A stretch of 64,000 nt of DNA from an uncultured Clostridia bacterium. Lineage in GTDB: Bacteria > Bacillota_I > Bacilli_A > RF39 > UBA660. The position numbers were made by a program, and so were the translations under genes. Positions 1 through 64,000 of this stretch are shown piece by piece. The DNA lies in assembly GCA_948433435.1 (NCBI GenBank), contig CAOJDX010000004.1, positions 1,058 to 65,057 on the forward strand, in the 5' to 3' direction. Positions within the stretch are counted from its first letter, which is position 1; the number at the start of each line of letters is the position of its first letter. The notes beneath the pieces were generated by a model, which worked only from the letters and a program-made list of their open reading frames with translations, was not told the DNA's origin and ran no database searches.

Positions 1-2
1 TA

Positions 3-218
3 GAAGAAAAATTATCTCAATTAGATGATTATTTAATCATTACAAATGATGAGATTAAATTAGAGGGAATTAAAGTAACTTATAAACCAGACATTCTAAA
101 AATCGTTCAAACCTATAAAAATCGTAAAAATATTAACCCACATAGTGTAAATCCTAACTATCTAAAATTAACAGAAGCTGAGGAAAACTTAATAAGTAAT
201 GATCGAAAAACTAACTAA
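3..218 (+). CDS. tsaB: 3' end of an upstream gene, probably tsaB (tRNA threonylcarbamoyladenosine biosynthesis protein); partial, start lies outside the window
   Basis: Open frame from the window edge to a TAA at 216-218. Sits directly upstream of rimI and tsaD, matching the conserved Firmicute order tsaB-rimI-tsaD. No diagnostic motif is visible in this C-terminal fragment. Confidence 0.4.
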   Translation, partial: EEKLSQLDDYLIITNDEIKLEGIKVTYKPDILKIVQTYKNRKNINPHSVNPNYLKLTEAEENLISNDRKTN

Positions 219-603
219 AGATAAAATCGATATTTTAAGTAATGATTTTTTCAAAAAAGAGCTGATCATGAATGAGCTAAAGAATAATCCATTTGCCCAA
301 TATTTAATATATCAAGAAAATAATGATTTAATAGCTTATTTATATTATAGCGAGATTTATGATAGGACAGAAATTAATATGTTGGAAGTAAGAAATGATA
401 AAAGAAATCAAAAAATAGGCTCAAAATTATTGGAAAAATTTATAGAAATAACCAACAAACCTTCAACTCTAGAAGTTAAAATCAATAATTATATAGCGAT
501 TAATCTCTATCAAAAATATGGTTATAAAAAGGTGGCAATTAGAAAAGGATACTATAATGGAGTTGATGGTATTTTAATGGAAAGAAGTGAAAGATATGAA
601 TGA
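199..603 (+). CDS. rimI: GNAT-family N-acetyltransferase, ribosomal-protein-alanine acetyltransferase RimI-like
   Basis: 134 aa, GNAT-like sequence. Overlaps the tsaD start by 17 bp. Conserved position between tsaB and tsaD. Confidence 0.65.
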   Translation: MIEKLTKDKIDILSNDFFKKELIMNELKNNPFAQYLIYQENNDLIAYLYYSEIYDRTEINMLEVRNDKRNQKIGSKLLEKFIEITNKPSTLEVKINNYIAINLYQKYGYKKVAIRKGYYNGVDGILMERSERYE

Positions 604-1606
604 AAAAGAAATGTATATATTAGGAATAGAAAGTAGTTGTGATGAAACCAGTTTTTCCATTGTTAAAAATGGCCGTGAAAACATCGCAACAGTCATTGCT
701 TCGCAAATAGATATCCATAAAGACTATGGTGGAGTAGTACCAGAAATAGCTAGTAGAAATCATGTAAAAAATATTACCATCGTATTAGAAGAATGCTTAG
801 AAAAAGCCAATATGAAAATGGAGGATATTGACGCTATAGCAGTAACATATGGTCCAGGACTAATTGGATCGTTGCTAATAGGCTTAGAAGCAGCTAAAAC
901 TTTATCTTTCCTTTACCATAAACCATTAATACCAGTTCACCATATTGCAGGACATATTTATGCTAACAGCTTAGTTAAAGAATTAGAGTTTCCTCTTTTA
1001 GCAATTGTAGTTAGCGGAGGACATACAGAACTAATTAAAATGACTGATCATTATAAATTTAAAAAATTAGGGGGAACTCTAGATGATGCCATCGGTGAAT
1101 GCTATGATAAAGTAGCAAGAGTTATGGACTTATCTTATCCAGGTGGACCTAAATTAGACAAACTAGCAACAAAAGGAGAAACAACCTACAAATTACCTCT
1201 TCCGTTGAAAGATGATAGTTACAATTTTTCCTTTAGTGGTTTGAAAAGTGCTGTAATTAATTTAGTTCACAATGAAGAACAAAGAAATAGAGAAATTAAT
1301 AAAGAAGATCTAGCAGCTAGTTTTCAGAAAGTAGCAGTAGAAAGTATTATAAAAAAAGCTAGAAAGGCGATTAAAGAGGAAGAGATAAAACACGTCATTG
1401 TAGCTGGAGGTGTAGCTGCTAGTACTGGTCTAAGAAATGCTATAACTCAATTAGGAGAAGAACAAAAAGTAGATATTTCTTTTCCTCCAATGAAATATTG
1501 TACAGATAATGCTGCTATGATTGCAGCGGCAGGTTATTTTGCCTATAAGGCGGGGAGAGTAGCCGATTTATCATTAAATAGTAAATCTAGTGATAGACTT
1601 TCATAA
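587..1606 (+). CDS. tsaD: tRNA N6-adenosine threonylcarbamoyltransferase TsaD (Kae1/Gcp family)
   Basis: 339 aa. N-terminus GIESSCDETSFSIV and HHIAGH metal-binding motif are typical of TsaD/Gcp. Confidence 0.9.
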   Translation: MKDMNEKEMYILGIESSCDETSFSIVKNGRENIATVIASQIDIHKDYGGVVPEIASRNHVKNITIVLEECLEKANMKMEDIDAIAVTYGPGLIGSLLIGLEAAKTLSFLYHKPLIPVHHIAGHIYANSLVKELEFPLLAIVVSGGHTELIKMTDHYKFKKLGGTLDDAIGECYDKVARVMDLSYPGGPKLDKLATKGETTYKLPLPLKDDSYNFSFSGLKSAVINLVHNEEQRNREINKEDLAASFQKVAVESIIKKARKAIKEEEIKHVIVAGGVAASTGLRNAITQLGEEQKVDISFPPMKYCTDNAAMIAAAGYFAYKAGRVADLSLNSKSSDRLS

Positions 1607-1618
1607 AATAAATAACTG

Positions 1619-1676
1619 AGATAACTTTTACATGATAGTAATTACCACCTACCATTAAAAAGTTATCTTTTTTAAT
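1619..1676 (+). terminator. Putative Rho-independent terminator after tsaD
   Basis: gataactttt...aaaagttatc stem with a large loop, followed by a T-run. Confidence 0.4.
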
Positions 1677-1854
1677 GAAAATATCTTAATCAATATTATC
1701 AAATCAAACCTCAAGATGTATCTTCAAATAAAAACTTCATTAATAAGATATATAAATTATCATTCCTGAAAGATTAAAACCAATAAACGTATAGTTAACT
1801 ATTTACTATAACCAACAATTATGATATTCTTGACTAAGATAGGAAAGTATATAT

Positions 1855-3783
1855 ATGAAAAAAGCATTAGGAATTTATCTTTTATTTTTATTTTATTTAG
1901 AAATTACCCTACACATAATATGTTTCAATAAAATAAATATTGATAATTTATTAATATTATTTCTTATATCTCTATCATCAGCTGTAATTTTCACCCTTTT
2001 GACCACATTATTAAAGAATGAAAGGATCAATAGTATAGGGATGAAGATATTCTGTATCATTGTAGATATTATTTTTTGTGCCGAAGTAATATACTTCAAA
2101 ATATATGAATCATTTTTTAGTATAAATGGCTTATTCTTTATGAATGCTGTAAAGGATGGATATGATAAAGTATTATTAACTATAATACAAAATATCATAC
2201 CTATCACTATTTTGCTTATACCCAGTATAATTATTCTACTAAAGTTACCAAAAAAAATAGATCACTGGAATAAAACAGAAGGTATAGTTCTTCTAATATT
2301 ATTAACCCTGGGACTCTCTTATACCTCTTTTTCCGTATTACACATTAATAAAGAGAACGATTATAGCTTATATAATTTAGTATTTAAAGTAAATATGCCC
2401 GTTCTAAACGTCAAAAACTTTGGCTTAATCGCCTCATCAACCATTAGTATCCAAAGAAAAGTATTTGGATTTAAGGCAATAAGAGATCAAAAAGAAGACA
2501 TTCTAATGAACAAAAAAACCAGTCTTGCTAATACAATTAAGATAAAATACAATGAAGAAAATATTGATTTTGCTAATTTAATAGATAAGGAAAAGAGTCA
2601 AACAATTAAAGAACTCCATGAATACTTTAGTAATCAACTGCCAACTGATCAAAATAGTTTCACAGGTATTTTTGAAAATAAAAATGTTATTTTAATTTTA
2701 GCCGAATCATTTGATGAGATTGCTATAGATAAAAACTTAACTCCAACACTATATAAATTAAAAAATGAAGGGATTAAATTTAATAATTATTTTTCTCCCA
2801 AATATCCAGCATCCACTGCTGATGGTGAATATATGTTAGAATGGGCTACTTTACCAATTATAGGAGAAAATTACAGTTTAATTGATATGGTATACAACAC
2901 GAATCCATACATTCTACCAAGAAGTCTAAAAAATAAGGGGTATAAAACCTATGTCTACCATAACTATAGTGGAAATTACAATCGAAGAAAAAAATACTTT
3001 TCAACCCTAAATTTTGACGGAATGAAATATTGTGGTGAGGGGATTACCACTCAATGCGATCACTTTCATGGAAGTGATATGGACATGATGGATCAAACAA
3101 TAGATGATTATTTAAACCAAAATAAATTTTTTACTTATTACATCACCTTAAGTGGACATGGAAGTTATGATCATACTAACTATGTTGCAGCTAAACATTT
3201 ACATAAATTAGATCATTACCAATATCCCTCTCAATTAAAGTACTATATAGCAGCAAATATTGATTTTGATTTAGCAATGAATAAACTAGTAAAAAAACTA
3301 GAAGAAAGTGGAAAATTAAACGATACCATAATCATCATTTCTTCAGACCACTCACCATATTATTTAACCAATCAGCAGATCAATATGGTCTCATCAATTG
3401 ATAGAACCAATAACTTTGACAGGAACAGAGGCTCTCTAATTATTTATAACAGCGCATTAAAAGAAAATTATAATATAGATAAGTATGCCATGAATATTGA
3501 TGTCTTACCTACATTATTAAATATGCTAAACATAAAATATGATTCAAGAATTATAATAGGAAAAGACATCATGGCAACAAATAATGACGGAATAGTAATA
3601 TTTCCAGATAGAAGTTGGATCAATAATATAGGAAGTTATAATAATAAAACAGCAAAATTTATCCCTTTCCAAGAAAATATTGATGAAAAATATATTAGTA
3701 AAATTAATCAAGAGGTAAATGATAAATACCAAATTTCTGTTAATATGCAATATAATGATTACTATAAATACATCTTTAATTAG
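1855..3783 (+). CDS. LTA-synthase (LtaS) family membrane protein: N-terminal polytopic membrane domain plus extracytoplasmic sulfatase-like (phosphoglycerol transferase) domain
   Basis: 642 aa. About five hydrophobic N-terminal segments, then a soluble domain with sulfatase/alkaline-phosphatase-like features (ILAESFD..., SSDHSPY). Confidence 0.65.
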   Translation: MKKALGIYLLFLFYLEITLHIICFNKINIDNLLILFLISLSSAVIFTLLTTLLKNERINSIGMKIFCIIVDIIFCAEVIYFKIYESFFSINGLFFMNAVKDGYDKVLLTIIQNIIPITILLIPSIIILLKLPKKIDHWNKTEGIVLLILLTLGLSYTSFSVLHINKENDYSLYNLVFKVNMPVLNVKNFGLIASSTISIQRKVFGFKAIRDQKEDILMNKKTSLANTIKIKYNEENIDFANLIDKEKSQTIKELHEYFSNQLPTDQNSFTGIFENKNVILILAESFDEIAIDKNLTPTLYKLKNEGIKFNNYFSPKYPASTADGEYMLEWATLPIIGENYSLIDMVYNTNPYILPRSLKNKGYKTYVYHNYSGNYNRRKKYFSTLNFDGMKYCGEGITTQCDHFHGSDMDMMDQTIDDYLNQNKFFTYYITLSGHGSYDHTNYVAAKHLHKLDHYQYPSQLKYYIAANIDFDLAMNKLVKKLEESGKLNDTIIIISSDHSPYYLTNQQINMVSSIDRTNNFDRNRGSLIIYNSALKENYNIDKYAMNIDVLPTLLNMLNIKYDSRIIIGKDIMATNNDGIVIFPDRSWINNIGSYNNKTAKFIPFQENIDEKYISKINQEVNDKYQISVNMQYNDYYKYIFN

Positions 3784-3792
3784 GAGAACAAT

Positions 3793-4584
3793 ATGAAAAA
3801 TAGAAGAGATTTGATCATATCAATATTTTTAATGATATTATCAGGAATAATGCTTATATTAGCTATATTTTATTATGATTTATCAGACAAAATAAAAGAA
3901 TATCATTATAGTGATAAAGAAGAATATAACAACGTTACAGAAGGAATATCCTTTATAAAATCACTTCCAATTCATCTTAATATAATTAATAAATATTTTT
4001 CAAATATGAATAATCTAAAACAAGAAGAGAAAGAAGAAATCTTACTAGCATATTCTCTCAAAAATAAATATAACTTATACGACTGCGGTCCAAGTAATAA
4101 TATCAAAAAGTATTTATGTATAGATAAAAGTAACTTACAAGCCAAAGAATTACAAGAAAAATTCAATATACGATTAACCTTTACAAGTTCAAATATTAAA
4201 CTATATGTAGATGATTATGGAATGTACACTGCTATAACAGATAAAAATTCATCACATTATAAAATCACTTTAGATAATACCAATAATAAATTATATAGAA
4301 TATATTCTGAATTTTCTCATTATAAACAAAATAAAGATATTTATACATTTTATCTATATCAAGGGTACTATAATGGAAATTGTCAAAAAAATACTGAATT
4401 AAAACTATATGACTTTATGAGTGGAAAAGTAGTATATAAAGATACTTGTAATGGAAATCAAGAGTTCACTGTTGATCCAGGGAAAAATATAAATAAATTA
4501 CAATTATACAAATATGAATTAAAAAAAGATCAAAATAATAAATTTTATTTATATGGATATAATCCAGTAAACAAAATGGAATAG
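3793..4584 (+). CDS. Hypothetical membrane-anchored protein (single N-terminal TM, Asn/Tyr-rich extracellular part)
   Basis: 263 aa ORF. RBS-like AGGAG 8 nt upstream. No recognisable domain. Confidence 0.4.
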   Translation: MKNRRDLIISIFLMILSGIMLILAIFYYDLSDKIKEYHYSDKEEYNNVTEGISFIKSLPIHLNIINKYFSNMNNLKQEEKEEILLAYSLKNKYNLYDCGPSNNIKKYLCIDKSNLQAKELQEKFNIRLTFTSSNIKLYVDDYGMYTAITDKNSSHYKITLDNTNNKLYRIYSEFSHYKQNKDIYTFYLYQGYYNGNCQKNTELKLYDFMSGKVVYKDTCNGNQEFTVDPGKNINKLQLYKYELKKDQNNKFYLYGYNPVNKME

Positions 4585-4819
4585 CTGCTAATAGTTCAAT
4601 TACTAACAAGTCTTATGAAAATAAATTTTTCATTCAGAGTAGGACTTATTTTAAATTCATTTACCTTATTTACCTTTTTAGAAAAGACCACAAGAAAAAT
4701 ATTCAGTTCCAAAAGTAAGCACAACCTTTTTAAAAATAGTGATTGCATTCAAAAAAAATTTGAAGCACAAAAAAATAAGAATATCCAGCTAAAATAAAAT
4801 ATATTTTAAAGTAAGATTA

Positions 4820-4828
4820 TGGTATAAT
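4820..4828 (+). promoter_or_regulatory. Extended -10 element (TGgTATAAT) upstream of the 4918 gene
   Basis: tggtataat at 4820-4828 in the intergenic region. Confidence 0.35.
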
Positions 4829-4917
4829 AATAAAAAGAAATCCGTTATATGGTTTTAGGAGTTATAATAAGAAGTAATATCAAGGAAAAATAAATTTCTA
4901 ATTAGCATATAACCTTA

Positions 4918-6102
4918 ATGAAGTATGGGAGTGATATTGTGTTAAGATCAAAAGTAGGATATAGTATGGCCGAAGATAACTTTACATCAGGTGTAACAAC
5001 CGCCAAAAATTCATTGATAGGAAATAGTTCAAAGGTTGGTTTTTTATATACTTCAAGTGTCTCTAATACTAAAGAAATTGTTAAAGGGGTAAGAAGCGTT
5101 ACAGATATCCCTTTAATTGGGTGTACCTCAAGTGGAGCTTTAATTGTACCAGAAGGAATAGTCGCCAGTGATCACGGTTTTTCAGGGATGATGACCATGG
5201 CCGATGCTGATTTACAGGTAGGAGTAGCTTACCATGAGGGAGGAAAAAATGCTCGTTTAATCGGAAGAAAGGTAGCCCTAGAAGCAGTTAAAAATGCCAA
5301 AATGAAAACTGCTCCTGCTTACTTTTATATGATAGCTAGTCCGAAAGAAGAGGAAGACTATTTAATGGGAATTCAAGATGTCATCGGAAGAGTACCAATG
5401 TTCGGAGGTTCTGCTGCTGATGATGCCGTAGAAGGAAAATGGAAAATAATTTGTAATGATAAAGTATTTTCAAATGGAGTTGCTGTATGTTTCTTTTATA
5501 CCAAAAATGATATTGTAACAGAATTTACAGGCGCTTATCATGAAACAGAAATATCGGGAATTATAACCAAAGTAGAAGAGGATCGTACCTTAGTTACCAT
5601 TGATAAAGAATTATCTCTGAAGAAATATGCTAGTTGGGTTAAATCAAGTACCAGTAAATTACATGGAACCAATCTTTTGTTAGACTCAATTCTTCATCCA
5701 TTAGGGGTAAAAGATCAAATCGGAAGCCTGACTGTAGTAAGACATCCTATGATTGGAAATACCAATAATACCATGAATATCGGAAATAGATTAGTAGAAA
5801 ATACGGCTGTTACTTTACTAGAAACAACCACTGATGAATTAATTAATGCAACAGGAAACATAGTAAAACTAATTCGAAAAGAATTAACAACCGATCCCGC
5901 TGCCTATATGTTAGTACACAGTGGAGCAAGAAAATTAGCCATAGGAACAAGGCTTCCAGAAGTACATAAGCAGTTGGTAAAAGAAGCTAAAGGAGTACCA
6001 TTTATTTGTTTCTTCACCTTTGGAGAATATGGTTATCATGAGAATTCGGCGAATACTTGTGGAGGATTGATGTTATCCTTTACTGGTTTTGGAAAAGAGT
6101 AA
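4918..6102 (+). CDS. Conserved hypothetical soluble protein, possibly FIST-domain-like. True start may be the internal Met at 4966.
   Basis: 394 aa, Gly/Ser-rich, no TM. Flanked by its own promoter-like element and a terminator. Domain assignment is tentative. Confidence 0.35.
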   Translation: MKYGSDIVLRSKVGYSMAEDNFTSGVTTAKNSLIGNSSKVGFLYTSSVSNTKEIVKGVRSVTDIPLIGCTSSGALIVPEGIVASDHGFSGMMTMADADLQVGVAYHEGGKNARLIGRKVALEAVKNAKMKTAPAYFYMIASPKEEEDYLMGIQDVIGRVPMFGGSAADDAVEGKWKIICNDKVFSNGVAVCFFYTKNDIVTEFTGAYHETEISGIITKVEEDRTLVTIDKELSLKKYASWVKSSTSKLHGTNLLLDSILHPLGVKDQIGSLTVVRHPMIGNTNNTMNIGNRLVENTAVTLLETTTDELINATGNIVKLIRKELTTDPAAYMLVHSGARKLAIGTRLPEVHKQLVKEAKGVPFICFFTFGEYGYHENSANTCGGLMLSFTGFGKE

Positions 6103-6111
6103 TATAAAATA

Positions 6112-6149
6112 AATACTAGAAAACATAAGGTACTAGTATTTTTTATTTT
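6112..6149 (+). terminator. Rho-independent terminator
   Basis: 8-bp stem aatactag/ctagtatt followed by TTTTATTTT. Confidence 0.55.
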
Positions 6150-6411
6150 AGCTAAATTGAAAGGAAAAAACACAAAAAGTAAAATACGATATGATCAATA
6201 GTCGAAATAAAGAAATATTTTTAATATAATAAAAGCAAAAGTAATAAATATGATCTAAAAAATTATAAATCTATAGTACAAGGATATTGTAAAATTTTGT
6301 CGAAAAGTGTTAATTAATAAAACGTAAAAGATAAAAAATAATGTAAATTATCAACTAAAAAATATTCAAAAATAGGAAAGAAAGTGCTATACTATAAAAG
6401 AAATTTAGGAG

Positions 6412-7221
6412 TTGGTAAAGTTGACAACAAAAAAAATAGAAAACAAAAAGAATATAAAGTCCACCAAAGTAGCTAAAACCACCAGAACCAAAAAGAACAA
6501 AAGACTATATGGTCAAAAGGTAGTAATCAAAAATAAAAAACTCCATAAAGGAATCATTATAGCATTAATCATTAGCATACTAGTAAATGGTTTCACCATA
6601 TTTCACTTTATAACTTATAATCATCATAAGGTAAAAGAAGTAACTAAGGTAGTGGAGAAAGAAGTGATTCCGGAAAATATTGTTTTTCTAGGAGATTCTA
6701 TTACATGGATGTATGATTTAAATAAATACTTTGAAGGAAAAAAAGTAGTAAATAGTGGTGGAGATGGTAATACAACTTCTGATATATTAAAAAATATGAA
6801 TGAAAGAGTATATAAGTATAACCCATCAAAAATCTTTATTTTAATTGGAACAAACGATATTATTTATGATAAGACAAAAGATGAAATAGTAGAAAATATA
6901 AAAAAAATAATAGAAGAGATTCAAAAAAATCGGCCAACTTGCAAAATCTATTTAGAATCGCTTTATCCCATAAATGATACCAAAGATAAAAAAATCAATA
7001 TGCACATGGTTAAAAACAGAACCAATAAACTGATAGATGAAATAAATACTGATTTAAAAAAGCTTTCTGCTAAACTAAATATAACTTATATAAATATGCA
7101 TGATAATTTAGTAGACGAAGAAGGAAACTTAAAACTAGAATATACAAATGAGGGACTTCACATTTCACAAAAAGGTTATGAAATTATCACAAAAAAAATA
7201 AAAGAGTATTTAACTAATTGA
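6412..7221 (+). CDS. SGNH/GDSL-family hydrolase, membrane-anchored, Lys-rich N-terminal tail (copy 1)
   Basis: GDSIT motif in FLGDSITWMYDL. Single TM after a K-rich N-terminus. TTG start. Paralog of the 8499 gene. Confidence 0.7.
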   Translation: MVKLTTKKIENKKNIKSTKVAKTTRTKKNKRLYGQKVVIKNKKLHKGIIIALIISILVNGFTIFHFITYNHHKVKEVTKVVEKEVIPENIVFLGDSITWMYDLNKYFEGKKVVNSGGDGNTTSDILKNMNERVYKYNPSKIFILIGTNDIIYDKTKDEIVENIKKIIEEIQKNRPTCKIYLESLYPINDTKDKKINMHMVKNRTNKLIDEINTDLKKLSAKLNITYINMHDNLVDEEGNLKLEYTNEGLHISQKGYEIITKKIKEYLTN

Positions 7222-7369
7222 GATTAAGGGTAACAATATTACAGACCATTTCTGAGATGCAATATACAATTAGCATCAAAATGAGGGTCTTTTACTTTGA
7301 TAATTATTTTCTTTATGCTATACTTGACTTATAAAGAATAAAAGGATAAATGTAAACATAGTAGGAGGA

Positions 7370-8437
7370 ATGAGTAGTATGGAAAACAAGAAAAAGGAAA
7401 GGTATTTTGGACTGGATTTAATTCGTACACTTGCCATTATATTTGTTGTTTTAATTCATTCCTTTGGCAATACAGGCTATAATGCTGCTAATATGTCAGG
7501 AATATCCATGTTTTTGTTATTGCTAATAAGATGTTTAGTTTTTGTTGGTGTTTTACTTTTTATTACTTTAACAGGATATTGTAAGACTGACAAAACAATT
7601 TCAAAAGATCATTACTCAAAGATTAAGAAAATTTTACTTACTTATGTTGTCATATCAACAATTACATTTTTCTTTAGAAAATTATATATGCAAGATGATC
7701 TCTCTTTATATAATGGCATTATTGGTATCTTCAACTTTTCCACTCTACCATATGCCTGGTACGTGGAAATGTATATAGGACTTTTCTTATTAATTCCATT
7801 TTTCAATATCTTATATAAAAATACTGAAACAAAAAAACAAAAACAGATATTAATTATATCATTGATAGCGATCACTTCAATTCCTCAAACACTGCAAACT
7901 CTTAGCATCGCCAATCATACACTAGATATTCTCCCTGCCTGGTGGGGAAGCCTGTATCCAATACTTTTATATTTTATTGGTTGTTATATTAAAGAATATC
8001 AACCAAAGATAAATAAAGGAATAAATTTAATCTTAATCAGTATAGTTCTGCTTTTACAATCCATCATTATTTATTTTTACTGTCAAGGAAATTCTGTCAA
8101 TACAATGATTATAATTGATTATAATTATTTTCCAGCGATTCTATTATCAACCTTGCTCTTTACCTTTCTATATGATATAAAAATTAGGATCAATATCATT
8201 AAAAAGATCATTACCTTCATCTCAGAAAGATCATTTAGTATTTACTTATTTTCATATATATATGACAAACTAATTTATGATATCCTAAAGTTTAATGTAA
8301 CAGTATCAATAAATTCTATATTAGGAATAGTCATCTATACTCCAATTATTTTTGGCTTATCTCTGCTATCAGCATCCATTCTAGATTGGATAATCAATAA
8401 GTTACTGCAATTTAATACAACTAGAAAAGTTCGTTAA
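7370..8437 (+). CDS. Acyltransferase family 3 (OatA/OafA-like) integral membrane O-acyltransferase (copy 1)
   Basis: 355 aa, polytopic. N-terminal RYFGLDLIRTLAIIFVVLIHS is typical of the acyltransferase_3 family. Confidence 0.75.
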   Translation: MSSMENKKKERYFGLDLIRTLAIIFVVLIHSFGNTGYNAANMSGISMFLLLLIRCLVFVGVLLFITLTGYCKTDKTISKDHYSKIKKILLTYVVISTITFFFRKLYMQDDLSLYNGIIGIFNFSTLPYAWYVEMYIGLFLLIPFFNILYKNTETKKQKQILIISLIAITSIPQTLQTLSIANHTLDILPAWWGSLYPILLYFIGCYIKEYQPKINKGINLILISIVLLLQSIIIYFYCQGNSVNTMIIIDYNYFPAILLSTLLFTFLYDIKIRINIIKKIITFISERSFSIYLFSYIYDKLIYDILKFNVTVSINSILGIVIYTPIIFGLSLLSASILDWIINKLLQFNTTRKVR

Positions 8438-8498
8438 TAAACAAGGAAAAATACGATTGTTATACAGGCATGATAAAAAAGAATAGAGGAAAATTAAC

Positions 8499-9302
8499 AT
8501 GAATAAGAAAGTGAAAAGTACAAAAAAAAATAGTCAGTCAAAAAGTTCACAAAGTAACAAAAGGGTTAACAAAAATAAATCTTTATATGTTAAGAATAAA
8601 AATAAATCCTTAAAAAAGAAAAAGAAATTAAAACCTACCTTAATCCTATTTTTTGCCATAACACTATTACAATTCATCTTTATCGTCCATCACTACTTAA
8701 CCTATAATCATCATAAAGTAAAAGTAGTAACTAAAATAAAAGAAAAAGAAATAGTTCCAGAAAATATCGTTTTTTTAGGAGATTCTATTACTTGGATGTA
8801 CGATCTTGATAAATACTATAAAGGAAAGAGAGTAGTAAATAGTGGAATAAGTGGAGATAGTACCGAAGATATCATTAAAGATATGAATAATAGAGTTTAT
8901 CGCTATAACCCATCCAAAGTATTTATCTTAATAGGAACCAATGATATCACAGACAAGAAAACGAAAGAACAAATAGTTGATAACATTCAAATAATAATTG
9001 ATTATATTCAAAAAAATCGTCCAAAATGTAAAATTTACTTAGAATCTATTTATCCCATCAATAATACTAATGATCAAAAAATAAACAAGAAAATGGTCAG
9101 TATTAGAAATAATGAATTCATTAAAGAGATTAACGATGAATTAAAAAAAATATCAGAAAAATCTAATATCACATATATAAATTTATATGACGAAATAGTA
9201 GATAAAGAAGGAAATCTTAAAATAGAGTACACCAAAGAAGGACTTCATATTAGTGAAAAAGGCTATGAAAAGATTACTACAATACTAAAAAAATATATTT
9301 AA
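8499..9302 (+). CDS. SGNH/GDSL-family hydrolase, membrane-anchored, Lys-rich N-terminal tail (copy 2)
   Basis: FLGDSITWMYDL motif. Strong paralogy to 6412..7221 along the whole length. Confidence 0.7.
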   Translation: MNKKVKSTKKNSQSKSSQSNKRVNKNKSLYVKNKNKSLKKKKKLKPTLILFFAITLLQFIFIVHHYLTYNHHKVKVVTKIKEKEIVPENIVFLGDSITWMYDLDKYYKGKRVVNSGISGDSTEDIIKDMNNRVYRYNPSKVFILIGTNDITDKKTKEQIVDNIQIIIDYIQKNRPKCKIYLESIYPINNTNDQKINKKMVSIRNNEFIKEINDELKKISEKSNITYINLYDEIVDKEGNLKIEYTKEGLHISEKGYEKITTILKKYI

Positions 9303-9333
9303 AAGATAACGAAAATCAGGGGAGATTGAATAA

Positions 9334-10461
9334 ATGAAAACAAAAGATATAAGACAGTCCAATTTTGAACTAATGAGAATCATCTCTATGCTAATGATTA
9401 TCATTGGTCATATATTAATGCATGGAAATATAATAGCACATGCAACAGGAAGTTTAAGAATTTTAATTCTATTCATACAAGCTCTAATCTATATTCACGT
9501 TAATTCGTTTGTCTTAGTAACAGGCTATTTTAGATGTGAAACAAGATTTAAATTTAGTAAAGTTCTTCAACTAAATAATGCCATGTGGTTTTATAAAGCT
9601 TTAATTCCTATTATATTAATCTTTTTAGGGATAATCTCCTTGGATATGATTAGCTTTCTCAAATTAGTATCCCCATTTTCTCATGGAGACTACTGGTTTA
9701 TGACTACATACATATATTTGTATCTGATTAGTCCTATTTTAAATATAGTGATTAACAACATAAACAAGCCAAATTATAAAAAATTAATTGCATTACTTTT
9801 TGTTATCTTTTCTATTTTACCATATATTAGTAACCAAGAAATTTATAATACTAGAGGGGGATATACTTTATTACAATTCATTATTCTATACTTTATAGGA
9901 GCCTATTTTAAAAAGTATAAAATTCAGGAATGCTATTACTTAAAAAAATATACCCCTGAAGCAAAAAAAGTAATTTTAATGTTAGGGTATCTTTCATTAG
10001 GTCTAGTCTCTGGTTTTATAACACTAGCGACTTCTAATGTTTCAGGCGGTTCAATGATAAACTATCTGAGTGGTATTTTAAATAATGCTATATATTCCTA
10101 TAACAATCCATTTATTATCATACAATCTATTTGTTATTTCCTATTTTTTAGTTTATTAAGCATCAAGAGTAGAGTAATTAATATTCTTTCTTCTACTACT
10201 CTAGGAGTATACTTAATTCACGACAATAATTTTATCAGAGAATATTTATACAAAATTTTAGGATTTCAAAACATCAGTTATAGTAGTACCATTCTGGTTA
10301 AAGTACTTCTATGTTCTCTATTAATATTTAGCTTATGTTCCATCATAGAACTTCTAAGAAAAGCAATATTCAAATTCCTATTCAATCGTAAATTCAGTCA
10401 AAAATTTAGACTATTTTATAGAAATTATCTAGAGTCAATCGGTCTAAAAATTAATTGGTAA
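9334..10461 (+). CDS. Acyltransferase family 3 integral membrane O-acyltransferase (copy 2)
   Basis: 375 aa, polytopic. FELMRIISMLMIIIGHIL N-terminus typical of the acyltransferase_3 family. Confidence 0.75.
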   Translation: MKTKDIRQSNFELMRIISMLMIIIGHILMHGNIIAHATGSLRILILFIQALIYIHVNSFVLVTGYFRCETRFKFSKVLQLNNAMWFYKALIPIILIFLGIISLDMISFLKLVSPFSHGDYWFMTTYIYLYLISPILNIVINNINKPNYKKLIALLFVIFSILPYISNQEIYNTRGGYTLLQFIILYFIGAYFKKYKIQECYYLKKYTPEAKKVILMLGYLSLGLVSGFITLATSNVSGGSMINYLSGILNNAIYSYNNPFIIIQSICYFLFFSLLSIKSRVINILSSTTLGVYLIHDNNFIREYLYKILGFQNISYSSTILVKVLLCSLLIFSLCSIIELLRKAIFKFLFNRKFSQKFRLFYRNYLESIGLKINW

Positions 10462-10625
10462 AAAGAATTCAATTGTGAAAGAACGATAAAAATGGTGAAA
10501 GTTGCAGATACTATAAACAGTATGATATAATAAAAGTATTACAAGACAAAATAAAATTAGGGTTGTGATGCAATAATTAAATTGATAAATTGAAGATAAA
10601 TGAAGTGAAAGGAATAAAGCTTAAT

Positions 10626-11360
10626 ATGAAAACTAAATATGCCATAGAAGTAAAAGATGTTACTAAAAAATTTAAAATATACTATGATAAGTCAAATACA
10701 TTAAAAGAAAAATTGTTGTTTTGGAATCGAAATAAAAGTGAGACGAGAACTGTTCTTCAAGAAGTTAATTTAAATATCAATAAAGGCGATACAGTTGCTT
10801 TAATTGGCGTAAATGGAAGTGGAAAAAGTACCTTGTTAAAATTAATGACCAAAATAATTTACCCTACCACTGGAAAAATTATAACTCGAGGTAAATTAAC
10901 TTCACTATTAGAACTTGGAGCTGGCTTTCATCCAGATTTTACAGGTAGAGAAAATATATATTTCAATGCTTCCATTTTTGGACTTACCAAACAAGAAATA
11001 GAAAACAGAATTGACGATATTATTTCTTTTTCAGAACTTCAAGAGTTTATTGACAATCCGATAAGAACTTATTCATCTGGGCAATATATGCGCCTTGCCT
11101 TTTCTATAGCTATTAATGTTGATGCTGAAATATTACTAATAGATGAAATATTAGCAGTGGGAGATCAACACTTTCAAGACAAATGCTTTAAAAAATTGCA
11201 AGAATTAAAAAAAAGCAATAAAACAATTGTAATTGTTAGTCATAACTTGGACTATGTAAAAGAACTATGTAATCGGGCTATTTGGATATACAACGGAAAA
11301 ATAAAAAAAGATGGTAATACAAAGGAAATTATAAAAGAGTACTTAGAAGAATGCAAATAA
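10626..11360 (+). CDS. ABC transporter ATP-binding protein of the polysaccharide/teichoic-acid export type (TagH/Wzt-like). The six-frame ORF begins at a TTG at 10590; the ATG at 10626 is preferred.
   Basis: Walker A GVNGSGKST, ABC signature SSGQYMRLAF, Walker B LLIDE. Followed by an ABC-2 permease. Confidence 0.8.
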   Translation: MKTKYAIEVKDVTKKFKIYYDKSNTLKEKLLFWNRNKSETRTVLQEVNLNINKGDTVALIGVNGSGKSTLLKLMTKIIYPTTGKIITRGKLTSLLELGAGFHPDFTGRENIYFNASIFGLTKQEIENRIDDIISFSELQEFIDNPIRTYSSGQYMRLAFSIAINVDAEILLIDEILAVGDQHFQDKCFKKLQELKKSNKTIVIVSHNLDYVKELCNRAIWIYNGKIKKDGNTKEIIKEYLEECK

Positions 11361-11372
11361 GGAGGTGAGTGA

Positions 11373-12146
11373 ATGGAAATATTTAAAAACCTATATCAAT
11401 ATAGAGAACTACTAAAAAGCAATATAAAAAAAGAAATACGAGGTAAATATAAAGGATCTTTTCTAGGAGTATTATGGTCATTTTTAAATCCATTATTAAT
11501 GGTTGCTGTATATGCCTTAGTATTTCCTTATATTATGCGAATAAAAACAGACAATTATTTAATATTTCTAATCATAGGTGTTATTCCATGGACCTTTTTC
11601 ACAACAGTAATGAATCAAGGTATGATATCGATTAGAATGAATGCAGGAATCATTAAAAAGGTATATTTTCCACGAGAAATTTTACCCATATCTGTAGCAA
11701 TGAGTGGTTTAATCAACTTTTTTATCAGCTGTATCATTATTATTTTATTTTGCCTATTTGGTGGAGTTGGAATCAGTTGGCACCTTATTTTACTACCAAT
11801 TATTGCTATAATAGAATTTCTATTCGTTTTAGGACTAATCTTTGCTTTTAGTGCAATCAACATATATATAAAAGATACAGAATACCTTATTCAATTTATC
11901 GTAAATATTTTATTTTATGGAACACCCATTTTGTATTCTACCTCATTATTTCCAGAAAAAATTAGATGGATTTTATACTTAAATCCTATGACGCATATTA
12001 TAGAATCATATAGAGATATTTTTCTATATCATAGAGTACCAGCAACTAAAAGCTTAATTTTTGTGGGAATGATTTCTTTAATTATTTCCATAATAGGACT
12101 AGGTATATTTAGAAAACTAGAAAAAGGTTTTGCAGAAGAATTATAA
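11373..12146 (+). CDS. ABC-2 type transporter permease (TagG/Wzm-like)
   Basis: 257 aa, 6 TM. Positioned immediately after the ATPase. RBS GGAGGTGAG upstream. Confidence 0.75.
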   Translation: MEIFKNLYQYRELLKSNIKKEIRGKYKGSFLGVLWSFLNPLLMVAVYALVFPYIMRIKTDNYLIFLIIGVIPWTFFTTVMNQGMISIRMNAGIIKKVYFPREILPISVAMSGLINFFISCIIIILFCLFGGVGISWHLILLPIIAIIEFLFVLGLIFAFSAINIYIKDTEYLIQFIVNILFYGTPILYSTSLFPEKIRWILYLNPMTHIIESYRDIFLYHRVPATKSLIFVGMISLIISIIGLGIFRKLEKGFAEEL

Positions 12147-12161
12147 GAAGTAGGTGTAAAA

Positions 12162-14306
12162 ATGAAAGATAAAAAATATATTAAAATAAAAAATAAAAAT
12201 ATAGTAGGCATATTACACCCACAAATTGTAATAGAAGGAAAATTGAAAGAGGTCAATAGTAAATTAGAAGTTTATATAAATAATCAAAAATATGACTCAA
12301 AATTTATGAGACTAAATAAAAGAGGAGATTTTGTCTTAACAAGTACATTGAATAGAGATGTTAGAAGAGTAGATATCGTTTATCAAAATAATGATGAACA
12401 ATTTGTTATTTACCAATTAAATAATAACATAGTAGTAAGAATAGGATACAAAATAAAAAAGATATTAAAGAAAATAGCTGTTCCATTTAAAGAGGTAGCT
12501 AAAGGAATAAAATTTTTATGGAAAGAGCATCATTTCTTAGTTCCTCCAGTTTTATGGAAGAAATATATGAAAAGACTGATCACTAAAATAAAGCTAGCAT
12601 TACGAATGGAATACTACCATCCCTTTAAGCAAAAAGACTATTTAAAATGGATAATCAATCATGAATCAAAATCAACATATCAAAAATTAAAATATAATCC
12701 ATTAATTTCAATTTTAATACCAGTTTATAACATCGAAAGAAAATATCTATCAGAATGTCTGGATTCCATTTTAAATCAACATTACCCTAACTTTGAAATT
12801 TGTTTAGCAGATGATTGTTCAACCTCAACAGAGACTATAGAAACATTAAAAGAGTATGAAAAAAAAGATAAAAGAATAAAAGTAGTCTACCGCAAAGAAA
12901 ATGGTCATATTTCTAAAGCCACTAATAGTGCCCTTGAGATTGCTACTGGAGAGTTTATTGGCTTAATGGATAATGATGATGTCATCACTGAAGATGCCTT
13001 ATACGAAATGGTTCTAGCCCTAAATAAAAACAAAAACTTAGACTTTATATATAGTGATGAAGATAAAATGGACATGGAAGGAAATCGCTGCGAACCTCAT
13101 TTTAAACCAGATTATTCACCAGACTCATTACTAGGTGGAAACTATATATGTCATTTTGAAATACTTAGAAAAAGTATTATGGAAGAAATTGGCGGATTTA
13201 GAAGTGAGTACGTTGGAGCTCAAGACTTTGATTTATTTTTAAGATTTGTTGAAAAAACAACCCCAGATAGAATACATCACATTCCTAAAATTCTCTATCA
13301 CTGGAGAAAGGTACCAGGATCAACTGCTGATACGATTGAAAGCAAAGACTATGCCATAGAAAATGGTAAAAAGGCAGTAATTGATGCTATGAAAAGAAGA
13401 AATTTAGATGCAGAAGTAATTACACCAATAAAATCAACCCATTATATAGTAGAATATCAATATAAAAAAGAACCCTTAGTATCAATTATTATTCCCACAA
13501 GAGATATGTCCAAAATGTTACAACAATGTATTGATTCAATTTATCAAAAAACAGACTATAAAAACTTTGAAATAATTATCGTAGATAATAATAGTACTGA
13601 GGAAAAAACTACTAAATTATTTAAAAAACTAAAACAGGAACATTCTAACATAAAAATAATAAGTGCTCAATGTGAATTTAATTATTCTAAAATCAATAAT
13701 TTTGCTGTCGAGCAATGTAGAGGTGAATATCTATTATTTTTAAATAATGATACTAAAATAATCTCTAAAGGTTGGTTGAGAAGTATGGTAGGTTATGCCA
13801 TGCAAAAACACATAGGAGCAGTGGGAGCGAAACTTTTATATCCCGATGATACGATTCAACATGGTGGAGTAATATTAGGAGTTGATGGAACGGCTAGACA
13901 TGCCTTCTTACATACTCCTGCTGATTCTTTTGGTTTCTATGGAAGACTTTTAGTACCCTACAATTACAGTGCTGTAACTGCAGCTTGTATGTTAGTATCA
14001 AGAAAAAAATTTACAGAAGTAAATGGATTTAATGAAAAGTTAAAAGTAGCTTTCAATGATATTGACTTAAATCTAAAACTATTAAAAAAAGGTTATTACA
14101 ACGTTTTCCTTCCTCAAGTAGAAGTATATCATTATGAATCTAAATCAAGAGGACTTGATAGCACCACTAAAAAATATAAAAAGTTTTTATCCGAAAAAGA
14201 ATACCTTCAGACTCATTGGTCAGAAGAGTTAGCACATGATAGATTTTACAATCCTAACTTTAGTTTGAAATATGATTTTATGTTAGATAAAAATAAAGAG
14301 CAATAA
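12162..14306 (+). CDS. Two-domain family-2 glycosyltransferase
   Basis: 714 aa. Two GT2 signatures (ISILIPVYN...DDCS...DNDD and VSIIIPTRD...VDNNS...). Confidence 0.75.
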   Translation: MKDKKYIKIKNKNIVGILHPQIVIEGKLKEVNSKLEVYINNQKYDSKFMRLNKRGDFVLTSTLNRDVRRVDIVYQNNDEQFVIYQLNNNIVVRIGYKIKKILKKIAVPFKEVAKGIKFLWKEHHFLVPPVLWKKYMKRLITKIKLALRMEYYHPFKQKDYLKWIINHESKSTYQKLKYNPLISILIPVYNIERKYLSECLDSILNQHYPNFEICLADDCSTSTETIETLKEYEKKDKRIKVVYRKENGHISKATNSALEIATGEFIGLMDNDDVITEDALYEMVLALNKNKNLDFIYSDEDKMDMEGNRCEPHFKPDYSPDSLLGGNYICHFEILRKSIMEEIGGFRSEYVGAQDFDLFLRFVEKTTPDRIHHIPKILYHWRKVPGSTADTIESKDYAIENGKKAVIDAMKRRNLDAEVITPIKSTHYIVEYQYKKEPLVSIIIPTRDMSKMLQQCIDSIYQKTDYKNFEIIIVDNNSTEEKTTKLFKKLKQEHSNIKIISAQCEFNYSKINNFAVEQCRGEYLLFLNNDTKIISKGWLRSMVGYAMQKHIGAVGAKLLYPDDTIQHGGVILGVDGTARHAFLHTPADSFGFYGRLLVPYNYSAVTAACMLVSRKKFTEVNGFNEKLKVAFNDIDLNLKLLKKGYYNVFLPQVEVYHYESKSRGLDSTTKKYKKFLSEKEYLQTHWSEELAHDRFYNPNFSLKYDFMLDKNKEQ

Positions 14307-14315
14307 GGAGTAAGT

Positions 14316-14918
14316 ATGAAACTAGAAAAAAAACTATACAATTTTTCCTTAATAGGTATAGCATTTTCCATAATAATGATTTTAGGAATCATAGTTTTTC
14401 CACCAAGATCAATAAATGAAATAAAAATTGAATCTCCTCAGAATTTTACCAAAAAATTAACAAAAGATACTCAAATAGAGCAAAACTTTCAAGCTCAGAT
14501 AGATGAAATAGATGAACTTGTCTTGTATGTCGAAAGTATTCAGAAAAAAAGTGGTGTTCTAGAGTTAAAAATCTATGAAGGTGCTAAGTTAATTTCTATT
14601 ACTAAAGTAGAAATTAAATCATTAAATAGTAATCAACCCAATACAATAAAAATTAAAAGAATAAAAAATGCTAATAGTAAAAAGATAAAGGTTTCTCTTC
14701 ATCTAACAGAAGAAAACGAAATAACTTTAAAAACTAATGGTAATTATAGTGAAAATCAATACGTTTTATATAACAATCAAAAGTTAAAGCAAAGTCTTAC
14801 ATTTAATTATATTGGCAATAAATATAACATTGGATATATATGGTATTTTCTAGTATTAATAAATATTTTATTAATTATAGTAGTATTTTTAAAAGACAGT
14901 AAGGAGGGAAAAAAGTAG
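14316..14918 (+). CDS. Hypothetical membrane-anchored protein
   Basis: 200 aa, N- and C-terminal hydrophobic segments. Located within the glycan locus. Confidence 0.4.
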   Translation: MKLEKKLYNFSLIGIAFSIIMILGIIVFPPRSINEIKIESPQNFTKKLTKDTQIEQNFQAQIDEIDELVLYVESIQKKSGVLELKIYEGAKLISITKVEIKSLNSNQPNTIKIKRIKNANSKKIKVSLHLTEENEITLKTNGNYSENQYVLYNNQKLKQSLTFNYIGNKYNIGYIWYFLVLINILLIIVVFLKDSKEGKK

Positions 14919-14919
14919 T

Positions 14920-16806
14920 ATGAAAGAAAAAATATCCCGTAAAAATATAGGAAAACTATTACTAATAATTTTATTACCCTTACTGCTAGAATTGTTTTTT
15001 TCCAATATTCATCTAATAAGTAACAAAGTAAAGCAAAAAATTGAACCAATTGATTATAATGATATTAGTTTAAAGAATTTTGTTTTAGAGGAAGAAAGGT
15101 TAGTTGCTAAAAAAGAAAAGGCTCAACTAGTCATTAAAGTGCCTAAAAAATATATTCAAAAACTTCAATTAAATTATACTAGCCCTAGTAATGTTGGGGT
15201 AAAATTTATAATAGAGGGATATAGTAAAAAGAAACAAAAGTTTAAGACTACTTTAACTTCAAGCTATTCAAAATACAATAACTTAATTTCTAAAAATATC
15301 AATGAAAAAATAACCAAAATAACAATAATCACAGATTGCAAAGATGTTAGCTTTAGTAACCTCCAAATTAACAATAAGGGTTACTTCAATTTGAATAGAT
15401 ATTTTTTATTTTTAATGCTAACAATATCTACAATAATTATATTTCAATATCGAAAAAAAGAAGAACATAAACTTTATCAACTATATATAGTTTTATCCAC
15501 TTTAGCTGGTTTAACTCTAATTTATTGCTTACCTAATATGGCTACGATAACGTGGGATGAGGCCATCCATTATAATAATACAAATGAAATACTAAAAGGC
15601 AAGACAGCTGAAATAAAAGAAGCAGACATCATTTTAACAGACAATAGCGTTTCTTATCCATCTTCCTATGAAGAAAGTAAAAACTTAAGTGGTACAATTA
15701 ACAGGTACAATACAATAGCTGCTTATAAATTAGTTGGAACAAATATCATTCCATATGCTAAATTTGTCTATACTCCAAGTGCAATTTTTACAAGGATAGG
15801 GGATTTATGCAAGTTAAGTCCAACCATTTTGTTTAAACTAGGAAAACTAATTAATCTAATCATATATGTTGCTCTTTTTGCCTATGCCATAAAAATTTGT
15901 AAATTTGGCAAAAGAACACTATTCGTTTTAGGAATGATTCCTTTATCTTTATTTCAAGCCTCAACGTATTCAGCTGATTCCCTAATAATAGCAGCAATTA
16001 CTCTTTCAATGACAGAATTTATCAACATTATAGTAGATAAGAAAAGTAAAATAAATCTAAAATCAGTTTTACTCTTTATTCTACCACTATTAGCTGCATG
16101 TTGCGCTAAAGCTGTATACTGTCCATTATTATTACTTGTACTACTTTTACCAAATGACAGGTTTAGCAATAGAAAAACAAGCTATTTATTTAAAAGTCTA
16201 GTGTTCTGCTTATTTCTATTAATGATGTCAACATTCGGTTTAGGGATGCTTACTAACGCTTCAAATATGGGGGATTCAAGAGGTGGACATACCAATTTTG
16301 CTGAACAAATGAGAATTATTCTTCATGATCCTTTAGGGTTTATTAATATCTGTTTAATCAATATAACCACAACATTTGCCAAATTATTATCAGGAAAAAA
16401 TGAGGGATTAATATTTTTCGCCTACTTAGGAGGAAGTGAATACAATATCGCTTATATTGTTGTATTCTTACTACTATTTACTGTATTTACAAATAACAAT
16501 GAGAAAAATGAATATGAAATTTCTCTTCTATATAAAATTTTAATTTTAATTCTCAATTTTGGAATTATCTTCGGAATTAGCTTAGCTCTATACTTAAGCT
16601 TTACAGAAGTTGGAGCAGCAGAAATTGCCGGAGTACAAAGTAGATATTATGTTCCTTTATTATATCCATTATTAATTATATTAAGTAGTTCAAAAATTTA
16701 TAGTACTTTCAAAACAAAATCTTTAAATTTTTGGATAAGTATTATATCTAATAGTGTAATATATATAGCAATATTTGAGTTAATTTTATACAAACTATGT
16801 TGGTAG
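14920..16806 (+). CDS. Large polytopic membrane protein, putative GT-C-type glycosyltransferase or polymerase
   Basis: 628 aa with many TM segments after an N-terminal anchor. Located within the glycan locus. No motif is diagnostic. Confidence 0.4.
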   Translation: MKEKISRKNIGKLLLIILLPLLLELFFSNIHLISNKVKQKIEPIDYNDISLKNFVLEEERLVAKKEKAQLVIKVPKKYIQKLQLNYTSPSNVGVKFIIEGYSKKKQKFKTTLTSSYSKYNNLISKNINEKITKITIITDCKDVSFSNLQINNKGYFNLNRYFLFLMLTISTIIIFQYRKKEEHKLYQLYIVLSTLAGLTLIYCLPNMATITWDEAIHYNNTNEILKGKTAEIKEADIILTDNSVSYPSSYEESKNLSGTINRYNTIAAYKLVGTNIIPYAKFVYTPSAIFTRIGDLCKLSPTILFKLGKLINLIIYVALFAYAIKICKFGKRTLFVLGMIPLSLFQASTYSADSLIIAAITLSMTEFINIIVDKKSKINLKSVLLFILPLLAACCAKAVYCPLLLLVLLLPNDRFSNRKTSYLFKSLVFCLFLLMMSTFGLGMLTNASNMGDSRGGHTNFAEQMRIILHDPLGFINICLINITTTFAKLLSGKNEGLIFFAYLGGSEYNIAYIVVFLLLFTVFTNNNEKNEYEISLLYKILILILNFGIIFGISLALYLSFTEVGAAEIAGVQSRYYVPLLYPLLIILSSSKIYSTFKTKSLNFWISIISNSVIYIAIFELILYKLCW

Positions 16807-16818
16807 AGGTGAAGATTT

Positions 16819-17544
16819 ATGAAAAAAAAGGTTCTAATTATTATTCCTGCTTACAACGAAGAAGAAAATATTTTAAAAACTTATAAGACGATTTTAGAAT
16901 ATAATAAAAAAAATAGTCAAAAATATGATGCAATAGTAATCAATGACTGTTCTCAAGATAATACAAGTAAAATTTGTCGTGAAAATAATATTCCAGTTAT
17001 TGATTTAGTTCATAACTTAGGAATTGGTGGTGCCGTCCAAACTGGTTATAAATATGCCTATAATAATAATTATGACATTGCTGTTCAATTTGATGGAGAT
17101 GGTCAACATGATGTCGATTATGTAAAGAACATTATTGATCCCATTATAAAAGAAGAAGCTGATATGACTATTGGATCCAGATTTATCGGAAATAAAAGTG
17201 TCTTTAAATCATCTTTTGCTCGCAGATGTGGAATTAAAATCATATCTATAGTCATGAAACTAGTAACAGGGAAAAAAATTTATGATACCACATCAGGATT
17301 TAGGGCAGTAAATAAAAATATTATCAAAGATTTCGCAATTTCTTATCCTATAGAATATCCGGAGCCAATTACAACAACAGAAATATTAAAGAAAAAGTAT
17401 ACAATCAAAGAAATAGCAGTTAGTATGAATGAAAGAGAAGGTGGAGTCTCTTCTATAAGAACTTGGAAAAAAGCATACTACATGATAAACATTACAATTG
17501 CACTACTAATTATTGGAATTAGGAGGTATAAAAAATGTCCATAA
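16819..17544 (+). CDS. GT2 polyprenol-phosphate glycosyltransferase (GtrB/CsbB/DPM1-like)
   Basis: IIIPAYNEEENI...INDCSQD...DGDGQHD motifs with a C-terminal TM. Confidence 0.75.
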   Translation: MKKKVLIIIPAYNEEENILKTYKTILEYNKKNSQKYDAIVINDCSQDNTSKICRENNIPVIDLVHNLGIGGAVQTGYKYAYNNNYDIAVQFDGDGQHDVDYVKNIIDPIIKEEADMTIGSRFIGNKSVFKSSFARRCGIKIISIVMKLVTGKKIYDTTSGFRAVNKNIIKDFAISYPIEYPEPITTTEILKKKYTIKEIAVSMNEREGGVSSIRTWKKAYYMINITIALLIIGIRRYKKCP

Positions 17545-17888
17545 ATTTAAGATTACTATTACTTTTCTTTGCTCTTATCTTATTCTTGATTACAACTTAT
17601 ATTTTGAAAAAAGGAAGAATACCCGAAAAGTATTCTATACTATGGTATTTTATAGCACTAGTGATTTTCCTAGTATCTGTTATTCCTAACGTGATTATCA
17701 AGTTCTCAAATCATCTTGGATTTGAAGTAATGTCCAATTTAATCATTGGAATTATGTTAGTTCTTTTAACTTTTCTAACTATGGCTTTAACCGTTATTAT
17801 ATCAGGACAAAAGAAAAAGATTACTTTATTAATTCAAGAAATATCATTACTGAAGGCAGAAATAAAAAATGAAAAAAAAGAAAAATAA
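17535..17888 (+). CDS. Small membrane protein with C-terminal coiled coil (DUF2304-like partner of GT2 enzymes)
   Basis: 117 aa, 3 TM plus a K/E-rich tail. Overlaps both neighbours, so translational coupling is likely. Confidence 0.4.
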   Translation: MSINLRLLLLFFALILFLITTYILKKGRIPEKYSILWYFIALVIFLVSVIPNVIIKFSNHLGFEVMSNLIIGIMLVLLTFLTMALTVIISGQKKKITLLIQEISLLKAEIKNEKKEK

Positions 17889-19008
17889 AAAAACAATTGC
17901 TATTTTCTCAGGATATGCTCTACCACATTTAGGAGGAATAGAAAGATATACACATAATCTAGCTAAACAACTAATCGAATTAAATTATAATGTCATTATA
18001 GTTAGTTCTGACTACGATTTTAGTAAACAATATTTTATTCAAAAAGATAATATAGTATATTTAAAATTACCAGTCTATAAACTCTTTGTAAGTCGCTATC
18101 CTATAATGAAAAAAAATAAGGAATTCAAAGAGACCTTAAATTTACTAAATCGTTATGATATAAGTGCTATTATTGTCAATACTAGATTTCACTTAACCAC
18201 ATTAACAGGGGCAAAATATGCCAAGCAACACAGTATTCCAGTATTTTTAATTGAGCATGGTTCTCAACACCTAACTGTAGATAATAAAATACTAGATTTT
18301 TTTGGAGCAATATATGAGCATGCCTTAACTGCACTAGTTAAAAAATATGTTGATCAATATTATGGAGTTTCTCTAGAGGCCTGCCTTTGGCAGAGACACT
18401 TTAAAATAAATTCCAATGGAGTATGGTATAATTCGATTAATGACTTTTCTGAAGGAATAAAGCTAAACAAAGAAAAAGACAAAAAAATAAATATACTGTA
18501 TGCAGGAAGAATTTTAAAACAAAAAGGAATTATCGAATTATTAGAAGCCTTTTCAAAACTAGAAAAAAAATATAAAAACATTCACTTATCCATAGCAGGA
18601 GATGGAAATTTATTAAATCTGGTAAAGGCAAAGTATGTCTCTAAACAAATTACTTTTTTAGGAAAAGTAGATTTTGAACACTTAAAAGAACTTTATTCTT
18701 ATACTGATATTTTTGTATATGCTCCAAACTGGCCAGAAGGGTTACCCACATCTATTTTAGAGGCTGGATTAATGAACTGTGCAGTGATTGCTTCTCCTCA
18801 AGGAGGAATTAAAGAAATTATTGAAAATGGCCAAACAGGAGTAATGATTAAAAACGAAGAGGAATTATTAGAAGCCTTAGAACTGTTAATTACAAATAGA
18901 GAAAAAAGAGAGATCTTAGCCAAAAAGTTAAAAGAAAAAGTTCAAACTCAATTTTTGTGGAAAAATACAGCTAAGAAAGTCATAAAGGATATAAATGCAT
19001 ACAAATAA
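17869..19008 (+). CDS. GT4 (group 1) glycosyltransferase
   Basis: EGLPTSILEAGLMNCAVIAS matches the GT-B E-x7-E motif. Confidence 0.8.
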   Translation: MKKKKNKKTIAIFSGYALPHLGGIERYTHNLAKQLIELNYNVIIVSSDYDFSKQYFIQKDNIVYLKLPVYKLFVSRYPIMKKNKEFKETLNLLNRYDISAIIVNTRFHLTTLTGAKYAKQHSIPVFLIEHGSQHLTVDNKILDFFGAIYEHALTALVKKYVDQYYGVSLEACLWQRHFKINSNGVWYNSINDFSEGIKLNKEKDKKINILYAGRILKQKGIIELLEAFSKLEKKYKNIHLSIAGDGNLLNLVKAKYVSKQITFLGKVDFEHLKELYSYTDIFVYAPNWPEGLPTSILEAGLMNCAVIASPQGGIKEIIENGQTGVMIKNEEELLEALELLITNREKREILAKKLKEKVQTQFLWKNTAKKVIKDINAYK

Positions 19009-19031
19009 AATACTGAAAAAAGGAGTAGAAA

Positions 19032-20477
19032 ATGAAAAAAAGGTCAATTGCCAGTAACTATATTTATAATTTAATATATCAATTAATTATTGTATTAATA
19101 CCTTTATTTACTACTCCTTATCTTACAAGAGTTTTAGGGGCCGATAAATTAGGAATATATAGTTATACTTATTCGATAGTAACCATCTTTTTCTTAATTG
19201 CTGCATTAGGAATTAACACATATGGTCAAAGAGAAATTGCCTATGTGCAGGATAATAAAAAGAAAAGGAGTATCGTTTTTTGGGAATTATTTATGATTCG
19301 AATCCTATCAACTATTTTTTCTAGTTGTCTTTTATTCATATTTTCCTATACTACGGCCAAATATTCCATTTACTATAAAATTTTTCTAATCTACGTTTTC
19401 GCCAATATGTTTGATATTACTTGGCTTTATCAGGGAATAGAAGACTTTAAAGCAGTAGCAATCAGAAACCTAATCATCAAAATTATTTATTTTATCAGCA
19501 TTTTTATCCTAATAAAAAATACTCATGATTTAGGAACTTATATTCTTCTATACTCTGTCTCTACACTATTAACCAATTGCTCCTTCTGGATAAATATTCA
19601 AAAAGTAGTAGAAAAACCAAATAGAAAAACTTTAAATATCAAGAAACATATTAAATCAGTACTTAGTTTTTTTATTCCCCAGGTAGCCTCTTTGATATAT
19701 ACTGTTCTTGATAAAACAATGATAGGTATCATTGTTCCCAATATTAGTAATGTTTCCTTTTATGAACAAGCTTCTTATATAGACAAAACCATACTAATGC
19801 TAATTACAACAGCGGGAACAGTAATGATTTCCAAAATGTCTTATGCCTTTGAAAAAAAAGATTATCTCAAAGTCAAGGAATATATGCTAAAAATTATCAA
19901 TTTTGTTTGGCTATTAGGTTGTGCACTAGCCTTTGGAATATGTGCCATTATCAAAAACCTAGTTCCCTGGTTTTATGGAACTAGCTATCTTTCTGTAATT
20001 AATCTTGTCTATGTAATGAGTCCATTAATTATAATTATAGGATTAAATAACGTAATAGGTATTCAATATTTAATTCCTACTAAACAACAAAATAAATATA
20101 TCTTTGCTGTAATCTGTGGAGCAATATTAAATATGATACTAAACATTATTTTAATTACCTTATTAGGGGCGATAGGAGCCGGAATCTCTTCTGTTTTGGC
20201 AGAACTTTTAATTCTATTAATAGAATTATATTATGTAAAAGATACAATAACACTACTGGAAATATTAAAACCAGCATGGAAATATCTAATTTTTGGAAGT
20301 ATAATGTTTTTAATTACTTTTCTAACAGGTAACTTCTTACACCCGACCATTTTGACTACAATTTTACAAGTAATTATAGGGGTAGTAATATATTCTATAT
20401 TATTACTAATTACCAAAGATAGCTTTCTAAAAGAGAATTTATTAATCTATCTAAATAGGTTAAAAAAAACTAAGTAG
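19032..20477 (+). CDS. Polysaccharide biosynthesis protein / Wzx-type oligosaccharide flippase (MOP superfamily)
   Basis: 481 aa, about 12-14 TM. N-terminus NLIYQLIIVLIPLFTTPYLTRVLGADKLGIYSY is typical of the PST family. Confidence 0.75.
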   Translation: MKKRSIASNYIYNLIYQLIIVLIPLFTTPYLTRVLGADKLGIYSYTYSIVTIFFLIAALGINTYGQREIAYVQDNKKKRSIVFWELFMIRILSTIFSSCLLFIFSYTTAKYSIYYKIFLIYVFANMFDITWLYQGIEDFKAVAIRNLIIKIIYFISIFILIKNTHDLGTYILLYSVSTLLTNCSFWINIQKVVEKPNRKTLNIKKHIKSVLSFFIPQVASLIYTVLDKTMIGIIVPNISNVSFYEQASYIDKTILMLITTAGTVMISKMSYAFEKKDYLKVKEYMLKIINFVWLLGCALAFGICAIIKNLVPWFYGTSYLSVINLVYVMSPLIIIIGLNNVIGIQYLIPTKQQNKYIFAVICGAILNMILNIILITLLGAIGAGISSVLAELLILLIELYYVKDTITLLEILKPAWKYLIFGSIMFLITFLTGNFLHPTILTTILQVIIGVVIYSILLLITKDSFLKENLLIYLNRLKKTK

Positions 20478-21638
20478 GTGAGCGAGATGATAAAAAATAT
20501 TTTATTATTTACTTATGGAGATTCCAATAATCCTAGTACATGGTCTAACGTACCATACTTATTTACGAATACTTTAGAGGAAAAAGGTTATCATGTAATT
20601 AGAGTAGATATGTCTACCAAAAGAACCATCTTTTCTTTAGCATATACCTTATTTATGAAAATCATCAAGCCTTCAACTACTTATTATTATGTCAAAAGTA
20701 AAAGAAATAGGAAACTAGTTGAAGATAAAATCAGACAAGCAGTAGAAAAATATGATGATATAGTAGATTTATATATAAGCATCAGTTTTGATTTTTCTCC
20801 TTCTATGTTTACTAGAAAAAAAGTTTTATTAATATCAGATTGGCCAATAGAATATGCTATAGAAAGAAGGTTTAACCGAACTCCTGATTGGTTAGAAAAA
20901 AAAGACATTAAAAGACATCAGGAAGTAATTGAAAAAGCAACTTACAGAGTTTCCCTTTTTCAAGATGTAGCAAACTATATGAATGAAAAGTATAAAAGTA
21001 AAACAATATACTTAGGTGGTTTAATCAATAGCTTTTATCCAATAGAAGGTTTTGAACGTATTGACCATAGGAATAAGATAACCTTTATCGGAAAAAAATC
21101 GTATTATCAGTCTGCCAAAGAATTAATCACCGCTTTCAATCATTTAGATCAAGCCTTGATTCAAAAGAAAAAAATAGAATTACATATTATAGGAATGACC
21201 AAAGACGATTTTAAAGATACCAAAAATCAAAATATTTATTTTCACGGTTATTTAGATAAAGGCCAAAAAGAGCAGAGAGAAAAATATTACAACATTTTAA
21301 AAGATACTATGGTAATTGTTAACACCTCTGATAAATGGGCTGGAATGTCTTCCATTATTGAATCAATGTATTATTATCGACCAATTATTACCTCTAAGTA
21401 TGAAGAGTATGTAAAAACATTCACAGACAAAATAGACTTTGGCTATTATTGCGATAATCAAGCTTCTGAAATTCAAAAATGCTTAGAGAAAATTTTAAGC
21501 TTAGATAAAAAAAAATATCAAAAAATGGCTCAGGCATCACATGAAGCGGTTAAAGAATTTACTTATGACACCTATATAGACAAAATATTAAATTTAGTAA
21601 CAGATGAAAAAGACAAAAAAAAGGCAAAAACTCTTTAA
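20478..21638 (+). CDS. Hypothetical cytoplasmic protein, possibly a GT-B-fold transferase
   Basis: 386 aa, no TM. Located within the glycan locus. Only weak resemblance to GT-B N-terminal domains. Confidence 0.35.
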   Translation: MSEMIKNILLFTYGDSNNPSTWSNVPYLFTNTLEEKGYHVIRVDMSTKRTIFSLAYTLFMKIIKPSTTYYYVKSKRNRKLVEDKIRQAVEKYDDIVDLYISISFDFSPSMFTRKKVLLISDWPIEYAIERRFNRTPDWLEKKDIKRHQEVIEKATYRVSLFQDVANYMNEKYKSKTIYLGGLINSFYPIEGFERIDHRNKITFIGKKSYYQSAKELITAFNHLDQALIQKKKIELHIIGMTKDDFKDTKNQNIYFHGYLDKGQKEQREKYYNILKDTMVIVNTSDKWAGMSSIIESMYYYRPIITSKYEEYVKTFTDKIDFGYYCDNQASEIQKCLEKILSLDKKKYQKMAQASHEAVKEFTYDTYIDKILNLVTDEKDKKKAKTL

Positions 21639-21657
21639 AGAGCTTTTGCTTTTTTTA
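21622..21657. terminator. Bidirectional terminator between convergent genes
   Basis: Near-palindrome gcaaaaactcttt/aaagagcttttgc flanked by a T-run. Confidence 0.5.
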
Positions 21658-22533
21658 TTTGAACTTTACTTTCAAAAGTATCCAAAAGGTGATTCCTGCT
21701 GGTAAAAATAAAATTGTCAACCATTTATTTTTACTTTTTTTAATGATTTGTCGAACAGAAATATGAGCAATAAGGGAAAACCCATCATATAAAATAGCAT
21801 TTTTAACTCTAATAGAAAGTTTAAATCTTTTAAGTAGAAACATATTGGCATTTTCTGCCGCTCCCCATGGACTATAATAACGCATTTTTAAACTACTTTT
21901 AGATAAACCATCTTCTAAATAGTCAGCCATATAAATAGGTTCGTTAATATAGATAGTATCAAAGTCCAAAGCAATTTGATTCCAAACAATTGCTTCACTT
22001 AAAAACCGTTCATTAGGAAAAATAGGAAAAGGATATTTTTTTAAAACATCTGTTTTGAATACTTCACACATATCACCAAGTAGATTTTTATTATATCGAA
22101 AATCTATATGATTAGACCTTACTTCACTTTCAGTATACTTTTTACCAATTACCTCTTGATTAGGAAATATCTTTAGAAAAGATAAACAAGCAATTTGCAA
22201 ATCATTTTCATAAGTCAGCCATTTCCGATGAACAAGTTCGACACAATTAGGAAGTAATTCATCATCACTATCCAAAATTAGGGTATACTTCGACTTTATT
22301 TTTTTTATGCCATAATTTAAAGCAGTATGTTTTCCACCATTATCTTTATAATAATACCTAATTTTAATTTTTTTTTCACGAATAAAACTTTTAATTAGTG
22401 TCTCAGTCTCATCCGTTGAACCATCATCTATAATCAACCACTCAAAATCTTTATCAGTTTGTTGTAATAAACTTTGATAAGCCTTTTGAATGATATATTT
22501 TCTATTATATGTTGGAGTTAATATGGTAATCAT
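21655..22533 (-). CDS. GT2 glycosyltransferase
   Basis: ITILTPTYNR...IIDDGSTDET...DSDD motifs. Confidence 0.8.
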   Translation of the reverse strand: MITILTPTYNRKYIIQKAYQSLLQQTDKDFEWLIIDDGSTDETETLIKSFIREKKIKIRYYYKDNGGKHTALNYGIKKIKSKYTLILDSDDELLPNCVELVHRKWLTYENDLQIACLSFLKIFPNQEVIGKKYTESEVRSNHIDFRYNKNLLGDMCEVFKTDVLKKYPFPIFPNERFLSEAIVWNQIALDFDTIYINEPIYMADYLEDGLSKSSLKMRYYSPWGAAENANMFLLKRFKLSIRVKNAILYDGFSLIAHISVRQIIKKSKNKWLTILFLPAGITFWILLKVKFK

Positions 22534-22544
22534 CTAATCACTTC

Positions 22545-23579
22545 CTAATTTAATATATCATTATATATCATTTCTATTTTTTTTCCATAAGCTTTGATAT
22601 CAGTGAATTTTTTGATCAGATCCTGACAATCTTTAGTATAATCTTTAGGGGAAAGTTCTAACAAAGTTAGAATACATTGAACATAGTCATTTTTCACTTG
22701 GCAAATATATTTCGGATATTGTTTAAACATGTCTTGTAATCCTCCAACACCACTATTTACTACAGGAACACTTAAAATCAGTGCCTCGATAACAGACATT
22801 GGAAGCCCCTCAAATTTAGAAGGTAAAACAGCAATTTTAGAATTTTTAATATAAGGAAAAGGGTTGTTCACGAAGCCAATCATATCAATATTATTCGTTA
22901 ACTGCTCATACTTAACTTTTTCTATACAAGCCTCATATAACTCTCCTTGACCAATGATAGCAGCCTTAATATTAGGATGCTTTTTTTTAATTTCTTTAAT
23001 AATATCGATGAATAATAAGGGTTGTTTTAAATCAATAAGTCTTCCTACAAAAATTAAGTCATAGGAAACAGTATCAAATTCTTCACTAAGTTTGATTACT
23101 TTTTTTGGATCCACAACATTGTCAAGAATAATAGTTTTTGGTGCGATTTTTTTTCCAAAAGAAGCATCTGTAAGTATTTCTTTGGAAACAACAATAACTT
23201 TACTAAACTTCTTTTGTACAAATCGATAAAGAAAGGATACTATAGATTTTAACTTTAAAAGTTTATAGTTACAATGCAAATGAGAGATTATTTTTACTTC
23301 ATTATCCAAAAAAGATGCAAGAAAGCTAGCCTTAAAATCATGAGCATGGATAATATCGATTTGATATTCTTGAATAACTTTTCTCAAAAAAGAAACAGAC
23401 TTTTTTGCAAGAGGAATATATGAAATCTTTTGCTCTCGTAAAACATTTTCCACTTCTCCTGGGGGGCAACAATAATAAGAAATAACATTAGTATTTTGAA
23501 TAATTGTACAAGCTACATTCTCTGCTCCTGAATATTGAGTACTAAACAATAGATGTAGAATTCTTTTTTTCTTTTCCAT
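22545..23579 (-). CDS. GT4 (group 1) glycosyltransferase
   Basis: 344 aa. N-terminal GT4-like RILHLLFSTQYSGAEN and C-terminal EGLPMSVIEAL. Confidence 0.75.
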   Translation of the reverse strand: MEKKKRILHLLFSTQYSGAENVACTIIQNTNVISYYCCPPGEVENVLREQKISYIPLAKKSVSFLRKVIQEYQIDIIHAHDFKASFLASFLDNEVKIISHLHCNYKLLKLKSIVSFLYRFVQKKFSKVIVVSKEILTDASFGKKIAPKTIILDNVVDPKKVIKLSEEFDTVSYDLIFVGRLIDLKQPLLFIDIIKEIKKKHPNIKAAIIGQGELYEACIEKVKYEQLTNNIDMIGFVNNPFPYIKNSKIAVLPSKFEGLPMSVIEALILSVPVVNSGVGGLQDMFKQYPKYICQVKNDYVQCILTLLELSPKDYTKDCQDLIKKFTDIKAYGKKIEMIYNDILN

Positions 23580-23657
23580 ATTTTACCTCTTCCCAATCCT
23601 TATAAATTTAATATACTAAAAACTAAATGATATATTAAATTATACCATCTTCTATTA

Positions 23658-23686
23658 TTGCTGTAAATTAGATGTTATGATATAAT
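23658..23686 (+). promoter_or_regulatory. Sigma-A-type promoter for the ChW/GH25 gene
   Basis: TTGCTG, 17 nt spacer, TATAAT. Confidence 0.5.
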
Positions 23687-23744
23687 GAAAAAGAAATAAA
23701 TAATAATTAAGGAAAATAAAATAGCAGAATAGGGAGTTGAAAAA

Positions 23745-26441
23745 ATGAAAAAAAAATTGAACATTATCTTCTGTTTAATTAGTATAATTTCTATCATATC
23801 AGTAAACCCAGCCTTCGTCTATGCTTTAGAGAATAACTCAGAAAACATTACTAACAATTCAGAAAATAAAATAAATATGAATTTTAATTATAAATTTGAT
23901 ATAAGAGAAACACTTAATGTTTTATATAAAAATAGGAAAATAGAAGATTATCTACAAAAAGTGATTCAAGAAAAAAATGGAATAGAATACCAAATAAATA
24001 TAAATTTATCAGATACTCAACAATCTGGAACATATACCTTAAGTAAAAATAATGAGCAAAAGTCAGCTATTTTTACCTATGAATATACAGAAGAATTTGA
24101 AGTGAATTTAGGTAATCAGGATAAACTTACTTCGATCAAAAATTATATAAAAGAAAATATTGAAGTAATAGAAGACATTTCAGTAGTAAACAAGGTAGAT
24201 GACTTATATACAGTTACAATAGGTGAGAATACTCATGACTTTAAAGTCATCTTTAATGAAAACCTTAAAAAGGAAGAAGTTGAGCCTAAATTTGCAGAAG
24301 AAAATCCAACTGATTACTCTATAGTACCATATGCTCAAACGAATGATGTACCAACAGTTTCCTATTCTACTCATGTAGAAACTCATGGTTGGCAAAATTA
24401 TATAGAAAATGGAGCCTTAGGAGGAACTACTGGAGAGGGAAAAAGATTAGAAGCAATAAAAATAAAATTAAGTAATGTTAATAATTTATCTGGGAGCATT
24501 GAATATCAGACCCATGTAGAAAGTATAGGTTGGCAAAGTTATGTAGCTAACGATGCTTTAGCAGGAACTACCAATCAAGCCAAACAATTAGAAGCGATTA
24601 GAATTAGACTAACAGACGAATTAGCAGCCAACTATGATATTTACTATCGTGTACATGTCAGTGAAATTGGCTGGCTAGATTGGGCTAGTAATGGAAAAAT
24701 TGCCGGTACTGTAGGTTATGGCAAACAACTAGAAGCTATTGAAATAAGAATAGTTAAAAAAGGAGAGTCAGCACCTGGAGCTATAACGAAACCAAGTATT
24801 CAAAAACCACTAACTATTTTCTATTCTACTCATGTAGAAACCTATGGCTGGCAAGACTATGTAGAAAACGGAGCCTTAGGAGGAACTACTGGAGAGGGAA
24901 AAAGATTAGAGGCTATTAAAATAAAACTCTTAAATCAAAATGATTTATCAGGAAATATCGAATACCAAACCCATGTAGAAAGTATTGGCTGGCAAAATTT
25001 TGTAGCCAATGATGCTTTAGCAGGAACCGAAAATCAGGCCAAACAATTAGAAGCGATTAGAATTAGACTAACAGACGAATTAGCAGCTAACTATGATATT
25101 TACTATCGTGTACATGTCAGTGAAATTGGTTGGTTAAACTGGGCTAGTAATGGGGCAGAATCCGGAACTTCAGGCTTCGGAAAACAATTAGAAGCTATTG
25201 AAATAAAGCTTCAGAAAAAAGGAGAGCCAGCTCTTGATAATGGAGGTAATGCCTATATCGAAAAAGGGGATGATATTACCTATAGTGCCCATGTGTCAAC
25301 AATCGGGTGGCAAGATTATGTCGAAAATGGCGATTTAATTGGAACAACTGGAAAGGCTCTACCAATAGAATCTATAAAAATCAACTTAAATGCGACAGTT
25401 TCTGGTAGTGTTAATTATCAGACATATGTTGAAAATGTAGGGTGGCAATCACAAGTTTCTAATAACGAAATATCAGGGACAGTCGGAAAAGGCAAACACA
25501 TAGAAGGAATTAAAATTAATCTGACAGGAGATATTGCTTTATATTATGATGTCTATTATCGGACACATGTTTCGAGTATTGGTTGGCTAGACTGGGCTAG
25601 TAATGGTCAAAAAACAGGAACAAATGGTATTGAACAAGGAATAGAAGCCATTGAAATTTTATTAGTAGCTAAGGGGGCAGAGGCCCCTGGTGATACCACA
25701 ACTACCTACTTAGAAGGAACATGGAAAGAGCAAAATGGGCAAAAATATTATTATAATTATTGGGGTCAAATGGCTGATGACTTTAAAGTCATCGATGGAG
25801 TCAAATATTTCTTTAATTCTTTAGGAGTTTTAATTGGATCAAATGTACAAAAAGTAATAGATATTTCTAAATATCAAGGTAATATAGATTGGGATACATT
25901 AAAAGCCTATGGAAATATTGATGGAGTAATTGTAAGACTATCATCAGGCGTTGGAGAAATAGATCCTTACTTTGCTAGAAATATTGCTGAGCTAAATAGA
26001 GTAGGAATTCCTTACGGAATATATATATATAGTGAAGCTGGAATCAATGGCATAACAGGAGCAGATGAAGCTCAATGGGTTTTAGATATTATCAGAGATC
26101 CAAAGTATAATGTTCATTTGTCTCTACCAATTTATTATGATTTGGAACAATGGGCAAGTAAAAAAAATTCTACTTGGACAGTTAATGAATATAGACCTAT
26201 CGTAGAATCTTTTGATAGAGTAATGACCAGTGCTGGTTTAAATAGCTCATGGGCTATTTATGCTAATAAAAGCTGGGCTGAAAACAAGTTGTATGAATGG
26301 GCTAATAGAATTACTTGGGTAGCTCAATATAATCACTATTGTACATATGATAAAACTTATTATAATATGTGGCAATTTTCATCTACTGAGCAAGTTCCAG
26401 GGATTAATGGTAACGTTGATGTTAATGTTCGTTTTTTATAA
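23745..26441 (+). CDS. Secreted cell-wall hydrolase: signal peptide, N-terminal domain, 9 ChW (clostridial hydrophobic W) repeats in three triplets, one cell-wall-binding-like repeat, and a C-terminal GH25 lysozyme/muramidase domain
   Basis: ChW repeat units Y.THV...GWQ.Y.....AGTTG.GK.LEAI.I.L recur 9 times. C-terminal ...IDISKYQGNIDW...GVIVRLSSG...GIPYGIYIYS is GH25-like. Confidence 0.8.
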   Translation: MKKKLNIIFCLISIISIISVNPAFVYALENNSENITNNSENKINMNFNYKFDIRETLNVLYKNRKIEDYLQKVIQEKNGIEYQININLSDTQQSGTYTLSKNNEQKSAIFTYEYTEEFEVNLGNQDKLTSIKNYIKENIEVIEDISVVNKVDDLYTVTIGENTHDFKVIFNENLKKEEVEPKFAEENPTDYSIVPYAQTNDVPTVSYSTHVETHGWQNYIENGALGGTTGEGKRLEAIKIKLSNVNNLSGSIEYQTHVESIGWQSYVANDALAGTTNQAKQLEAIRIRLTDELAANYDIYYRVHVSEIGWLDWASNGKIAGTVGYGKQLEAIEIRIVKKGESAPGAITKPSIQKPLTIFYSTHVETYGWQDYVENGALGGTTGEGKRLEAIKIKLLNQNDLSGNIEYQTHVESIGWQNFVANDALAGTENQAKQLEAIRIRLTDELAANYDIYYRVHVSEIGWLNWASNGAESGTSGFGKQLEAIEIKLQKKGEPALDNGGNAYIEKGDDITYSAHVSTIGWQDYVENGDLIGTTGKALPIESIKINLNATVSGSVNYQTYVENVGWQSQVSNNEISGTVGKGKHIEGIKINLTGDIALYYDVYYRTHVSSIGWLDWASNGQKTGTNGIEQGIEAIEILLVAKGAEAPGDTTTTYLEGTWKEQNGQKYYYNYWGQMADDFKVIDGVKYFFNSLGVLIGSNVQKVIDISKYQGNIDWDTLKAYGNIDGVIVRLSSGVGEIDPYFARNIAELNRVGIPYGIYIYSEAGINGITGADEAQWVLDIIRDPKYNVHLSLPIYYDLEQWASKKNSTWTVNEYRPIVESFDRVMTSAGLNSSWAIYANKSWAENKLYEWANRITWVAQYNHYCTYDKTYYNMWQFSSTEQVPGINGNVDVNVRFL
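24364..25281. repeat. Two tandem, near-identical 459-bp repeat units inside the ChW/GH25 gene. Each encodes a triplet of ChW repeats. A third, diverged unit follows to about 25700.
   Basis: Unit 1 starts with tattctactcatgtagaaactcatgg at 24364 and unit 2 with tattctactcatgtagaaacctatgg at 24823, an in-frame offset of 459 bp. Long identical stretches include ttagcagc[c/t]aactatgatatttactatcgtgtacatgtcagtgaaattgg. Confidence 0.8.
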
Positions 26442-26480
26442 AAATATTAAAGTAATAGAGTATGAGAAAAGGTAAAATAT

Positions 26481-26954
26481 ATGGAGCAAAATATGGAAAA
26501 AGAAAAAAAAGATACAATTACATTATTAGTACGAGAAACTTTGAAAATATTTCATGTCAAAGTAAGCCAAAAAACAGAACAACTATTAAGTCAAATTTTT
26601 AAATTTTCCATAGTGGGCGTAATAGCCACAATCATAGATTTTGCCTTTTTATATTTTTTTAAAGAGTTTTGTCACTTTAATACAATACTCTCTAACACCT
26701 TATCATTTTGTATTTCGGTAGTTTATAATTATTGGGCTAGTGTAAAGTGGATCTTTGAAGTTAATAAAGAAAAGGATCCTCAAAAAAATTTTACAATATT
26801 TATTTTCTTTAGTATTATCGGTTTAATAATAAATAATATCATTATGTGGTTAGCCACTGATAACCTAAATATTTATTATATGTTATCCAAAGTAATAGCA
26901 ACGATAGTAGTAATGACTTTTAACTTCATAACAAGAAAAAAATTTTTGGAGTAG
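26481..26954 (+). CDS. GtrA-family membrane protein (putative lipid-linked sugar translocase component)
   Basis: 157 aa, 4 TM. FSIVGVIATIIDFAFLYFF is GtrA-like. Confidence 0.65.
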   Translation: MEQNMEKEKKDTITLLVRETLKIFHVKVSQKTEQLLSQIFKFSIVGVIATIIDFAFLYFFKEFCHFNTILSNTLSFCISVVYNYWASVKWIFEVNKEKDPQKNFTIFIFFSIIGLIINNIIMWLATDNLNIYYMLSKVIATIVVMTFNFITRKKFLE

Positions 26955-26961
26955 AGTAAAT

Positions 26962-28314
26962 ATGAATAAACTAATAAAAAAAATCAAAAAAATTGAAACA
27001 GCAAAAATAATAAAATATATACCAATTATCCTGCTAATTACATATTCTTTTATTATACATTTAAAAATTTCTGCAACTTGGGGAGATGATTTATTTTTTG
27101 CAAATCAAAAAGGAAATTTAATTGAAATTTTAACCAATAGATATTACAACTGGACTTCACGAATTTTAATTGAGACTGTTCTAATTTCTATCCTAGCACA
27201 TGCCAGCTTTTTATGGAAAATAATAGATGCTTTAATGTTATTATTAATTTCTTATTCCCTAAATAAAGTATTTAACCAGAAAAAGAGTAGTTTTATAAAC
27301 ATGATGATTGTACTATTATTGATCATTTATCCTTATTCCCAAATGAATAGTGCAGGTTGGGGAGCCACAACAATCAATTATCTTTGGCCCTTAGCCCTAG
27401 CTCTATTTGCCTTAATTCCAATTATGAATGAGGTAAGAAAGAATGATTATAATAAAATAGGCCTACTTGCTTATTTTCCAGCTTTTATCTTTGCAATCAA
27501 TCAAGAACAATTAAGTGTCCTATATTTAGGATTTCTAATCATATTTAATTTTTATGTTTATGTAACAAATAAAAAAATAAATAAGCTACTGTTCTTTTAT
27601 TTAATAATGAATATTATTGCAATAATTTTTATCTTAAAATGTCCCGGTAACATGATAAGACTAAGAGAGGAAACGTTAACTTGGTTTAAAGATTATAACC
27701 AGTTAACAGTAATAGATAAAATAGGCTTATCTTTGAATAATACTTTTGAATTAGTAATAGGTAAAACTAACTATCTATTTATATTAATGTATTCCAGTAT
27801 AACCTATTACCTTTTAAAAAACTCTAAACATAAAAGTTTAAAAATAATATCAATACTTTCTTTATTAGGTACAGTCATAATACCACATTTTGACCTTTTT
27901 ACAATGAATGATATCTATAACAAAAATATTTGGATTTTAAATGAAATGCTAAAGGTTTTACCAATATCTCAAATAGAGTATCTATTTAGTATCGTATTGT
28001 CTATACTATATTTAGTAAACACTATTTTTATACTAAGTGTTATATTCAAGGAAAATAACTATCTAAGAATATTCGTGCCAATCATATTTTTAGCTGGAAT
28101 ATTATCAAGAATGATTATTGGCTTTAGTCCCACACTTTACATCTCCTCGACTAGAACAGCAATTTTTATGTTTTTCAGTTTTATCATGATCACTATTATA
28201 ATATTAAATAGAAGTAAGTTAAACATGCTTGAAAAAAGAGGGATTATACTATACACCATTTTAATTTTACTCTTGGCGAAATTTTTTACAGTCACATTCA
28301 ATATTAGATTATAA
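26962..28314 (+). CDS. Polytopic membrane protein, putative GT-C glycosyltransferase partner of GtrA (GtrC/YfhO-like role)
   Basis: 450 aa, more than 10 TM. Immediately downstream of GtrA. Inferred from context. Confidence 0.4.
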   Translation: MNKLIKKIKKIETAKIIKYIPIILLITYSFIIHLKISATWGDDLFFANQKGNLIEILTNRYYNWTSRILIETVLISILAHASFLWKIIDALMLLLISYSLNKVFNQKKSSFINMMIVLLLIIYPYSQMNSAGWGATTINYLWPLALALFALIPIMNEVRKNDYNKIGLLAYFPAFIFAINQEQLSVLYLGFLIIFNFYVYVTNKKINKLLFFYLIMNIIAIIFILKCPGNMIRLREETLTWFKDYNQLTVIDKIGLSLNNTFELVIGKTNYLFILMYSSITYYLLKNSKHKSLKIISILSLLGTVIIPHFDLFTMNDIYNKNIWILNEMLKVLPISQIEYLFSIVLSILYLVNTIFILSVIFKENNYLRIFVPIIFLAGILSRMIIGFSPTLYISSTRTAIFMFFSFIMITIIILNRSKLNMLEKRGIILYTILILLLAKFFTVTFNIRL

Positions 28315-28449
28315 AATAGAGTTTACTCTATTTTTTTGTTTCAAAATTCAATAGTAATAGAATCAATAAGATGAAGCTTTTAATAATTATCAAAAAGTAG
28401 TATAAAAAAGCAAATTAATGTTACTTTAGAAAATTTTAAAACCACGATT

Positions 28450-28662
28450 AGAGATCCATAGCTGAAAATTCTACAGGTACGGAATCTTTAGTTGAGTATT
28501 ATCAGTCTCTTGTTGACGCAGTATCATATGAAAAATACCTAAACTATAAAAATGATTTAGAAAATAAATATGAAGATATTGGTGATATTCAAGAGGCTAC
28601 TTATGAGATATTTACAGAAATTACTGCTAATGCTGTTGCAGTCATTGCTAAATACTTAGCTT
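28450..28662 (+). pseudogene. Gene remnant: roughly 65-70-codon open frame with no start codon, in a 600-bp intergenic gap
   Basis: Open frame ...STGTESLVEYYQSLVDAVSYEKYLNYKNDLENKYEDIGDIQEATYEIFTEITANAVAVIAKYLA* is preceded by an in-frame TAG and has no ATG/GTG/TTG start with an RBS. Confidence 0.3.
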
Positions 28663-28922
28663 AAACCATAATTACAATAAGGAATTAGAATAAAGGATGA
28701 GAAATTCATCCTTTTTTAGGATTTATAAAAAAACATATAAAGCCTGGATAATAAGAATAAAGCCAATTTATAGTATATATTGGAATATTTATAGAAACTA
28801 ATATTCAGCCAAATATCTAAGTAGAATGTTAAATTTACAGTTCTTTTAAAATTATCATTCATTATTTACACTAAATTTCCAAAAAATGGTATAATTAAAA
28901 CTAAAGATAGGAGAGTGAAAAA

Positions 28923-29603
28923 ATGGAAATTGAAAAAGGTTCTAAAAAGACAACAATGATAATCATCATTTTATTAATCTTAGTAATAGGATTAAGTGGA
29001 TATACTATATATGACCAATTTTTAAGTAAAGAAGAAGATACTACTGTGGAAAAAAGTTCAGTAAATAAAAATAATACTAAAAATGAGTCAGAAAGTGCAA
29101 AAATAAATAATTATGAAGCTTTACTTATAGATAACTCTAATTGCTTAACTGACTGTAATAATATTGAATATACACTAGGTTCCAGTATAGCAGGAGACGG
29201 TATTGAAGTTTGGTTTACTAATAGTAAGGTTAATGTGAATATAAATAGAAACTTATTAAAAAATGAATATGCTTATCAATTTATTTCAAATGAAGATACA
29301 TATACATTTGATTTTACTAAAAAAATACAAGATGTTTTTATAGGTCATATAGGTCAGGATGTATCTATACCTATGCTGTTTATTTTATTAGAAGATGGAA
29401 GTGTACAATATATTGATTTATATAGTAGAATAACCACTGGAGACTCTACTGCAATTGAATTAAGTAATGTTAAGAATGTGATTAAATTTTATTCTGCTCG
29501 AGTTCACGATAAAGGAACCGAATTAAGCGGTATTATAACAGTATTAGCACAAACTTCTAATGGAAGTTTTTATGATCTAAGAAGTATTATATTTAAACAG
29601 TAA
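28923..29603 (+). CDS. Hypothetical secreted or membrane-anchored protein
   Basis: 226 aa, N-terminal TM/signal segment. RBS GGAGAG upstream. Confidence 0.45.
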   Translation: MEIEKGSKKTTMIIIILLILVIGLSGYTIYDQFLSKEEDTTVEKSSVNKNNTKNESESAKINNYEALLIDNSNCLTDCNNIEYTLGSSIAGDGIEVWFTNSKVNVNINRNLLKNEYAYQFISNEDTYTFDFTKKIQDVFIGHIGQDVSIPMLFILLEDGSVQYIDLYSRITTGDSTAIELSNVKNVIKFYSARVHDKGTELSGIITVLAQTSNGSFYDLRSIIFKQ

Positions 29604-29772
29604 TTAGGGGAATTAATAAAGGAAAGAGAAATTGCTCTTTTTTCGTTTTTTATATGTAGTCTAATGAAATATAGAGACTTTACAAATCAACTTAACCAAG
29701 AATATTTCATCTAAATCCTAACTTCCCATAACAATTTAGTATGGAAACAAATAATAGATAATATAATTAAAT

Positions 29773-30135
29773 ATGAATAATACAGAGGAAATGATTAAAG
29801 ACCTAAATACAGAAGACTTTTTATCTAGTATTTTTATTATACTAGGTCTTTTAAGTATTTATGGAGATCAAGTACAAAAAAAGTATATTCAGACAAATAA
29901 CCAAGAGTATCAAAAACAGGCTAATAATATATTTGATACCATCATTTTTATCACTTTTATACTATATATTTTCTTTCTTTATCGTAATTATAAAAATTAT
30001 GAAAAAGCTCCCAAACAAAAAAAAGAGTTATTTCAAGTTCGATTACTTGGTAGTTGTTTTTTTCTAGCAGGCATTCTTTGTACAATGTACTTTCAATTTA
30101 ATAATAGAAACTATGCTGGAGTACCAGAACTATAA
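29773..30135 (+). CDS. Hypothetical small membrane protein
   Basis: 120 aa, 3 hydrophobic segments. Confidence 0.3.
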   Translation: MNNTEEMIKDLNTEDFLSSIFIILGLLSIYGDQVQKKYIQTNNQEYQKQANNIFDTIIFITFILYIFFLYRNYKNYEKAPKQKKELFQVRLLGSCFFLAGILCTMYFQFNNRNYAGVPEL

Positions 30136-30274
30136 AATTTAATTTTACTTTAAGAAACAAGAAGACTATAATATGATTAAGAAGTAAAATGCAACTGAAT
30201 TTATACAAAAAGATACCAAAAATCGATATTGCTACCAATAATATTTATCGTATAATTTTGGTGGAGGTGAAAAT

Positions 30275-31660
30275 ATGCGCTTTTGTGATAAGCTAGCAAA
30301 AGAAAGAAAAAATAATAATTTGAGTCAGGAACAACTTGCAGACAAATTAGGAGTTTCTAGACAAGCAGTTTCCAAATGGGAATCAGCAGCATCTTATCCA
30401 GATATGGATAAAATTATTCAAATGACAAAAATATTAAATTGTACTTTAGAGGATTTGTTAGATGATGGTACAATGGGAGTAACTAAACCTTACAATAAAT
30501 TAAACATCTATAGTTACTTACAAGACTTTTTAAAATTTATTACTAAATCATACAATATGTTTTGTAGTATGACTTTCAAAGAAAAAATAAAATGTTTATT
30601 TGAATTATCAATAATATTACTATTGTTAATAGGAACTTTTGTATTCTTAGATGAGATTACTTATTATGTCATCTTAGAAGTATTCACAAAAATTCCAGTA
30701 ATTGGCTATGAATTAAGAGATATCTTAAATAATTTAGTAATTGTTATCCTTTTGATATTATCTATTATTATCTTTATTCATTTATTCAAAATTAGATATT
30801 TAGATTACTTTATTACCATTGAAGACTCTAATGCAACAGAAAAAACAATAGAAGATCCAATTGATAAAAAAGAAACTAAGTTTTATAAAGAAAAACAAAA
30901 AGAAAAAATTGTAATTAGAGATCCTAAACATTCTACAATGAGTTTTTATCATTTTCTGATGAAGATAATTATTCTTATTTTAAAAATAACAGCAATCTTC
31001 TTAATTATACCAGTAATATTTACTTTTATTACTTTAATTATTATGGCAATAGTAAGTGTTTGTCATATAAATTATAGTTTAATATTTCTCTACATAGCTT
31101 TAGCTTGTCTTGCTGGTAGTTTATTATGTTACTTAATCCTTAATTTTCTATATAATTTTATTTTCAATAAAGAAATTAACTTTAAAAGAATATTTATAAT
31201 GATGATCAGTAGCTTTGTTGTAATAGGAATTTCTACAGGTCTATTCATTACCAATATCCTAAATTGCAAGCTACTAGACAACTATGATGATCTATCAAAA
31301 ATTACTAAGACAGAGTATCTACAAATAAATCCCAATACTGTTATTTATTATCCACATGACTATAAAAAGGGAATCATTGAATATAATATAGATAATAATA
31401 TAACTGAAGCAAAAATGGAAGTTACTTATTTAAGTGGAACAACTTATCACTTAACCCATAATACAGAAGACTTAGAAAAGGACTATTATTTTATTTATCC
31501 TTCAGGGATAGATTTATTAAATGCCTATAAAATTGTGATAAATGATTTAAAACATAAAATAATTAGAAATTACAATTACCAAAATATAACTAAAATAAAA
31601 ATTTATGTAACCGAAAAAGATTATCAAATATTAAAACAAAATAGTAATAATATAGAATAG
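30275..31660 (+). CDS. Membrane-bound XRE-family HTH transcriptional regulator (N-terminal HTH_3, central TM segments, C-terminal extracytoplasmic domain)
   Basis: LSQEQLADKLGVSRQAVSKWESAASYPDMDKIIQMTKILNCTLEDLL is a canonical XRE HTH. Multiple TM segments follow. RBS GGAGGTG upstream. Confidence 0.65.
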   Translation: MRFCDKLAKERKNNNLSQEQLADKLGVSRQAVSKWESAASYPDMDKIIQMTKILNCTLEDLLDDGTMGVTKPYNKLNIYSYLQDFLKFITKSYNMFCSMTFKEKIKCLFELSIILLLLIGTFVFLDEITYYVILEVFTKIPVIGYELRDILNNLVIVILLILSIIIFIHLFKIRYLDYFITIEDSNATEKTIEDPIDKKETKFYKEKQKEKIVIRDPKHSTMSFYHFLMKIIILILKITAIFLIIPVIFTFITLIIMAIVSVCHINYSLIFLYIALACLAGSLLCYLILNFLYNFIFNKEINFKRIFIMMISSFVVIGISTGLFITNILNCKLLDNYDDLSKITKTEYLQINPNTVIYYPHDYKKGIIEYNIDNNITEAKMEVTYLSGTTYHLTHNTEDLEKDYYFIYPSGIDLLNAYKIVINDLKHKIIRNYNYQNITKIKIYVTEKDYQILKQNSNNIE

Positions 31661-31665
31661 AAAAG

Positions 31666-31698
31666 ATCCATTAATCAAAATATTAATGGTCTTTTTTT
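31666..31698 (+). terminator. Rho-independent terminator
   Basis: atccattaat/attaatggt stem followed by T7. Confidence 0.55.
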
Positions 31699-31827
31699 GT
31701 TATAAATAAGTTAAGAATATGGTCATTAAAATAATGTTTCTAGATAATAAAGTATTTTCAAAATTTTACATTAATCTTTTTATAGTTTTATGATATACTA
31801 TTTATAAATAAAAGGTTGGTGCAGTAA

Positions 31828-32385
31828 TTGATGAAGAAAAAAACAAAAATCATACTAATTGTTTCCATAATAGCAATGATCTTTTTAATAGTAGGGCTAT
31901 TTATTGGAAACATGAAAAAAGATAAAAAGAAAACACAACAAGTCATGGAGATTATTTTAAAAGAATCGAAAGAATTTGAAAATAATGTTCTCTCTTTCAA
32001 CGAAAGAAGGGAAGAAGTTTATACAGAAATTTTTATAGAAACATATTATGATACAATAAAAGAAAATCATGATAAATGGAGTAATTTGTTAGAAGAATAT
32101 GAAACAACAATCGATAAAATAGAAAATGCCTCAAAGAATTTAAAAAAATATTGTAATGGGATGTACTATAGCAAAGCCGAAGTTAATCAAAAGTGTAACG
32201 ATTTTTCAGCACTATATGAAGAAATAAACAATACCTTTGTAAGTGACATTGAATCATATAATAAAACAATCGAAGAATATAATGAGTATGCCAAAGAAAA
32301 TAATGTTGAGGCTGTCAGTACTTATCAAACCAAAAAGAAATATATAGATTATAATAAAGATAAAAGTTATAGTGGTAAGGAGTAA
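31828..32385 (+). CDS. Hypothetical membrane-anchored protein with a coiled-coil ectodomain
   Basis: 185 aa. N-terminal TM, E/K-rich remainder. Confidence 0.4.
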   Translation: MMKKKTKIILIVSIIAMIFLIVGLFIGNMKKDKKKTQQVMEIILKESKEFENNVLSFNERREEVYTEIFIETYYDTIKENHDKWSNLLEEYETTIDKIENASKNLKKYCNGMYYSKAEVNQKCNDFSALYEEINNTFVSDIESYNKTIEEYNEYAKENNVEAVSTYQTKKKYIDYNKDKSYSGKE

Positions 32386-32387
32386 GT

Positions 32388-33434
32388 ATGGTAAAAAAGT
32401 TCAAAATCAAAAATAAATTAAGTAAAACAAAAAAAATAGTAATCGCTCTAATCAGTAGCTTTTTCCTTTGCATAGGAATCTTTTTTCTTTTATTATATGG
32501 ACCATATGATGGATTTAGAAATTTCTGGATTACTTCTAGTATGACTACAATGTCTCATCAATATCTAGCAAAATGGTTTTTTAGTGATGAAGAAATTTAC
32601 AAAGTACTTGCAATGAATGGAATTATTGAATCAAAAGAAAATTCTAACCCCAATCTAATTAAGATTAAAAAGTATGATGGAAAGTCTAAAGTATATAAAA
32701 ATAAATATGAAAAAGAAATATTAACAAAAGATGAAGGAAATGATTTATATAAAGTAATTGAAATTAGTGGTGGCAAATATAAAGGATATTTAGTAGCAAT
32801 TTATGATCCCTCTAGAGTTAGTGTAGCAACAACAAGATATTTAGGAAAAAGAGGAGAAGCAATAACTACTGTTGCAAAAAATAATGATGCCAAAATTGCT
32901 ATAAATGCTGGAGGATTTTATGACCCAGATTGGAATAGTAATGGAGCGCTTCCTCATGGAATCGTAATTTCTAATGGAAAATTATTAGGAGATTATAACA
33001 AAGCCAATGTTGGTGGAGGAGTAGTAGGTTTTACTAAAGAGGATAAGTTAGTATTAGGAAGATGGAGTGCAAAAGAAGCTATTAATATGGGAATTAGAGA
33101 TGCGGTAGAGTTTGGTCCCTTTCTAATTGTAAATGGCAAAAGTTCCTTTGTAAAAGGTAATGGTGGCTGGGGAATCGCTCCACGTACTGCGATTGGTCAA
33201 AGAAAAGATGGAATTGTTTTATTTTTGATTATTAACGGTAGAATTCCCAGTAGTATTGGAGCAGATATGTCCGATTTAACAGAAGTTATGGAAAACTACG
33301 GAGCTGTAAACGCAGCTAATATGGATGGCGGAAGCTCAACAGAATTAGTCATTAACCATAAAATTATCAATAAACCAGTTGCAGCAGGCAAAAATGGTCT
33401 TAGAGATTTACCAACATTTTGGATTGTAAAATAA
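32388..33434 (+). CDS. Phosphodiester glycosidase family protein (DUF2233 / NAGPA-like), membrane-anchored
   Basis: N-terminal TM. Motifs INAGGFYDPDW, GPFLIVNGK and C-terminal NMDGGSSTELV are characteristic of DUF2233. Confidence 0.55.
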   Translation: MVKKFKIKNKLSKTKKIVIALISSFFLCIGIFFLLLYGPYDGFRNFWITSSMTTMSHQYLAKWFFSDEEIYKVLAMNGIIESKENSNPNLIKIKKYDGKSKVYKNKYEKEILTKDEGNDLYKVIEISGGKYKGYLVAIYDPSRVSVATTRYLGKRGEAITTVAKNNDAKIAINAGGFYDPDWNSNGALPHGIVISNGKLLGDYNKANVGGGVVGFTKEDKLVLGRWSAKEAINMGIRDAVEFGPFLIVNGKSSFVKGNGGWGIAPRTAIGQRKDGIVLFLIINGRIPSSIGADMSDLTEVMENYGAVNAANMDGGSSTELVINHKIINKPVAAGKNGLRDLPTFWIVK

Positions 33435-33452
33435 AAAAATTAGGGATGTTAT

Positions 33453-34541
33453 ATGAAACAAGAACCATTTACTCAATTTTATATTAAAAAAATAATGAAA
33501 AACAAAAAGTCGGCTAATTCGTCAAAAGATTCAGTATCTTTTATAAAAAATAATTATGAAAAATTATTAGAGACTATTCCAGAAGGCGAATTAGTTCCCG
33601 TAATTAGAACACTATACCAATATAAAGAATTGAAAAAGTTCATGGATGAAAAATTTGTTTTAAATATGAGTAAAGCAAAAAATTATTCTATAGATATGAT
33701 CGTAGAAATTTATAATAATGGAAGAAGTAGGGAAGAACAAGATCAATTTTTATGTGAAAAATTACCATTAATAATTGATCAAATAGATAGCAATAGTCTC
33801 TTTCACTATTTAAAATGGAAAAAAATAAGTCCGAAAATAAGAGAAAAATTAAATCAAAAAATTCTTCAATTTAAAGAAGATTACATTAGGAATTATATTC
33901 TAAAAAACCAAAGTAAAGATTATCACTTTGATGAAGATACAGCATATTTATTAACCAAGCTAATAGAAGAGATTTTAGTCCATGAACAAAAAGATTATAT
34001 AGACATCAATTATCTTCAAAGTGGAAGCTATTCTCACACCTTTGAAATAGGCTCTAAAATATTGAAAATTGGACAACGAAGAAAAACTTATCAAATCCCC
34101 TATGACAAAAGAATAATACAACCATTAATTAGAGTGGATTTAACAGATTTATCCTCTACTAATATAGGAACAATTGAGGTATGTGAAAGAGTGTTAACAG
34201 ATGTTAATTTAAATGAAGAAGATTTATATAAAATATATAAAGATTTCAGAGTACGAGGTAAAATTTGGACCGATGTCAAAAGCAGTAATATAGGAATACT
34301 ATTGAAAGATAATAAAAGGCACTGGAATACTCCTTTAGGAGAGTCAAAAAGAGCAGTTGGATATTTAGAAGATGAATATTTTGATCAGGATCATGAAATT
34401 TTATCAGCTGGTGAACCAGTAGTTTTAGATAGCGATTTTATTTATAAAGAAGATGACCCTTATATTGTTTGGATAACATTATTGTCAATTGAATTTGAGA
34501 AAAAATATCAATTAGAAATGAAAAAATCAAAGGAAAAGTAA
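33453..34541 (+). CDS. Hypothetical protein: about 190-aa helical N-terminal domain plus C-terminal atypical protein-kinase-like domain (minimal RIO/Kdo-kinase-like)
   Basis: Gly-rich loop SGSYSHTFEIGSKILKI (G-loop then Lys), catalytic-loop-like WTDVKSSNIGIL (D-x-K-x-x-N) and DFG-like VVLDSDF. Read from sequence only. Confidence 0.5.
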   Translation: MKQEPFTQFYIKKIMKNKKSANSSKDSVSFIKNNYEKLLETIPEGELVPVIRTLYQYKELKKFMDEKFVLNMSKAKNYSIDMIVEIYNNGRSREEQDQFLCEKLPLIIDQIDSNSLFHYLKWKKISPKIREKLNQKILQFKEDYIRNYILKNQSKDYHFDEDTAYLLTKLIEEILVHEQKDYIDINYLQSGSYSHTFEIGSKILKIGQRRKTYQIPYDKRIIQPLIRVDLTDLSSTNIGTIEVCERVLTDVNLNEEDLYKIYKDFRVRGKIWTDVKSSNIGILLKDNKRHWNTPLGESKRAVGYLEDEYFDQDHEILSAGEPVVLDSDFIYKEDDPYIVWITLLSIEFEKKYQLEMKKSKEK

Positions 34542-34590
34542 AGATCTAAATTTTGTATTTTAATACAAATAGATAGAATAGGGGGCTTAT

Positions 34591-35435
34591 ATGCAAAGTA
34601 ATCAAATAATAGGAATAACTACTACATATATTGATAATTTAATGAAGGATAAAAATGCTATTCCTTATATTAAAAAAAATTATGAAAAATTGCTTAACCA
34701 TATTTCTCATAATTATATAACATCTGTTTTAATTAAGTTATATAGAAATAAAGAATTACAAAGCTTTATGGATGAAAAATTTTGTGTAACTTTACAAAAA
34801 TTTCCAGCTAATAAAATAGAAACAATTATTAGTATTTATATTTATAATAGAAGTCCTGAAGAAGCTACTATTTTTCTAAATGAAAAACTTAGTGAGTTAA
34901 TCAATAAGGAAGATAATATTCGTTTTTTATATTACCTAAAATTTAAGGATATTAGTGAAGAAATAAGAGAAAAATTAAATAACAGAATCAAAAAATATAA
35001 AGAGGACTATATAAAATTATATATAATGAAAAATCAAAAATATTATTGGCTTGATGAGGAAATGCTTGCTTTATTAGAGGGATTATTCCAAGAAATACTA
35101 GATCATGAGGGAAAGGAATGGATCGATATAGAATATATTGATTCAGGAGGTTACTCGCATGTTTATGAAATCGGTTCTAAAGTATTAAAAATTGGCAAAG
35201 AAAGAAATTCCTATAAAATTCCTTATCACAGAAGAATATTACAACTGGCTTTATAGAAGATCAACAATTTGATCTAAATGAAGAAGGTTTAAGAAAAGGA
35301 GAGTTAGTTATACTAGACAGCGATTATATTTTCTATGAAAATGATCCCCATATAGAATGGGTAAACCCTTTAGCTGTTTTATTTGAAGAAAGATATCAAT
35401 TAGAAAAAAATATTTCTAAAAATAAATTAAAATAA
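34591..35435 (+). pseudogene. Degenerate paralog of the 33453 gene. The N-terminal domain and G-loop are retained, the catalytic segment is deleted, and a frameshift separates a C-terminal remnant (35257..35435).
   Basis: The 34591..35256 ORF matches the paralog through YSHVYEIGSKVLKIGKERNSYKIPYHRRILQ and then stops. The downstream frame encodes GELVILDSDYIFYENDPHIEWVNPLAVLFEERYQLEK, matching the paralog C-terminus. About 95 aa including the D-x-K-x-x-N loop are missing. Confidence 0.55.
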
Positions 35436-35446
35436 AGCTATTTTTC

Positions 35447-35475
35447 TTGTATCTATTGATGATTTACGTTATAAT
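35447..35475 (+). promoter_or_regulatory. Sigma-A-type promoter of tig
   Basis: TTGTAT, 17 nt spacer, TATAAT, ending 22 nt before the tig RBS. Confidence 0.45.
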
Positions 35476-35497
35476 ATAGCTTGTTGGAGGTTATAAA

Positions 35498-36802
35498 ATG
35501 GCAAAAGAAAAAGAAGTAAAAACAAAAGAAGTAAAAAAAGAGGAAAAAACAAAGAAAAACATACATGAAGTAGAAACTAAAATTGAGGGAGAAGCTTGGC
35601 AAAAAGCAATAGATAAAGCCTTTAAGAAAAAACAAAAAGAAGTAAAAGTAAATGGATTTAGAAAAGGTAAAGTACCAAGAAATATTTATGAGAAAAATTT
35701 TGGAAAGGAATCTTTATTTATTGATGCTGCTGAGGAAGTATTACAAGATGCTTATACAAAAGTAATGGAAGAATCAAAATTAATTCCTGTAGTACAACCA
35801 TCCGTAGATATTAAAGAAATAGATGCTGAAAAAGTAACTTTTACATTTAAAATTATTACTAAACCAGAAATTAACATTAAAAAATATAAAGGATTAAAGA
35901 TCCAAAAAGAAGAAGTAAAAGTAACTAAAGAAGAAGTTGACCATGAAATAAGTCATTTACTTGAAGAATATGTGGAAGCAGTTACGAAAGATGGAAAAGT
36001 AGAAAATGGCAATATTGCAGTAATTGATTTTGAAGGTTTTAAAGAAGGTAAAGCCTTTGATGGAGGAAAAGGAGAAAATTATCAACTAGAGATTGGTTCT
36101 AATACCTTTATTCCAGGCTTCGAAGAAAAAATAATTGGAATGAAAGCAGGCGAAGAAAAAGATTTGGATTTAACTTTCCCTGAAGATTACCAAGCAAGTG
36201 ATTTAGCTGGTCAAAAAGTAGTTTTCCATGTAAAGGTAAATGAAGTAAAAGAAAAAGTTCAAAGAGAACTTAATGAAGACTTTTTTGAGGACTTAGCTAT
36301 GGAGGGAGTTAAAGACGAAAAATCATTAAGAGATAATCTAGAAAATTCCCTTAAACATCAAAAAGAAATGGAAGTAGAAAATAAATATGTAGAAGAGCTT
36401 CTTGCAGAAGTTTCTAAAAATGTAGAAGTAGATATTCCGCAAGAAATGGTAGAAGAAGAAGCCAGTCGTCTAATGAATAGATTTGCCCAACAAATGCAAA
36501 TGCAAGGAATTAGCTTAGATATTTATTATCAATTTACTAAATCAAGTGAAGCTGATCTTAGAAAAGAGATTGAACCTGAAGCCTACCAAAATGTTTTATA
36601 TCGTTTAATGCTTGAAGAAATAATGAAATTAGAAAAAATAGAAGTAAGCCAAAAAGAGGTAGAAGAAGAAGCCGAAAAAATGGCAAAAAACTATCAAATG
36701 GAAAAAGAAGAACTAATGAAGCAAATAGGTGAGTTAGATATGCTTCAATATGAACTTGAAATACAAAAAACAGTAGATGCATTAAAAGAATTAAATAAAT
36801 AA
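35498..36802 (+). CDS. tig: Trigger factor (ribosome-associated peptidyl-prolyl isomerase chaperone) with a Lys/Glu-rich N-terminal extension
   Basis: N-terminal ribosome-binding signature GFRKGKVPRNIYEKNFG, central FKBP-like domain (IAVIDFEGF...GSNTFIPGFEEKIIGMKAGEEKD) and C-terminal domain. Confidence 0.9.
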   Translation: MAKEKEVKTKEVKKEEKTKKNIHEVETKIEGEAWQKAIDKAFKKKQKEVKVNGFRKGKVPRNIYEKNFGKESLFIDAAEEVLQDAYTKVMEESKLIPVVQPSVDIKEIDAEKVTFTFKIITKPEINIKKYKGLKIQKEEVKVTKEEVDHEISHLLEEYVEAVTKDGKVENGNIAVIDFEGFKEGKAFDGGKGENYQLEIGSNTFIPGFEEKIIGMKAGEEKDLDLTFPEDYQASDLAGQKVVFHVKVNEVKEKVQRELNEDFFEDLAMEGVKDEKSLRDNLENSLKHQKEMEVENKYVEELLAEVSKNVEVDIPQEMVEEEASRLMNRFAQQMQMQGISLDIYYQFTKSSEADLRKEIEPEAYQNVLYRLMLEEIMKLEKIEVSQKEVEEEAEKMAKNYQMEKEELMKQIGELDMLQYELEIQKTVDALKELNK

Positions 36803-36803
36803 G

Positions 36804-36829
36804 AAAACTGGTTATAGACCAGTTTTTTA
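36804..36829 (+). terminator. Rho-independent terminator after tig
   Basis: aaaactggt/accagtttt stem plus T-run. Confidence 0.7.
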
Positions 36830-37066
36830 TATACAACAAACTCTAGAGATAAAATTAAGGAATATAAGGTATCATTGTTTTTCTCTATAAGATAATTTTT
36901 AGTCATATAGAAAAGTAATAGTGATAATTACTCTAATTTTGAAAAATATCGCTTTATAATACTTATAAATAAACACTACAAAATAATTCGATTAATCAGT
37001 AGTTATCTTACTGATCTATTGCCTTTTTTTACAAAAAATGATTTAATAAAAGTAAAGTAGAAGAGG

Positions 37067-38215
37067 GTGAATATCTTGGAACAAGAAAGTAAAAAATTAA
37101 CCAAAAAACAATTAAGAGGATTGCGAAAATTTAGGAGGAAAACTATTACAATCATAAGTATAATTTCCCTAATATCCTTATGGTTTAAAATAGGCCTAAA
37201 TCCTAACTGGCATTTTAATCATGTTGTAGCAGAAGGCTTAACACTATTTATTTTAATACTAATGGGAATCTTGTCAAATATTAGAAATGATTTTCCAATC
37301 TTTCAATTTAGAAAATTTGAATTTACGAAAGAATTTTCTTACTCAATAATAACAACATTCTCATTACTATTTATATTTATAATTTATAAAAATATTGTTG
37401 ATGTCAATTTCATCACATACATTGCTAATTTAAGTTTACACGATTTATCAACAATTATAGTATTTATAACTCCTATACTTTTACTAATTATCTATTTAAT
37501 TTATATTAGTTTTAAAATATTAGATGATAAGCAAGAACAATTCTCTAAAAAAGAAGCTATATATTCTACCGAAATTGAAAGAAATCTTAATCAATATAAA
37601 AGCTTAACCATTAAATTTATTTTTATAATAATGTTAATTTCAATTTGGATCAAGATTGGCTTCAATAATAATTTTTTCCTTTCAACAATCATCACTGAAT
37701 TGCTTTCTATATTTTCCATTACTCTTTTATGGATCATAGGAAACATAAAAAATAAATTAACTCCTTTCTATAACTGTCATTTTAAAATAGATAGATACTT
37801 CTTCTATTCACTACTTCTTCCATATTTGTTAATTGTGATTTATAGTGGTTTTAATTTTGATTTTCGTTTTTTAATAAATAGTATGGATTTAAAACGATTG
37901 ATTTCACTGCTAGTTTATATGTCTCCTTTATTTTTAATTTCCTCTATATTATTTTACATTGGATGTAGATGTCCAGAAAAAATAAAAGATTATAAGAAAA
38001 CTTATCATATAAAAAAATCAAAGGAAAGACAAAATGTCTTATTCTCTTTAGGACTAACAGCTATCTTATCAATTCTTCTATTTATTTACTGCTTTACTCA
38101 GATTGCCCCAAAACATAGCCTAGAAAATATTCTTCAGGCAATTATCATTTTTATTCCTTTATCTGTAGTATTTTATTTAATAATTTATTCGGAAATAAGA
38201 GAATTTAATAAATAA
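37067..38215 (+). CDS. Hypothetical polytopic membrane protein with an internal duplication
   Basis: 382 aa. Repeated module LISLWFKIGLNPNWHF... / MLISIWIKIGFNNNFF.... Confidence 0.45.
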   Translation: MNILEQESKKLTKKQLRGLRKFRRKTITIISIISLISLWFKIGLNPNWHFNHVVAEGLTLFILILMGILSNIRNDFPIFQFRKFEFTKEFSYSIITTFSLLFIFIIYKNIVDVNFITYIANLSLHDLSTIIVFITPILLLIIYLIYISFKILDDKQEQFSKKEAIYSTEIERNLNQYKSLTIKFIFIIMLISIWIKIGFNNNFFLSTIITELLSIFSITLLWIIGNIKNKLTPFYNCHFKIDRYFFYSLLLPYLLIVIYSGFNFDFRFLINSMDLKRLISLLVYMSPLFLISSILFYIGCRCPEKIKDYKKTYHIKKSKERQNVLFSLGLTAILSILLFIYCFTQIAPKHSLENILQAIIIFIPLSVVFYLIIYSEIREFNK

Positions 38216-38263
38216 GACTTTTTATTGGGTCTTATTTATTTTATAATAAAAAAGGAGGTAGTT

Positions 38264-38602
38264 ATGAAAGAGTTCAAAATAAAGGGACAGGATATTAAAC
38301 CACTGCTAGAATGGGAAGGACCTAGTGGTGCTATCGCAACAGACAAAATAATGGTCGAAGGAAATAAAATAGGGTATATGTACAGAGAAGAACCCAACAA
38401 AAACTATCCAGATAGTGGTTGGAGATTTTTTCAGGGTGAAGAAAGTGATGAATACATTAGTAATATTAAAAATTCAGGAATATATGATTTAAATACTATC
38501 TGTAATTATGATCCAGATATTATTCCTTTACTAAAATCACCTTATGGTATAGCTTACTATAGAGATAAAATGGGAACATTCAGAGGAGAAAAATTAAAAT
38601 AA
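38264..38602 (+). CDS. Small conserved hypothetical protein, possibly DUF2185/Imm33-like. The six-frame ORF starts at 38225; the internal Met at 38264 with RBS AAGGAGG is preferred.
   Basis: GGAGGTAGTT lies 6 nt before the ATG at 38264. Soluble, W/G-rich (EWEGPSGAIATDKIMVEGNKIGYMYREEP...DSGWRFFQGEE). Confidence 0.4.
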   Translation: MKEFKIKGQDIKPLLEWEGPSGAIATDKIMVEGNKIGYMYREEPNKNYPDSGWRFFQGEESDEYISNIKNSGIYDLNTICNYDPDIIPLLKSPYGIAYYRDKMGTFRGEKLK

Positions 38603-39174
38603 TGAATGTACAATTAGAAATTAATCGAATCGATAAATATTTAAGAGAGAATTTATCAAATGAAAGATATCTACATTCTATTAGAGTAATGCAAAAGGCT
38701 ATGCTTTATGCTAAAATCTACAATCAGAATGTGGAAAAAGTAAAAATAACAGCTTTAGCTCACGATATAGCAAAAGAATTTTCTAAAGAAGAAAATGAAC
38801 AGTATATTTTAGAAAATAATTTGGATAAAAACTTATTACTACCAGAAAATAAATATTTAATTCATGGCTATGTTGGAGCAGATATTTTAGAAAAAGATTA
38901 TCATTTTACTAAAGAAATGGGAGATGCAATTAGGTATCACACAACAGCACGGGATAAGATGACCATGCTTGATAAAATAATTTATTTAGCTGATAAAACA
39001 GAGGATGGAAGACAATATCCAAATATAGAAACTCAAAGGCAAGAAGCTCTAAAAAATATAAATAAAGCCATAATCTTAACACTAGAAAATAGTATTAGCC
39101 ATACAAAAAATAAAGGAAAGACCATAAATGAATTGTCGATAAAAGCCCTAACTGATTTAAAAAATAACCAATAA
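38602..39174 (+). CDS. HD-domain phosphohydrolase, YqeK-like
   Basis: 190 aa. HSIRV...ALAHDIAK HD motif. Start overlaps the previous stop (TAATG). Confidence 0.6.
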   Translation: MNVQLEINRIDKYLRENLSNERYLHSIRVMQKAMLYAKIYNQNVEKVKITALAHDIAKEFSKEENEQYILENNLDKNLLLPENKYLIHGYVGADILEKDYHFTKEMGDAIRYHTTARDKMTMLDKIIYLADKTEDGRQYPNIETQRQEALKNINKAIILTLENSISHTKNKGKTINELSIKALTDLKNNQ

Positions 39175-39238
39175 AAAAATTGACATTTTATAAGGTTATG
39201 ATATACTTTTATTAGTAGTAATCATTACTATTAAGGAG

Positions 39239-39613
39239 TTGGTCTTTTTGAGAAATACTAAACAAAAAGAACTCATTTTAACAATTATTAATCAAAGTTA
39301 TTCCCATCCTACAGCTATAGAAATTTATAAAGAATGTAGGAAAGAAATTTCTAATATTAGTTTAGGAACAGTTTATAGAAATCTTAATCTACTAGTAGAT
39401 CAATTACAAATTAAAAGAATTAAGATGCCTAATAATGTTGATCGTTATGATAAAATGGAAAATAGACATATTCATTTTATCTGTACAGTATGTAATAAAA
39501 TAATTGATTTAGAAGATTTAAAAGAACACCCGACAATGATTAATGAAAATAAAGTATTTGATTACGAAATGAATTTCAAAGGAATTTGCAAAAATTGTTT
39601 AGAAAAGGAGTGA
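39239..39613 (+). CDS. perR: Fur-family metalloregulator, likely peroxide-responsive PerR
   Basis: Fur-like DNA-binding helix ([11 protein letters not shown]), metal-binding HxH and CxxC pairs ([11 protein letters not shown]...CKNC). Immediately upstream of rubrerythrin. Confidence 0.65.
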
Positions 39614-39620
39614 AAATAAT

Positions 39621-40160
39621 ATGGAAAAAAATCTAAAAGGAACTAAAACAGAGCAAAATTTAATGACAGCATTTGCTGGAGAAAGTCAGGCTAGAAATAA
39701 ATATACTTATTTTGCAAGTGTAGCTAAAAAAGAAGGGTATGAACAAATATCACAAATTTTTTTAGAAACTGCTGATAATGAAAAAGAACATGCTAAAATG
39801 TGGTTCAAAGAATTAGGTGGAATAGGAACTACTGCTGAAAACTTAAAAGCAGCTGCTGAAGGAGAAAACTTTGAGTGGACTGATATGTATAAAGATTTTG
39901 CTAAAACAGCTAAAGAAGAAGGTTTTGACCGACTTGCTTTCTTGTTTGAGGAAGTTGGAAAAATTGAAAAAGAACATGAAGAAAGATATCGCAAGCTATT
40001 AACAAATGTTGAAGATGGATTAGTGTTCTCTAAGGATGGAGATAAAATTTGGCAGTGTCGTAATTGCGGACATATTGTAATTGGTAAAGAAGCTCCTAAA
40101 GTTTGTCCAGTTTGTAATCATCCTCAAGCTTATTTTGAAATTAAAAAAGAAAATTACTAA
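39621..40160 (+). CDS. rbr: Rubrerythrin (ferritin-like diiron domain plus C-terminal rubredoxin-like CxxC...CxxC)
   Basis: [22 protein letters not shown]...EKEHAKMWF and C-terminal CRNCGHI...CPVCNHP. Confidence 0.9.
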
Positions 40161-40178
40161 AAAAATAAAATTTTTTAA

Positions 40179-40211
40179 AGATATTTCAAAGAAAGAAATA
40201 TCTTTTTTTTG
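40179..40211 (+). terminator. Rho-independent terminator after rbr
   Basis: agatatttc/gaaatatct stem with T8 tail. Confidence 0.75.
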
Positions 40212-40250
40212 TTTCAAAATAACCGTTTTAAAAAAAATATAAAAAAGAGG

Positions 40251-40279
40251 TTGACATTCTTGAGTGATATTAATATAAT
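40251..40279 (+). promoter_or_regulatory. Consensus sigma-A promoter of the pncA-pncB-nudix-nadE operon
   Basis: TTGACA (40251-40256), exact 17-nt spacer, TATAAT (40274-40279). Confidence 0.7.
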
Positions 40280-40331
40280 GTTAATAACAAGTGAAAAAAA
40301 CTTGTTTAAAAAACACTTTTGTTATTAACAA
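40279..40331 (+). promoter_or_regulatory. Two copies of the palindromic element TTGTTA-T-TAACAA, a candidate NrtR operator: one abutting the -10 box, one 40 bp downstream
   Basis: tgttaataacaa at 40279-40290 and ttgttattaacaa at 40319-40331. The arms are reverse complements of each other. The same 13-mer recurs at 45392-45404 upstream of the prs-like gene. Confidence 0.45.
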
Positions 40332-40357
40332 AAAAATAAAAAGATAAGGAGAAAAAA

Positions 40358-40948
40358 ATGAACATAAAGAATTTAAAAGTCTACAACAGTGCTTTAATTA
40401 TTGTAGACATGGTTAATGGTTTTGTTACTGAAGGAGAATTACATGATGAAAGAATAGGGAATATAGTTCCAAGACAACTAGAATTAATTAAAGAAGCTAA
40501 AAATGAAGAAAAATTGATTATCTTTATAAAAGATACCCATACAAAAAAATCTGTTGAATTTGAACGATTTCAAAACACTACTCATTGCTTGGCGAGGGAA
40601 AGAGAAAGCGATTTAATCAGTCAATTAAAAATATTTGAGGGGTTGAAAGATACGATAAGTATTGAAAAAAACTCGACCAGTTTTATGGAAGCACCAGCAT
40701 TCAGAAAATTAATGGAGATGCAACAACAAATGAATGATTTTGATATTATAGGTTGCTGTACCGATATTTGTGTTGCTAATGGCAGCATAGGACTGGCTAA
40801 CTATTTAGATCAACAAAATAGACATCACAGTATTAGGGTACATGAAGATGCAATCGCAACCTTTGCTGAGGACATGAGACAAAATTACGTAGAAGCTGCC
40901 AAATTACTAATGACTCAACAAGGAATTCAACTAGTGAAAAAGAAATAA
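40358..40948 (+). CDS. pncA: Isochorismatase-family cysteine hydrolase, nicotinamidase PncA-like
   Basis: ALIIVDMVNGF N-terminal motif and a catalytic Cys region (IIGCCTDICV). Adjacent to pncB. Confidence 0.7.
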   Translation: MNIKNLKVYNSALIIVDMVNGFVTEGELHDERIGNIVPRQLELIKEAKNEEKLIIFIKDTHTKKSVEFERFQNTTHCLARERESDLISQLKIFEGLKDTISIEKNSTSFMEAPAFRKLMEMQQQMNDFDIIGCCTDICVANGSIGLANYLDQQNRHHSIRVHEDAIATFAEDMRQNYVEAAKLLMTQQGIQLVKKK

Positions 40949-41005
40949 TTTTTTTGAAATTGATATTAACAAAATATGAATAAGAAAATTGAGGAGAGAT
41001 AAAAA

Positions 41006-42466
41006 ATGAAAGAAGAAAATTTAACATTATTAACTGACTTATATGAACTTACTATGATGAAAGGATATCATGATATTAAAAATGAGGATAGGGTAGTCTT
41101 TGATGTATTCTATCGTCAAAATCCATCAAATGGAGGATATGCCATTTGTGCTGGTCTAGAACAAGTAATTGAGTATATCAAAAATCTACATTTTGAAAAA
41201 GATGATCTTGATTATTTACGGGAATTAGGATTATTCGACGAAAAATTTCTAGAGTATTTAGCAAATTTTAAATTTACTGGTAACATCTCAGCAATAGAAG
41301 AGGGAACAGTAGTTTTTCCAATGGAACCACTGTTAAAAGTAGAAGCTCCAATTACTGAAGCACAATTAATAGAAACAGCCATTTTAAATATAATCAATCA
41401 TCAAAGCTTAATTGCAACAAAAGCATCAAGAGTATGTCAAGCTGCTGAAAAAGATGATGTAATGGAGTTTGGACTAAGACGTGCCCAAGGTCCAAATGCA
41501 GGAACTCTTGGAGCAAGGGCTGCAGTAATTGGTGGCTGCAGTGGAACAAGTAATGTGCTATGTGGCAAAAATTTTAAAGTACCTATAAAGGGAACTCATG
41601 CTCACAGTTGGATTATGAGCTTTGAAACAGAATATGAAGCCTTTAAAACTTATGCAGAAACATTTCCTAATAATGTCATTCTTTTAGTGGATACCTATGA
41701 TACGTTGAAAAGTGGTATTCCTAATGCCATCAAAGTATTTCAGGAGCTAAAAGAAAAAAATAAATTACCAGAAAATTTTGGAATTCGTTTAGATAGCGGA
41801 GATTTAGCTTATCTATCCAAACAGGCAAGAAAAATGCTAGATGAAGCTGGTTTTTCTAAAGCTGGTATATGTGCTTCAAATGATTTAGACGAATATATAA
41901 TAGAATCTTTAAAAAGACAAGGAGCAAAAATAACAAGTTGGGGAGTAGGAACACATTTAATTACTTCAAGAGATTGTCCAAGTTTTGGAGGTGTATACAA
42001 ATTAGCAGCTATAAAAAAAGAAGGAAAAATCATTCAAAAAATTAAATTAAGTGAAGATCGGATTAAAATTACAAACCCAGGTGATAAACAGGTATTTAGA
42101 TTTTATGATAAAGAAACAGGAAAAATAAGGGGAGATATGATCGGTTATGCCAATGAGGTATATAAAGAAGATGAACAAGTAGTCCTATTTGATCCAATAG
42201 ATACCTGGAAAAAGACAATTTTAGAGCCAAAAACTTATACAGTAAAACCACTGTTAAAACCAATTTTTATCGATGGAAAATGCATATATGAGAGTCCAAA
42301 AGTAATGGAGATTAGACAATACTGTACAAAAGAAAAAGATACCTTAAGTAGTGAAAATAAGAGATTCTTAAATCCTCATCTAATACATGTTGATTTAAGC
42401 CAAAAATTGTGGGAAACAAAAAACAAAATGATTGAAGAAAAAGCAAAACAAAAGGTAAAAAAATAA
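41006..42466 (+). CDS. pncB: Nicotinate phosphoribosyltransferase
   Basis: 486 aa. LTDLYELTM N-terminus, GTHAHSWIMSF and DSGD motifs typical of NAPRTase. Confidence 0.85.
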   Translation: MKEENLTLLTDLYELTMMKGYHDIKNEDRVVFDVFYRQNPSNGGYAICAGLEQVIEYIKNLHFEKDDLDYLRELGLFDEKFLEYLANFKFTGNISAIEEGTVVFPMEPLLKVEAPITEAQLIETAILNIINHQSLIATKASRVCQAAEKDDVMEFGLRRAQGPNAGTLGARAAVIGGCSGTSNVLCGKNFKVPIKGTHAHSWIMSFETEYEAFKTYAETFPNNVILLVDTYDTLKSGIPNAIKVFQELKEKNKLPENFGIRLDSGDLAYLSKQARKMLDEAGFSKAGICASNDLDEYIIESLKRQGAKITSWGVGTHLITSRDCPSFGGVYKLAAIKKEGKIIQKIKLSEDRIKITNPGDKQVFRFYDKETGKIRGDMIGYANEVYKEDEQVVLFDPIDTWKKTILEPKTYTVKPLLKPIFIDGKCIYESPKVMEIRQYCTKEKDTLSSENKRFLNPHLIHVDLSQKLWETKNKMIEEKAKQKVKK

Positions 42467-42481
42467 TATTAAGGAGTTCAG

Positions 42482-43096
42482 ATGAGAAAAGAAAAATTAG
42501 AAGAATTAAAAAGTTACATCGAAGAGTTAAAAACCATTAAAAAGACAAAAAAGGAAATTGAGTTTGATGAAAATAAAAGGCCAAGAACTTTTTTAGAAAT
42601 AGAAAAATATGAATACTATCTCAATAATGGAAGAACAATTACGAGAGAAAAAATTTTAAAAAATCACCAACCAGGAAACGCTGCTATTGTTTTGCCTATA
42701 ACCAAAGATAAAAATACCTTACTTATTGTTCAAACACGTCCTAATACAAAAGAAACAGTTTGTATCGAACTTCCCGCTGGCTATATCGAATACAAGGAAG
42801 ACCCAAAATTAGCAGCTATTCGTGAATTAGAAGAAGAAACAGGATATATTCCAGAAAGACTTCAACTGCTTGATACCTACTATCAAGATCAGGGATGCTA
42901 CGAAGCCTTTAATTATAGCTTTTTAGCCTTTGATTGTACCCCAAAAAAACAACAAAATTTAGATAAAGATGAAATAATTAAATATTTTGAATGTACTTAT
43001 GAGGAAGCTTTAGAACTAGTAAATATGGGGTATATTATCGATATTAATTCTAAATATGCATTAGAAAAATCGAAAAAATATCTCAAATCAAAATAG
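42482..43096 (+). CDS. NUDIX hydrolase (ADP-ribose pyrophosphatase-like)
   Basis: Nudix box LPAGYIEYKEDPKLAAIRELEEETGY. Confidence 0.7.
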   Translation: MRKEKLEELKSYIEELKTIKKTKKEIEFDENKRPRTFLEIEKYEYYLNNGRTITREKILKNHQPGNAAIVLPITKDKNTLLIVQTRPNTKETVCIELPAGYIEYKEDPKLAAIRELEEETGYIPERLQLLDTYYQDQGCYEAFNYSFLAFDCTPKKQQNLDKDEIIKYFECTYEEALELVNMGYIIDINSKYALEKSKKYLKSK

Positions 43097-43175
43097 AAAA
43101 ATAAGAAATGATTATACTATAAATATAAAATAGAAAGTCTTTACTAAAAATAATTAATAAAAAAGGAGATATTTT

Positions 43176-45107
43176 ATGAAAGAATTAGGTTTTATAAGAG
43201 TAGGAGCAATTGTAAATAAATTAGCTCTTGCTAATCCAATAGAAAATGCCCAAGAAATTGTAAAAATGTTAAAAAAAGCTACAAAGGAGCATGTAGCCAT
43301 TGTAACAACACCTGAGTTATCACTAACAGGTTATACTTGTGGAGATTTATTTTTACAAGAGAACCTTTTAAATGCGAGTCTAGATGGGTTAAAAAAAATT
43401 ATAGATGATACAAAAAATTTAGAGATCATTTCTATAGTAGGAATACCAATAAAACATGAAAATCAATTATTTAATTGTGGAGTTGTTATTCAAAAAGGAA
43501 AAATATTAGGAGTAGTACCTAAAACCTATATTCCTAATTACTCTGAATTTTATGAAAAACGTTGGTTTGCTTCTAGTATCAATATAAAAAAGAAAGAAAT
43601 CAACCTATTTGGTCAAAAAGTTCCAATAGATACAAATATAATATTTAAAGACCGAAAAAATACAGAAATAGCATTTGCGATAGAAATATGTGAAGATTTA
43701 TGGAGTGTTAATCCTCCTAGCAATAATCATGCTCTCCATGGGGCCACTATTCTATTTAATCTATCTAGTAGTAATGAGATTATTGGTAAATATGAATATA
43801 GAAAGAATTTAGTATCTATGCAGTCTGCTAAAACGATATCGGCCTATATTTACTCCTCATCTGGAATCATGGAATCTACATCTGATGTATTATTTAGCGG
43901 AACTAGTATGATTTATGAAAATGGAACCCAGTTAGTGGAAAATGAAAGATTTGATTGGAATAGTAATTTAATCTATAGTGATATTGATATATATCATCTA
44001 GCTAATGATCGAAGAAAAAATATCAGTTATATGGGTGTTGTTAATGATTCCACCTATCAGGAAGTAGAAGTAGATATACCTGATAACATTTCAGAAATCA
44101 AAAGGAAATATGCCCAATATCCTTTTGTTCCAACAAACGAAGAAAAAAGAGATGAAAGATGTAAGGAAATTATTACTATTCAAGCGAATGCTTTGGCAAG
44201 AAGACTTTTACAGTTAGGAAATACCAAGTGCGTAATTGGGATGTCTGGTGGTCTAGACTCTACACTAGCATTTTTAGTAATCGTTGAAGCTTTTAAAAAA
44301 TTGAATAGAAGTCGAAAAGATATTATCGGAGTAACTATGCCTGGTTTTGGAACGACAAATAGAACCTATAATAATGCAATTAAATTAGTCAAAGAATATG
44401 AAGCAACTTTGAAAGAAATTAGTATTAAAGAGGCCAGTATTTTACATATGAAAGACATTGGTTTAGAAGAAAATGATCGTAGCATAACTTATGAAAATAT
44501 TCAGGCTAGGGAAAGAACACAAATACTAATGGATCTTGCAAACAAAGAAGGTGGAATAGTAATTGGAACAGGAGACTTATCAGAACTTGCCTTAGGCTGG
44601 TGTACATATAATGGAGACCATATGAGTATGTATGCTGTAAATACATCTATTCCTAAAACATTGGTAAGATACTTAGTCAAGTGGTTAGCAGATCAATCAG
44701 AGCAAGAAAAGAAAAAAATAATTTATGATATTTTAGAAACTCCTATTTCTCCAGAATTATTACCTCCAGATGAAAAAGGAAATATTCTTCAACAAACAGA
44801 ATCAAGTATTGGACCTTATGTTTTACATGACTTTTATCTTTATCATTTTTTAAGATATGGAGCAAGTCCAAAAAAGATTTATCTACTAGCTAATGAAACA
44901 TTTAAAGACAGTTTTTCAAAAGAAGAAATCAAAAAGTGGTTAAAATTATTTATCAAAAGATTTTTTACCCAACAATTTAAAAGAAATTGTCTACCTGATA
45001 GTATTAAAGTTGGTTCAATAAGTCTTTCTCCTAGAGGAGATTTAAGAATGCCAAGTGATGCCAGTTATCTACTTTGGATGAATGAGTTAGATAATTTAGA
45101 TAAATAG
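43176..45107 (+). CDS. nadE: Glutamine-dependent NAD+ synthetase (N-terminal nitrilase-like domain plus C-terminal NAD synthetase domain)
   Basis: 643 aa. C-terminal PP-loop GMSGGLDSTLA. N-terminal CN-hydrolase-like region with EICEDLW. Confidence 0.85.
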   Translation: MKELGFIRVGAIVNKLALANPIENAQEIVKMLKKATKEHVAIVTTPELSLTGYTCGDLFLQENLLNASLDGLKKIIDDTKNLEIISIVGIPIKHENQLFNCGVVIQKGKILGVVPKTYIPNYSEFYEKRWFASSINIKKKEINLFGQKVPIDTNIIFKDRKNTEIAFAIEICEDLWSVNPPSNNHALHGATILFNLSSSNEIIGKYEYRKNLVSMQSAKTISAYIYSSSGIMESTSDVLFSGTSMIYENGTQLVENERFDWNSNLIYSDIDIYHLANDRRKNISYMGVVNDSTYQEVEVDIPDNISEIKRKYAQYPFVPTNEEKRDERCKEIITIQANALARRLLQLGNTKCVIGMSGGLDSTLAFLVIVEAFKKLNRSRKDIIGVTMPGFGTTNRTYNNAIKLVKEYEATLKEISIKEASILHMKDIGLEENDRSITYENIQARERTQILMDLANKEGGIVIGTGDLSELALGWCTYNGDHMSMYAVNTSIPKTLVRYLVKWLADQSEQEKKKIIYDILETPISPELLPPDEKGNILQQTESSIGPYVLHDFYLYHFLRYGASPKKIYLLANETFKDSFSKEEIKKWLKLFIKRFFTQQFKRNCLPDSIKVGSISLSPRGDLRMPSDASYLLWMNELDNLDK

Positions 45108-45391
45108 CAGAAATACCAACCTAATCTTCCTATTGTTACTTTTAAATAAACTAATATATAATAACAATAAGAGGAAGCAATGAAATATTTAATTAGCACT
45201 GAATGTAAAAAATATTAAGTAGGGAGTTAAAGAAAATTATTCTTATTGCCTTAGAGAATATAAAATAGAGTAAAGTCAAAATTAAATAAAAGGAATAATT
45301 ACTTCTATTTAAAGTAAAACATTTATTGTAATATCCATCTTGATTGAGAAAAAAGTTATTTATATTCAAGAAGGTGAGATTTTTTTAAAAT

Positions 45392-45404
45392 TAGTTATTA
45401 ACAA
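45392..45404 (+). promoter_or_regulatory. Third copy of the candidate NrtR operator palindrome, upstream of the prs-like/nadD/pncC/nrtR/nadK unit
   Basis: tagttattaacaa, followed by aaaaataaaaaag. This is nearly identical to the 23-bp context of the 40319 site (gttattaacaaaaaaataaaaag). Confidence 0.45.
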
Positions 45405-45422
45405 AAAATAAAAAAGAAAGGA

Positions 45423-46508
45423 GTGAAATACATGAATGAACTAAAATTAATTGCTTTAAGTAATATTTTAGAACTAGGAACAAAAGTAAACAATAAAGTT
45501 CAGAAAATAAGAGGAACAAATGAAAATTATCTTATTCCCATTACAGAAAACCGCTTCAATAATGGAGAAGGAAAGGTGAGAATACCTGCTACGGTAAGAG
45601 AAAAAGATATTTATATTTTATGTGATGTTGGTAATTATGGAATAACTTATAATATGCATGGTTTTGAACACCATATGTCACCAGATGAACACTTTCAAGA
45701 TATTAAAAGAACCCTTTCGGCACTATCAGGTTATGCAGGAAAAATAACTTTAATAATGCCTCTCTTATACCAAGCAAGACAACATAAAAGAAAGGGAAGA
45801 GAGTCTCTTGATTGTGCTCTTGCTTTACAAGAACTAGAACAATTAGGAGTCCAGCATATTATTACATTTGATGCACATGATCCAAATATTAATAATGCCA
45901 TTCCTAACCTACCATTTGAAAATTTTTATCCTACTCATACTATATTAGAAGAATTAATTGAAAGTGAAATAACTGACAACTTATTAGTAATCAGTCCAGA
46001 TATGGGAGCAATGGAGCGAGCTAGATATTATGCGGATATGTTAGGTTGTGATGTAGGAGTATTTTACAAAAGAAGAGATTTATCAAAGGTAGTAAATGGC
46101 AAAAATCCGATTATTGAACATGCATATATGGGTTCAAGTGTCAAGGATAAGGAAGTGTTAGTTGTAGATGATATGATTGCCTCAGGAACATCAATGTTAG
46201 AAGTAGGAGAAAAACTAAAAAAAGAAGGTGCTAAAAATGTTTATTTCATCGCTACCTTTTCTCTTTTTACAGAGGGAATTAAACTATTTGACAAAGCTTA
46301 TCAAAATGGAATATTTGACCAATTATATACCACTAATTTATCTTATATTCCAAGCGAATATAAAAAAAGAGATTGGTTTACAGAGGTAGACTGTTCCTTA
46401 TATCTTGCTCAAATTATCAATGCATTGCATAATAGAGAATCTTTAAAGCCACTTTTTAATGGAAAAGAAAAAGTTTTAACAAAACTAGATAAAAAAAGAT
46501 ATTCATAA
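45423..46508 (+). CDS. Ribose-phosphate pyrophosphokinase-like (PRPP synthetase family) protein, long form
   Basis: PRPP-binding loop VLVVDDMIASGTSM, and ISPDMGAMERARYYAD. 361 aa. A start at 45432 is also possible. Confidence 0.65.
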   Translation: MKYMNELKLIALSNILELGTKVNNKVQKIRGTNENYLIPITENRFNNGEGKVRIPATVREKDIYILCDVGNYGITYNMHGFEHHMSPDEHFQDIKRTLSALSGYAGKITLIMPLLYQARQHKRKGRESLDCALALQELEQLGVQHIITFDAHDPNINNAIPNLPFENFYPTHTILEELIESEITDNLLVISPDMGAMERARYYADMLGCDVGVFYKRRDLSKVVNGKNPIIEHAYMGSSVKDKEVLVVDDMIASGTSMLEVGEKLKKEGAKNVYFIATFSLFTEGIKLFDKAYQNGIFDQLYTTNLSYIPSEYKKRDWFTEVDCSLYLAQIINALHNRESLKPLFNGKEKVLTKLDKKRYS

Positions 46509-46632
46509 AACAAATAGAGATTATTACCGTTCCAAATGGTTAGAAAGGACGAATAATCTGAAAAAAGTAAATTTAGTCAAGGTTTTCCATTTATATGTGG
46601 GCCTTGATGAAGTGAAAGGAATAAATCTTAAA

Positions 46633-47223
46633 ATGAAAATAGGAATTTTTGGAGGATGTTTTAATCCACCACACAAGATGCATAAAAAAATCGCCCTCAA
46701 TTTAATTAAAAATGATTATTTAGATAAAATAATTTTTGTGCCTACTGGCAATCTTTATCAAAAAAAAGAACTGATTTCCGATGAAAAAAGACTTCAAATG
46801 ATTCAACTAATGATTCAAGATCAACAAAGTTTAGAGGTATCTAACTATGAATTCGGAAAATTAACCTATACCAATCAAACTTTAAAATATTTTAAAAAGA
46901 AATATCCAGAAGATGAATTATATTTTATTTGTGGAAGTGATAACCTTTCAGAATTTGATACATGGAAAGAATATCAATGGATTTTAACTCATTTTAAACT
47001 ATTAGTAATTAAAAGAAATCAGGATAATATCGATCGAATTCTAAAAAAATATGATGAATATAGATCAAATATCCTGATTACCTCTCTAGAAGAAAATAAT
47101 TTATCATCAACAATGATTAGAGAAATGATTCGTCATGGTAAAATAGAACAAATCAAGGAAAGTTTAGATGAAAATGTCTATCAATTCATAAAAGAAATGA
47201 ACCTTTATCTTCCAAAAAAATAA
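46633..47223 (+). CDS. nadD: Nicotinate-nucleotide adenylyltransferase. The six-frame ORF begins at a GTG at 46597; the ATG at 46633 is preferred.
   Basis: MKIGIFGGCFNPPHKMH matches the NadD (H/T)xGH motif region. Confidence 0.8.
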   Translation: MKIGIFGGCFNPPHKMHKKIALNLIKNDYLDKIIFVPTGNLYQKKELISDEKRLQMIQLMIQDQQSLEVSNYEFGKLTYTNQTLKYFKKKYPEDELYFICGSDNLSEFDTWKEYQWILTHFKLLVIKRNQDNIDRILKKYDEYRSNILITSLEENNLSSTMIREMIRHGKIEQIKESLDENVYQFIKEMNLYLPKK

Positions 47224-47376
47224 TGAATCTGATATTTACAATTAATCTGAATCTTTCTATAATAATATACTGTAGAGTAATAAGTAATGAAAAATAATAT
47301 TCTTAAATATTAAATAGCATAAAATCAAGAAAATATCACAAAATGAAGATAGAGTAGAAAAAAGGAAAGGAATAAA

Positions 47377-47850
47377 ATGGATTTCAAAGATTTAGTAGAA
47401 AAATTAACAAAATTAGAAAAAACAATTTCCACTATGGAATCATGCACTGGAGGAGCCGTAGCGAGTAGTATCACCAATATTGAAGGAGCTGGAGAAGTAT
47501 TAAAGTTTAGTGCAATTACTTATTGTAATGAGTTTAAAGAAAAAATGGGTGTATCTGCTGAGGTAATTAAAAAGTTTAGTGTATATAGTATAGAAACAGC
47601 CGATGAAATGAGCAAAAATATTTCTGAGTTTACCAAAAGTGATTATGGAGTAGGAGTAACAGGAAAGTTAAATAAAATAGATAAGAATAACCCTTATGGA
47701 CAGGATAACATTGTTTTTATTAGTATTTATGACCGGGAAAAGAATACGTTTACTCATGATAAAATTACTGCAACTAAGGATAGTCGTAAGGAAAATAAGG
47801 AATTTATCATCCAAAAAATAATAGAAATGTTAACAAAAATAGTACAATAA
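47377..47850 (+). CDS. pncC: CinA C-terminal-domain protein, NMN amidohydrolase PncC-like
   Basis: 157 aa. ESCTGGAVAS motif of the CinA_C family. Confidence 0.7.
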   Translation: MDFKDLVEKLTKLEKTISTMESCTGGAVASSITNIEGAGEVLKFSAITYCNEFKEKMGVSAEVIKKFSVYSIETADEMSKNISEFTKSDYGVGVTGKLNKIDKNNPYGQDNIVFISIYDREKNTFTHDKITATKDSRKENKEFIIQKIIEMLTKIVQ

Positions 47851-47894
47851 ATACTCTTTATGTTATAATCAGCTTATGAAAAAGAGGTGTAAAG

Positions 47895-48725
47895 ATGAAA
47901 GAATATCAAAGTGAACAGGAGTTTTTAAAGGACTATAATTCAGATGAATTTGAAAAACTTTCTATGACAACAGATATTTTACTAGTTAGTGTATCATCAA
48001 AAAAACAAAGTAATTATCGTAAAACTAGTAAAAAAATGATGAGTATTTTATTAGTCAAAAGAACCAATTATCCCTATAAAGATATGTGGTGTTTACCAGG
48101 AGGTTTCTTAGATGTTAGAAATGAATCTTTAGATGAATGTGCCAAAAGAGTTTTAAAAAATGAAACCAATTTATCTAATATTTATTTAGAACAATTATAT
48201 ACATTTTCTGATTTAAACAGAGATCCACGAATGAGAGTAGTATCTACTTCCTATATTGCCTTAGTAGATAAAAATAGATTAAAAGAAAACTTAAATGAAA
48301 ATGTTTCTTGGTTTGATGTTATTTTATTAGAAGAGGATAAAGAAAAAGTTGATATTGTACTAGCTAATGAGGAAGAAACTATTTCCATAACCATCAAAAA
48401 GACGTTAAAAGAAAAGACTACTGATCGTTATAAATATCAGGCTATTAAAAATGAGAAGATAGCTTTTGATCATCCTGTTGTGATTTTATCTGGAATAGAG
48501 CGGTTAAAAAACAAAATAAATTACACAGATATTGTTTTTAATATGATGCCAGAATACTTTACTTTAGGAGAGTTACAGCAAGTATATGAGGTAATTCAAA
48601 ATAAAAAATTGCTAGACCCTGCTTTTAGAAGAATTATTGCCAACAAAGTAGAAAAAACAGAGAAGGTTCAAACAGGAGAGGGCCATAGACCAAGTGCCTT
48701 ATTCAAATATAAACACCATGACTAA
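47895..48725 (+). CDS. nrtR: NrtR-like Nudix-related transcriptional regulator (N-terminal Nudix-like domain plus C-terminal winged-helix domain)
   Basis: Degenerate Nudix region (LLVKRTNYPYKDMWCLPGGFLD...ECAKRVLKNETNL) fused to a C-terminal domain (FTLGELQQVYEVIQNKKLLDPAFRRII). Embedded in the NAD gene cluster. Confidence 0.55.
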   Translation: MKEYQSEQEFLKDYNSDEFEKLSMTTDILLVSVSSKKQSNYRKTSKKMMSILLVKRTNYPYKDMWCLPGGFLDVRNESLDECAKRVLKNETNLSNIYLEQLYTFSDLNRDPRMRVVSTSYIALVDKNRLKENLNENVSWFDVILLEEDKEKVDIVLANEEETISITIKKTLKEKTTDRYKYQAIKNEKIAFDHPVVILSGIERLKNKINYTDIVFNMMPEYFTLGELQQVYEVIQNKKLLDPAFRRIIANKVEKTEKVQTGEGHRPSALFKYKHHD

Positions 48726-49521
48726 AAGAAAAATTACCAAAATCAAACTTTTCCCCAATCAAAAAAATAAGAAGGCTCTAGAAATAGCTACTTATTTACA
48801 ACAAGAATTAGAAAAGAACGGTTATAAAATAGTGGATACTTTTTATGATTTAGCAATTGCTATAGGAGGGGATGGTTCTTTTTTAAGAATGGTAAAAGAA
48901 TGTAACTTTAATGAACAAATATATTATTTAGGCATAAATGCAGGCACTCTAGGGTTTGCTCAAGAAATTTATCCTAAAGACATCGAATCCTTTTTACAAA
49001 GATTAAAAAAAGAAGATTATAAAATAGAAAGTATAGGAATAGAAGAAACTACAATAAGGACTAAAGATTTAGAAAATAAATTTTATAGTTTAAATGAAAT
49101 ATTAATTAGAGAAAAAAGACTAAATACAGCTCATCTAAATATTTTAATAGATGACAATATTTTAGAAAAGTTTGTAGGGGATGGCATTCTGATTTCTACA
49201 TCATTTGGTTCAACTGCTTATAACCTAAGTTTTGGAGGTAGTATTGTTTATAACGAATTACATACAATGCAAATAACTCCGGTTGCTCCTCTCAATAGTA
49301 AAAGTTACAGAGTTCTTCAAAATTCCGTGATTATTCCAGAACAACGAAAAGTAAAATTAATACCGACATCAAGAAATAAAAATTTTATTCTAACCATAGA
49401 CGGAGAAAATCATATTTATAATCATGTAGTTGAAATCGAAATTATAGTTAAAAGAAAGATCAAATTATTGAGAATGAATGAGTATGATTATACCAAGAAG
49501 ATTAATGAAAAGTTTTTGTAA
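48718..49521 (+). CDS. nadK: NAD+ kinase. The six-frame ORF starts at 48694; 48718 is preferred, giving an ATGA-type overlap with the nrtR stop.
   Basis: DLAIAIGGDGSFLR GGDG motif, and NxGxLGF. Confidence 0.85.
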   Translation: MTKRKITKIKLFPNQKNKKALEIATYLQQELEKNGYKIVDTFYDLAIAIGGDGSFLRMVKECNFNEQIYYLGINAGTLGFAQEIYPKDIESFLQRLKKEDYKIESIGIEETTIRTKDLENKFYSLNEILIREKRLNTAHLNILIDDNILEKFVGDGILISTSFGSTAYNLSFGGSIVYNELHTMQITPVAPLNSKSYRVLQNSVIIPEQRKVKLIPTSRNKNFILTIDGENHIYNHVVEIEIIVKRKIKLLRMNEYDYTKKINEKFL

Positions 49522-49575
49522 AAGATTTTATGTAGTAAAGAGGAAAGATTAAAGTTATAAAAGCATAATATTTTA

Positions 49576-50127
49576 TTGGTGATAATTATAAAAAATGAAA
49601 TAAATATATCTTATCCTAGAACCAAATATCCTATTCTAAGTAACGAAATTGACACTCAGATAAAAAAGTTCATTAATCAGTTTATGGAATATGGTAAAGA
49701 AATAACTGATTTTGATTTTACTTATACTTTAGATATAACTTATGATGAGTATAAAAATAAAAATTATTTATCCTATGTTTTTTATACCTCAACTTATACT
49801 GGAGGTGCTCATCCTAATAATCAAATTTTTACCATAAATTATGACATAGAAAAAAATAAATTAATTACGATAGATGACTTAATTGTAAATGATACAACTC
49901 TTTTAACTCTTTCAACTGAAAGTAGAAGACTATTAAAGCAGAATCAAAATATTGGAAAAGATAAAAATTCTTTAAATATGTTAATAAGTGGTACAATGCC
50001 AAATAAAGATAACTTTAAGAATTTTGTATTTTCAGAAAATGGTCTAATCATTTATTTTGAACAATATCAAGTAGCACCTTATTCATCTGGTAGTTTTAAA
50101 GTATTAATACCATATAATAAAATATAA
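49576..50127 (+). CDS. DUF3298/DUF4163-family protein (RsiV/PdaC N-terminal-like)
   Basis: YTSTYTGGAHPNNQIFTINYD contains the GGAHP hallmark. No obvious signal peptide, so the start may lie upstream or the gene may be 5'-truncated. Confidence 0.5.
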   Translation: MVIIIKNEINISYPRTKYPILSNEIDTQIKKFINQFMEYGKEITDFDFTYTLDITYDEYKNKNYLSYVFYTSTYTGGAHPNNQIFTINYDIEKNKLITIDDLIVNDTTLLTLSTESRRLLKQNQNIGKDKNSLNMLISGTMPNKDNFKNFVFSENGLIIYFEQYQVAPYSSGSFKVLIPYNKI

Positions 50128-50298
50128 ATGATAGTAAATAGAATAGATATCAAGATGTTTATTCTATTTTTATTTCTCATTGACAATATTAATAAGCCCT
50201 CATATAATGAAAATATAAACAAATCTAAACAGAGAATTAAAATAGAAAATTTTGAATATTCTCATTAAACACATTATATAAAAACAAGGAGTTTTAAG

Positions 50299-50607
50299 AT
50301 GGAATTAATTGATCAATTTAGATACCAAGTGGGAGCATATTATGGCATTCAATCTATGGATGAATATGATTTAAAAGTTTATGCCTTAAAAGATATAGAA
50401 AACTATATTAGAAGTTTTATTGAACAAAATCCCATTGCTAATTTTGATTATAAAAAAGAAGCAGCTAAAGTAGAAGATGAAATACCATTAGTGACAAAGT
50501 TACAAGATAGCCTTTTGCTTCTTCCACATATAGAAGCACCTTTAGAATTAAAATTACTAATAAAGAAAAAAATACAAAAGTTAAAGGAAGAAAATTACAA
50601 ATATTAA
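50299..50607 (+). CDS. Hypothetical small protein
   Basis: 102 aa ORF with RBS AAGGAG upstream. Confidence 0.35.
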   Translation: MELIDQFRYQVGAYYGIQSMDEYDLKVYALKDIENYIRSFIEQNPIANFDYKKEAAKVEDEIPLVTKLQDSLLLLPHIEAPLELKLLIKKKIQKLKEENYKY

Positions 50608-50696
50608 TTAGAAATAAAGAGAAAAATTTTGGTATATCAAAACGAATGAACTTTTTGGCTCATTCGTTTTATATTTATCCAATAGATGAAAGTAAC

Positions 50697-52088
50697 CTAT
50701 TTCTGATGTTCAAACATAATTCCCTTATAATATTTCCAAGCTAAAACTCTAAAAGCTAATTTATCAATTAAATCTTCTCCTATACTACCATCTTGAATTG
50801 CACTTTTAATAGAGTTAAAACTTGCCTCAAAATCAGTAGTAATAATAATATCATTCCCAGCTGTAATTGCTTTTACTGTAGCATTTGGAATAGAAGAGAC
50901 TGCTCCCATCGCTAAATCATCAGTAATAATGATCCCTGTAAATGCAAGTTCATTTCGCAATAAGTTATGAACACTAGTAGATAAAGAGGCTGGATTACTA
51001 GAGTCAATATTAGTAACAGTATTATGACTAACCAAAACAGCTTCAGCTCCTACAGTAATTCCTGCTTGAAATGGTGGTAAATCATTTTTTAAAATTTCAT
51101 CATATGTTCTTTGATCAACAGAACCACTAGTATGAGTATCTGCATTATTACCATATCCAGGGAAATGCTTTAAGCTGTAAGAGACTCCTGTACCTTTACT
51201 AGCCTCGATAACTGTTTTAGCATAATCAGATGTTAACTGTGTATTCTTTCCTAAACTTCTTTCATACATATAAGCATTAGGATCGGTAGTAACATCAACA
51301 ACTGGTGCTAAATTTAAGTTAAGTCCCAAATTATTCAACAGTTTGCTTTTTTCTATAGTATCAGTTTTAATTTGATCAAGACCACCTAAGTTGTATAATT
51401 CCTGAGAAGATTTAAATTTTTCTTTAGCCAAATTAGGATTACTACTTACTCTAACGACTTTTCCTCCTTCTTCATCGACAGCTGTGAGAAGAGGAATATT
51501 AGCATTTTGTTGAAGAGATTTAATCATATTTTTTACTTCTTGTTTTGTCTTGTTTTTGAAATCTCTTTCAAAGAAAATATATCCACCAAACTTATATTTC
51601 TTTAAAGCCTCAATTGCATTACTATCTGGATAACGGACTAAAAGAAGCTGACCAATTTTTTCATCAAGAGTTAACTTACTTAATTTATCATAAGCCAAAA
51701 TATAATAGTTTTTAAAAATACCATTATCTAAGTAGTTAACCGGAATACCATCTTCGTCCATAGAAACAGTAGAAGTTGTATACTTAATAATACTATTTTT
51801 TTGTAAAACTTTAGTCTTATCTAATAAACCAGTATATTCAATTAAAATACTATCTCCAATATCTGCTTTAGCCTCTTTTAAATTAAAAGTGTAAATAACA
51901 TGTTGCTTATCTTGAACAGTTACATATTCATCGTCAATAGCAAGAACAGTGGCCTCCATTTTTTTGGAATTAGTTTTAGCAGAAGATTTTTTCGTAAATG
52001 AATACACAGAAACAAAACTAATACAAATTAAGAAAAAAACTCCTACTAATCCAATCATCAATTTTTTATTTATTTTCATATCAATCAC
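50697..52088 (-). CDS. Glycoside hydrolase family 3 beta-N-acetylhexosaminidase (NagZ-like), membrane-anchored or secreted
   Basis: KHFPGYGNNADTHTSGSVDQRTYDE and the PLLTAVDEEGGKVVRV motif region. N-terminal TM. Confidence 0.8.
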   Translation of the reverse strand: MIDMKINKKLMIGLVGVFFLICISFVSVYSFTKKSSAKTNSKKMEATVLAIDDEYVTVQDKQHVIYTFNLKEAKADIGDSILIEYTGLLDKTKVLQKNSIIKYTTSTVSMDEDGIPVNYLDNGIFKNYYILAYDKLSKLTLDEKIGQLLLVRYPDSNAIEALKKYKFGGYIFFERDFKNKTKQEVKNMIKSLQQNANIPLLTAVDEEGGKVVRVSSNPNLAKEKFKSSQELYNLGGLDQIKTDTIEKSKLLNNLGLNLNLAPVVDVTTDPNAYMYERSLGKNTQLTSDYAKTVIEASKGTGVSYSLKHFPGYGNNADTHTSGSVDQRTYDEILKNDLPPFQAGITVGAEAVLVSHNTVTNIDSSNPASLSTSVHNLLRNELAFTGIIITDDLAMGAVSSIPNATVKAITAGNDIIITTDFEASFNSIKSAIQDGSIGEDLIDKLAFRVLAWKYYKGIMFEHQK

Positions 52089-52254
52089 CTACAGTACTAT
52101 TATATTTTTTTAAGAAAATTATATTCTTCTAAATAGATAATAGAGTAATATTAAAAACAGATTATAACTATCAAAGATTTCCAATATAAAGTACTAAGGA
52201 CGATGTTAAAAGGAATACGAAAAAATAGGGAAACCAGGATAAAAATTTATTTAC

Positions 52255-52776
52255 TTAAAAAGTTTCTAGTCTTTTAGTATATATTTTTTCTGCTTTTTCT
52301 TCCCCTATGGAATTCTGTAAATATTCATAGAAAGCAGATAGCATAGGATATTCTTGTAAAATCATTAAAACTTCATTTTTATATAATCTAGAATGGGAAA
52401 TAATGTAACTATGATGCTGACAAATATATTTCATTAACTCTTGATTATTATCTAATTCTTCTTGAATATAAATAGTAGGGTTTTCTGAATAACATTCAGA
52501 AAAGGGTTTAATATATTCCAAAGAAATTCCTAAATGATTAGTCTGATGAAGCTCATATCGAAGTTCGTTTTTCCATCTAGAATAGTGTTCATCATAATAA
52601 AACTTATCTACTTTTTTTAATAAAGTAGTTACACCAAATGCAAATGCTTCTAGCATAGAAATATCCTTAAAGGGATCATAGGATATTCCTTGTAACATTC
52701 GAATATTTTTAGGATTTTTATAGTAGTCAAAACTAGCACGAATTACTCCAATATAATAATTATTAATATTCAACAT
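52255..52776 (-). CDS. Hypothetical protein
   Basis: 173 aa ORF, no recognisable domain. Confidence 0.35.
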   Translation of the reverse strand: MLNINNYYIGVIRASFDYYKNPKNIRMLQGISYDPFKDISMLEAFAFGVTTLLKKVDKFYYDEHYSRWKNELRYELHQTNHLGISLEYIKPFSECYSENPTIYIQEELDNNQELMKYICQHHSYIISHSRLYKNEVLMILQEYPMLSAFYEYLQNSIGEEKAEKIYTKRLETF

Positions 52777-52940
52777 AATATTCCCTCACTTTTTGAATAA
52801 TATTATAACACTTGATTTTTTTTGTGTCATCTCTAAAAATAAGTAAAATGATAAAAAAATAACTAACTTTTAGTTAAATACTAAGTATATATGTAATCAG
52901 CCATCTCATGAGAAATGTATAAGATAGAATAAAGGAGGAA

Positions 52941-53609
52941 ATGATGAGTTGTAATGAATATAAAAATGATAAAATAAAAGAAATACCTAATAGAAGATGT
53001 TGTATTCCAACTTGTATATGTATAGGCCCAACAGGTGCAACGGGACCAACAGGACCAACAGGACCAACAGGTGTAACAGGTCCAACAGGTCCAGCAGGTA
53101 ATAATGCTAATTCAACAGCATGTTTTTGTGTAGACCAAATGAGAAATATTATTCAACAAATAATTACATTGTATCCAAATGACAATCTAATAATTGCCAT
53201 GGAAAGTGGGAATAATGTGAGTGGTCGACCAGGATCACTATTACCTGGACCTAACAATAATCCTAATTCAGGACTATTTCAATTAGTTAATAATCAGGGA
53301 GTACCAGAAGAAGCAGTATCTCTTTGCAGAATTGCTTCCATTACGATTACAAGTAGTACATACAATAATAATATTACATATTTACCACCACCTGTACCTC
53401 TACCAACAGATTGTGGCGCTAACTGTGAAGAGGCAATTCGTTCCTATCTTCCAGTAGGAACAACAGGAGTAGATATTAATGCTGGTGGACAGACCGTAGC
53501 ACAGGGGACAATTATACGTAGTGAATATGGAATGGTTGTAGTAGTAGGAAATAACGATAGTAATCCAGCTTTTGTTTCATTATGTAAAGCAGAAATTATT
53601 AATAAGTAA
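52941..53609 (+). CDS. Collagen-like triple-helix-repeat protein with Cys-rich N-terminus (BclA/exosporium-glycoprotein-like architecture)
   Basis: CCIPTCICIGPTGATGPTGPTGPTGVTGPTGPAG: eight G-x-T triplets. The roughly 150-aa C-terminal domain is unassigned. Confidence 0.55.
   Translation: MMSCNEYKNDKIKEIPNRRCCIPTCICIGPTGATGPTGPTGPTGVTGPTGPAGNNANSTACFCVDQMRNIIQQIITLYPNDNLIIAMESGNNVSGRPGSLLPGPNNNPNSGLFQLVNNQGVPEEAVSLCRIASITITSSTYNNNITYLPPPVPLPTDCGANCEEAIRSYLPVGTTGVDINAGGQTVAQGTIIRSEYGMVVVVGNNDSNPAFVSLCKAEIINK
53025..53100. repeat. Imperfect 9-bp tandem repeat (ggaccaaca)n encoding the GPT collagen-like triplets
   Basis: ccaacaggtgcaacgggaccaacaggaccaacaggaccaacaggtgtaacaggtccaacaggtccagcagg. 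Confidence 0.7.
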
Positions 53610-53757
53610 TAGAACATAATAAAAAAATTTGAAGTAAGTTTAAAAATTTACTTCTTTTCTTAAGTTATTCAATTACAACGATCAAAAATAATGAATATTG
53701 AATATAAGAAAAAAATACTTTATAATAATTCTCATAATTGTTATTTGAGGTGAAAAA

Positions 53758-54195
53758 ATGAGTTATACAAAATTTAGAAAAATTACAAAACATTTTAATT
53801 TTTCTAGAGTTCTGGAAAAAAAAGAGTTACCTGCTTATGCTAGACAATATATCAAGAATGAACAAATTTTAACTAGTTATAAGACGGAAAGAGATCATGG
53901 GATATTCACAGATAAAAAGATAATTTTATTTGATAATAAAGGTATGAATAAACATATTTATACAGTTCCCTATAAATCTATTTCCATTCTTGCTGTAACC
54001 TTTAAAGAGGAAAGTGCTACCTTAAATTTATATATGGATTCAGGGTATCCAATAAGTCTAAAATTTGTCAATATGAATAGTATAGATAAACTAAGACTAA
54101 GAATTTTATATACTTGTATAGACAAGATTATTAATAATCAACAACCTATAAAAGAAGATATGGAAAATCTTATTAACAATAAATTAAAACTTTAA
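53758..54195 (+). CDS. Hypothetical protein, possibly bacterial PH-domain-like
   Basis: 145 aa. Tentative. Confidence 0.3.
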   Translation: MSYTKFRKITKHFNFSRVLEKKELPAYARQYIKNEQILTSYKTERDHGIFTDKKIILFDNKGMNKHIYTVPYKSISILAVTFKEESATLNLYMDSGYPISLKFVNMNSIDKLRLRILYTCIDKIINNQQPIKEDMENLINNKLKL

Positions 54196-54352
54196 ATCAT
54201 ATAGAAGAGTTTTCATCATTAAACTAATGAAAATAAAGTTAAGTATACATAATATCCCTTGCTCTTGCATTTTAAATCAGTATACTTTTTTCTAATAAAC
54301 AAATTGTATTACAAATTGATATAAAAATATTACTATCTCTCTTAAATAAAAA

Positions 54353-54381
54353 TTGACAAATATGCAAAAAAATGATATAAT
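54353..54381 (+). promoter_or_regulatory. Consensus sigma-A promoter
   Basis: TTGACA, 17-nt spacer, TATAAT, 27 nt before the 54409 start. Confidence 0.65.
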
Positions 54382-54408
54382 ACAGCACATAAAAGAGGGG
54401 GATAAAAG

Positions 54409-55491
54409 ATGAGTGAGAAAAAAATAGAAGAGTTATTTATGATTGTTCATAAGTATACTAATAACTATGCGAGTAGTCAATTAGTTGACTACTATGACTT
54501 ATTTAAACTAAATAAGTCAGATAGTAATAAAGAAATACTAATTAGTCTAAGAAAATTAAGAACATTAATACATCCAGATTTATATGGATATTTACCAGAA
54601 TTTATGCAATCATCGTACTTAGAAATTGAAAAAGAATTTAAGGATTGTATTGATATTTTCTCTGACATAAACAAAAGAGAATTATATGATAAGAATTTGG
54701 AAGAAAATAAAAAGAATACCAAGAAGGGTGAAAATATTTCTATTAAGCCAAAAGAGCAAAAATCAAAAGAAGCAGAAAAAAGTTCCTCTTCAACTAAGCA
54801 ACATAATGAGAAAAATACCTTTGAAAATGTTGACGAATTTTCTTTAAATAGAGTTGTGGAGGCTATTGAGGCAACTACAAAGAGGCATGGCTTATTTTAT
54901 ATGTTAGGTAATCTGGAAATACTTTTTCAAAAGATTGAAGTATATAAAAACAATGAAAATTGGATCAATGTTTTTTCTAGAGAAACAGAAAAAATAAAAA
55001 ATGTAAGAGAAAATTTAGAAAAAATTGGTCTAGAAAAGGTAAAAGAAATTATCAGACTTTTTGCTGAGAATGAGAAAACTTCAGATAAAGGAAGTATAAT
55101 CAATTTTTATGCCTTCTTTTGTAGAAATGATATGGATATAACGAATATGGAGATATTTCAAGAAGCCTGTAAAGAAACAATGAATAAGTATAGTACTTAT
55201 CACCTTAAAGTTGCCATAGCTAACTATATTAATCGTCAAGATGCCAGAAACTTTACCAATCAAAATGGATATAGAGACTTATTGAAAGAAAAAATAAATC
55301 CATCAGATATTAAGCCATTTATTTATATTTACTTAAATAAATTTTATAACTGCGATCCTACTATTTATAGTTATGAAAATCTATCATCACTTCCTGAAGA
55401 TTATATTATTAATTTATTTACAAATAAATTTTATGAAGAAGAAAGAAAAAAGGAACGAGAAAAGGGTACTAATAAAAAATTTAATTACTAA
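54409..55491 (+). CDS. Hypothetical protein with an N-terminal J-domain-like segment (HPD motif)
   Basis: DYYDLFKLNKSDSNKEILISLRKLRTLIHPDLYG resembles DnaJ helix I-II with the HPD tripeptide. Confidence 0.4.
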   Translation: MSEKKIEELFMIVHKYTNNYASSQLVDYYDLFKLNKSDSNKEILISLRKLRTLIHPDLYGYLPEFMQSSYLEIEKEFKDCIDIFSDINKRELYDKNLEENKKNTKKGENISIKPKEQKSKEAEKSSSSTKQHNEKNTFENVDEFSLNRVVEAIEATTKRHGLFYMLGNLEILFQKIEVYKNNENWINVFSRETEKIKNVRENLEKIGLEKVKEIIRLFAENEKTSDKGSIINFYAFFCRNDMDITNMEIFQEACKETMNKYSTYHLKVAIANYINRQDARNFTNQNGYRDLLKEKINPSDIKPFIYIYLNKFYNCDPTIYSYENLSSLPEDYIINLFTNKFYEEERKKEREKGTNKKFNY

Positions 55492-55494
55492 TTT

Positions 55495-55520
55495 AAGAAC
55501 CAAAGTGGTTCTTTTTTTAT
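55495..55520 (+). terminator. Rho-independent terminator
   Basis: aagaacc/ggttctt stem with T7 tail. Confidence 0.7.
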
Positions 55521-55825
55521 GAGTTTTTTATCTTCTTGGATTAGATTGTTATACTTAGATAATCTAAATAAAATATAATCAATTTTGAAAATAGAAAATA
55601 TTAAATATGATAAGATCTTTTATTTTAATTGCAGAAGAGTATCCGAAAATAGAGAGTAAAAAAGTCGCCGTACGTATAAGAAATATAAGATCATACTAGT
55701 ATTGGAAAGTTTTATAGAGTTTTTAAAATAATAGAAAACATGCAGTTAGTAAAAGAAAATAAACTTAATTTTAAATATATTATTTGTAAATATAATTTAA
55801 TTGAGCTCAGATAACCACAAATAAA

Positions 55826-55881
55826 AAGTAAACGCATTATCGAAAGTGAATCCCAAGCAGATCACCATCTGTGTTTACTTT
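55826..55881 (-). terminator. Hairpin plus T-run that would terminate the minus-strand permease fragment
   Basis: 9-bp stem aaagtaaac/gtttacttt with about a 36-nt loop. On the minus strand it is followed by TTTTATTTGTGG. Confidence 0.35.
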
Positions 55882-55896
55882 ATACTGTAATGTTTA

Positions 55897-56091
55897 TCAG
55901 CTTCTTTTTTGATAAACATAAGCTTCAATTTTATCAACAATAAAATACATAAGATAAGAAATAACTCCAAGTATTACAACACCAGTAATAACTAAATTGA
56001 TATTAAATACCTGAGAACCATACATAATAAGATAACCAAGTCCACTTTTTGATACCAATAGCTCTCCCATAATAACCCCAATTATAGTCAT
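55897..56091 (-). pseudogene. 3' fragment (64 codons) of an ABC transporter permease (SsuC/TauC/NrtB-type). The upstream part is missing.
   Basis: GELLVSKSGLGYLI is a typical permease C-terminal motif. The open frame stops 6 codons upstream of the Met, exactly where the 154-bp inverted repeat begins. Confidence 0.55.
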
Positions 56092-56242
56092 GGTGCGAAA
56101 AATAGGTGTTTAAGGCATTTTTAGGACTAAACTTATAAGAATAGGAGTTATTATGGGAAAAACACTTACTTGTCCTTTTTGTAATAATAAAGATACTTTA
56201 AAAGTCGTTTATTGTTATAGGGGCTATAAAAAAAGAAATAAT
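56089..56242. repeat. Left 154-bp inverted repeat (IR-L)
   Basis: catggtgcgaaaaataggtgtttaaggcattttta...ggggctataaaaaaagaaataat. This is the reverse complement of 59218..59371 with a single mismatch. It includes the RBS and first 30 codons of the 56153 ORF. Confidence 0.9.
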
Positions 56243-56791
56243 GATGATATTAGTAATTTAATAAAAGATGGTACAATATATAGAAATGAAAAACCTAGAT
56301 TTGAAAAATATGATTTTGATGGTGAAAAGATAACTGCATCTTTATATAATAAATATTGTCCTAATTGTGATAGATATTTTCACTCTATTGGTAAAATGGC
56401 AGTCATTGATATAGATAAAGTTACATTTATTTATTCATTAGAAAAACAGATATTCAGATATGATTTTGATTTTTCAAATAATAATAGTGCAAAATATTCA
56501 TATAAACAAAACTATACTAGTGTAGATAAAGATATTCTATTAAATGAAACAGAAAGATTTAATATACTAAAAGGTATAAAAGAATCAAAAATGAATTTTT
56601 GGGACAAAGAATATAATTATAGTGATTCATTTAGTTATAATTGGATAATAAAATTAGAATATCATAATGGGTTAAGTGAATGCTATTATGGTTACGATCA
56701 AGTTTCTAGTAATTGGGATTTATTTATATCTGGGTTTAAAGTAATTATTTATAAATATGATAAAAATAAATTAATAGATAAAATTGTGTAA
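56153..56791 (+). CDS. Hypothetical protein with an N-terminal Zn-ribbon (CPFC...CPNC)
   Basis: 212 aa. RBS AGGAG 7 nt upstream. The 5' end lies inside IR-L. Confidence 0.45.
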   Translation: MGKTLTCPFCNNKDTLKVVYCYRGYKKRNNDDISNLIKDGTIYRNEKPRFEKYDFDGEKITASLYNKYCPNCDRYFHSIGKMAVIDIDKVTFIYSLEKQIFRYDFDFSNNNSAKYSYKQNYTSVDKDILLNETERFNILKGIKESKMNFWDKEYNYSDSFSYNWIIKLEYHNGLSECYYGYDQVSSNWDLFISGFKVIIYKYDKNKLIDKIV

Positions 56792-57119
56792 TGATTTGAC
56801 AATCGTTAGTAAGGGAGTTACCATTCAAGCAACTGGAGGTCATTGCATGGATACATTTGATAGAGTATATAAGGAAAAAGAGAGAAATACTATAAAATAT
56901 TTCCATACTATATTATTATCAAAGTTGTTGCTTTTAAATTATGAATTTTCTAACCATGAATATAATGGTACAACTGGTGAAGATGTCTTTAAAATATTAC
57001 AAAAAAAGATTAATTATAGTGAAAAAGAAAAGCAAGATATTATTGATAATGCAATTATGCTATTAAAAATAAATGGTAAAACAGTAACAGATTTTGAAAA
57101 AATAGAATTTGAAAAATAA
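56784..57119 (+). CDS. Hypothetical protein
   Basis: 111 aa. Start overlaps the upstream stop (ATGTGTAATGA), suggesting coupling. Confidence 0.35.
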   Translation: MCNDLTIVSKGVTIQATGGHCMDTFDRVYKEKERNTIKYFHTILLSKLLLLNYEFSNHEYNGTTGEDVFKILQKKINYSEKEKQDIIDNAIMLLKINGKTVTDFEKIEFEK

Positions 57120-57231
57120 TTCTTTTTTTCATTAACTACTATATAAATAAAAGTTAAAAAATGTTATAATGTATCTAACAGATAAATAGTAAGTTATCGC
57201 TGAGATTAAAAATAAAAAGGAGAATTAAAAT

Positions 57232-57684
57232 ATGGTACATTTAGTATATTGTGATGATAAATCAAAAGAATTAAATAAGATTTTAGATGGTAGTAAAACA
57301 ATGATTATAAGAGGTGCAGCAGGAAGAAAAATACCACATAGCAGAGTATTTAAAGATGAGATACTTTATTTTATGGAAAAAGGAACAAAAAAGATAACAG
57401 CAAAGGCAGTTGTAAAAGATGTTCAAAACTATGTAAAATTAAGTGATGAAGAAATAACAAAAACTATTGAAGATAATAATAATCAATTACAGTTAACTGA
57501 TAAGCAAAAAGAAAGATGGCACAAAAAATGCTTATGTCTAGTTGAATTTACAAATGTAGAAGAAATTACAGCATTAGATTTTGACCATCAAGGAAATATG
57601 GACGATTGGTTAATTATTGAAAAAATAGAAGATGTAGTTGTAGGTACAAGTATTCCTTACAACTATGAAAAATCAAGATTTTAG
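57232..57684 (+). CDS. ASCH/PUA-like domain protein (tentative)
   Basis: ILDGSKTMIIRG resembles the ASCH GxKxxExR segment. 150 aa, RBS AAGGAG upstream. Confidence 0.4.
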   Translation: MVHLVYCDDKSKELNKILDGSKTMIIRGAAGRKIPHSRVFKDEILYFMEKGTKKITAKAVVKDVQNYVKLSDEEITKTIEDNNNQLQLTDKQKERWHKKCLCLVEFTNVEEITALDFDHQGNMDDWLIIEKIEDVVVGTSIPYNYEKSRF

Positions 57685-57696
57685 GAGTAAAATAAT

Positions 57697-58412
57697 ATGG
57701 CAATGTGGAATCCGTGGCAAGGGTGTAAAAAATGTAGTGATGGTTGTTTACATTGCTATATTCATAAAGGCGATTCAAAAAGAAATGTCGATACAAATGA
57801 TATAGTAAAAACAAAAGACTTTGAAAAACCAATAGAAAAATTAAAAAATGGTAATTATAAAATGAAATCTGGAATTGTTTATTTATGTTTTTCTACTGAT
57901 TTTCTAATAGAAGAAGCAGATAAGTGGAGAAATGAATGTTGGAAAATGATTAAAGAAAGACAGGACTGTACTTTTTTGTTTCTAACAAAAAGAATTGATA
58001 GATTTATGAAATGTATTCCAGATGACTGGGAAGATGGATACGATAATGTAGTTGTATGTTGCACTATTGAAAATCAAAAAATGCAGATTATAAATTATCG
58101 ATATTTAAAGATTTGCCAATAAAACATAAATGTATAACAGCACAACCATTATTAGAAAAAATAGACATTGAAAAATATTTCGATAATATTGAATTAGTTG
58201 TAGTTGGTGGAGAATCTGATATAAATGCTAGGATATTTAATTATGACTGGGCATTAGATATTAGAGAACAATGTATAAGAAAGAATGTTAATTTTGAGTT
58301 TAGACAATGTGGAACTTATACCATAAAAGATGGAAAACAATATAAAATTCAAACAAAAGATTTGTGTAAACAAGCAAAATTAGCCAATATTGATTATAAA
58401 GGCAATCGCTAA
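57697..58412 (+). pseudogene. Gp37/Gp68 (DUF5131) family radical-SAM-like protein, split by a frameshift in an A-run near 58071-58086
   Basis: N-terminus MAMWNPWQGCKKCSDGCLHCY carries a CxxxCxxC cluster. The six-frame ORFs 57697..58122 and 58113..58412 are adjacent frames of one gene. The second frame is open from 58071 and reads ...NADYKLSIFKDLPIKHK. Confidence 0.55.
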
Positions 58413-58439
58413 ATTACAATTTGAAAGTGAGATGTAATT

Positions 58440-58583
58440 ATGGATAAGAAAAAAATTATGAATTGGTTAATAGCAATCATAGTGGCTATTGTGTATTTAA
58501 CAGTAAGTCTTATATTTGATATATGGGCATTCTCTTGGCTTATATGGGTTGCTTATGCAATTTATAGATTTATCGCAAAATAG
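58440..58583 (+). CDS. Possible 47-aa small membrane protein
   Basis: MDKKKIMNWLIAIIVAIVYLTVSLIFDIWAFSWLIWVAYAIYRFIAK, below the ORF-track size cut-off. Confidence 0.3.
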   Translation: MDKKKIMNWLIAIIVAIVYLTVSLIFDIWAFSWLIWVAYAIYRFIAK

Positions 58584-58612
58584 AAAAAATTACAATTTAG
58601 AATGGAGCAAGT

Positions 58613-59236
58613 ATGAAAGAATTTTTGGAAAAAATTAGAATTCCTGATAGAAGTCTAAAAATAAGTAGGAAAATATTAAATACAAGTTCAATATTTTTAT
58701 TAGGAATAATATTGGGGATATTTTCTAAATGGCTAGATAATTTAAGCATTGATGATACAATATGGTGGAAACATATATTTGGAATATTAGATTTAAGAAA
58801 TGTATTTTCTTTGTTTGGAATATGGATCTTTATTGCTGCTACCATTTCAGTATTTAGTAAGACACCATTAAGAGCAAGTTTGAATGTATTTTTGTTTTTT
58901 GTAGGTATGACAGTAAGTTACCATTTATATACAATTTATTTTAGTGGTTTTAATCCTAAAAACTATATGATGATTTGGTATGGAATAACTATGATAACAC
59001 CAATACTTGCCTTTATTTGTTGGTATGCAAAGGGAAAAGAAAAAATATCAATTATTATTAGTAGCATAATCCTTACTATAATGTTAATATCATCTTTTAG
59101 TATAGGAGTTGGGTATTTTTATTTTAAAAGTATAATTGATACTATTTTGTTTATAGGAACAATATTAGTGTTATATGTAAATCCTAAAAATAGTGTTTAT
59201 AGTTTGTTAATAGCATTATTATTTCTTTTTTTATAG
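58613..59236 (+). CDS. Hypothetical polytopic membrane protein
   Basis: 207 aa, about 6 TM. The 3' end runs into IR-R. Confidence 0.45.
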   Translation: MKEFLEKIRIPDRSLKISRKILNTSSIFLLGIILGIFSKWLDNLSIDDTIWWKHIFGILDLRNVFSLFGIWIFIAATISVFSKTPLRASLNVFLFFVGMTVSYHLYTIYFSGFNPKNYMMIWYGITMITPILAFICWYAKGKEKISIIISSIILTIMLISSFSIGVGYFYFKSIIDTILFIGTILVLYVNPKNSVYSLLIALLFLFL

Positions 59237-59371
59237 CCCCTATAACAATAAACGACTTTTAAAGTATCTTTATTATTACAAAAAGGACAAGTAAGTGTTT
59301 TTCCCATAATAACTCCTATTCTTATAAGTTTAGTCCTAAAAATGCCTTAAACACCTATTTTTCACACCATG
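59218..59371. repeat. Right 154-bp inverted repeat (IR-R)
   Basis: Reverse complement equals IR-L with 1 mismatch (t/c). Carries an inverted copy of the RBS plus 30 codons (MGKTLTCPFCNNKDTLKVVYCYRGYKKRNN) that runs into a stop after 6 further codons. Confidence 0.9.
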
Positions 59372-59527
59372 TCATTAAGTCCGATGTAAGACATACAGGG
59401 AAAATCACTTCATAGTATCTTTTTTTTAAGAGAAGAACTTAAGCAATTCTATATTGCATTAAAGAATAAGAAGTAAAGTTATTTAAATAGAAATTTGTGA
59501 TATAATTAAATTGAAAGAAGGGCTATT

Positions 59528-59984
59528 ATGATTGATATCCATTCACATACCACATATTCTGATGATAGTTTTAGTGTAGGAAAACTTTTAAGGGAAGTAC
59601 AAAAAATTGGTTTAAGCTTATTATCAATAACAGATCATAATACTGTACAAGCATATTATGAACTACAAAATTCTGATATAAGAAATGAATTTGATGGGAA
59701 AATACTACCTGGAATTGAAATAACCACAACATATAAAGGTGAAACAATAGAAGTACTGGGATACGGCTTTTACAAAAGAACATGAAGATTATTTAGTAAA
59801 AATATGTGAAGAGAAAAAACTCTATATGAGCGGTGGTAGTGATTTCCATGGAACTAGAAAAACAAACCATAATCTAGGAACTGGAAATGGTAATTTATAT
59901 ATTAGTGAAAATATAGTCAAAAAATGGATTGATAGATATTTCCCCAGTTTTGAGAGTGTTGAAAAGAAAAAAGTAATGAGATAA
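59528..59984 (+). pseudogene. PHP-domain phosphoesterase, split by a +1 frameshift in a T-run at about 59768-59771
   Basis: MIDIHSHTTYSDDS PHP N-terminus. The 59528..59785 ORF stops at ...LGYGFYKRT*. The next frame continues TKEHEDYLVKICEEKKLYMSGGSDFHGT... to 59984. Confidence 0.55.
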
Positions 59985-60003
59985 TAATTAAAAGAGGTTA
60001 GAA

Positions 60004-61509
60004 ATGAATAATTTTTATATGAACATAAAACAGAACTTAAATTATAATAATCATATAAGAGAAATAATAAACGATTTCAATGAACTAAGTGATAATGAAA
60101 TCAAATCGTTATTTGACGATGATGAAATAGATTTTAATTGGAAAAGGGCTATTGCAGAATTTTGTGATAAGCGTATTATACAATTACCCTTTAATATATT
60201 TGCGAGTGTCTTATTTTATCTTGAAAATCCATATTTATTTGCTAGTAATTATAAAAATAGAATAAATACCTTATCCTTTGAAGAATTAGTAAGCTTAATT
60301 TATGATGTTAATCTAGATGCTGATTGTTTGGTAGAAATAACTAAAATGGAAGTTTTTAAAAAATATTTAAAAGAGGAAAAAGAACATCATCTTGGTACAA
60401 AATTACAAAGCTTTGTAATATTAAAGGAATTATATTTAAATAATTACGATATAAAACAGTTAAATTCTATAGGAATAAAAATTATAAATTTATTAGAAAT
60501 TTCACAGAATTATACAGAAGATATAAGAATTTTGATAGATGCTTATATGGAAAAAATAATTGAAAAAGATCAAGAAATAAACTTTGACAGTGATATTAAT
60601 GCAATAGGCATAAAGATGATGAACTATTACTATAAAAATCATAAAAAATTAAGTAATAAATTAATGGAATTTTACATTAGATTCCGTTTAAAAGACTTAA
60701 ATCTTCAAAATTGTTGTCAGAGGATAATTATTAGTAAAGATAATGAAGATAATGAAGATACCTGTGGCAGGTATCATGAATTAACAGGTACATTAGAAAT
60801 ATTTAGTAATTATTTAACAAAAAGATTAAGGGAAATTTTTAATAGGCTTAATTTTAACAACGAACATATGATAAATGACTTTATCAATTTGTCAGAATTA
60901 GAAATACTATCCCATGAATTAGGACATATAGTTAGATATAAAGAGTGGAAGGAATTTGAAACTAAAGAAGAAACTTTAAAAGATAATAAGTCATTGTATT
61001 ATTGGTATAAAGACCATTTATTACACCTTCTGCTAGGAGACAAAAAATATTATCAATTACATGAGAATTTTATAGAAGAAAATAGGGCGGATTTATTTTC
61101 TATATTTGATAGTAGTATTCAAATTAATAAATATTTTAAAGATTCATTTTCCAAAAAACAATTACAAAATTTATGTAAAAAAGATGCAGGGGATATTATA
61201 AAACTTTACACAAAACATAATGAAAGTAGTGAAAGTACAATAATAACTCCAATGCAAAAATTTGATGAATTTTTTAGTATTTACTTCCCCATAGAAGAAA
61301 AATATTTAATTAGACAGGATGAAAACTCAAATAATATTATGAATAATTTACTATTAGGTGATGAAATACCCAAATATGTTTTAACAGAATTTACCAAAAT
61401 AGCCAGTGGTGAAACCATTACAGATGATCTATATAAAGAAACATTAAAAATAATAGATGATGCCCAATACTGTAATTTAGAAGAAGTAAGAAAGCAAAGA
61501 AAAATATAG
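60004..61509 (+). CDS. Hypothetical protein with a HExxH motif (possible Zn-metallopeptidase-like)
   Basis: 501 aa. ILSHELGHIV is the only recognisable motif. Confidence 0.4.
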   Translation: MNNFYMNIKQNLNYNNHIREIINDFNELSDNEIKSLFDDDEIDFNWKRAIAEFCDKRIIQLPFNIFASVLFYLENPYLFASNYKNRINTLSFEELVSLIYDVNLDADCLVEITKMEVFKKYLKEEKEHHLGTKLQSFVILKELYLNNYDIKQLNSIGIKIINLLEISQNYTEDIRILIDAYMEKIIEKDQEINFDSDINAIGIKMMNYYYKNHKKLSNKLMEFYIRFRLKDLNLQNCCQRIIISKDNEDNEDTCGRYHELTGTLEIFSNYLTKRLREIFNRLNFNNEHMINDFINLSELEILSHELGHIVRYKEWKEFETKEETLKDNKSLYYWYKDHLLHLLLGDKKYYQLHENFIEENRADLFSIFDSSIQINKYFKDSFSKKQLQNLCKKDAGDIIKLYTKHNESSESTIITPMQKFDEFFSIYFPIEEKYLIRQDENSNNIMNNLLLGDEIPKYVLTEFTKIASGETITDDLYKETLKIIDDAQYCNLEEVRKQRKI

Positions 61510-61517
61510 GAGAGATT

Positions 61518-62351
61518 ATGATTATAAAAGAGATTATAAGTAAAGAATATTTAACTAAGTCTAAGCTTCCAGCAAGTGATTATGTGATCAATCCATATAT
61601 TGGTTGTCCCCATGGGTGCAAATATTGTTATGCATCATTCATGAAAAGATTTACAGGGCATACAGAAGATTGGGGAACCTTTACAGATATTAAAAGAAGT
61701 CAAAAGAAAATTAATTTAAAAAAAATAAGTAAAAAAAAGATCTTTTTATCTTCAGTAACAGATTGCTATAATCCTTTAGAAGAAAAATATAGATTGACTA
61801 GGAAAATCTTAGAACAGTTAGTTACCTCGGATTGTGAGTTATCTATTTCTACAAAATCAAAGTTAATCTTAAGAGATATTGATCTATTAAAAAAAATCAA
61901 AAATCTAACTGTAAGTATGTCCATTAATACACTAGATGAAGATTTTAGAAGAGATATGGATAATACATGTACAATAGAAGAAAGATTAAATACCTTGAAA
62001 GAATTACATGATAATGGTATTTACACTGTTTTATTTATGTCGCCTATATTTCCTTTTATTACAGAATGGAAAAAAATAATAGAAAGTTCTAAAGACTATA
62101 TAGATGAATATTGGTTTGAAAATCTTAATTTAAGAGGTCAATATAAAACTTATATAATGAACTATATTAAGGGAAAATATCCTCAATATTATGATAACTA
62201 TGTTAATATTTATATCAAAAAAGATAAAAAATATTGGAATGAATTAGCTAATGAAATCAATAATTATTGTGAAAAGAACGATATAAAATATATTAATTAT
62301 TTTTATCATGAAGAATTAGTAAAAAACAAGAAAGAAAAACAAAAAATATAG
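61518..62351 (+). CDS. Radical SAM protein of the SplB-like / 'DNA repair photolyase' (COG1533) type
   Basis: INPYIGCPHGCKYCYA: the CxxxCxxC cluster in a context typical of spore-photoproduct-lyase-like radical SAM enzymes. Confidence 0.55.
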   Translation: MIIKEIISKEYLTKSKLPASDYVINPYIGCPHGCKYCYASFMKRFTGHTEDWGTFTDIKRSQKKINLKKISKKKIFLSSVTDCYNPLEEKYRLTRKILEQLVTSDCELSISTKSKLILRDIDLLKKIKNLTVSMSINTLDEDFRRDMDNTCTIEERLNTLKELHDNGIYTVLFMSPIFPFITEWKKIIESSKDYIDEYWFENLNLRGQYKTYIMNYIKGKYPQYYDNYVNIYIKKDKKYWNELANEINNYCEKNDIKYINYFYHEELVKNKKEKQKI

Positions 62352-62515
62352 ATTGAAAATTATATATTTAACGAATAAAAAAAATTTAATCTTATTGTAA
62401 TTATTTATATCCCAAAATAGACTAATATATATCCAGACTTGAAAGAAAAATTAGAAGTTATTCTTTCTTTTTTTATCATTTTAAATCATTTTGTACTATC
62501 TAAGTATTATAAAAC

Positions 62516-62544
62516 TTGACAAAATTAAACAAAAGTAGTATAAT
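62516..62544 (+). promoter_or_regulatory. Consensus sigma-A promoter
   Basis: TTGACA, 17-nt spacer, TATAAT, 30 nt before the 62574 start. Confidence 0.65.
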
Positions 62545-62573
62545 ATGGACAATTTAATAAGGGGGGAAATAGT

Positions 62574-64000
62574 ATGACAAAGAAAATAAGAATAACATTA
62601 ATGGTTATAACTTTTTGTGGTATCATTTCGATTATAGGAGGAGTGAAGTTACAAACAAAATCAAATCAAACAAATATGATTGAAAATGAACCTTATGGAT
62701 ATTTAACATATAATACAGAACAATTTCGTTATTTATCAGATATTGAATATATCAAAGATCAAACATCTGTAGGTTGGGGAAGTATTCAATTTGATAAGAA
62801 CATTAATACAGGTAGTAATAATGGATTAATAACAGTTAATATAAATGGAGAGAAAAAATCCTTTATGAAAGGAGTACTTGCTCATGCAACTTCAACAGTT
62901 GTTTATGATATCAGCTCATATCACTATGATTATTTTACAGCATATTTAGGAGTAGATGCTAGTGTAGGAACAAACGGAAATGGGGTAAAATTTGCTATTT
63001 ATACTTCAAAAGATGGAGAAAATTGGGACTTAAAAACAGATGAAAAACCACCAGTATTAAAAGGAACTAGTGAATCAATTTTCGTAAAGATCGACATCAA
63101 AGATGTAAAATATTTAAAATTATATGCTCATAACAATGGAAATGATTCTTCTGATCATGCTGTTTATGCAGATGCCAAACTAATAAAAGAAGGATATGTA
63201 GAAGATACTAGTACAGTAGACTTTATAAAAACCGTAGAAGATTATGACAAAATAATTAAAAGTAAAAATTTATCAGATCAATTAACAACAAATGAATTAA
63301 CTATTCTTCAAAGAGAATTTGTAAGTAACGTGGGATATGACTTATTACAATCTTTTGTTAAATATAGTGATGAAAATAAAGAAGCTATTTCATGGCTAAT
63401 GAATGATGTAGAAAATTTAAGATTATATATCGTTGGAGGAAAACCAGAAGGAAGCTACATTAATTCAATTCGTGTATTAACAGAATTACATAGTAAGTAT
63501 AAAGAAGACTTTGAAAATAAAAATGTAACCAAATATGGAACAGTTTTAGGGGATCTATATAAGAAAATGGCCATTACATTATCTCTAACTCATTCCAAAC
63601 AAGTAGCATTATGGATGCAACCAAGTGCAAAAGAAAATCAATCAGATGCTGTAACTCGTTATGCTCTTTATAAACAGATGCATGCCAATGGAAACTTTTT
63701 AGTATCAGAAAGTAAAAATATAGATATAGCAAAATGGTTTGAAAGTTATAATGTAGAAGAAATGCGCTTTGTATTAAATAATATCATTGATGATGAAGAA
63801 ATTTTATGGTTAAATGAATATACTCAAAAACAAATAGATGCTCATCCAAATCAAGTGTGGAGCTATTTAACACCTCATCCATATATGGCTTATGTATGGC
63901 CTGATTATAGCAAAAAAGAATTTCATGATCCAGCAAGAAAAAGTTACTGGGATGAAAAATTTGATGGTATTTTCTCTAAATATGGAGTAACTTATAGTAC
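62574..64000 (+). CDS. Secreted protein with an N-terminal NPCBM-like carbohydrate-binding module followed by a large domain; partial, continues beyond the window
   Basis: Signal/TM segment, then VGWGSIQFDKN...KSFMKGVLAHATSTVVYDIS...YLGVDAS...KFAIYTSKDGENW (NPCBM/NEW2-like). No stop before 64000. Confidence 0.55.
   Translation, partial: MTKKIRITLMVITFCGIISIIGGVKLQTKSNQTNMIENEPYGYLTYNTEQFRYLSDIEYIKDQTSVGWGSIQFDKNINTGSNNGLITVNINGEKKSFMKGVLAHATSTVVYDISSYHYDYFTAYLGVDASVGTNGNGVKFAIYTSKDGENWDLKTDEKPPVLKGTSESIFVKIDIKDVKYLKLYAHNNGNDSSDHAVYADAKLIKEGYVEDTSTVDFIKTVEDYDKIIKSKNLSDQLTTNELTILQREFVSNVGYDLLQSFVKYSDENKEAISWLMNDVENLRLYIVGGKPEGSYINSIRVLTELHSKYKEDFENKNVTKYGTVLGDLYKKMAITLSLTHSKQVALWMQPSAKENQSDAVTRYALYKQMHANGNFLVSESKNIDIAKWFESYNVEEMRFVLNNIIDDEEILWLNEYTQKQIDAHPNQVWSYLTPHPYMAYVWPDYSKKEFHDPARKSYWDEKFDGIFSKYGVTYS

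Follow-up and report, generated by a model that had tools for sequence, protein, structure and literature searches.

An Undescribed Protein-Kinase-Like Family of Uncultured Bacilli with a Minimal Core and a Tandem Paralogue Disrupted by a Recent Deletion

The gene K1 encodes a member of an undescribed family inside the known protein-kinase-like superfamily. K1 is probably a cytoplasmic enzyme in which a helical N-terminal domain is joined to a core of about 180 amino acids and which carries out ATP-dependent phosphotransfer. Its downstream paralogue, K2, is a null allele here. The locus was read within a window of 64,000 nucleotides, by which we mean the whole stretch of DNA analysed. The features of K1 are as follows.

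33442..33446, + strand: Shine-Dalgarno-like AGGGA 5′ of K1, read off the sequence
33453..34541, + strand: K1, an open reading frame of 362 aa, intact member of the kinase-like family
33453..33986, + strand: all-helical N-terminal domain of K1 (residues 1-178; AF2 secondary structure)
33999..34538, + strand: minimal kinase-like core of K1 (residues 183-362; AF2, Foldseek, hhalign)
34023..34067, + strand: Gly-loop G191-S-Y-S194, between β1 and β2, through to K205 of β3 (conservation; hhalign)
34272..34289, + strand: catalytic-loop equivalent D274-V-K-S-S-N279 (conservation; alignment to RDLKPEN)
34428..34436, + strand: D326-S-D328, after β8, where the order of elements suggests a placement like that of the DFG Asp

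K1 is separated by a gap of only 18 nt from the stop codon of the preceding gene, which encodes a NAGPA domain, and at this spacing the two genes are likely to be co-transcribed. Promoter and terminator scans found 55 promoter-like sites against 47 expected, a count that is uninformative in this AT-rich DNA, and an Rfam scan of the whole window retrieved no RNA family.

Predicted fold and conserved residues of K1

A preliminary description of this DNA had noticed a 362-aa open reading frame with a helical N-terminal half followed by kinase-like motifs in the right order. Both observations were borne out: the open reading frame is present, residues 8-178 are all-helical in the full-length AF2 model (pLDDT 84, pTM 0.78), and the motifs, at 91-100% conservation in 137 homologues, are not a coincidence. 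The core, which was also modelled on its own (pLDDT 83, pTM 0.79), runs through β1-β3, β4, β5 with the hinge, one helix, the catalytic loop, a 37-residue insert after an invariant L-L-K-D-N motif, β8, the D-x-D motif, β9 and a terminal helix.

When the two AF2 models were compared with the PDB by Foldseek, the top 50 matches were protein kinases exclusively in both cases. The best matches were to PINK1, p38/ERK/JNK, Rio2 (4gyi, E 6.9e-4), ROCK and CLK; the E values start at 1.8e-4 and the probability is 0.95-1.00. The structural likeness is weak, as judged by query-normalised TM-scores of 0.31-0.44 and high rmsd. In the viral library BFVD, the top matches were mostly annotated viral kinases. 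A comparison of the family core with four eukaryotic-type kinases by hhalign gave a probability of 82% and a pairwise E of 1e-5; the four reference sequences, when checked against the PDB, matched p38 and PknB with E ~1e-115. In this alignment, the Gly-loops are paired (SGSYSHTFEIG of K1 with GTGSFGRVMLV of PKA), as are IEVCE with YMVME of the hinge and WTDVKSSN with YRDLKPEN. AF2 and Foldseek support a two-lobed kinase fold with a five-stranded N-lobe sheet, a hinge and a core of catalytic and metal-binding loops at the TM-scores given above, and the earlier suggestion of a minimal kinase fold that lacks the HRD arginine and is reminiscent of RIO kinases is upheld by kinase-only, though weak, Foldseek matches that include Rio2 and by the hhalign result.

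Counterparts of the β3 lysine, the catalytic Asp/Asn pair and the metal-binding aspartate all occur in the proper order, the equivalence of K205 and D326 being suggested by the order of secondary-structure elements. Among the 137 homologues, most of which are just 21-36% identical to K1, G191 is conserved in 96%, S194 in 91%, K205 in 99%, D274 in 99%, N279 in 100%, D326 in 99% and D328 in 98%. K276 is conserved in the close clade only, so that the D-x-K-x-x-N segment proposed earlier stands family-wide for its Asp and Asn but not for its Lys. The N-terminal domain differs between family members in both length and sequence (mean column conservation 0.29 versus 0.49 in the C-terminal domain), and the region of the profile that describes it is matched two or three times in some homologues, for example L035, L029 and L020.

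In the mechanism that we propose, K205 and the Gly-loop would hold ATP, D274 would act as the base, N279 and D326 would bind Mg, and the N-terminal domain may select the substrate or partner. Since other minimal kinases (RIO, Bud32, OspG/NleH) work in this way, a first guess is that K1 phosphorylates a protein or undergoes RIO-like cycles of autophosphorylation or ATPase activity.

No αC helix is predicted between β3 (202-207) and β4 (226-229) in either AF2 model, which leaves unexplained how the Lys-Glu salt bridge that characterises active kinases would form. The last helix of the N-terminal domain (161-178), which lies just before β1, bears two glutamates conserved among the 137 homologues, E173 (82%) and E178 (90%). 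In sequence and model, K1 lacks the HRD arginine, the DFG motif, an APE-containing activation segment and the substrate-binding C-lobe helices of subdomains VIII-XI: it reads W-T-D at the catalytic loop and D-S-D-F at the metal motif, and only about 35 residues, forming one helix, follow the D-x-D motif. A core that is this small and apparently has no canonical αC could inform the minimum requirements of the kinase fold.

Distribution, detectability and selection

The family comprises about 900 representative clusters (50% identity; E<=1e-3) and, among the genomes sampled, is confined to Bacilli-type MAGs that are uncultured and come mostly from the gut; 43 GTDB species representatives carry it. 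Searches of K1 and K2 with Pfam, NCBIfam, PADLOC and PHROG found nothing significant. The sole full-length match was a weak one to C2185-like_N (E 0.031), and the NCBIfam model Mph(C) matched the N-terminal domain of K2 at noise level (E 0.096, 12 bits versus a cut-off of 550). The Pkinase HMM had no match in K1 or K2 at E<=1, nor in 14 core sequences at E<=10. At the latter threshold, the 14 cores also had no match to the RIO1, Kdo/WaaP, APH/ChoK, ABC1/UbiB and CotH HMMs. No PDB kinase was matched by phmmer or by a family-profile search; PDB matches to designed repeat proteins and a P450 were set aside as low-complexity helical similarity only. Precomputed Pfam domains were lacking in 22 K1 homologues, and Pfam revealed no informative domain fusions in ten unusually long family members. 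The sub-threshold match of P0097 to Ribonuc_2-5A (KEN), E 0.0037, was treated as noise. Since none of the Pfam, NCBIfam, PADLOC, PHROG or PDB sequence models detects the protein, K1 represents a new family in the known superfamily.

Neither a signal peptide nor a hydrophobic segment was found in K1 or K2, and 133 of the 137 members have no hydrophobic segment. A hydrophobic tail at the C-terminus of two members recalls the arrangement of YabT. Both genes are under purifying selection, with dN/dS of 0.17 for K1 and 0.10 for K2, values within the range of ordinary neighbour genes (HD 0.13, membrane protein 0.11). The pairwise dN/dS of K1 is 0.18 in the N-terminal domain and 0.14 in the core; positive selection on K1 was rejected at an overall pairwise value of 0.17.

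Candidate activities and known kinases

Among the closest parallels are RIO (Rio1/Rio2) and Bud32/PRPK kinases, which, like K1, have a minimal core devoid of an activation segment and substrate-binding subdomains, keep the catalytic Asp and Asn and the metal Asp, lack the HRD arginine and carry an extra helical domain at the N-terminus. Unlike them, K1 has no RIO1 HMM match, no predicted αC between β3 and β4, a 37-residue insert after L-L-K-D-N and an unrelated, variable N-terminal domain, and its family was found only in uncultured Bacilli-type MAGs among the genomes sampled. The OspG/NleH kinases have a core without subdomains VIII-XI and are nevertheless active (PMC12756638). They share the minimal core with K1, and NleH also has an N-terminal non-kinase region; however, they are secreted type III effectors of Gram-negative pathogens that are activated by host E2~ubiquitin, whereas K1 has no secretion system context, a Gram-positive-type commensal host and no detected sequence relationship to them. 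As for Hanks-type kinases (PknB/PrkC, YabT), hhalign pairs their Gly-loop, hinge and D-x-K-x-x-N catalytic loop with those of K1, but K1 has no Pkinase match, HRD arginine, DFG, APE or C-lobe, and its K276 is not conserved family-wide.

An alternative that we hold possible, though clearly less likely than not to be correct, is that the core is a choline/aminoglycoside/YihE-type small-molecule kinase whose substrate would be a metabolite, antibiotic or precursor of the cell envelope instead of a protein. Two positions beyond the metal-binding Asp, small-molecule kinases of the choline/aminoglycoside type carry an acidic residue more typically than protein kinases do; APH, ChoK and YihE combine it with the absence of the HRD arginine, and K1 shares both traits, the second acidic residue of D-x-D being 98% conserved. 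APH-like, ChoK-like and ABC1-like proteins are also among the BFVD matches, and in the window's clade K1 follows the gene for the NAGPA phosphodiester glycosidase at a distance of 18 nt, with a cluster for cell-envelope glycans preceding them. The NAGPA neighbourhood, however, is kept in just 4 of 44 loci compared, the APH, ChoK and Kdo HMMs have no match at E<=10, protein kinases and Rio2, not APH/ChoK, head the list of PDB neighbours, and the large helical C-lobe of the small-molecule kinases is missing from K1.

We consider it improbable that K1 serves as a kinase-fold scaffold without catalytic activity, or as an ATPase switch like RIO, in which case nucleotide binding instead of substrate phosphorylation would be the function and the helical domain the working part. 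Kinase folds that serve as scaffolds are documented, e.g., SrfA-N (bioRxiv 10.64898/2026.09.18.752743), the αC helix is not predicted at its usual place, there is no activation segment, and the best structural matches include a phospho-aspartate state of Rio2 (rank 12). A pure scaffold, however, would not hold K205, D274, N279, D326 and D328 at 98-100% over such divergence. The ATPase-switch version fits that conservation and overlaps with the explanation that we prefer, a phosphotransferase.

Structure-based surveys have described new kinase-like families in the Legionella pan-kinome (PMC9758233), the oral microbiome (bioRxiv 10.64898/2026.09.18.752743) and KINtaro (PMC10870513). As with K1, the fold was missed by sequence models and recognised via predicted structure and conserved catalytic residues. 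Compared by description rather than by sequence, the families of these surveys show no sign of the K1 family, and a term search showed that Bacilli, Erysipelotrichaceae and Mycoplasma go unmentioned in the oral-microbiome preprint. If active, K1 would add a minimal kinase family, invisible to sequence models, from a large group of gut Bacilli that is still uncultured. As new kinase-like families are reported regularly, this extends a known theme, and the practical gain is modest until the substrate is identified.

Gene neighbourhood, the K1/K2 pair and the K2 deletion

The gene order 185-aa membrane protein, NAGPA, K, trigger factor (Tig), membrane protein is syntenic in three GTDB species representatives (L001-L003) and in the related lineage L053. 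GC content is uniform, and the precomputed Pfam matches of genes called within ~8 kb on either side of K1 include no integrase or transposase, at variance with the accessory block that had been supposed. Within its syntenic block, K has diverged more than any other gene: identity is 93% for NAGPA, 81% for Tig and 53% for K in L001, and 83%, 70% and 35%, respectively, in L003. The family thus diverges faster than its housekeeping neighbours, as the preliminary description had anticipated. The search for the family with its neighbours that had been suggested there yielded the ~900 clusters but no conserved partner gene, no neighbour cluster being common to more than 8 of the 44 loci compared. 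The neighbourhoods of 43 species loci likewise yielded no conserved partner. An apparent excess of replication/repair genes directly 5′ of K, uncorrected for background, is taken as a lead only; K lies directly behind PriA, RecG, RecD2, Fpg, UDG or DnaE, or adjoins MutL, at a striking share of loci.

K1 and K2 are 52% identical as proteins and ~69% identical as DNA, K2 has its own orthologues (P0005 and P0006) at 64-69% identity, and the tandem pair is also found in L053. These values argue against the recent duplication that had been proposed. By sequence comparison, K2 is an old tandem paralogue whose catalytic residues are intact in most sampled strains. Two adjacent full-length copies occur at 7 of the 44 loci, and two MAGs have copies at two separate loci. 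Besides the deletion described below, K2 has been inactivated independently at least five more times in sister strains, and K1 once, which brings the independent knock-outs within a narrow clade to six or more for K2 and to one for K1. As both genes can be lost in wild strains, their function is non-essential. The knock-outs recur although dN/dS is only 0.10-0.17. Reading the TGA found at a conserved Trp codon of K2 in L057 and L058 as Trp (genetic code 4) was rejected, because the window has 142 TGG codons and long open reading frames that no TGA interrupts. The recurrent natural knock-outs provide a population-genetic handle on function through the comparison of strains with and without K2.

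A broader reading, to which we assign little likelihood, would join these observations: a lineage-specific kinase-like family of reduced-genome gut Bacilli in which the Glu-bearing helix of the N-terminal domain replaces αC, which is conditionally costly and repeatedly knocked out, and which is tied to DNA replication or repair. Under the assumption of a costly member, repeated knock-outs in the wild would point to antagonistic selection by phage, host or competitors.

What was suggested at first, a surface, toxin or immunity role for a fast-evolving conflict family whose members arise and die within an accessory block, is quite unlikely. The divergence of K (53% in L001, 35% in L003), the adjacent or separate extra copies and the knock-outs would suit it, as would an Imm33 gene three genes 3′ of the K locus. 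However, K1 and K2 have no signal peptide or membrane segment and no PADLOC or PHROG match, no immunity or secretion partner is conserved at the 44 loci compared, the chromosomal position of K is stable among housekeeping genes in several clades, and dN/dS is like that of the HD and membrane protein genes.

That the downstream copy is an inactivated paralogue which keeps the N-terminal domain and the Gly-loop was confirmed. Its features are listed below.

34580..34585, + strand: Shine-Dalgarno-like AGGGGG 5′ of K2, read off the sequence
34591..35435, + strand: K2 overall, the broken paralogue
34591..35245, + strand: 5′ part of K2 (N-terminal domain, Gly-loop, β3 lysine), 100% identical to L044
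35245..35246, + strand: junction of the 235-bp deletion (alignment and BLAST coordinates versus L044)
35247..35435, + strand: 3′ remnant of K2, out of frame, GFIEDQQFDLNEEGLRKGELVILDSDYIFYENDPHIEWVNPLAVLFEERYQLEKNISKNKLK and stop (three-frame translation; same as the intact K2 end)

The intact allele, L044:9139-10218, comes from another sample and encodes 359 aa. Comparison at the DNA level, as had been proposed, shows L044 and the window to be 100% identical over 9,793 + 7,061 bp (16.9 kb) apart from the 235 bp missing from K2 (L044:9794-10028). Lost with the deletion are β4, the hinge, the catalytic loop and the LLKDN motif; with its catalytic centre gone and its frame shifted, K2 is here a null allele. 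The 5′ open frame continues to a stop at 35254..35256, giving an open reading frame (34591..35256) of 221 aa that matches family profile positions 15-234; the codons of the remnant begin at 35247 (GGC) and end with the stop at 35433..35435, so that the segment 35257..35435 named earlier is not codon-aligned. The loss and the frameshift that had been read as separate stem from one clean event, which took out 78 codons plus 1 nt and not about 95 aa. The member described as dying is inactivated, but by one deletion that arose very recently on a haplotype identical in all other respects rather than by slow erosion.

Identical flanks in intact-gene contigs are also what an assembly collapse would yield, but an assembly or sequencing artefact is highly improbable, as the same 221-aa product was assembled independently on several contigs and the junction has no microhomology or flanking repeat able to cause a collapse. 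Among the contigs on record, 21 carry the intact K2 and 3 the deleted allele with the identical product; a separate look-up placed this product on 5 contigs, which derive from three or more samples (ERZ14864656, ERZ14864016 and SRR15604479).

A kinase-like gene and its broken neighbour

We read the open reading frames of the window, which is low in GC (about 0.23-0.34) and whose long ORFs lie nearly all on the + strand. The anatomy given in the preliminary description, an intact gene with an adjoining broken copy, was confirmed by the ORFs and by a tail in another frame:

33453..34541 (+): K1, intact, 362 aa, the same protein as quoted in that description
34591..35256: K2, ORF of 221 aa similar to K1 residues 1-218, lying 49 bases after K1 and preceded by an AGGGGG ribosome-binding site
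35433..35435: stop of the K2 remnant, in which the final 62 codons of a K1-like protein are readable in a different frame

On the metagenomic contig L044, K1 is identical to that of the window and K2 is intact (359 aa). The two sequences are 100% identical across 9,793 bp upstream and 7,061 bp downstream, the sole difference being 235 bp absent from the window (junction 35245|35246; blunt, no microhomology). This single deletion takes out 78 codons and one base and thus accounts for both the lost residues and the frameshift; the deleted residues comprise β4, the hinge, the catalytic loop and the invariant LLKDN motif. The 221-aa product is recorded on three contigs, and a separate look-up retrieved it on five contigs that came from at least three samples, which led us to reject an assembly artefact. 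For the intact 359-aa allele, 21 contigs are recorded.

We found no support for the earlier proposal that the duplication is recent. Between K1 and intact K2, protein identity is 52% and DNA identity about 69% (alignable part), K2 is nearer to P0005 and P0006, family proteins of other organisms (64-69%), than to K1, and the gene order NAGPA (a glycosidase gene), K1, K2, trigger factor recurs in the related lineage L053. The duplication is thus old, and the inactivation alone recent.

Fold and conserved residues of the K1 family

The only Pfam match of K1/K2, to C2185-like_N, was sub-threshold (E 0.031), and NCBIfam, PADLOC and PHROGs gave none. No PDB kinase was matched by phmmer or by family profiles, and Pfam searches with 14 isolated C-terminal cores retrieved no kinase family at a cut-off of E<=10. 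An AlphaFold2 model of K1 built on a 23-sequence alignment was confident (pLDDT 84, pTM 0.78). In it, residues 8-178 are predicted to be all-helical, while residues 186-361 have the predicted strand/helix order of a kinase N-lobe and catalytic core; a model of the core only (residues 183-362) was concordant (pLDDT 83). When full-length and core models were compared with the PDB by Foldseek, the top 50 matches were all protein kinases, including PINK1, p38/ERK/JNK, Rio2 (4gyi), ROCK and CLK (best E 1.8e-4; probabilities 0.95-1.0). Matches in a viral structure library were mostly annotated kinases, among them T7-like phage kinases and RIO-, APH-, ChoK- and ABC1-like proteins. The likeness is distant (query-normalised TM-score 0.31-0.44), and the assignment indicated by the models is one of fold class, not of family.

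As an independent check, the family core was aligned, profile against profile, by hhalign with four eukaryotic-type kinases (PKA, PknB, CDK2 and p38; sequences confirmed against the PDB, E about 1e-115). The probability was 82%, and the alignment set the Gly-loop against GTGSFG, IEVCE against YMVME (hinge) and WTDVKSSN against YRDLKPEN. Together with the conserved residues, these results support the kinase fold proposed earlier for K1. The family is new and belongs to a well-known superfamily; similar kinase-like families are regularly reported by structure-based surveys (PMC9758233; bioRxiv 10.64898/2026.09.18.752743; PMC10870513).

A HMMER scan of 1.84 billion representatives (E<=1e-3) gave a family of 900 clusters. 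Conservation was determined for 137 members, most of them 21-36% identical to K1. K205, D274, N279, D326 and D328 are 98-100% conserved, E242 99%, G191 96% and S194 91%; R227 and N287 (each 100%) are family-specific invariants, as are R210, R266 and G281. K276 is not kept family-wide, and the "D-x-K-x-x-N" Ser/Thr-kinase flavour is thus confined to the close clade. Since the core ends about 35 residues past D-x-D, with one helix, the activation segment and subdomains VIII-XI are absent from it, as they are from RIO, Bud32 and OspG/NleH; OspG and NleH are active though they lack subdomains VIII-XI (PMC12756638). No αC helix is predicted between β3 and β4 in the AlphaFold2 models. The helix directly before β1 carries conserved Glu residues (E178, 90%; E173, 82%) that may stand in for the αC Glu.

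The N-terminal domain varies in length, and its mean column conservation is far below that of the core (0.29 vs 0.49). In L035, L029 and L020, for example, the same N-domain profile region was matched two or three times, which fits a helical domain built of repeats and variable in size, a putative substrate- or partner-binding module. A hydrophobic segment is absent from K1, K2 and 133 of the 137 members. At the C-terminus of the distant members P0097 (584 aa) and P0121 (506 aa) lies a strongly hydrophobic segment (tail anchor); in P0097 a sub-threshold KEN/Ribonuc_2-5A match (E 0.0037) directly follows the kinase-like core.

Gene neighbourhood and distribution

The pair is flanked downstream by trigger factor and NAD-salvage genes and upstream by a cell-envelope block (polysaccharide flippase, GT1/GT2/GT4 transferases, ChW-repeat GH25 lysozyme, GtrA, an HTH-membrane protein, a 185-aa membrane protein and the NAGPA glycosidase). 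Neither an integrase nor a transposase family is matched by genes within about 8 kb on each side in the precomputed Pfam results, and the region around K1-K2 is uniform in GC, so the "accessory block" of the preliminary description is unsupported. The same holds for a surface, toxin or immunity role, given the lack of a PADLOC or PHROGs match, of a hydrophobic segment and of a family-wide neighbour. Four further genes of the window were noted:

23745..26441 (+): 898-aa protein with nine repeats of the ChW (clostridial hydrophobic W) type and, at the C-terminus, a GH25 lysozyme domain; in the window's only raised-GC stretch (0.34), within the cell-envelope glycan cluster (flippase, GT1/GT2/GT4, GtrA; about 19-28.3 kb)
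30275..31660 (+): 461 aa, N-terminal XRE-type HTH, the only part that matches PADLOC models (RmrA and control-protein), then several membrane segments; conserved 5' of the 185-aa membrane protein, NAGPA and K block
37067..38215 (+): 382-aa multi-pass membrane protein, no Pfam domain, halves resembling an internal duplication (…ISLISLWFKIGLNPNW… and …IMLISIWIKIGFNNNF…); related species retain it beside trigger factor, with an identity of only 48-64%
38264..38602 (+): Imm33 (polymorphic-toxin immunity protein 33) gene, three genes 3' of K2, no toxin gene seen nearby; directly 5' of an HD-domain gene

A GTDB scan (one genome per species) retrieved 43 family loci, all in uncultured MAGs labelled Bacilli, Erysipelotrichaceae, Mycoplasmatota/Tenericutes or "Clostridia", many of them from human or animal gut samples. 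Two adjacent full-length copies occur in 7 of 44 compared loci, and two MAGs have copies at two separate loci. No neighbour is conserved family-wide, any one being present in at most 8 of the 44 loci.

Direct upstream genes on the same strand
Tex: 7 loci; in an eighth (L012) two short ORFs lie between
PriA: 5 loci
Fpg: 4 loci
NAGPA: 4 loci, including the window
Pilin-like: 3 loci
One locus each: RecG, RecD2, DnaE, UDG, Lon, LepA, TyrRS, Big_2 protein, MiaA (behind MutL), histidine phosphatase (behind TyrRS)

The share of DNA replication/repair genes, which recur in many independent contexts, is striking (with Tex, relevant loci are L004-L010, L016, L020-L024 and L033-L039); noted post hoc and without a proper background, it is a lead only, and may reflect a functional link or merely small genomes rich in housekeeping genes.

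Evolutionary tempo and recurrent inactivation

Within the syntenic block of related species, no gene has diverged as far as K.

Identity to the window
L001 (GTDB species representative): NAGPA 93%, Tig (trigger factor) 81%, K 53%
L053: NAGPA 94%, Tig 84%, K1 50%, K2 69%
L003 (GTDB species representative): NAGPA 83%, Tig 70%, K 35%

Pairwise dN/dS against sister lineage L058
K1 0.17; K2 0.10
NAGPA 0.02; Tig 0.06; Imm33 0.09
Membrane protein 0.11; HD protein 0.13

The values for K1 and K2 indicate purifying selection about as strong as on an ordinary non-core gene; positive selection on either was not detectable in this pairwise comparison. Given these dN/dS values of 0.10-0.17, we did not expect to find at least five more independent inactivating lesions (nonsense, deletion, frameshifts) in the trigger-factor-proximal paralogue of sister strains and species.

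Lesions in sister strains and species
K2, nonsense GAA-to-TAA: L045:9367 (L045 and L047)
K2, TGG-to-TGA at a conserved Trp: L057:2187-3266 / L058:2263-3342
K2, two nonsense codons: L059:2313-4103 (L059 and L060)
K2, deletion of about 50 nt and frameshift: L053:4882-5903 (L053-L055)
Only visible family gene beside tig, nearer K1 than K2, frameshifted: L056:137-1235

In L059 and L060, K1 is frameshifted too (one A lost from an A6 run), and split copies are also present in the GTDB representatives L017 and L019. Since several lesions were found again in independent samples, most are real. Wild populations are repeatedly inactivating a gene that purifying selection had maintained until recently. 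Both copies are broken in at least one strain, and it follows that the function is dispensable. Redundancy of K1 and K2 may explain part of the recurrent knock-outs; a conditional cost of the K genes is another possibility, and the more interesting one.

The 50 long ORFs of the window end in TAA (34), TAG (15) or TGA (1), and Trp is encoded by TGG (142 codons). The TGA of K2 in L057/L058 is located exactly at the conserved Trp position, and the codons past it still show a dN/dS of 0.11.

What the first reader, a model, noticed from the sequence alone, without database searches (positions are those of the whole stretch)
40251..40331. Perfect sigma-A promoter overlapped by two copies of a TTGTTA-T-TAACAA palindrome: candidate NrtR operator controlling pncA-pncB-nudix-nadE
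TTGACA, a 17-nt spacer and TATAAT sit at 40251-40279. The 13-bp palindrome occurs once directly abutting the -10 hexamer (40279-40290, complementary orientation) and again at 40319-40331, between the promoter and the pncA RBS. That is classic repressor geometry. An NrtR-like Nudix-wHTH regulator is encoded 7.5 kb downstream in the same NAD gene cluster. NrtR proteins bind palindromic operators upstream of NAD salvage genes and are released by ADP-ribose.
Basis: partly seen in the sequence, partly recalled or inferred. Interest (0 to 1): 0.55.

Follow-up and report, generated by a model that had tools for sequence, protein, structure and literature searches.

The report
NrtR operators on NAD-salvage promoter
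A consensus promoter in front of a vitamin-B3 salvage / NAD synthesis operon of an uncultured gut Firmicute carries conserved 25-bp palindromic repressor sites that almost certainly bind the NrtR regulator encoded in the same gene cluster; this is a well-understood kind of control, seen here in a lineage where I found no published description of it.

Summary
TTGACA-17-TATAAT sits at 40251-40279. TGTTAaTAACA is at 40279-40289 and TTGTTATTAACAA at 40319-40331. These are the only two copies of the 11-bp core in 64 kb (0.18 expected).

The operator unit needs revising. Across 80 related genomes the conserved element is a 25-bp palindrome, TGTTATTAAYA-WWW-TRTTAATAACA.

The window has four sites:
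- O1, 40265-40289, with the -10 hexamer at its centre
- O2, 40320-40344, before the pncA ribosome-binding site (RBS)
- O3, 40961-40985, before pncB
- O4, 45393-45417, before prs

They are the four best hits in the window for a motif learned only from relatives. In the relatives, 215 sites occur against 0-2 in shuffles, and 214 lie in NAD gene clusters. A reverse search of metagenomes with the motif returns mostly pncA promoters.

The most likely mechanism is that NrtR occludes the promoter and blocks transcription downstream, and is released by an NAD-derived ligand (ADP-ribose by analogy, untested).

Verdict: a new member of a known kind, of modest interest.

The parts
40178..40210 (+). Intrinsic terminator of the upstream rubrerythrin gene (11-bp A/U-rich stem, then U8). 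It isolates the pncA promoter from upstream transcription.
   Evidence: Fold -9.5 kcal/mol, z = -3.1. Sequence read. Not called by the terminator scan because it has fewer than 3 G-C pairs.
40226..40250 (+). A-rich UP-element-like tract directly upstream of -35. In about half of the relatives the same position holds a third operator, O(-1), 41 bp upstream of O1. It is degenerate here.
   Evidence: Conserved TTAAAAAAATGTTAAAAAG block in 72 promoters. O(-1) scores 15-20 bits in relatives; the window maximum is 8.9 bits.
40251..40256 (+). -35 hexamer TTGACA
   Evidence: TTGAC is 96-99% conserved at this position in 72 related promoters.
40274..40279 (+). -10 hexamer TATAAT. It forms the centre of operator O1.
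40265..40289 (.). Operator O1: TGATATTAA-TATAATG-TTAATAACA, a 25-bp imperfect palindrome covering the promoter spacer, the -10 hexamer and the predicted start site.
   Evidence: Best PWM hit in the whole window, 25.0 bits, against a shuffled-window maximum of 16.6; the model was trained on relatives only. The left arm TTATTAA is 89-100% conserved although it is not part of either promoter hexamer.
40286..40306 (+). Stem-loop AACAAGT-gaaaaaa-ACTTGTT at the predicted 5' end of the mRNA
   Evidence: -5.5 kcal/mol. Kept in 65 of 72 related promoters with compensatory arm changes (ACAAGT/ACTTGT, ACAGAT/ATCTGT, ACAGAA/TTCTGT). Mean stem 5.4 bp against 2.3 +/- 0.3 in shuffles.
40320..40344 (.). Operator O2: TGTTATTAA-CAAAAAA-ATAAAAAGA, with a degenerate right arm, ending 1 nt before the RBS.
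   Evidence: 19.0 bits, third best in the window. The same position and a 54-56 bp centre-to-centre spacing from O1 recur in relatives.
40346..40351 (+). Ribosome-binding site AAGGAG of pncA
   Evidence: Sequence; 6 nt before the ATG at 40358.
40358..40948 (+). pncA, nicotinamidase (isochorismatase family)
   Evidence: Pfam PF00857, 9e-18. Syntenic orthologues precede pncB in relatives.
40961..40985 (.). Operator O3: TGATATTAA-CAAAATA-TGAATAAGA, in the 57-nt pncA-pncB spacer
   Evidence: 20.3 bits, second best in the window. There are 26 equivalent sites before pncB in relatives. Untrained EM on pncB upstream regions finds the same motif.
41006..42466 (+). pncB, nicotinate phosphoribosyltransferase
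   Evidence: NCBIfam NF006695, 694 bits, above cutoff.
42482..43096 (+). Nudix hydrolase with an intact catalytic box (GYIEYKEDPKLAAIRELEEETGY); ADP-sugar/ADP-ribose pyrophosphatase-like
   Evidence: Pfam NUDIX 1.4e-17. Weak NudE/NudF-type hits. Box read.
43176..45107 (+). nadE, glutamine-dependent NAD synthetase
   Evidence: NCBIfam NF002730, 878 bits, above cutoff.
45393..45417 (.). Operator O4: AGTTATTAA-CAAAAAA-TAAAAAAGA, abutting the prs RBS
   Evidence: 16.2 bits, fourth best in the window and about equal to the best shuffle. There are 59 equivalent sites before prs in relatives.
45423..46508 (+). prs, PRPP synthetase. The real start is probably ATG 45432.
   Evidence: NCBIfam NF005299, 476 bits, above cutoff. 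Homologues align from residue 4. RBS AAAGGAG at 45417-45423.
46597..47223 (+). nadD, nicotinate-nucleotide adenylyltransferase
   Evidence: TIGR00482, 149 bits, above cutoff.
47377..47850 (+). pncC (CinA-type NMN deamidase domain). It has its own 11/12 promoter at 47235-47263 with no operator.
   Evidence: TIGR00199 above cutoff. Promoter. PWM maximum 2.7 bits in 47220-47380.
47895..48725 (+). nrtR: Nudix-like domain with a degenerate catalytic box (RVLKNETNL) plus a C-terminal NrtR winged helix; the proposed binder of O1-O4
   Evidence: Pfam NUDIX plus NrtR_WHD. PDB relatives: AraR 5bs6 at 5e-29, 2fml at 7e-22, S. oneidensis NrtR 3gz5 at 1e-19. Sequence.
48694..49521 (+). nadK, NAD kinase
   Evidence: Pfam NAD_kinase N and C domains.

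Best explanation
The region 40226-40351 is the regulated promoter of a nicotinamide/nicotinate salvage and NAD synthesis operon (pncA-pncB-nudix-nadE). A strong sigma-A-type promoter (UP-like A tract, TTGACA, 17 nt, TATAAT) is embedded in a 25-bp palindromic operator, O1, with clade consensus TGTTATTAAYA-WWW-TRTTAATAACA. The -10 hexamer is the centre of O1, and its right arm reaches the transcription start. Three further copies of the operator lie just upstream of the ribosome-binding sites of pncA (O2), pncB (O3) and prs (O4).

Inferred mechanism: dimers of the non-catalytic Nudix/winged-helix protein NrtR (47895-48725) bind these palindromes. At O1 they exclude RNA polymerase. At O2-O4 they either act as roadblocks or stabilise O1 occupancy; the O1-O2 centres are 55 bp apart. 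When an NAD-derived ligand binds the Nudix-like domain, DNA affinity falls and salvage (pncA, pncB), amidation (nadE), PRPP supply (prs) and adenylylation (nadD) are derepressed together. By analogy with characterised NrtRs the ligand would be ADP-ribose, the product of NAD breakdown. The co-transcribed active-type Nudix hydrolase could then degrade the inducer and close a feedback loop.

Shown here: the sequence elements, their statistical significance, their conservation and exclusive association with NAD genes, and the family assignment of the regulator. Inferred: that NrtR is the binder, the sign of regulation, the stoichiometry and the ligand.
For: (1) Anatomy.
(2) The regulator has the NrtR domain pair and solved NrtR-family relatives, with a degenerate Nudix box as in non-catalytic NrtRs (PMC12735969).
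(3) The exact 11-bp core occurs 91 times in 1.26 Mb of 80 related loci, against about 7 expected from base composition (my estimate). 86 of the 91 lie in intergenic DNA with pncA, prs, pncB, nadD or nrtR as the next recognised gene downstream.
(4) 72 distinct related promoters share -35, a 17-nt spacer, -10 and the operator in one register, including conserved spacer bases (TTATTAA) that sigma does not need.
(5) Unseeded EM on upstream regions of pncA, pncB and prs each recovers the same motif. A palindromic model trained with the window excluded ranks O1, O3, O2 and O4 as the top four of about 64,000 positions (25.0, 20.3, 19.0 and 16.2 bits; shuffle maximum 16.6, mean 13.0).
(6) At 16.7 bits or more the relatives have 215 sites against 0-2 in shuffles. 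207 are within 700 nt upstream of NAD genes and none is inside a NAD gene. 7 of the 8 remaining sites are also inside NAD clusters.
(7) Reverse test: 126 exact matches to the 25-mer consensus were found in 120 metagenome stretches. 89 have a NAD gene start less than 700 nt downstream (74 of them pncA), 6 have NAD genes elsewhere in the locus, and 6 precede an NMN-adenylyltransferase-like gene.
(8) Departures from consensus are one-sided (325) rather than compensated (19), as expected for a protein-read DNA palindrome and not an RNA helix.
(9) Published NrtR sites overlap promoters or lie between promoter and start codon. Published NrtR regulons include pncA, an internal site before pncB, nadD, nadE (C. 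acetobutylicum) and prs (Shewanella). M. smegmatis NrtR binds an arm-N7-arm palindrome of 23 bp (PMC2330246, PMC6800001).
(10) No NiaR or NadR-type regulator is encoded in the window, and Rfam finds no RNA element here.
Against: - No binding or expression data exist for this organism.
- The 80 comparison loci were collected through nrtR, so co-occurrence of motif and nrtR is partly by construction. Only 23 of the 120 motif-selected metagenome stretches include nrtR; the rest are too short to tell.
- Centred on its dyad, the motif has AA-N7-TT where most NrtR groups have the GT-N7-AC core. The published core matches only if one looks at a single 11-mer arm (TG-N7-CA).
- The NCBIfam NrtR equivalog model scores below its cutoff (152 against 400 bits).
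- O4 is only at the level of the best shuffle, and the right arms of O2-O4 are degenerate in this window.
- nrtR itself has no significant operator here (12.9 bits).
- Some NrtR-family proteins use other ligands (arabinose for the Bacteroides AraR that is the best PDB match, from my recollection of the AraR structure work; PMC6800001 flags Corynebacterium NdnR as behaving differently, and my recollection, not checked here, is that its ligand is NAD), so ADP-ribose is uncertain.
Confidence: 0.8

Rival explanations
1. The functional unit is the reader's 11-13-bp palindrome (TGTTAnTAACA). Each 25-bp element is then two such sites 14 bp apart, bound by two NrtR dimers (a tetramer or higher oligomer) rather than one dimer.
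For: Each arm, GTTAnTAAC, is itself palindromic. Information content is about equal in the inner and outer halves of each arm, and only the central 3 bp are uninformative. The published text gives a TG-N7-CA core that fits the 11-mer (PMC2330246). Positions 10 and 16 prefer Y and R, which extend one or other 11-mer. S. sobrinus NrtR shows supershifts and oligomers (PMC12735969).
Against: No NAD-linked site consists of a lone 11-mer, by inspection of the sequence contexts printed. The exact 11-mer is present in only 16 of 128 distinct non-promoter operators and never in both arms, whereas the 25-bp frame is always kept. The five 11-mer copies outside NAD intergenic DNA have no visible partner arm. 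Half-site centres 6 bp apart are too close for a winged-helix dimer, and two dimers 14 bp apart would overlap; this is structural reasoning and was not tested. M. smegmatis NrtR uses an arm-N7-arm palindrome of similar length (PMC6800001).
Confidence: 0.15
2. The palindromes are operators of a different transcription factor, for example the FUR-family protein encoded 640 bp upstream (39239-39613) or a regulator encoded elsewhere in the genome. NrtR would then bind something else.
For: A FUR-family gene lies next to the promoter region, and Fur/PerR boxes are A/T-rich inverted repeats. The comparison set cannot by itself separate NrtR from any unlinked regulator.
Against: The perR-like/rubrerythrin pair is adjacent to pncA in only 1 of 80 loci (L001), while the operators are present nearly everywhere. 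There is no motif hit upstream of the FUR-family gene or rubrerythrin, the usual targets of such a regulator (maximum 0.6 bits). The sites are confined to NAD genes, and nrtR is the only regulator gene recurrent in the cluster. No NiaR or NadR is encoded in the window.
Confidence: 0.05
3. The downstream elements O2, O3 and O4 act in the mRNA as hairpins that mask the adjacent Shine-Dalgarno sequence or bind a factor, rather than as DNA operators.
For: In relatives these sites sit in a nearly fixed register, with the right arm TTAATAAG running into the SD sequence AAGAGG of pncA, pncB and prs.
Against: As RNA the window's O2 folds at only -1.4 kcal/mol, z = -1.3. Arm changes are one-sided 325 times and compensated only 19 times. 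The same sequence also occurs at untranscribed positions (O(-1) and the left arm of O1). Rfam finds nothing.
Confidence: 0.03
4. Chance A/T-rich palindromes or promoter-intrinsic sequence in a 27% G+C genome, with no regulatory role.
For: Loose versions of the motif are at background frequency: 13-mer at 2 mismatches or fewer, 19 against 18; inner arms at 2 mismatches or fewer, 398 against about 280.
Against. The exact core is tenfold enriched. The full model gives 215 sites against 0-2 in shuffles, and the sites are confined to NAD gene upstream regions across many species.
Confidence: 0.01

Closest known systems
NrtR regulon of Clostridium acetobutylicum (group Firmicutes-2a; '#nrtR-pncA-#pncB-nadD-nadE', Rodionov et al. 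2008, PMC2330246)
   Same: Same regulator family. Same targets (pncA, pncB, nadD, nadE), including a second site inside the operon in front of pncB. Sites overlap the promoter or lie between promoter and start codon. Predicted repressor.
   Different: Here nrtR is at the far end of the cluster, behind its own operator-free promoter, instead of leading the operon. prs, a Nudix hydrolase, pncC and nadK are also clustered. I could not retrieve the published site sequences (no supplement is held), so I cannot say whether the motif is the same.
Shewanella oneidensis NrtR (SO1979; PDB 3GZ5/3GZ6/3GZ8), repressor of prs-nadV released by ADP-ribose
   Same: Nudix-like domain plus winged helix (E=1e-19). 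prs is a target. The Nudix domain is non-catalytic. The operator is palindromic.
   Different: Proteobacterial. 240 aa, without the roughly 50-residue insertion between the domains seen here. Its motif belongs to the 21-bp GT-N7-AC type. The ligand has been tested there and not here.
Mycobacterium smegmatis NrtR operator GTTTTCGA-N7-TCGAAAAC (PMC6800001)
   Same: Arm-N7-arm palindrome of similar length (23 against 25 bp). Located at the promoter of NAD genes. ADP-ribose antagonises binding.
   Different: Unrelated arm sequence. It controls de novo nadABC and is divergently autoregulated.
Streptococcus suis / S. sobrinus NrtR (motif ATA-N-TTTA-N3-TAAAA-N2-ATA; PMC6800001, PMC12735969)
   Same: Firmicute. 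A/T-rich palindrome. Targets include pncB. Degenerate Nudix box. ADP-ribose releases the protein from DNA.
   Different: Different motif and different main target (pnuC-nadR). One or two sites per genome, rather than arrays of two or three operators per promoter.
Enterobacterial NadR operator TGTTTA-N6-TAAACA
   Same: Superficially similar half-site (TGTT.A / T.AACA), and it also controls NAD genes.
   Different: NadR is an HTH-NMNAT-kinase fusion. No such protein is encoded here; the adenylyltransferase at 46597 is a plain NadD. Spacing and length differ. The resemblance is most likely coincidental.
Bacteroides thetaiotaomicron AraR (PDB 5BS6), NrtR-family arabinose regulator
   Same: Best solved sequence relative (5e-29). 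Same two-domain fold.
   Different: It controls pentose utilisation and, from my recollection of the AraR structure work rather than any source read here, responds to arabinose. It shows that ligand and regulon cannot be inferred from family membership alone.

Membership tests
NrtR family (protein at 47895-48725) | N-terminal Nudix-fold domain | tested here: met
   Pfam PF00293, 5e-11, residues 51-145. Aligns to the Nudix domains of 5bs6, 2fml and 3gz5.
NrtR family (protein at 47895-48725) | C-terminal NrtR-type winged helix DNA-binding domain | tested here: met
   PF21906 NrtR_WHD, 1.4e-15, residues 214-271, above cutoff.
NrtR family (protein at 47895-48725) | Match to NCBI's curated equivalog model for the ADPR-responsive repressor (NF050029) | tested here: not met
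   151.7 bits against a cutoff of 400. It is the best-scoring model, but the protein is outside the equivalog's trusted range, so it is a family member and not a demonstrated functional equivalent.
NrtR family (protein at 47895-48725) | Gene clustered with NAD metabolism genes | tested here: met
   Window cluster 40358-49521. The same linkage, rearranged, is seen in most of the 80 related loci.
NrtR regulon / operator | Palindromic site conserved upstream of NAD genes in genomes that encode the regulator, overlapping the promoter or lying between promoter and start codon | tested here: met
NrtR regulon / operator | 21-bp palindrome with GT-N7-AC (TG-N7-CA) core, found in 12 of 18 published groups and therefore typical rather than obligatory | tested here: inconclusive
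   The site is 25 bp. Centred on its dyad the core positions read AA-N7-TT. A TG-N7-CA pattern exists only within one 11-bp arm (PMC2330246).
NrtR regulon / operator | Direct sequence-specific binding of the protein to the site | not testable with these tools
   Needs EMSA, footprinting or ChIP.
NrtR regulon / operator | Binding relieved by ADP-ribose or a related NAD metabolite | not testable with these tools
   Only indirect evidence: the regulator's own Nudix box is degenerate (RVLKNETNL), as in ligand-sensing non-catalytic NrtRs.
Sigma-A (sigma-70 type) promoter | -35 and -10 hexamers at 16-18 nt spacing, conserved in orthologous positions | tested here: met
   12/12 with a 17-nt spacer. 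Conserved in 72 related promoters. The transcription start was not mapped.
NiaR or NadR control of NAD genes (considered) | Presence of the regulator (HTH_11 plus 3H domain, or HTH-NMNAT-kinase fusion) | tested here: not met
   None among 60 of the window's 61 ORFs of 100 aa or more (the 61st, 1893-2207 on the minus strand, lies inside a larger gene and was not scanned). The rest of the genome was not seen.

The most novel reading that the evidence does not exclude
The operators may be more than simple dimer sites. Each is built from two self-palindromic 11-bp subsites. In relatives, up to three operators are phased at fixed 41- and 54-56-bp intervals from the UP element to the Shine-Dalgarno sequence, which would fit a higher-order NrtR assembly wrapping the whole promoter and leader. 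The clade-wide regulon also contains proteins with no known link to NAD: an unannotated 132-147-aa protein and two different radical-SAM enzymes. This hints at unrecognised NAD-related chemistry in these reduced-genome gut bacteria.
Probability: 0.12. Interest if true: 0.55.

Novelty: new member of a known kind. Interest (0 to 1): 0.3.

Why it matters
It gives a high-confidence regulatory annotation for a large clade of uncultured, small-genome gut Bacilli. The related loci come from metagenome-assembled genomes (MAGs) labelled Bacilli, Tenericutes or 'Ca. Onthousia'. These organisms appear to depend on salvaged vitamin B3. The annotation covers:
- the operator consensus
- the regulon: pncA, pncB, Nudix, nadE, prs, nadD, plus accessory genes in relatives
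- the promoter architecture

The 25-bp motif can be used directly to find NAD-regulated genes in metagenomes, and it flags a few uncharacterised proteins as candidates for NAD-linked functions. It does not change what is understood about NrtR.

Tried and rejected
The A/T-only inner arms at 2 mismatches or fewer are also mostly background: 398 against about 280.
- Rfam scan of 39000-50500 for riboswitches or leaders found nothing relevant.
- RNA-hairpin reading of O2-O4: rejected on folding energy and lack of compensatory change.
- FUR-family neighbour as the binder: rejected on synteny and the absence of sites at its own operon.
- Published site lists and the S. oneidensis structure paper: the supplement and PMC2896262 are not held. 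A base-by-base comparison with published Firmicute NrtR motifs was therefore not possible.
- The homologue search on NrtR returned only unnamed close relatives, so no cultured reference organism could be pulled in.
- tblastn for a remnant of the relatives' small gene in the window's nadE-prs spacer found nothing significant. Only the promoter/operator relic aligns.
- A possible autoregulatory site before nrtR (47861-47885) scores 12.9 bits, below the shuffle level, and is not claimed.

Full report
**1. What is in the sequence**

Read directly, the stretch 40251-40279 is TTGACA, 17 nt, TATAAT. The promoter scan gives it 12 of 12.
- It follows the rubrerythrin gene (39621-40160) and a terminator hairpin with a U8 tail at 40178-40210 (-9.5 kcal/mol). 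It is therefore a self-standing promoter.
- TGTTAATAACA lies at 40279-40289, sharing its first T with the -10 hexamer.
- TTGTTATTAACAA lies at 40319-40331, 15 nt before the AAGGAG ribosome-binding site (RBS) of the ORF that starts at 40358.
- The 11-bp core TGTTANTAACA occurs only twice in the window, both copies here. 0.18 are expected, and 1 of 100 shuffles has two.
- The first copy is perfect only as an 11-mer.

**2. The genes**

| Coordinates | Gene | Note |
|---|---|---|
| 40358 | pncA | |
| 41006 | pncB | |
| 42482 | Nudix hydrolase | Intact catalytic box |
| 43176 | nadE | Glutamine-dependent |
| 45423 | prs | |
| 46597 | nadD | |
| 47377 | pncC | |
| 47895 | nrtR | |
| 48694 | nadK | |

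- The nrtR product has NUDIX plus NrtR_WHD domains.
- Its solved relatives are Bacteroides AraR, E. faecalis 2FML and S. oneidensis NrtR.
- Its own Nudix box is degenerate (RVLKNETNL in place of REUxEExGU). This is the state reported for non-catalytic, ligand-sensing NrtRs (PMC12735969).
- The only other regulators in the window are a FUR-family protein beside rubrerythrin and an XRE protein 10 kb away. There is no NiaR or NadR.

**3. Comparative test**

A scan of species-representative genomes with the NrtR protein returned 80 loci (NrtR 69-86% identical). Nearly all come from uncultured gut metagenome-assembled genomes (MAGs) labelled Bacilli, Tenericutes, Mollicutes or 'Ca. Onthousia'. The NAD cluster is conserved but rearranged.
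- The exact 11-bp core occurs 91 times in these 1.26 Mb, against about 7 expected from base composition (my estimate). 86 of the 91 lie in intergenic DNA with pncA, prs, pncB, nadD or nrtR as the next recognised gene downstream.
- Seventy-two distinct promoters share one layout: an A-rich UP-like block, TTGACA, 17 nt, TATAAT, and the box abutting -10.

**4. The conserved unit is 25 bp**

In those promoters the spacer bases TTATTAA just upstream of -10 are 89-100% conserved although sigma does not read them. Together with the box they form TGTTATTAA-TATAATG-TTAATAACA.
- Unseeded expectation-maximisation on the regions upstream of pncB, prs and pncA each returned the same element.
- A palindrome-constrained run, trained with the window left out, gave TGTTATTAAYA-WWW-TRTTAATAACA.
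- The arm GTTAnTAAC is itself palindromic.
- The 25-bp frame is always kept, by inspection of the sequence contexts printed. The exact 11-mer is found in only 16 of 128 distinct non-promoter operators and never in both arms.
- Published NrtR sites are palindromes of 21-23 bp with a 7-bp centre (PMC2330246, PMC6800001), which fits one dimer per 25-bp site. My recollection that the S. oneidensis co-crystal used a 27-mer is unverified, because the paper is not held.

**5. Sites in the window**

Scanning the window with that model ranks four positions on top:

| Site | Core coordinates | Score (bits) | Position |
|---|---|---|---|
| O1 | 40265-40289 | 25.0 | Promoter; -10 at its centre |
| O3 | 40961-40985 | 20.3 | pncA-pncB spacer |
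| O2 | 40320-40344 | 19.0 | Before the pncA RBS |
| O4 | 45393-45417 | 16.2 | Before the prs RBS |

The best score in 30 shuffled windows averages 13.0, with a maximum of 16.6. O2-O4 have good left arms and degenerate right arms. A 12.9-bit match before nrtR is not significant.

**6. Specificity**

- At 16.7 bits or more the related loci hold 215 sites, against 0-2 after shuffling.
- 207 are within 700 nt upstream of pncA (103), prs (59), pncB (26), nrtR (10) or nadD (9). None lies inside a NAD gene.
- Seven of the eight remaining sites are also inside NAD clusters.
- Sites fall in fixed positions: about 70-90 nt (O1) and about 13-36 nt (O2 type) from start codons. Centre-to-centre distances are 54-56 bp for O1 to O2, and 41 bp between an extra operator O(-1) over the UP element and O1.

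Reverse test.
- 89 have a NAD gene start less than 700 nt downstream. 74 of these are pncA, many only 26-45% identical to the window's, so the motif spans a wider group than the 80 loci.
- 6 have NAD genes elsewhere in the stretch.
- 6 precede an NMN-adenylyltransferase-like gene, and 4 precede a radical-SAM gene.
- 8 are in unrelated contigs of 34-53% G+C, before an ATPase_2/MarR-like gene.
- The rest have short flanks or unknown neighbours.

**7. DNA or RNA?**

The O2-type sites sit in nearly fixed register with the Shine-Dalgarno sequence, so an RNA role was considered.
- As RNA, O2 folds at only -1.4 kcal/mol.
- Deviations from consensus are one-sided 325 times and compensated 19 times.
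- The same sequence occurs at untranscribed positions.
- Rfam finds nothing.

The elements are read as DNA sequence.

In contrast, the short stem-loop that starts inside O1's right arm (40286-40306, -5.5 kcal/mol) does show compensatory changes across relatives. Its mean stem is 5.4 bp against 2.3 +/- 0.3 in shuffles. It is most simply a 5'-terminal stabilising hairpin of the mRNA.

**8. Mechanism**

O1 covers about -22 to +3 relative to the predicted start, so a bound protein would exclude RNA polymerase. O2, O3 and O4 would act as roadblocks or as helper sites.
- NrtR is the only NAD-specific regulator in the cluster, and the only regulator gene recurrent in it.
- Published NrtR regulons have the same targets and the same site placement (PMC2330246).
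- The ligand (ADP-ribose in Shewanella, Synechocystis, S. suis, S. sobrinus and M. smegmatis) is inferred only. AraR, as I recall, responds to arabinose, and PMC6800001 flags Corynebacterium NdnR as behaving differently, so the family admits other ligands.
- The active-type Nudix hydrolase inside the regulated operon could remove ADP-ribose and feed ribose-5-phosphate to prs. This feedback idea appears in the literature (PMC12735969) but is untested here.

**9. Comparison and novelty**

This is an NrtR-type repression system with a lineage-specific operator and a large, compact regulon.
- It differs from the common published motif (21 bp, GT-N7-AC) in length and core.
- It differs from the C. 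acetobutylicum arrangement in gene order and in the apparent lack of strong autoregulation.
- I could not check whether this exact motif is already catalogued for Clostridia.
- It is a new member of a known kind, and of modest interest.

The open points are stoichiometry, the role of the phased operator arrays, and the unannotated proteins that share the operator in relatives.

Noticed in passing
window 40286-40306: A 7-bp stem-loop begins at the predicted transcription start, and its 5' arm overlaps the right arm of operator O1. It is kept in 65 of 72 related promoters with compensatory arm changes, so it is probably a 5'-terminal mRNA-stabilising hairpin.
   Followed up: yes
window 45108-45422: The 316-nt spacer between nadE and prs has no ORF. 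It holds a 10/12 promoter (45133-45162) that aligns to the relatives' operator-promoter with a 4-6-nt deletion in the right arm, followed by an RBS and a 12-codon ORF. It looks like the relic of a promoter and small gene that relatives still have.
   Followed up: partly
L016 7392-7790; L018 8407-8850; L024 4422-4841; L062 7249-7653 (19 of 80 loci): An unannotated 132-147-aa protein family (no Pfam match) sits directly behind an O1-type operator-promoter, ahead of prs, pncA or nadD. It is split by stops in some loci (L021, L022) and appears truncated in L002. It is a candidate new member of the NAD regulon and is absent from the window.
   Followed up: partly
L030 ~1786, L033 ~2782, L055 4822-5853; metagenome loci L081, L125, L127, L171: Two different radical-SAM proteins are preceded by the operator. 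One is a MiaB-like UPF0004 plus Radical_SAM protein of 343-358 aa inside NAD clusters. The other is a 291-aa radical-SAM protein. Neither has an obvious link to NAD metabolism.
   Followed up: partly
L095, L112, L135, L191, L193, L197: A small cytidylyltransferase-like (NMN adenylyltransferase-like; 164 aa in the one sequence printed in full, L112) gene lies behind a full operator-promoter in metagenome contigs. L093 has a P-loop kinase-like gene (183 aa) in the same position.
   Followed up: partly
L130, L137, L143, L163, L181, L190 (43-53% G+C); L129, L178 (34-35% G+C): The perfect palindrome TGTTATTAACAAWTTGTTAATAACA also occurs in unrelated, higher-G+C contigs. Where a downstream ORF was called (L130, L143, L181) it encodes the same protein, and the L130 copy scanned against Pfam is an ATPase_2 (archaeal-type ATPase) with a MarR-like C-terminus. 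This is probably an unrelated operator that happens to match.
   Followed up: partly
L050 5777-7807: A group II intron-type reverse transcriptase ORF (420 aa) is inserted between an intact O1/O2 operator-promoter and prs.
   Followed up: no
window 45417-45434: The mechanical ORF start of prs (GTG 45423) lies inside the RBS AAAGGAG. ATG 45432 is the likelier start, since homologues align from residue 4.
   Followed up: partly
window 40226-40250 and relatives: The A-rich block upstream of -35 resembles an UP element. In about half of the relatives it also scores as a third operator, 41 bp upstream of O1. In the window it has decayed to 8.9 bits.
   Followed up: partly
window 39239-40160: A FUR-family regulator lies immediately upstream of rubrerythrin (a PerR-rbr-like pair). 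It is preceded by an HD-domain protein and an Imm33-domain protein. No NAD operator is associated with them.
   Followed up: partly
window 50180-50208: A second 12/12 TTGACA-17-TATAAT promoter lies upstream of an unannotated 102-aa ORF (50299-50607).
   Followed up: no
window 47235-47263: An 11/12 promoter (TTTACA-17-TATAAT) in front of pncC-nrtR-nadK has no operator (PWM maximum 2.7 bits). In this genome the regulator therefore seems to be expressed constitutively rather than autoregulated.
   Followed up: partly
window 10590-28314: A large cell-envelope polysaccharide cluster: ABC-2 exporter, several GT2/GT4 glycosyltransferases, a flippase and GtrA. It also has a 898-aa protein with nine ChW repeats and a GH25 lysozyme domain. 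It is unrelated to the finding.
   Followed up: no

What the first reader, a model, noticed from the sequence alone, without database searches (positions are those of the whole stretch)
56089..59371. 3.3-kb segment bounded by 154-bp near-perfect inverted repeats, inserted at the break point of an ABC permease gene
Positions 56089-56242 and 59218-59371 are reverse complements with a single mismatch (aligned by hand). Each repeat carries an RBS plus the first 30 codons of the Zn-ribbon ORF. IR-L reads into a 212-aa protein. IR-R reads, on the opposite strand, into a 36-aa dead end. The left boundary coincides to the base with the point where the minus-strand permease fragment (55897..56091) loses its upstream reading frame. 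The other half of the permease is not on the far side, and there is no direct-repeat target duplication. The repeats are far longer than IS or invertase sites, and no recombinase or transposase lies inside. This could be a DNA-inversion switch, a foldback-type mobile cassette, or the scar of an inverted duplication. Near-identity implies the event is recent or maintained by gene conversion.
Basis: seen in the sequence. Interest (0 to 1): 0.7.

Follow-up and report, generated by a model that had tools for sequence, protein, structure and literature searches.

The report
Inverted end-copy inside a serine-integrase element
The 154-bp inverted repeats are real, but they are not the ends of a 3.3-kb cassette: the left one is the true end of a 12-kb mobile element that a large serine recombinase (encoded just beyond the window) inserted into a transporter gene. 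The right one is an upside-down extra copy of that element's joined ends, most likely a rearrangement scar that lets the DNA between the repeats flip.

Summary
Window 56089-56242 and 59218-59371 are reverse complements with 153 of 154 bases matching; the mismatch is at 56096/59364.

The interpretation needs re-framing.
- The permease gene is split by an element of about 11.97 kb (56085 to window-equivalent 68053), not by 3.3 kb.
- Overlapping metagenome contigs show a 450-aa large serine recombinase (LSR) at the far end, directly followed by the missing 207-aa N-terminal part of the permease.
- IR-L is the element's left end (attL).
- Intact homologues and 25 uninterrupted metagenome genes give the empty site, with a 7-bp common core CCAATTA.
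- The same element (99.6% identical) sits at the same codons in a second species whose flank is only 75% identical.

Just outside IR-R lie 12 bases and then a 21-nt copy (20/21) of the element's right end. IR-R plus this flank is therefore an inverted attP-like joint ("attP*") with the true arms but a different 12-nt centre. Its inner junction falls in a 6-nt microhomology and truncates a membrane-protein gene of a cargo module that many other mobile elements carry.

Assemblies show the window orientation eight times and the flipped one three times. The flipped junctions exchanged inside the repeat, not at the att cores. Most likely reading: an inverted-duplication scar that homologous recombination can flip. 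Modest interest.

The parts
55897..56091 (-). C-terminal 64-aa fragment of a NitT/TauT-type ABC permease (host gene, left flank of the element).
   Evidence: BPD_transp_1 profile positions 122-178 of 184. Intact 265-aa homologues read ...NISMSLIGVIMGELLV... across the break.
56078..56084 (.). CCAATTA, the 7-bp core shared by attB and attP. The crossover region of attL.
   Evidence: Comparison of attL, attR and 25 uninterrupted genes carrying CCAATTAAACTCAT. In a second host the last flank mismatch is at 56077.
56089..56242 (+). IR-L: the left terminus of the element. It holds the P' arm of attL, a 64-nt leader with RBS, and the first 30 codons of the first gene.
56153..56791 (+). 212-aa Cys-rich (CPFC...CPNC) protein of unknown function; the first gene of the element.
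   Evidence: Small family of 15 clusters. The N-terminal 26 aa are highly conserved and the repeat ends in a variable linker. No informative Pfam, NCBIfam, PHROG or fold match.
56784..57119 (+). 111-aa ORF (called as 90 aa from 56847 in other assemblies), function unknown.
57181..59223 (+). Promiscuous cargo module: 150-aa gene, DUF5131 gene, 47-aa gene and membrane-protein gene.
   Evidence: More than 99% identical in many elements that carry other integrases or Mob genes. The homology ends inside IR-R.
57697..58412 (+). DUF5131 gene, frameshifted here into 141-aa and 99-aa ORFs. The window lacks one A after 58076.
   Evidence: Pfam PF07505 on both halves. Intact at 238 aa elsewhere.
58613..59236 (+). 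Membrane-protein gene truncated by IR-R. It is 207 aa here; the native form is 212 aa ending ...LLLAFAFRILV.
59218..59223 (.). ATTATT: perfect 6-nt microhomology at the inner junction of the inverted patch, within a 16/18 imperfect match.
   Evidence: Alignment of the window, the native module and the reverse complement of IR-L.
59218..59371 (-). IR-R: inverted copy of the element's left terminus. It reads into the 36-aa dead-end ORF 59197-59307.
59372..59383 (-). Variant 12-nt centre CGGACTTAATGA of the attP-like joint. The true attP has TCCAATTATAGT; 5/12 positions are the same and the central TTA is kept.
59384..59404 (-). P* arm: a 21-nt copy (20/21) of the element's right terminus TTCTCCCTGTATGTCTTACAT.
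   Evidence: The same motif lies at attR of sister elements whose recombinases are 76% and 81% identical.
59528..59984 (+). PHP-domain gene remnant, split into 85-aa and 52-aa ORFs with the middle missing.
60004..62351 (+). 501-aa ORF of unknown function and a 277-aa radical SAM protein; both are cargo of the same element.
   Evidence: TIGR04470 'radical SAM mobile pair protein B', E=4e-100 but below the curated cut-off.
62574..64000 (+). 5' part of a 1251-aa NPCBM / F5_F8_type_C surface protein gene. It runs off the window. The element continues to window-equivalent 68053.
   Evidence: L012 overlaps window 59169-64000 at 100%. It then carries the recombinase gene (L012 7492-8844, window-equivalent 66660-68012), attR, and the permease N-terminal fragment (L012 8872-9495, minus strand).

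Best explanation
The 3.3-kb repeat-bounded segment is the left quarter of an integrative element of about 11.97 kb. A large serine recombinase (LSR) placed this element into the conserved SMSLIG|VIMGE codons of a NitT/TauT-family ABC permease gene.

IR-L is the element's genuine left end. It holds the P' half of the attachment site, the leader and the first 30 codons of the first gene.

IR-R is a secondary, inverted patch of about 190 bp copied from the joined ends of the element or of a close sibling. Read on the minus strand it consists of right-end arm, 12-nt centre, left-end arm, leader and 30 codons. The patch was spliced in by illegitimate or template-switch recombination at a 6-nt microhomology in the 3' end of a membrane-protein gene.

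The patch has no demonstrable function. Its consequences are:
- a truncated cargo gene;
- a 36-aa dead-end ORF;
- an extra attP-like site;
- a pair of 154-bp repeats across which general (RecA-type) homologous recombination can flip the 2,975-bp interior.

Shown: the repeat, the element borders, the recombinase, attB/attP/attL/attR, the attP-like flank, the microhomology junction, and the mobility of the element between two hosts.

Inferred: the way the patch arose, that flipping really occurs, and that it is driven by homology rather than by the recombinase.
For: Recombinase and missing permease half.
- Contigs that overlap the window at 100% continue into a 450-aa protein with Resolvase and Zn_ribbon_recom domains. 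It is immediately followed by the 207-aa N-terminal permease fragment, then the ABC ATPase and the NMT1 binding-protein gene.
- The recombinase matches phrog_95 'integrase' at 1e-112 and XisF/CcrB models.

Empty site.
- Intact homologues are 265 aa and read straight across the break.
- 25 metagenome contigs hold the uninterrupted DNA ...TCTCCCATAATNACNCCAATTAAACTCAT....
- attB and attP share CCAATTA.
- The TCTCCC motif lies 9 nt from that core in attB and 15 nt from it in attP. This is the inward shift expected for serine-integrase sites (PMC3783163).

Mobility.
- In L032, from another species, the flank has 35 mismatches in 142 nt and the element 5 in 1145 nt. The switch falls at 56077/56078.
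- Sister recombinases (76% and 81% identical) sit beside the same permease fragment and keep the arm motif TTYTCCCTRTATG.

attP-like flank of IR-R.
- Outside IR-R lies TTTTCCCTGTATGTCTTACAT + CGGACTTAATGA + CATGGTG...
- That is the right-end arm (20/21) at exactly the 12-nt spacing of the reconstructed attP.

Cargo module.
- The module 57181-59223 is more than 99% identical in many other elements.
- Its native sequence diverges from the window within ATTATT at 59218-59223.

Orientation.
- Window-type junctions: window, L001, L011, L012, L032, L069, L074, L075.
- Flipped junctions: L002, L004, L007.
- In every contig the C/T mismatch and the att cores stay with the outer flank.
- No hybrid att junction appears in about 45 contigs.
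Against: - The 12-nt centre of the patch differs from the true attP centre at 7 of 12 positions, while the arms differ at 2 of 175. A simple copy of this element's own circle junction does not explain that; a sibling template or later replacement has to be assumed.
- The outer junction of the patch could not be defined.
- The flipped orientation rests on one low-coverage paired-end contig (L004, coverage 4.6) and two k=31 contigs. A k=31 contig can cross a 154-bp repeat only after two graph branches are lost. Such contigs are then of either type at random, so flipping is not proven.
- The conserved arms and central TTA leave open that the extra site is used by the recombinase.
- No excised circle or empty site was seen in this species.
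Confidence: 0.7

Rival explanations
1. The extra attP-like joint is a working second attachment site. After excision the circle would carry two oppositely oriented attP sites with different centres, and the recombinase could integrate through either. This would give a permuted and inverted insertion, or access to a second target. Alternatively the site titrates or regulates the recombinase. On this view the long repeat persists because the half-site and the first gene's start are needed at both places.
For: - Both arms are kept almost perfectly (20/21 and 153/154). The right-end copy stops about where a 25-bp half-site ends.
- The spacing is exactly 12 nt and the central TTA is kept.
- The arm motif is conserved across recombinases only 76-81% identical, so it is a true binding motif.
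- The centre differs far more than drift allows, which suggests replacement rather than decay.
Against: - No junction predicted for integration through the extra site was seen in about 45 contigs. Every permease flank carries the normal core and the C variant.
- The patch truncates a gene at a microhomology, which looks accidental.
- Neighbouring genes are decaying: DUF5131 is frameshifted and PHP is split.
- Serine integrases are not known to pair attP with attP or attL (PMC3783163).
Confidence: 0.12
2. A programmed DNA-inversion switch: a site-specific recombinase flips the 2,975-bp interior to change expression. For example, it could couple or uncouple the cargo operon from the downstream PHP-to-recombinase genes.
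For: - Both orientations appear among assemblies.
- In the window orientation all element genes point the same way, so flipping would break possible read-through into the recombinase end.
Against: - There is no invertase in or next to the segment.
- The repeats are 154 bp, not short recombinase sites.
- Both arms carry the same gene start and there is only one full-length partner, so no alternative product arises.
- The flipped contigs keep both att cores and the C/T marker unchanged, so exchange took place inside the repeat.
- The promoter scan is at chance level.
- The evidence for the flipped form is weak.
Confidence: 0.07
3. An autonomous or foldback-type mobile cassette with 154-bp terminal inverted repeats that inserted into the permease.
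For: Long terminal inverted repeats whose left end lies exactly at the gene break.
Against: - The missing permease half is 8.7 kb beyond IR-R, next to the recombinase.
- The window's copy holds no transposase and has no target duplication. Across the fetched contigs the repeat occurs only in these two contexts, and a 39-nt probe from it found a single copy in one contig of the species-representative genome collection and none in the JGI or viral collections.
- The interior is a mosaic of the element's own first genes and a module shared with other elements.
Confidence: 0.03
4. An assembly artefact: a collapsed or chimeric join created the inverted copy.
For: Inverted repeats are a known source of misjoins, and the source appears to be a metagenome-type assembly.
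Against: Independent samples and assemblers reproduce both copies, both flanks and the fixed C/T difference. k=31 contigs break exactly 30 nt past that difference, as expected if both copies are present.
Confidence: 0.02

Closest known systems
Non-phage gene-intervening elements moved by large serine recombinases (gin in Bacillus cereus gerE, PMC5595907; also skin and SPbeta of Bacillus subtilis, PMC5499854)
   Same: - A compact element with no phage structural genes splits a coding sequence at a short common core (9 bp in gin, 7 bp here).
- It carries a large serine recombinase at one end.
- Precise excision would restore an intact ORF (265 aa here).
   Different: - The interrupted gene is an ABC permease, not a sporulation gene.
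- No excision, directionality factor or developmental control could be shown.
- Those elements are not reported to carry an internal inverted copy of their joined ends.
Serine-integrase attachment-site architecture (Listeria A118/LI integrase, PMC3783163)
   Same: - The half-site is about 25 bp.
- The outer recognition motif lies closer to the centre in attB than in attP (6 nt here, 5 bp in the model).
- The common core is short and there is no target duplication.
   Different: - The central dinucleotide is not determined here.
- The element holds a third site, attP-like with a different centre, which the model gives no role.
Clostridial serine-recombinase transposons Tn4451 (TnpX) and Tn5397 (TndX); from my own knowledge, not tested here
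   Same: Small to medium elements of AT-rich Firmicutes that excise as circles and insert through a large serine recombinase encoded at one end.
   Different: - Those insert at many sites with a GA centre and carry resistance or conjugation genes.
- This one has one conserved target and cargo of unknown function.
Flip-flop of a segment between long inverted repeats by general homologous recombination (for example between inverted IS or rRNA copies in bacteria, or the plastid inverted repeat); established knowledge
   Same: - The repeats are long (154 bp) and nearly identical.
- No dedicated enzyme is nearby.
- Exchange took place anywhere inside the repeat, so outer markers stay in place.
   Different: Here the repeat is much shorter and arose as a patch inside a mobile element. 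Flipping itself rests on weak assembly evidence.

Membership tests
Integrative element moved by a large serine recombinase | A recombinase with an N-terminal resolvase catalytic domain and a C-terminal recombinase/zinc-ribbon region, encoded at one end of the element. | tested here: met
   450 aa, PF00239 + PF13408. phrog_95 integrase 1e-112. XisF and CcrB models 1e-40 to 1e-43, below their equivalog cut-offs. The stop codon lies 33 nt before the junction. The gene lies outside the window (window-equivalent 66660-68012).
Integrative element moved by a large serine recombinase | Insertion at one specific attB with a short common core and no target-site duplication. | tested here: met
   7-bp CCAATTA shared by attL and attR. 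25 uninterrupted genes carry the reconstructed attB. Sister recombinases sit at the same codons.
Integrative element moved by a large serine recombinase | attP is longer than attB, with the outer recognition motif displaced about 5 bp toward the centre in attB. | tested here: met
   TCTCCC lies 15 nt from the core in attP and 9 nt from it in attB, compared with PMC3783163.
Integrative element moved by a large serine recombinase | Mobility: presence/absence polymorphism or the same element in different genomes. | tested here: met
   Element 99.6% identical versus flank 75% identical in L032; L069 is likewise. No empty site was found in the window's own species: the best intact permease is 83% identical.
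Integrative element moved by a large serine recombinase | Excision to a circle carrying attP, and a directionality factor. | not testable with these tools
   No circle junction appears among about 45 contigs. The 39/59-aa ORF upstream of the recombinase has no family match.
Programmed DNA-inversion switch (Hin/Gin, Fim, RecV types, shufflons) | A dedicated invertase inside or next to the invertible segment. | tested here: not met
   No recombinase domain in any ORF between 55400 and 62400. The nearest is the integrase about 7.3 kb away.
Programmed DNA-inversion switch (Hin/Gin, Fim, RecV types, shufflons) | Short recombinase-specific inverted repeats with a fixed crossover point. | tested here: not met
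   The repeats are 154 bp. The flipped contigs exchanged somewhere inside repeat positions 9-154 and left both att cores intact.
Programmed DNA-inversion switch (Hin/Gin, Fim, RecV types, shufflons) | Inversion moves a promoter or swaps alternative gene ends. | tested here: not met
   Both arms carry the same leader and 30 codons. There is one 212-aa partner and one 36-aa dead end. Promoter-like sites are at chance level.
Programmed DNA-inversion switch (Hin/Gin, Fim, RecV types, shufflons) | Both orientations coexist in a population. | tested here: inconclusive
   Eight window-type versus three flipped junction contigs, from different samples. The flipped ones are low-coverage or k=31 contigs. 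No read data.
IS, composite or foldback transposon with terminal inverted repeats | Transposase inside, target-site duplication, several copies per genome. | tested here: not met
   No transposase in the window's copy. An IS110-family element is a separate, polymorphic insertion at 58416/58417 in other samples. No duplication. The repeat occurs in only two contexts.
Sporulation-type gene-intervening element (skin, gin, SPbeta) | It interrupts a sporulation gene and is excised in the mother cell to rebuild that gene. | tested here: not met
   The target is an ABC permease in an NMT1-ATPase-permease operon. In-frame restoration to 265 aa is predicted from sequence. Timing of excision is not testable.

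The most novel reading that the evidence does not exclude
The element deliberately carries two oppositely oriented attP sites that share their arms but differ in the 12-nt centre. The recombinase uses the inner one as well. This could allow integration in a permuted and inverted form or at a second target. It could also act, together with the homology-driven flip, to couple or uncouple the cargo operon from the recombinase genes. That would be a natural two-site serine-integrase element, which has not been described.
Probability: 0.1. Interest if true: 0.7.

Novelty: new variant of a known kind. Interest (0 to 1): 0.4.

Why it matters
For genome annotation: a long inverted repeat beside a broken gene can be one true end of a much larger integrase-borne element plus an internal copy of that end. 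The recombinase and the other gene half can lie outside the stretch inspected.

For recombinase biology: this locus gives a new serine integrase with attB, attP, attL and attR defined from natural sequence. The target is a highly conserved permease motif present in many gut Firmicutes. The locus also supplies a natural attP variant with identical arms and a different centre, a ready-made substrate for asking what the central 12 bp contribute to site choice.

If the inner site proved active, it would be the first natural element with two attP sites. If it is only a scar, it documents template-switch-type inverted duplication acting on an excised-circle junction.

Tried and rejected
- **Wider searches for the repeat.** A 39-nt piece gave one contig among species-representative genomes (L032). 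It gave nothing in JGI metagenomes or IMG/VR. Megablast of 56089-59600 gave nothing in the phage and plasmid collections.
- **RNA and signals.** Rfam found no family in the whole window. The promoter and terminator scan gave chance-level promoter hits and no terminator near the repeats.
- **An earlier misreading.** I first took L011's 226-aa membrane protein as a copy of the element without IR-R. BLAST showed that IR-R is present and that a 1-nt deletion in the A-run extends the ORF.
- **Recombinase-made inversion between attL and the inner site.** Rejected for the observed flipped contigs, because their junctions are not hybrid.
- **Patch as remnant of a second copy integrated at a pseudo-attB.** Rejected, because the two arms are adjacent as in attP rather than separated.
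- **Origin of the variant centre.** It is not the reverse complement, complement or reverse of the true centre. No other informative copy exists in the window or fetched loci.
- **A distinct flipped lineage.** SNP sharing among the flipped contigs was not informative.
- **Function of the 212-aa protein.** Pfam gives only a weak CpXC hit (E=0.009). NCBIfam and PHROGs give nothing. The AlphaFold2 model has pLDDT 69. The best solved-structure matches are Mago-nashi-like at E about 5e-3.
- **Organism.** No name could be obtained.

Full report
**1. The observation.**
The repeat is real. The repeat finder gives arms 56082-56252 and 59208-59378 (171 nt, 96%). Reading both strands shows a 154-nt repeat, 56089-56242 against the reverse complement of 59218-59371, with a single mismatch at 56096 (C) versus 59364 (T on the repeat strand). 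A 48-nt piece occurs exactly twice in the window and never in 100 shuffles. The interior is 2,975 bp.

IR-L leads into a 212-aa ORF (56153-56791). IR-R leads, on the other strand, into a 36-aa ORF (59197-59307). The 64-aa minus-strand ORF 55897-56091 is the C-terminal end of a binding-protein-dependent transport permease, and it begins in the first three bases of IR-L.

**2. What interrupts the permease.**
Exact-protein look-ups returned metagenome contigs that overlap the window at 99.7-100% identity and run past its end. L012 matches 59169-64000 without a mismatch. Beyond that point it carries:
- the rest of a 1251-aa NPCBM / F5_F8_type_C protein gene;
- a small ORF;
- a 450-aa protein with Resolvase and Zn_ribbon_recom domains (L012 7492-8844);
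- 27 nt later, on the other strand, a 207-aa BPD_transp_1 protein, followed by an ABC ATPase and an NMT1 binding protein.

The 450-aa protein matches phage/element serine integrases (phrog_95, 1e-112) and, below their cut-offs, the XisF and CcrA/B/C models. Its N-terminus (MKTKAVYVRVSTDSQ) has the usual catalytic-serine context; this is read from the sequence against general knowledge of the family.

The 207-aa fragment ends ...NISMSLIG-M-stop and the 64-aa fragment starts M-TIIG-VIMGE. A spliced 265-aa query finds thousands of permeases. The best intact ones are exactly 265 aa and read ...NISMSLIGVIMGELLV.... No intact copy above 83% identity exists in the database, whereas the split N-terminal fragment (P0024) was seen on 28 contigs. 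Every sampled member of this species therefore carries the insertion.

The permease is split by about 11.97 kb (56085 to window-equivalent 68053), not by 3.3 kb.

**3. The attachment sites.**
- attL reads ...CCCATAATAACC-CCAATTA-TAGTCATGGTGCGAAAAATAGG....
- attR reads ...TTCTCCCTGTATGTCTTACATT-CCAATTA-AACTCATAGAAATATTG....
- Joining the outer halves gives attB ...TCTCCCATAATAACC-CCAATTA-AACTCATAGAAAT....

A degenerate pattern for the uninterrupted codons found 25 metagenome contigs with exactly ...TCTCCCATAATNACNCCAATTAAACTCAT.... The TATAGT at attL (encoding the mimic TIIG) is therefore element DNA, and the common core is the 7-bp CCAATTA.

The motif TCTCCC lies 9 nt from the core in attB and 15 nt from it in attP. 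This is the inward displacement of the outer recognition motif that the structural model of serine integrases predicts (5 bp; half-site 25 bp; PMC3783163). The absence of a direct-repeat target duplication is what this enzyme family produces.

**4. The element moves.**
The only hit among species-representative genomes (L032, an 'uncultured Bacillales' MAG) has the same left junction. Left of 56078 it differs from the window at 35 of 142 positions, and the upstream genes are unrelated. Right of the junction it differs at 5 of 1145 positions. L069 shows the same pattern.

Recombinases 76% and 81% identical (P0125, P0124) also sit directly beside a 208-211-aa N-terminal permease fragment in other genomes. 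Their junctions keep the arm motif TTYTCCCTRTATG. This is a recombinase lineage specialised on one conserved permease motif.

**5. What IR-R really is.**
On the repeat strand, the sequence just outside IR-R reads TTTTCCCTGTATGTCTTACAT-CGGACTTAATGA-CATGGTGTGAAAA.... The first 21 nt match the element's right terminus at 20 of 21 positions and end at the same base as in attR. The next 12 nt fill exactly the space that TCCAATTATAGT fills in the reconstructed attP. IR-R follows.

IR-R plus its flank is therefore an inverted copy of the joined ends, an attP-like site that I call attP*. The arms differ from the true ones at 2 of 175 positions. The centre differs at 7 of 12 positions and keeps only the middle TTA. 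This contrast cannot be drift and remains unexplained. The centre is not a simple inversion or complement of the true one, and it has no other informative copy in the data.

**6. The inner junction.**
Window 57181-59223 holds the 150-aa gene, the DUF5131 gene, the 47-aa gene and a membrane-protein gene. This stretch is more than 99% identical to a module found in many elements that carry tyrosine integrases, other serine recombinases or Mob genes. In those elements the membrane protein has 212 aa and the DNA continues ...GCATTATTATT-AGCTTTTGC.... In the window it continues ...GCATTATTATT-TCTTTTTTTATAGCC..., which is the reverse complement of codons 30-24 of the 212-aa gene.

The switch lies within ATTATT (59218-59223), inside a 16/18 imperfect match between the two parents. 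This is the signature of an illegitimate or template-switch join. It truncates the membrane protein to 207 aa.

In the 212-aa protein family the first 26 residues are almost invariant. The repeat ends in the variable, A-rich linker that follows them. The outer junction beyond the right-end copy could not be fixed, because no relative of the PHP upstream region without the patch was found.

**7. Does the interior flip?**
Contigs that cross a whole repeat fall into four junction types.
- Window type, permease flank-IR(C)-212-aa gene: window, L001, L032, L069, L074, L075.
- Window type, membrane-gene end-IR(T)-PHP flank: window, L011, L012.
- Flipped type, PHP flank-IR(T)-212-aa gene: L002.
- Flipped type, membrane-gene end-IR(C)-permease flank: L004, L007.

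In all of them the C/T marker and the att cores stay with the outer flank. Any exchange therefore happened inside repeat positions 9-154. That is what homologous recombination gives and what recombination at the att centres would not give. No hybrid att junction and no circle junction occur in about 45 contigs.

Caveats apply. L002 and L007 are k=31 contigs. Such a contig can pass a 154-bp repeat only if two graph branches dropped out, and it is then of either type at random. Single-branch losses are visibly common in these data (L003, L006, L008, L018). Only L004, a paired-end metaSPAdes contig at 4.6-fold coverage, carries some weight. A sister sample of the same accession series (ERZ14864656, coverage about 5) gives two concordant window-type contigs. 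I put the chance that flipped molecules really exist at about one half. A perfect 146-bp inverted homology 3 kb apart is expected to recombine at low frequency in any recA-proficient cell (general knowledge).

**8. Function.**
Flipping leaves each arm where it is, so attL stays intact and the element stays excisable. Because both arms are the same, the relation of the interior genes to their upstream arm does not change. Only read-through out of the interior changes. In the window orientation all element genes are co-directional and transcription could run on into the PHP-to-recombinase genes. In the flipped state it would run into the permease remnant. There is no sequence evidence that this matters: promoter matches are at chance level and there is no Rfam hit.

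Several cargo genes are decaying. DUF5131 is frameshifted here but intact in L071/L072 and elsewhere. The PHP gene is split with its middle missing. The 501-aa ORF is split in L011/L033. The simplest reading is an accidental inverted duplication that is tolerated.

The 212-aa protein gave no functional lead. It belongs to a small family (15 clusters), the AlphaFold2 model has pLDDT 69, and there is only a weak Mago-nashi-like fold resemblance.

**9. Comparison with known systems.**
As a member, the element passes the tests for a large-serine-recombinase integrative element: enzyme, specific attB, short core, site geometry and mobility. Excision and a directionality factor are untested. It works like the non-phage gene-intervening element gin of Bacillus cereus (PMC5595907) and like skin/SPbeta, but its target is not a sporulation gene.

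It fails the defining tests for an invertase switch, a shufflon and a transposon with terminal repeats (see the table). A full-text search for natural elements with a second or internal attP found only engineered constructs. I therefore rate the inner inverted attP-like site as a new variant within a known kind, not a new kind.

**10. Verdict.**

Interest is moderate (0.4). The main value is a cleanly defined new integrase/att system, and a natural attP variant with an unexplained centre. About a 10% chance remains that the inner site is functional, which would be notable.

Noticed in passing
L037 1-9300 (sample DRR775634): In one sample a second element of about 8 kb splits the NMT1 substrate-binding gene of the same ABC operon. 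It carries a 520-aa serine recombinase, a 204-aa resolvase and a REP_ORF2-G2P replication protein. The operon seems to be a repeated landing place for integrase-borne elements.
   Followed up: no
L063-L065, just beyond the permease N-terminal fragment (e.g. L063 12387-21253): In hosts of the 76%-identical sister recombinase, a prophage-like element with its own 463-aa serine recombinase (plus DnaB_2, SSAP and HTH genes) lies directly next to the permease fragment.
   Followed up: no
window 58416/58417; L005, L006, L007, L011, L056: An IS110-family insertion sequence (400-aa DEDD transposase) is present at this point in several samples of this element, and at the same point of the module in an unrelated element. 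It is absent from the window.
   Followed up: partly
window 58411-58423 and 58587-58599; native module downstream of the membrane gene (e.g. L045 about 3815-3830): A 13-nt motif AAATTACAATTTR follows the DUF5131 gene, the 47-aa gene and (in other elements) the membrane-protein gene. Homology between different mobile elements breaks at these motifs, and the IS110 copy sits inside one. It may mark cassette borders or the IS target.
   Followed up: partly
L073 929-1451 (window-equivalent 57192 onward): In one sample the sequence after 57192 switches to GTGCGCCCAGAAAAGGG..., which looks like the 5' end of a group II intron inserted at the left border of the cargo module.
   Followed up: no
window 57697-58412: The DUF5131 gene is frameshifted in the window (one A missing after 58076). 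It is intact at 238 aa in L071/L072 copies of the same element and in all other elements.
   Followed up: yes
window 59528-59984 and 60004-61509: The PHP-domain gene survives only as 85-aa and 52-aa pieces. The 501-aa ORF is split 189+323 aa in L011 and L033. Cargo genes of the element are decaying in different strains.
   Followed up: partly
window 61518-62351 and 57697-58412: The 277-aa radical SAM protein matches TIGR04470 'radical SAM mobile pair protein B' (4e-100, below the cut-off). It also weakly matches DUF5131, the family of the frameshifted gene 3 kb upstream. The two may be a functional pair typical of mobile elements.
   Followed up: no
window 52941-53609: A collagen-like protein with GPT repeats (BclA-like) whose length varies between 206 and 222 aa among near-identical contigs. 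It is probably repeat-number polymorphic.
   Followed up: no
L011 5239-5300 (window-equivalent 59226): One sample has a 1-nt deletion in the A/T run at the inner end of IR-R. This lengthens the membrane-protein ORF from 207 to 226 aa by reading further into the repeat.
   Followed up: yes
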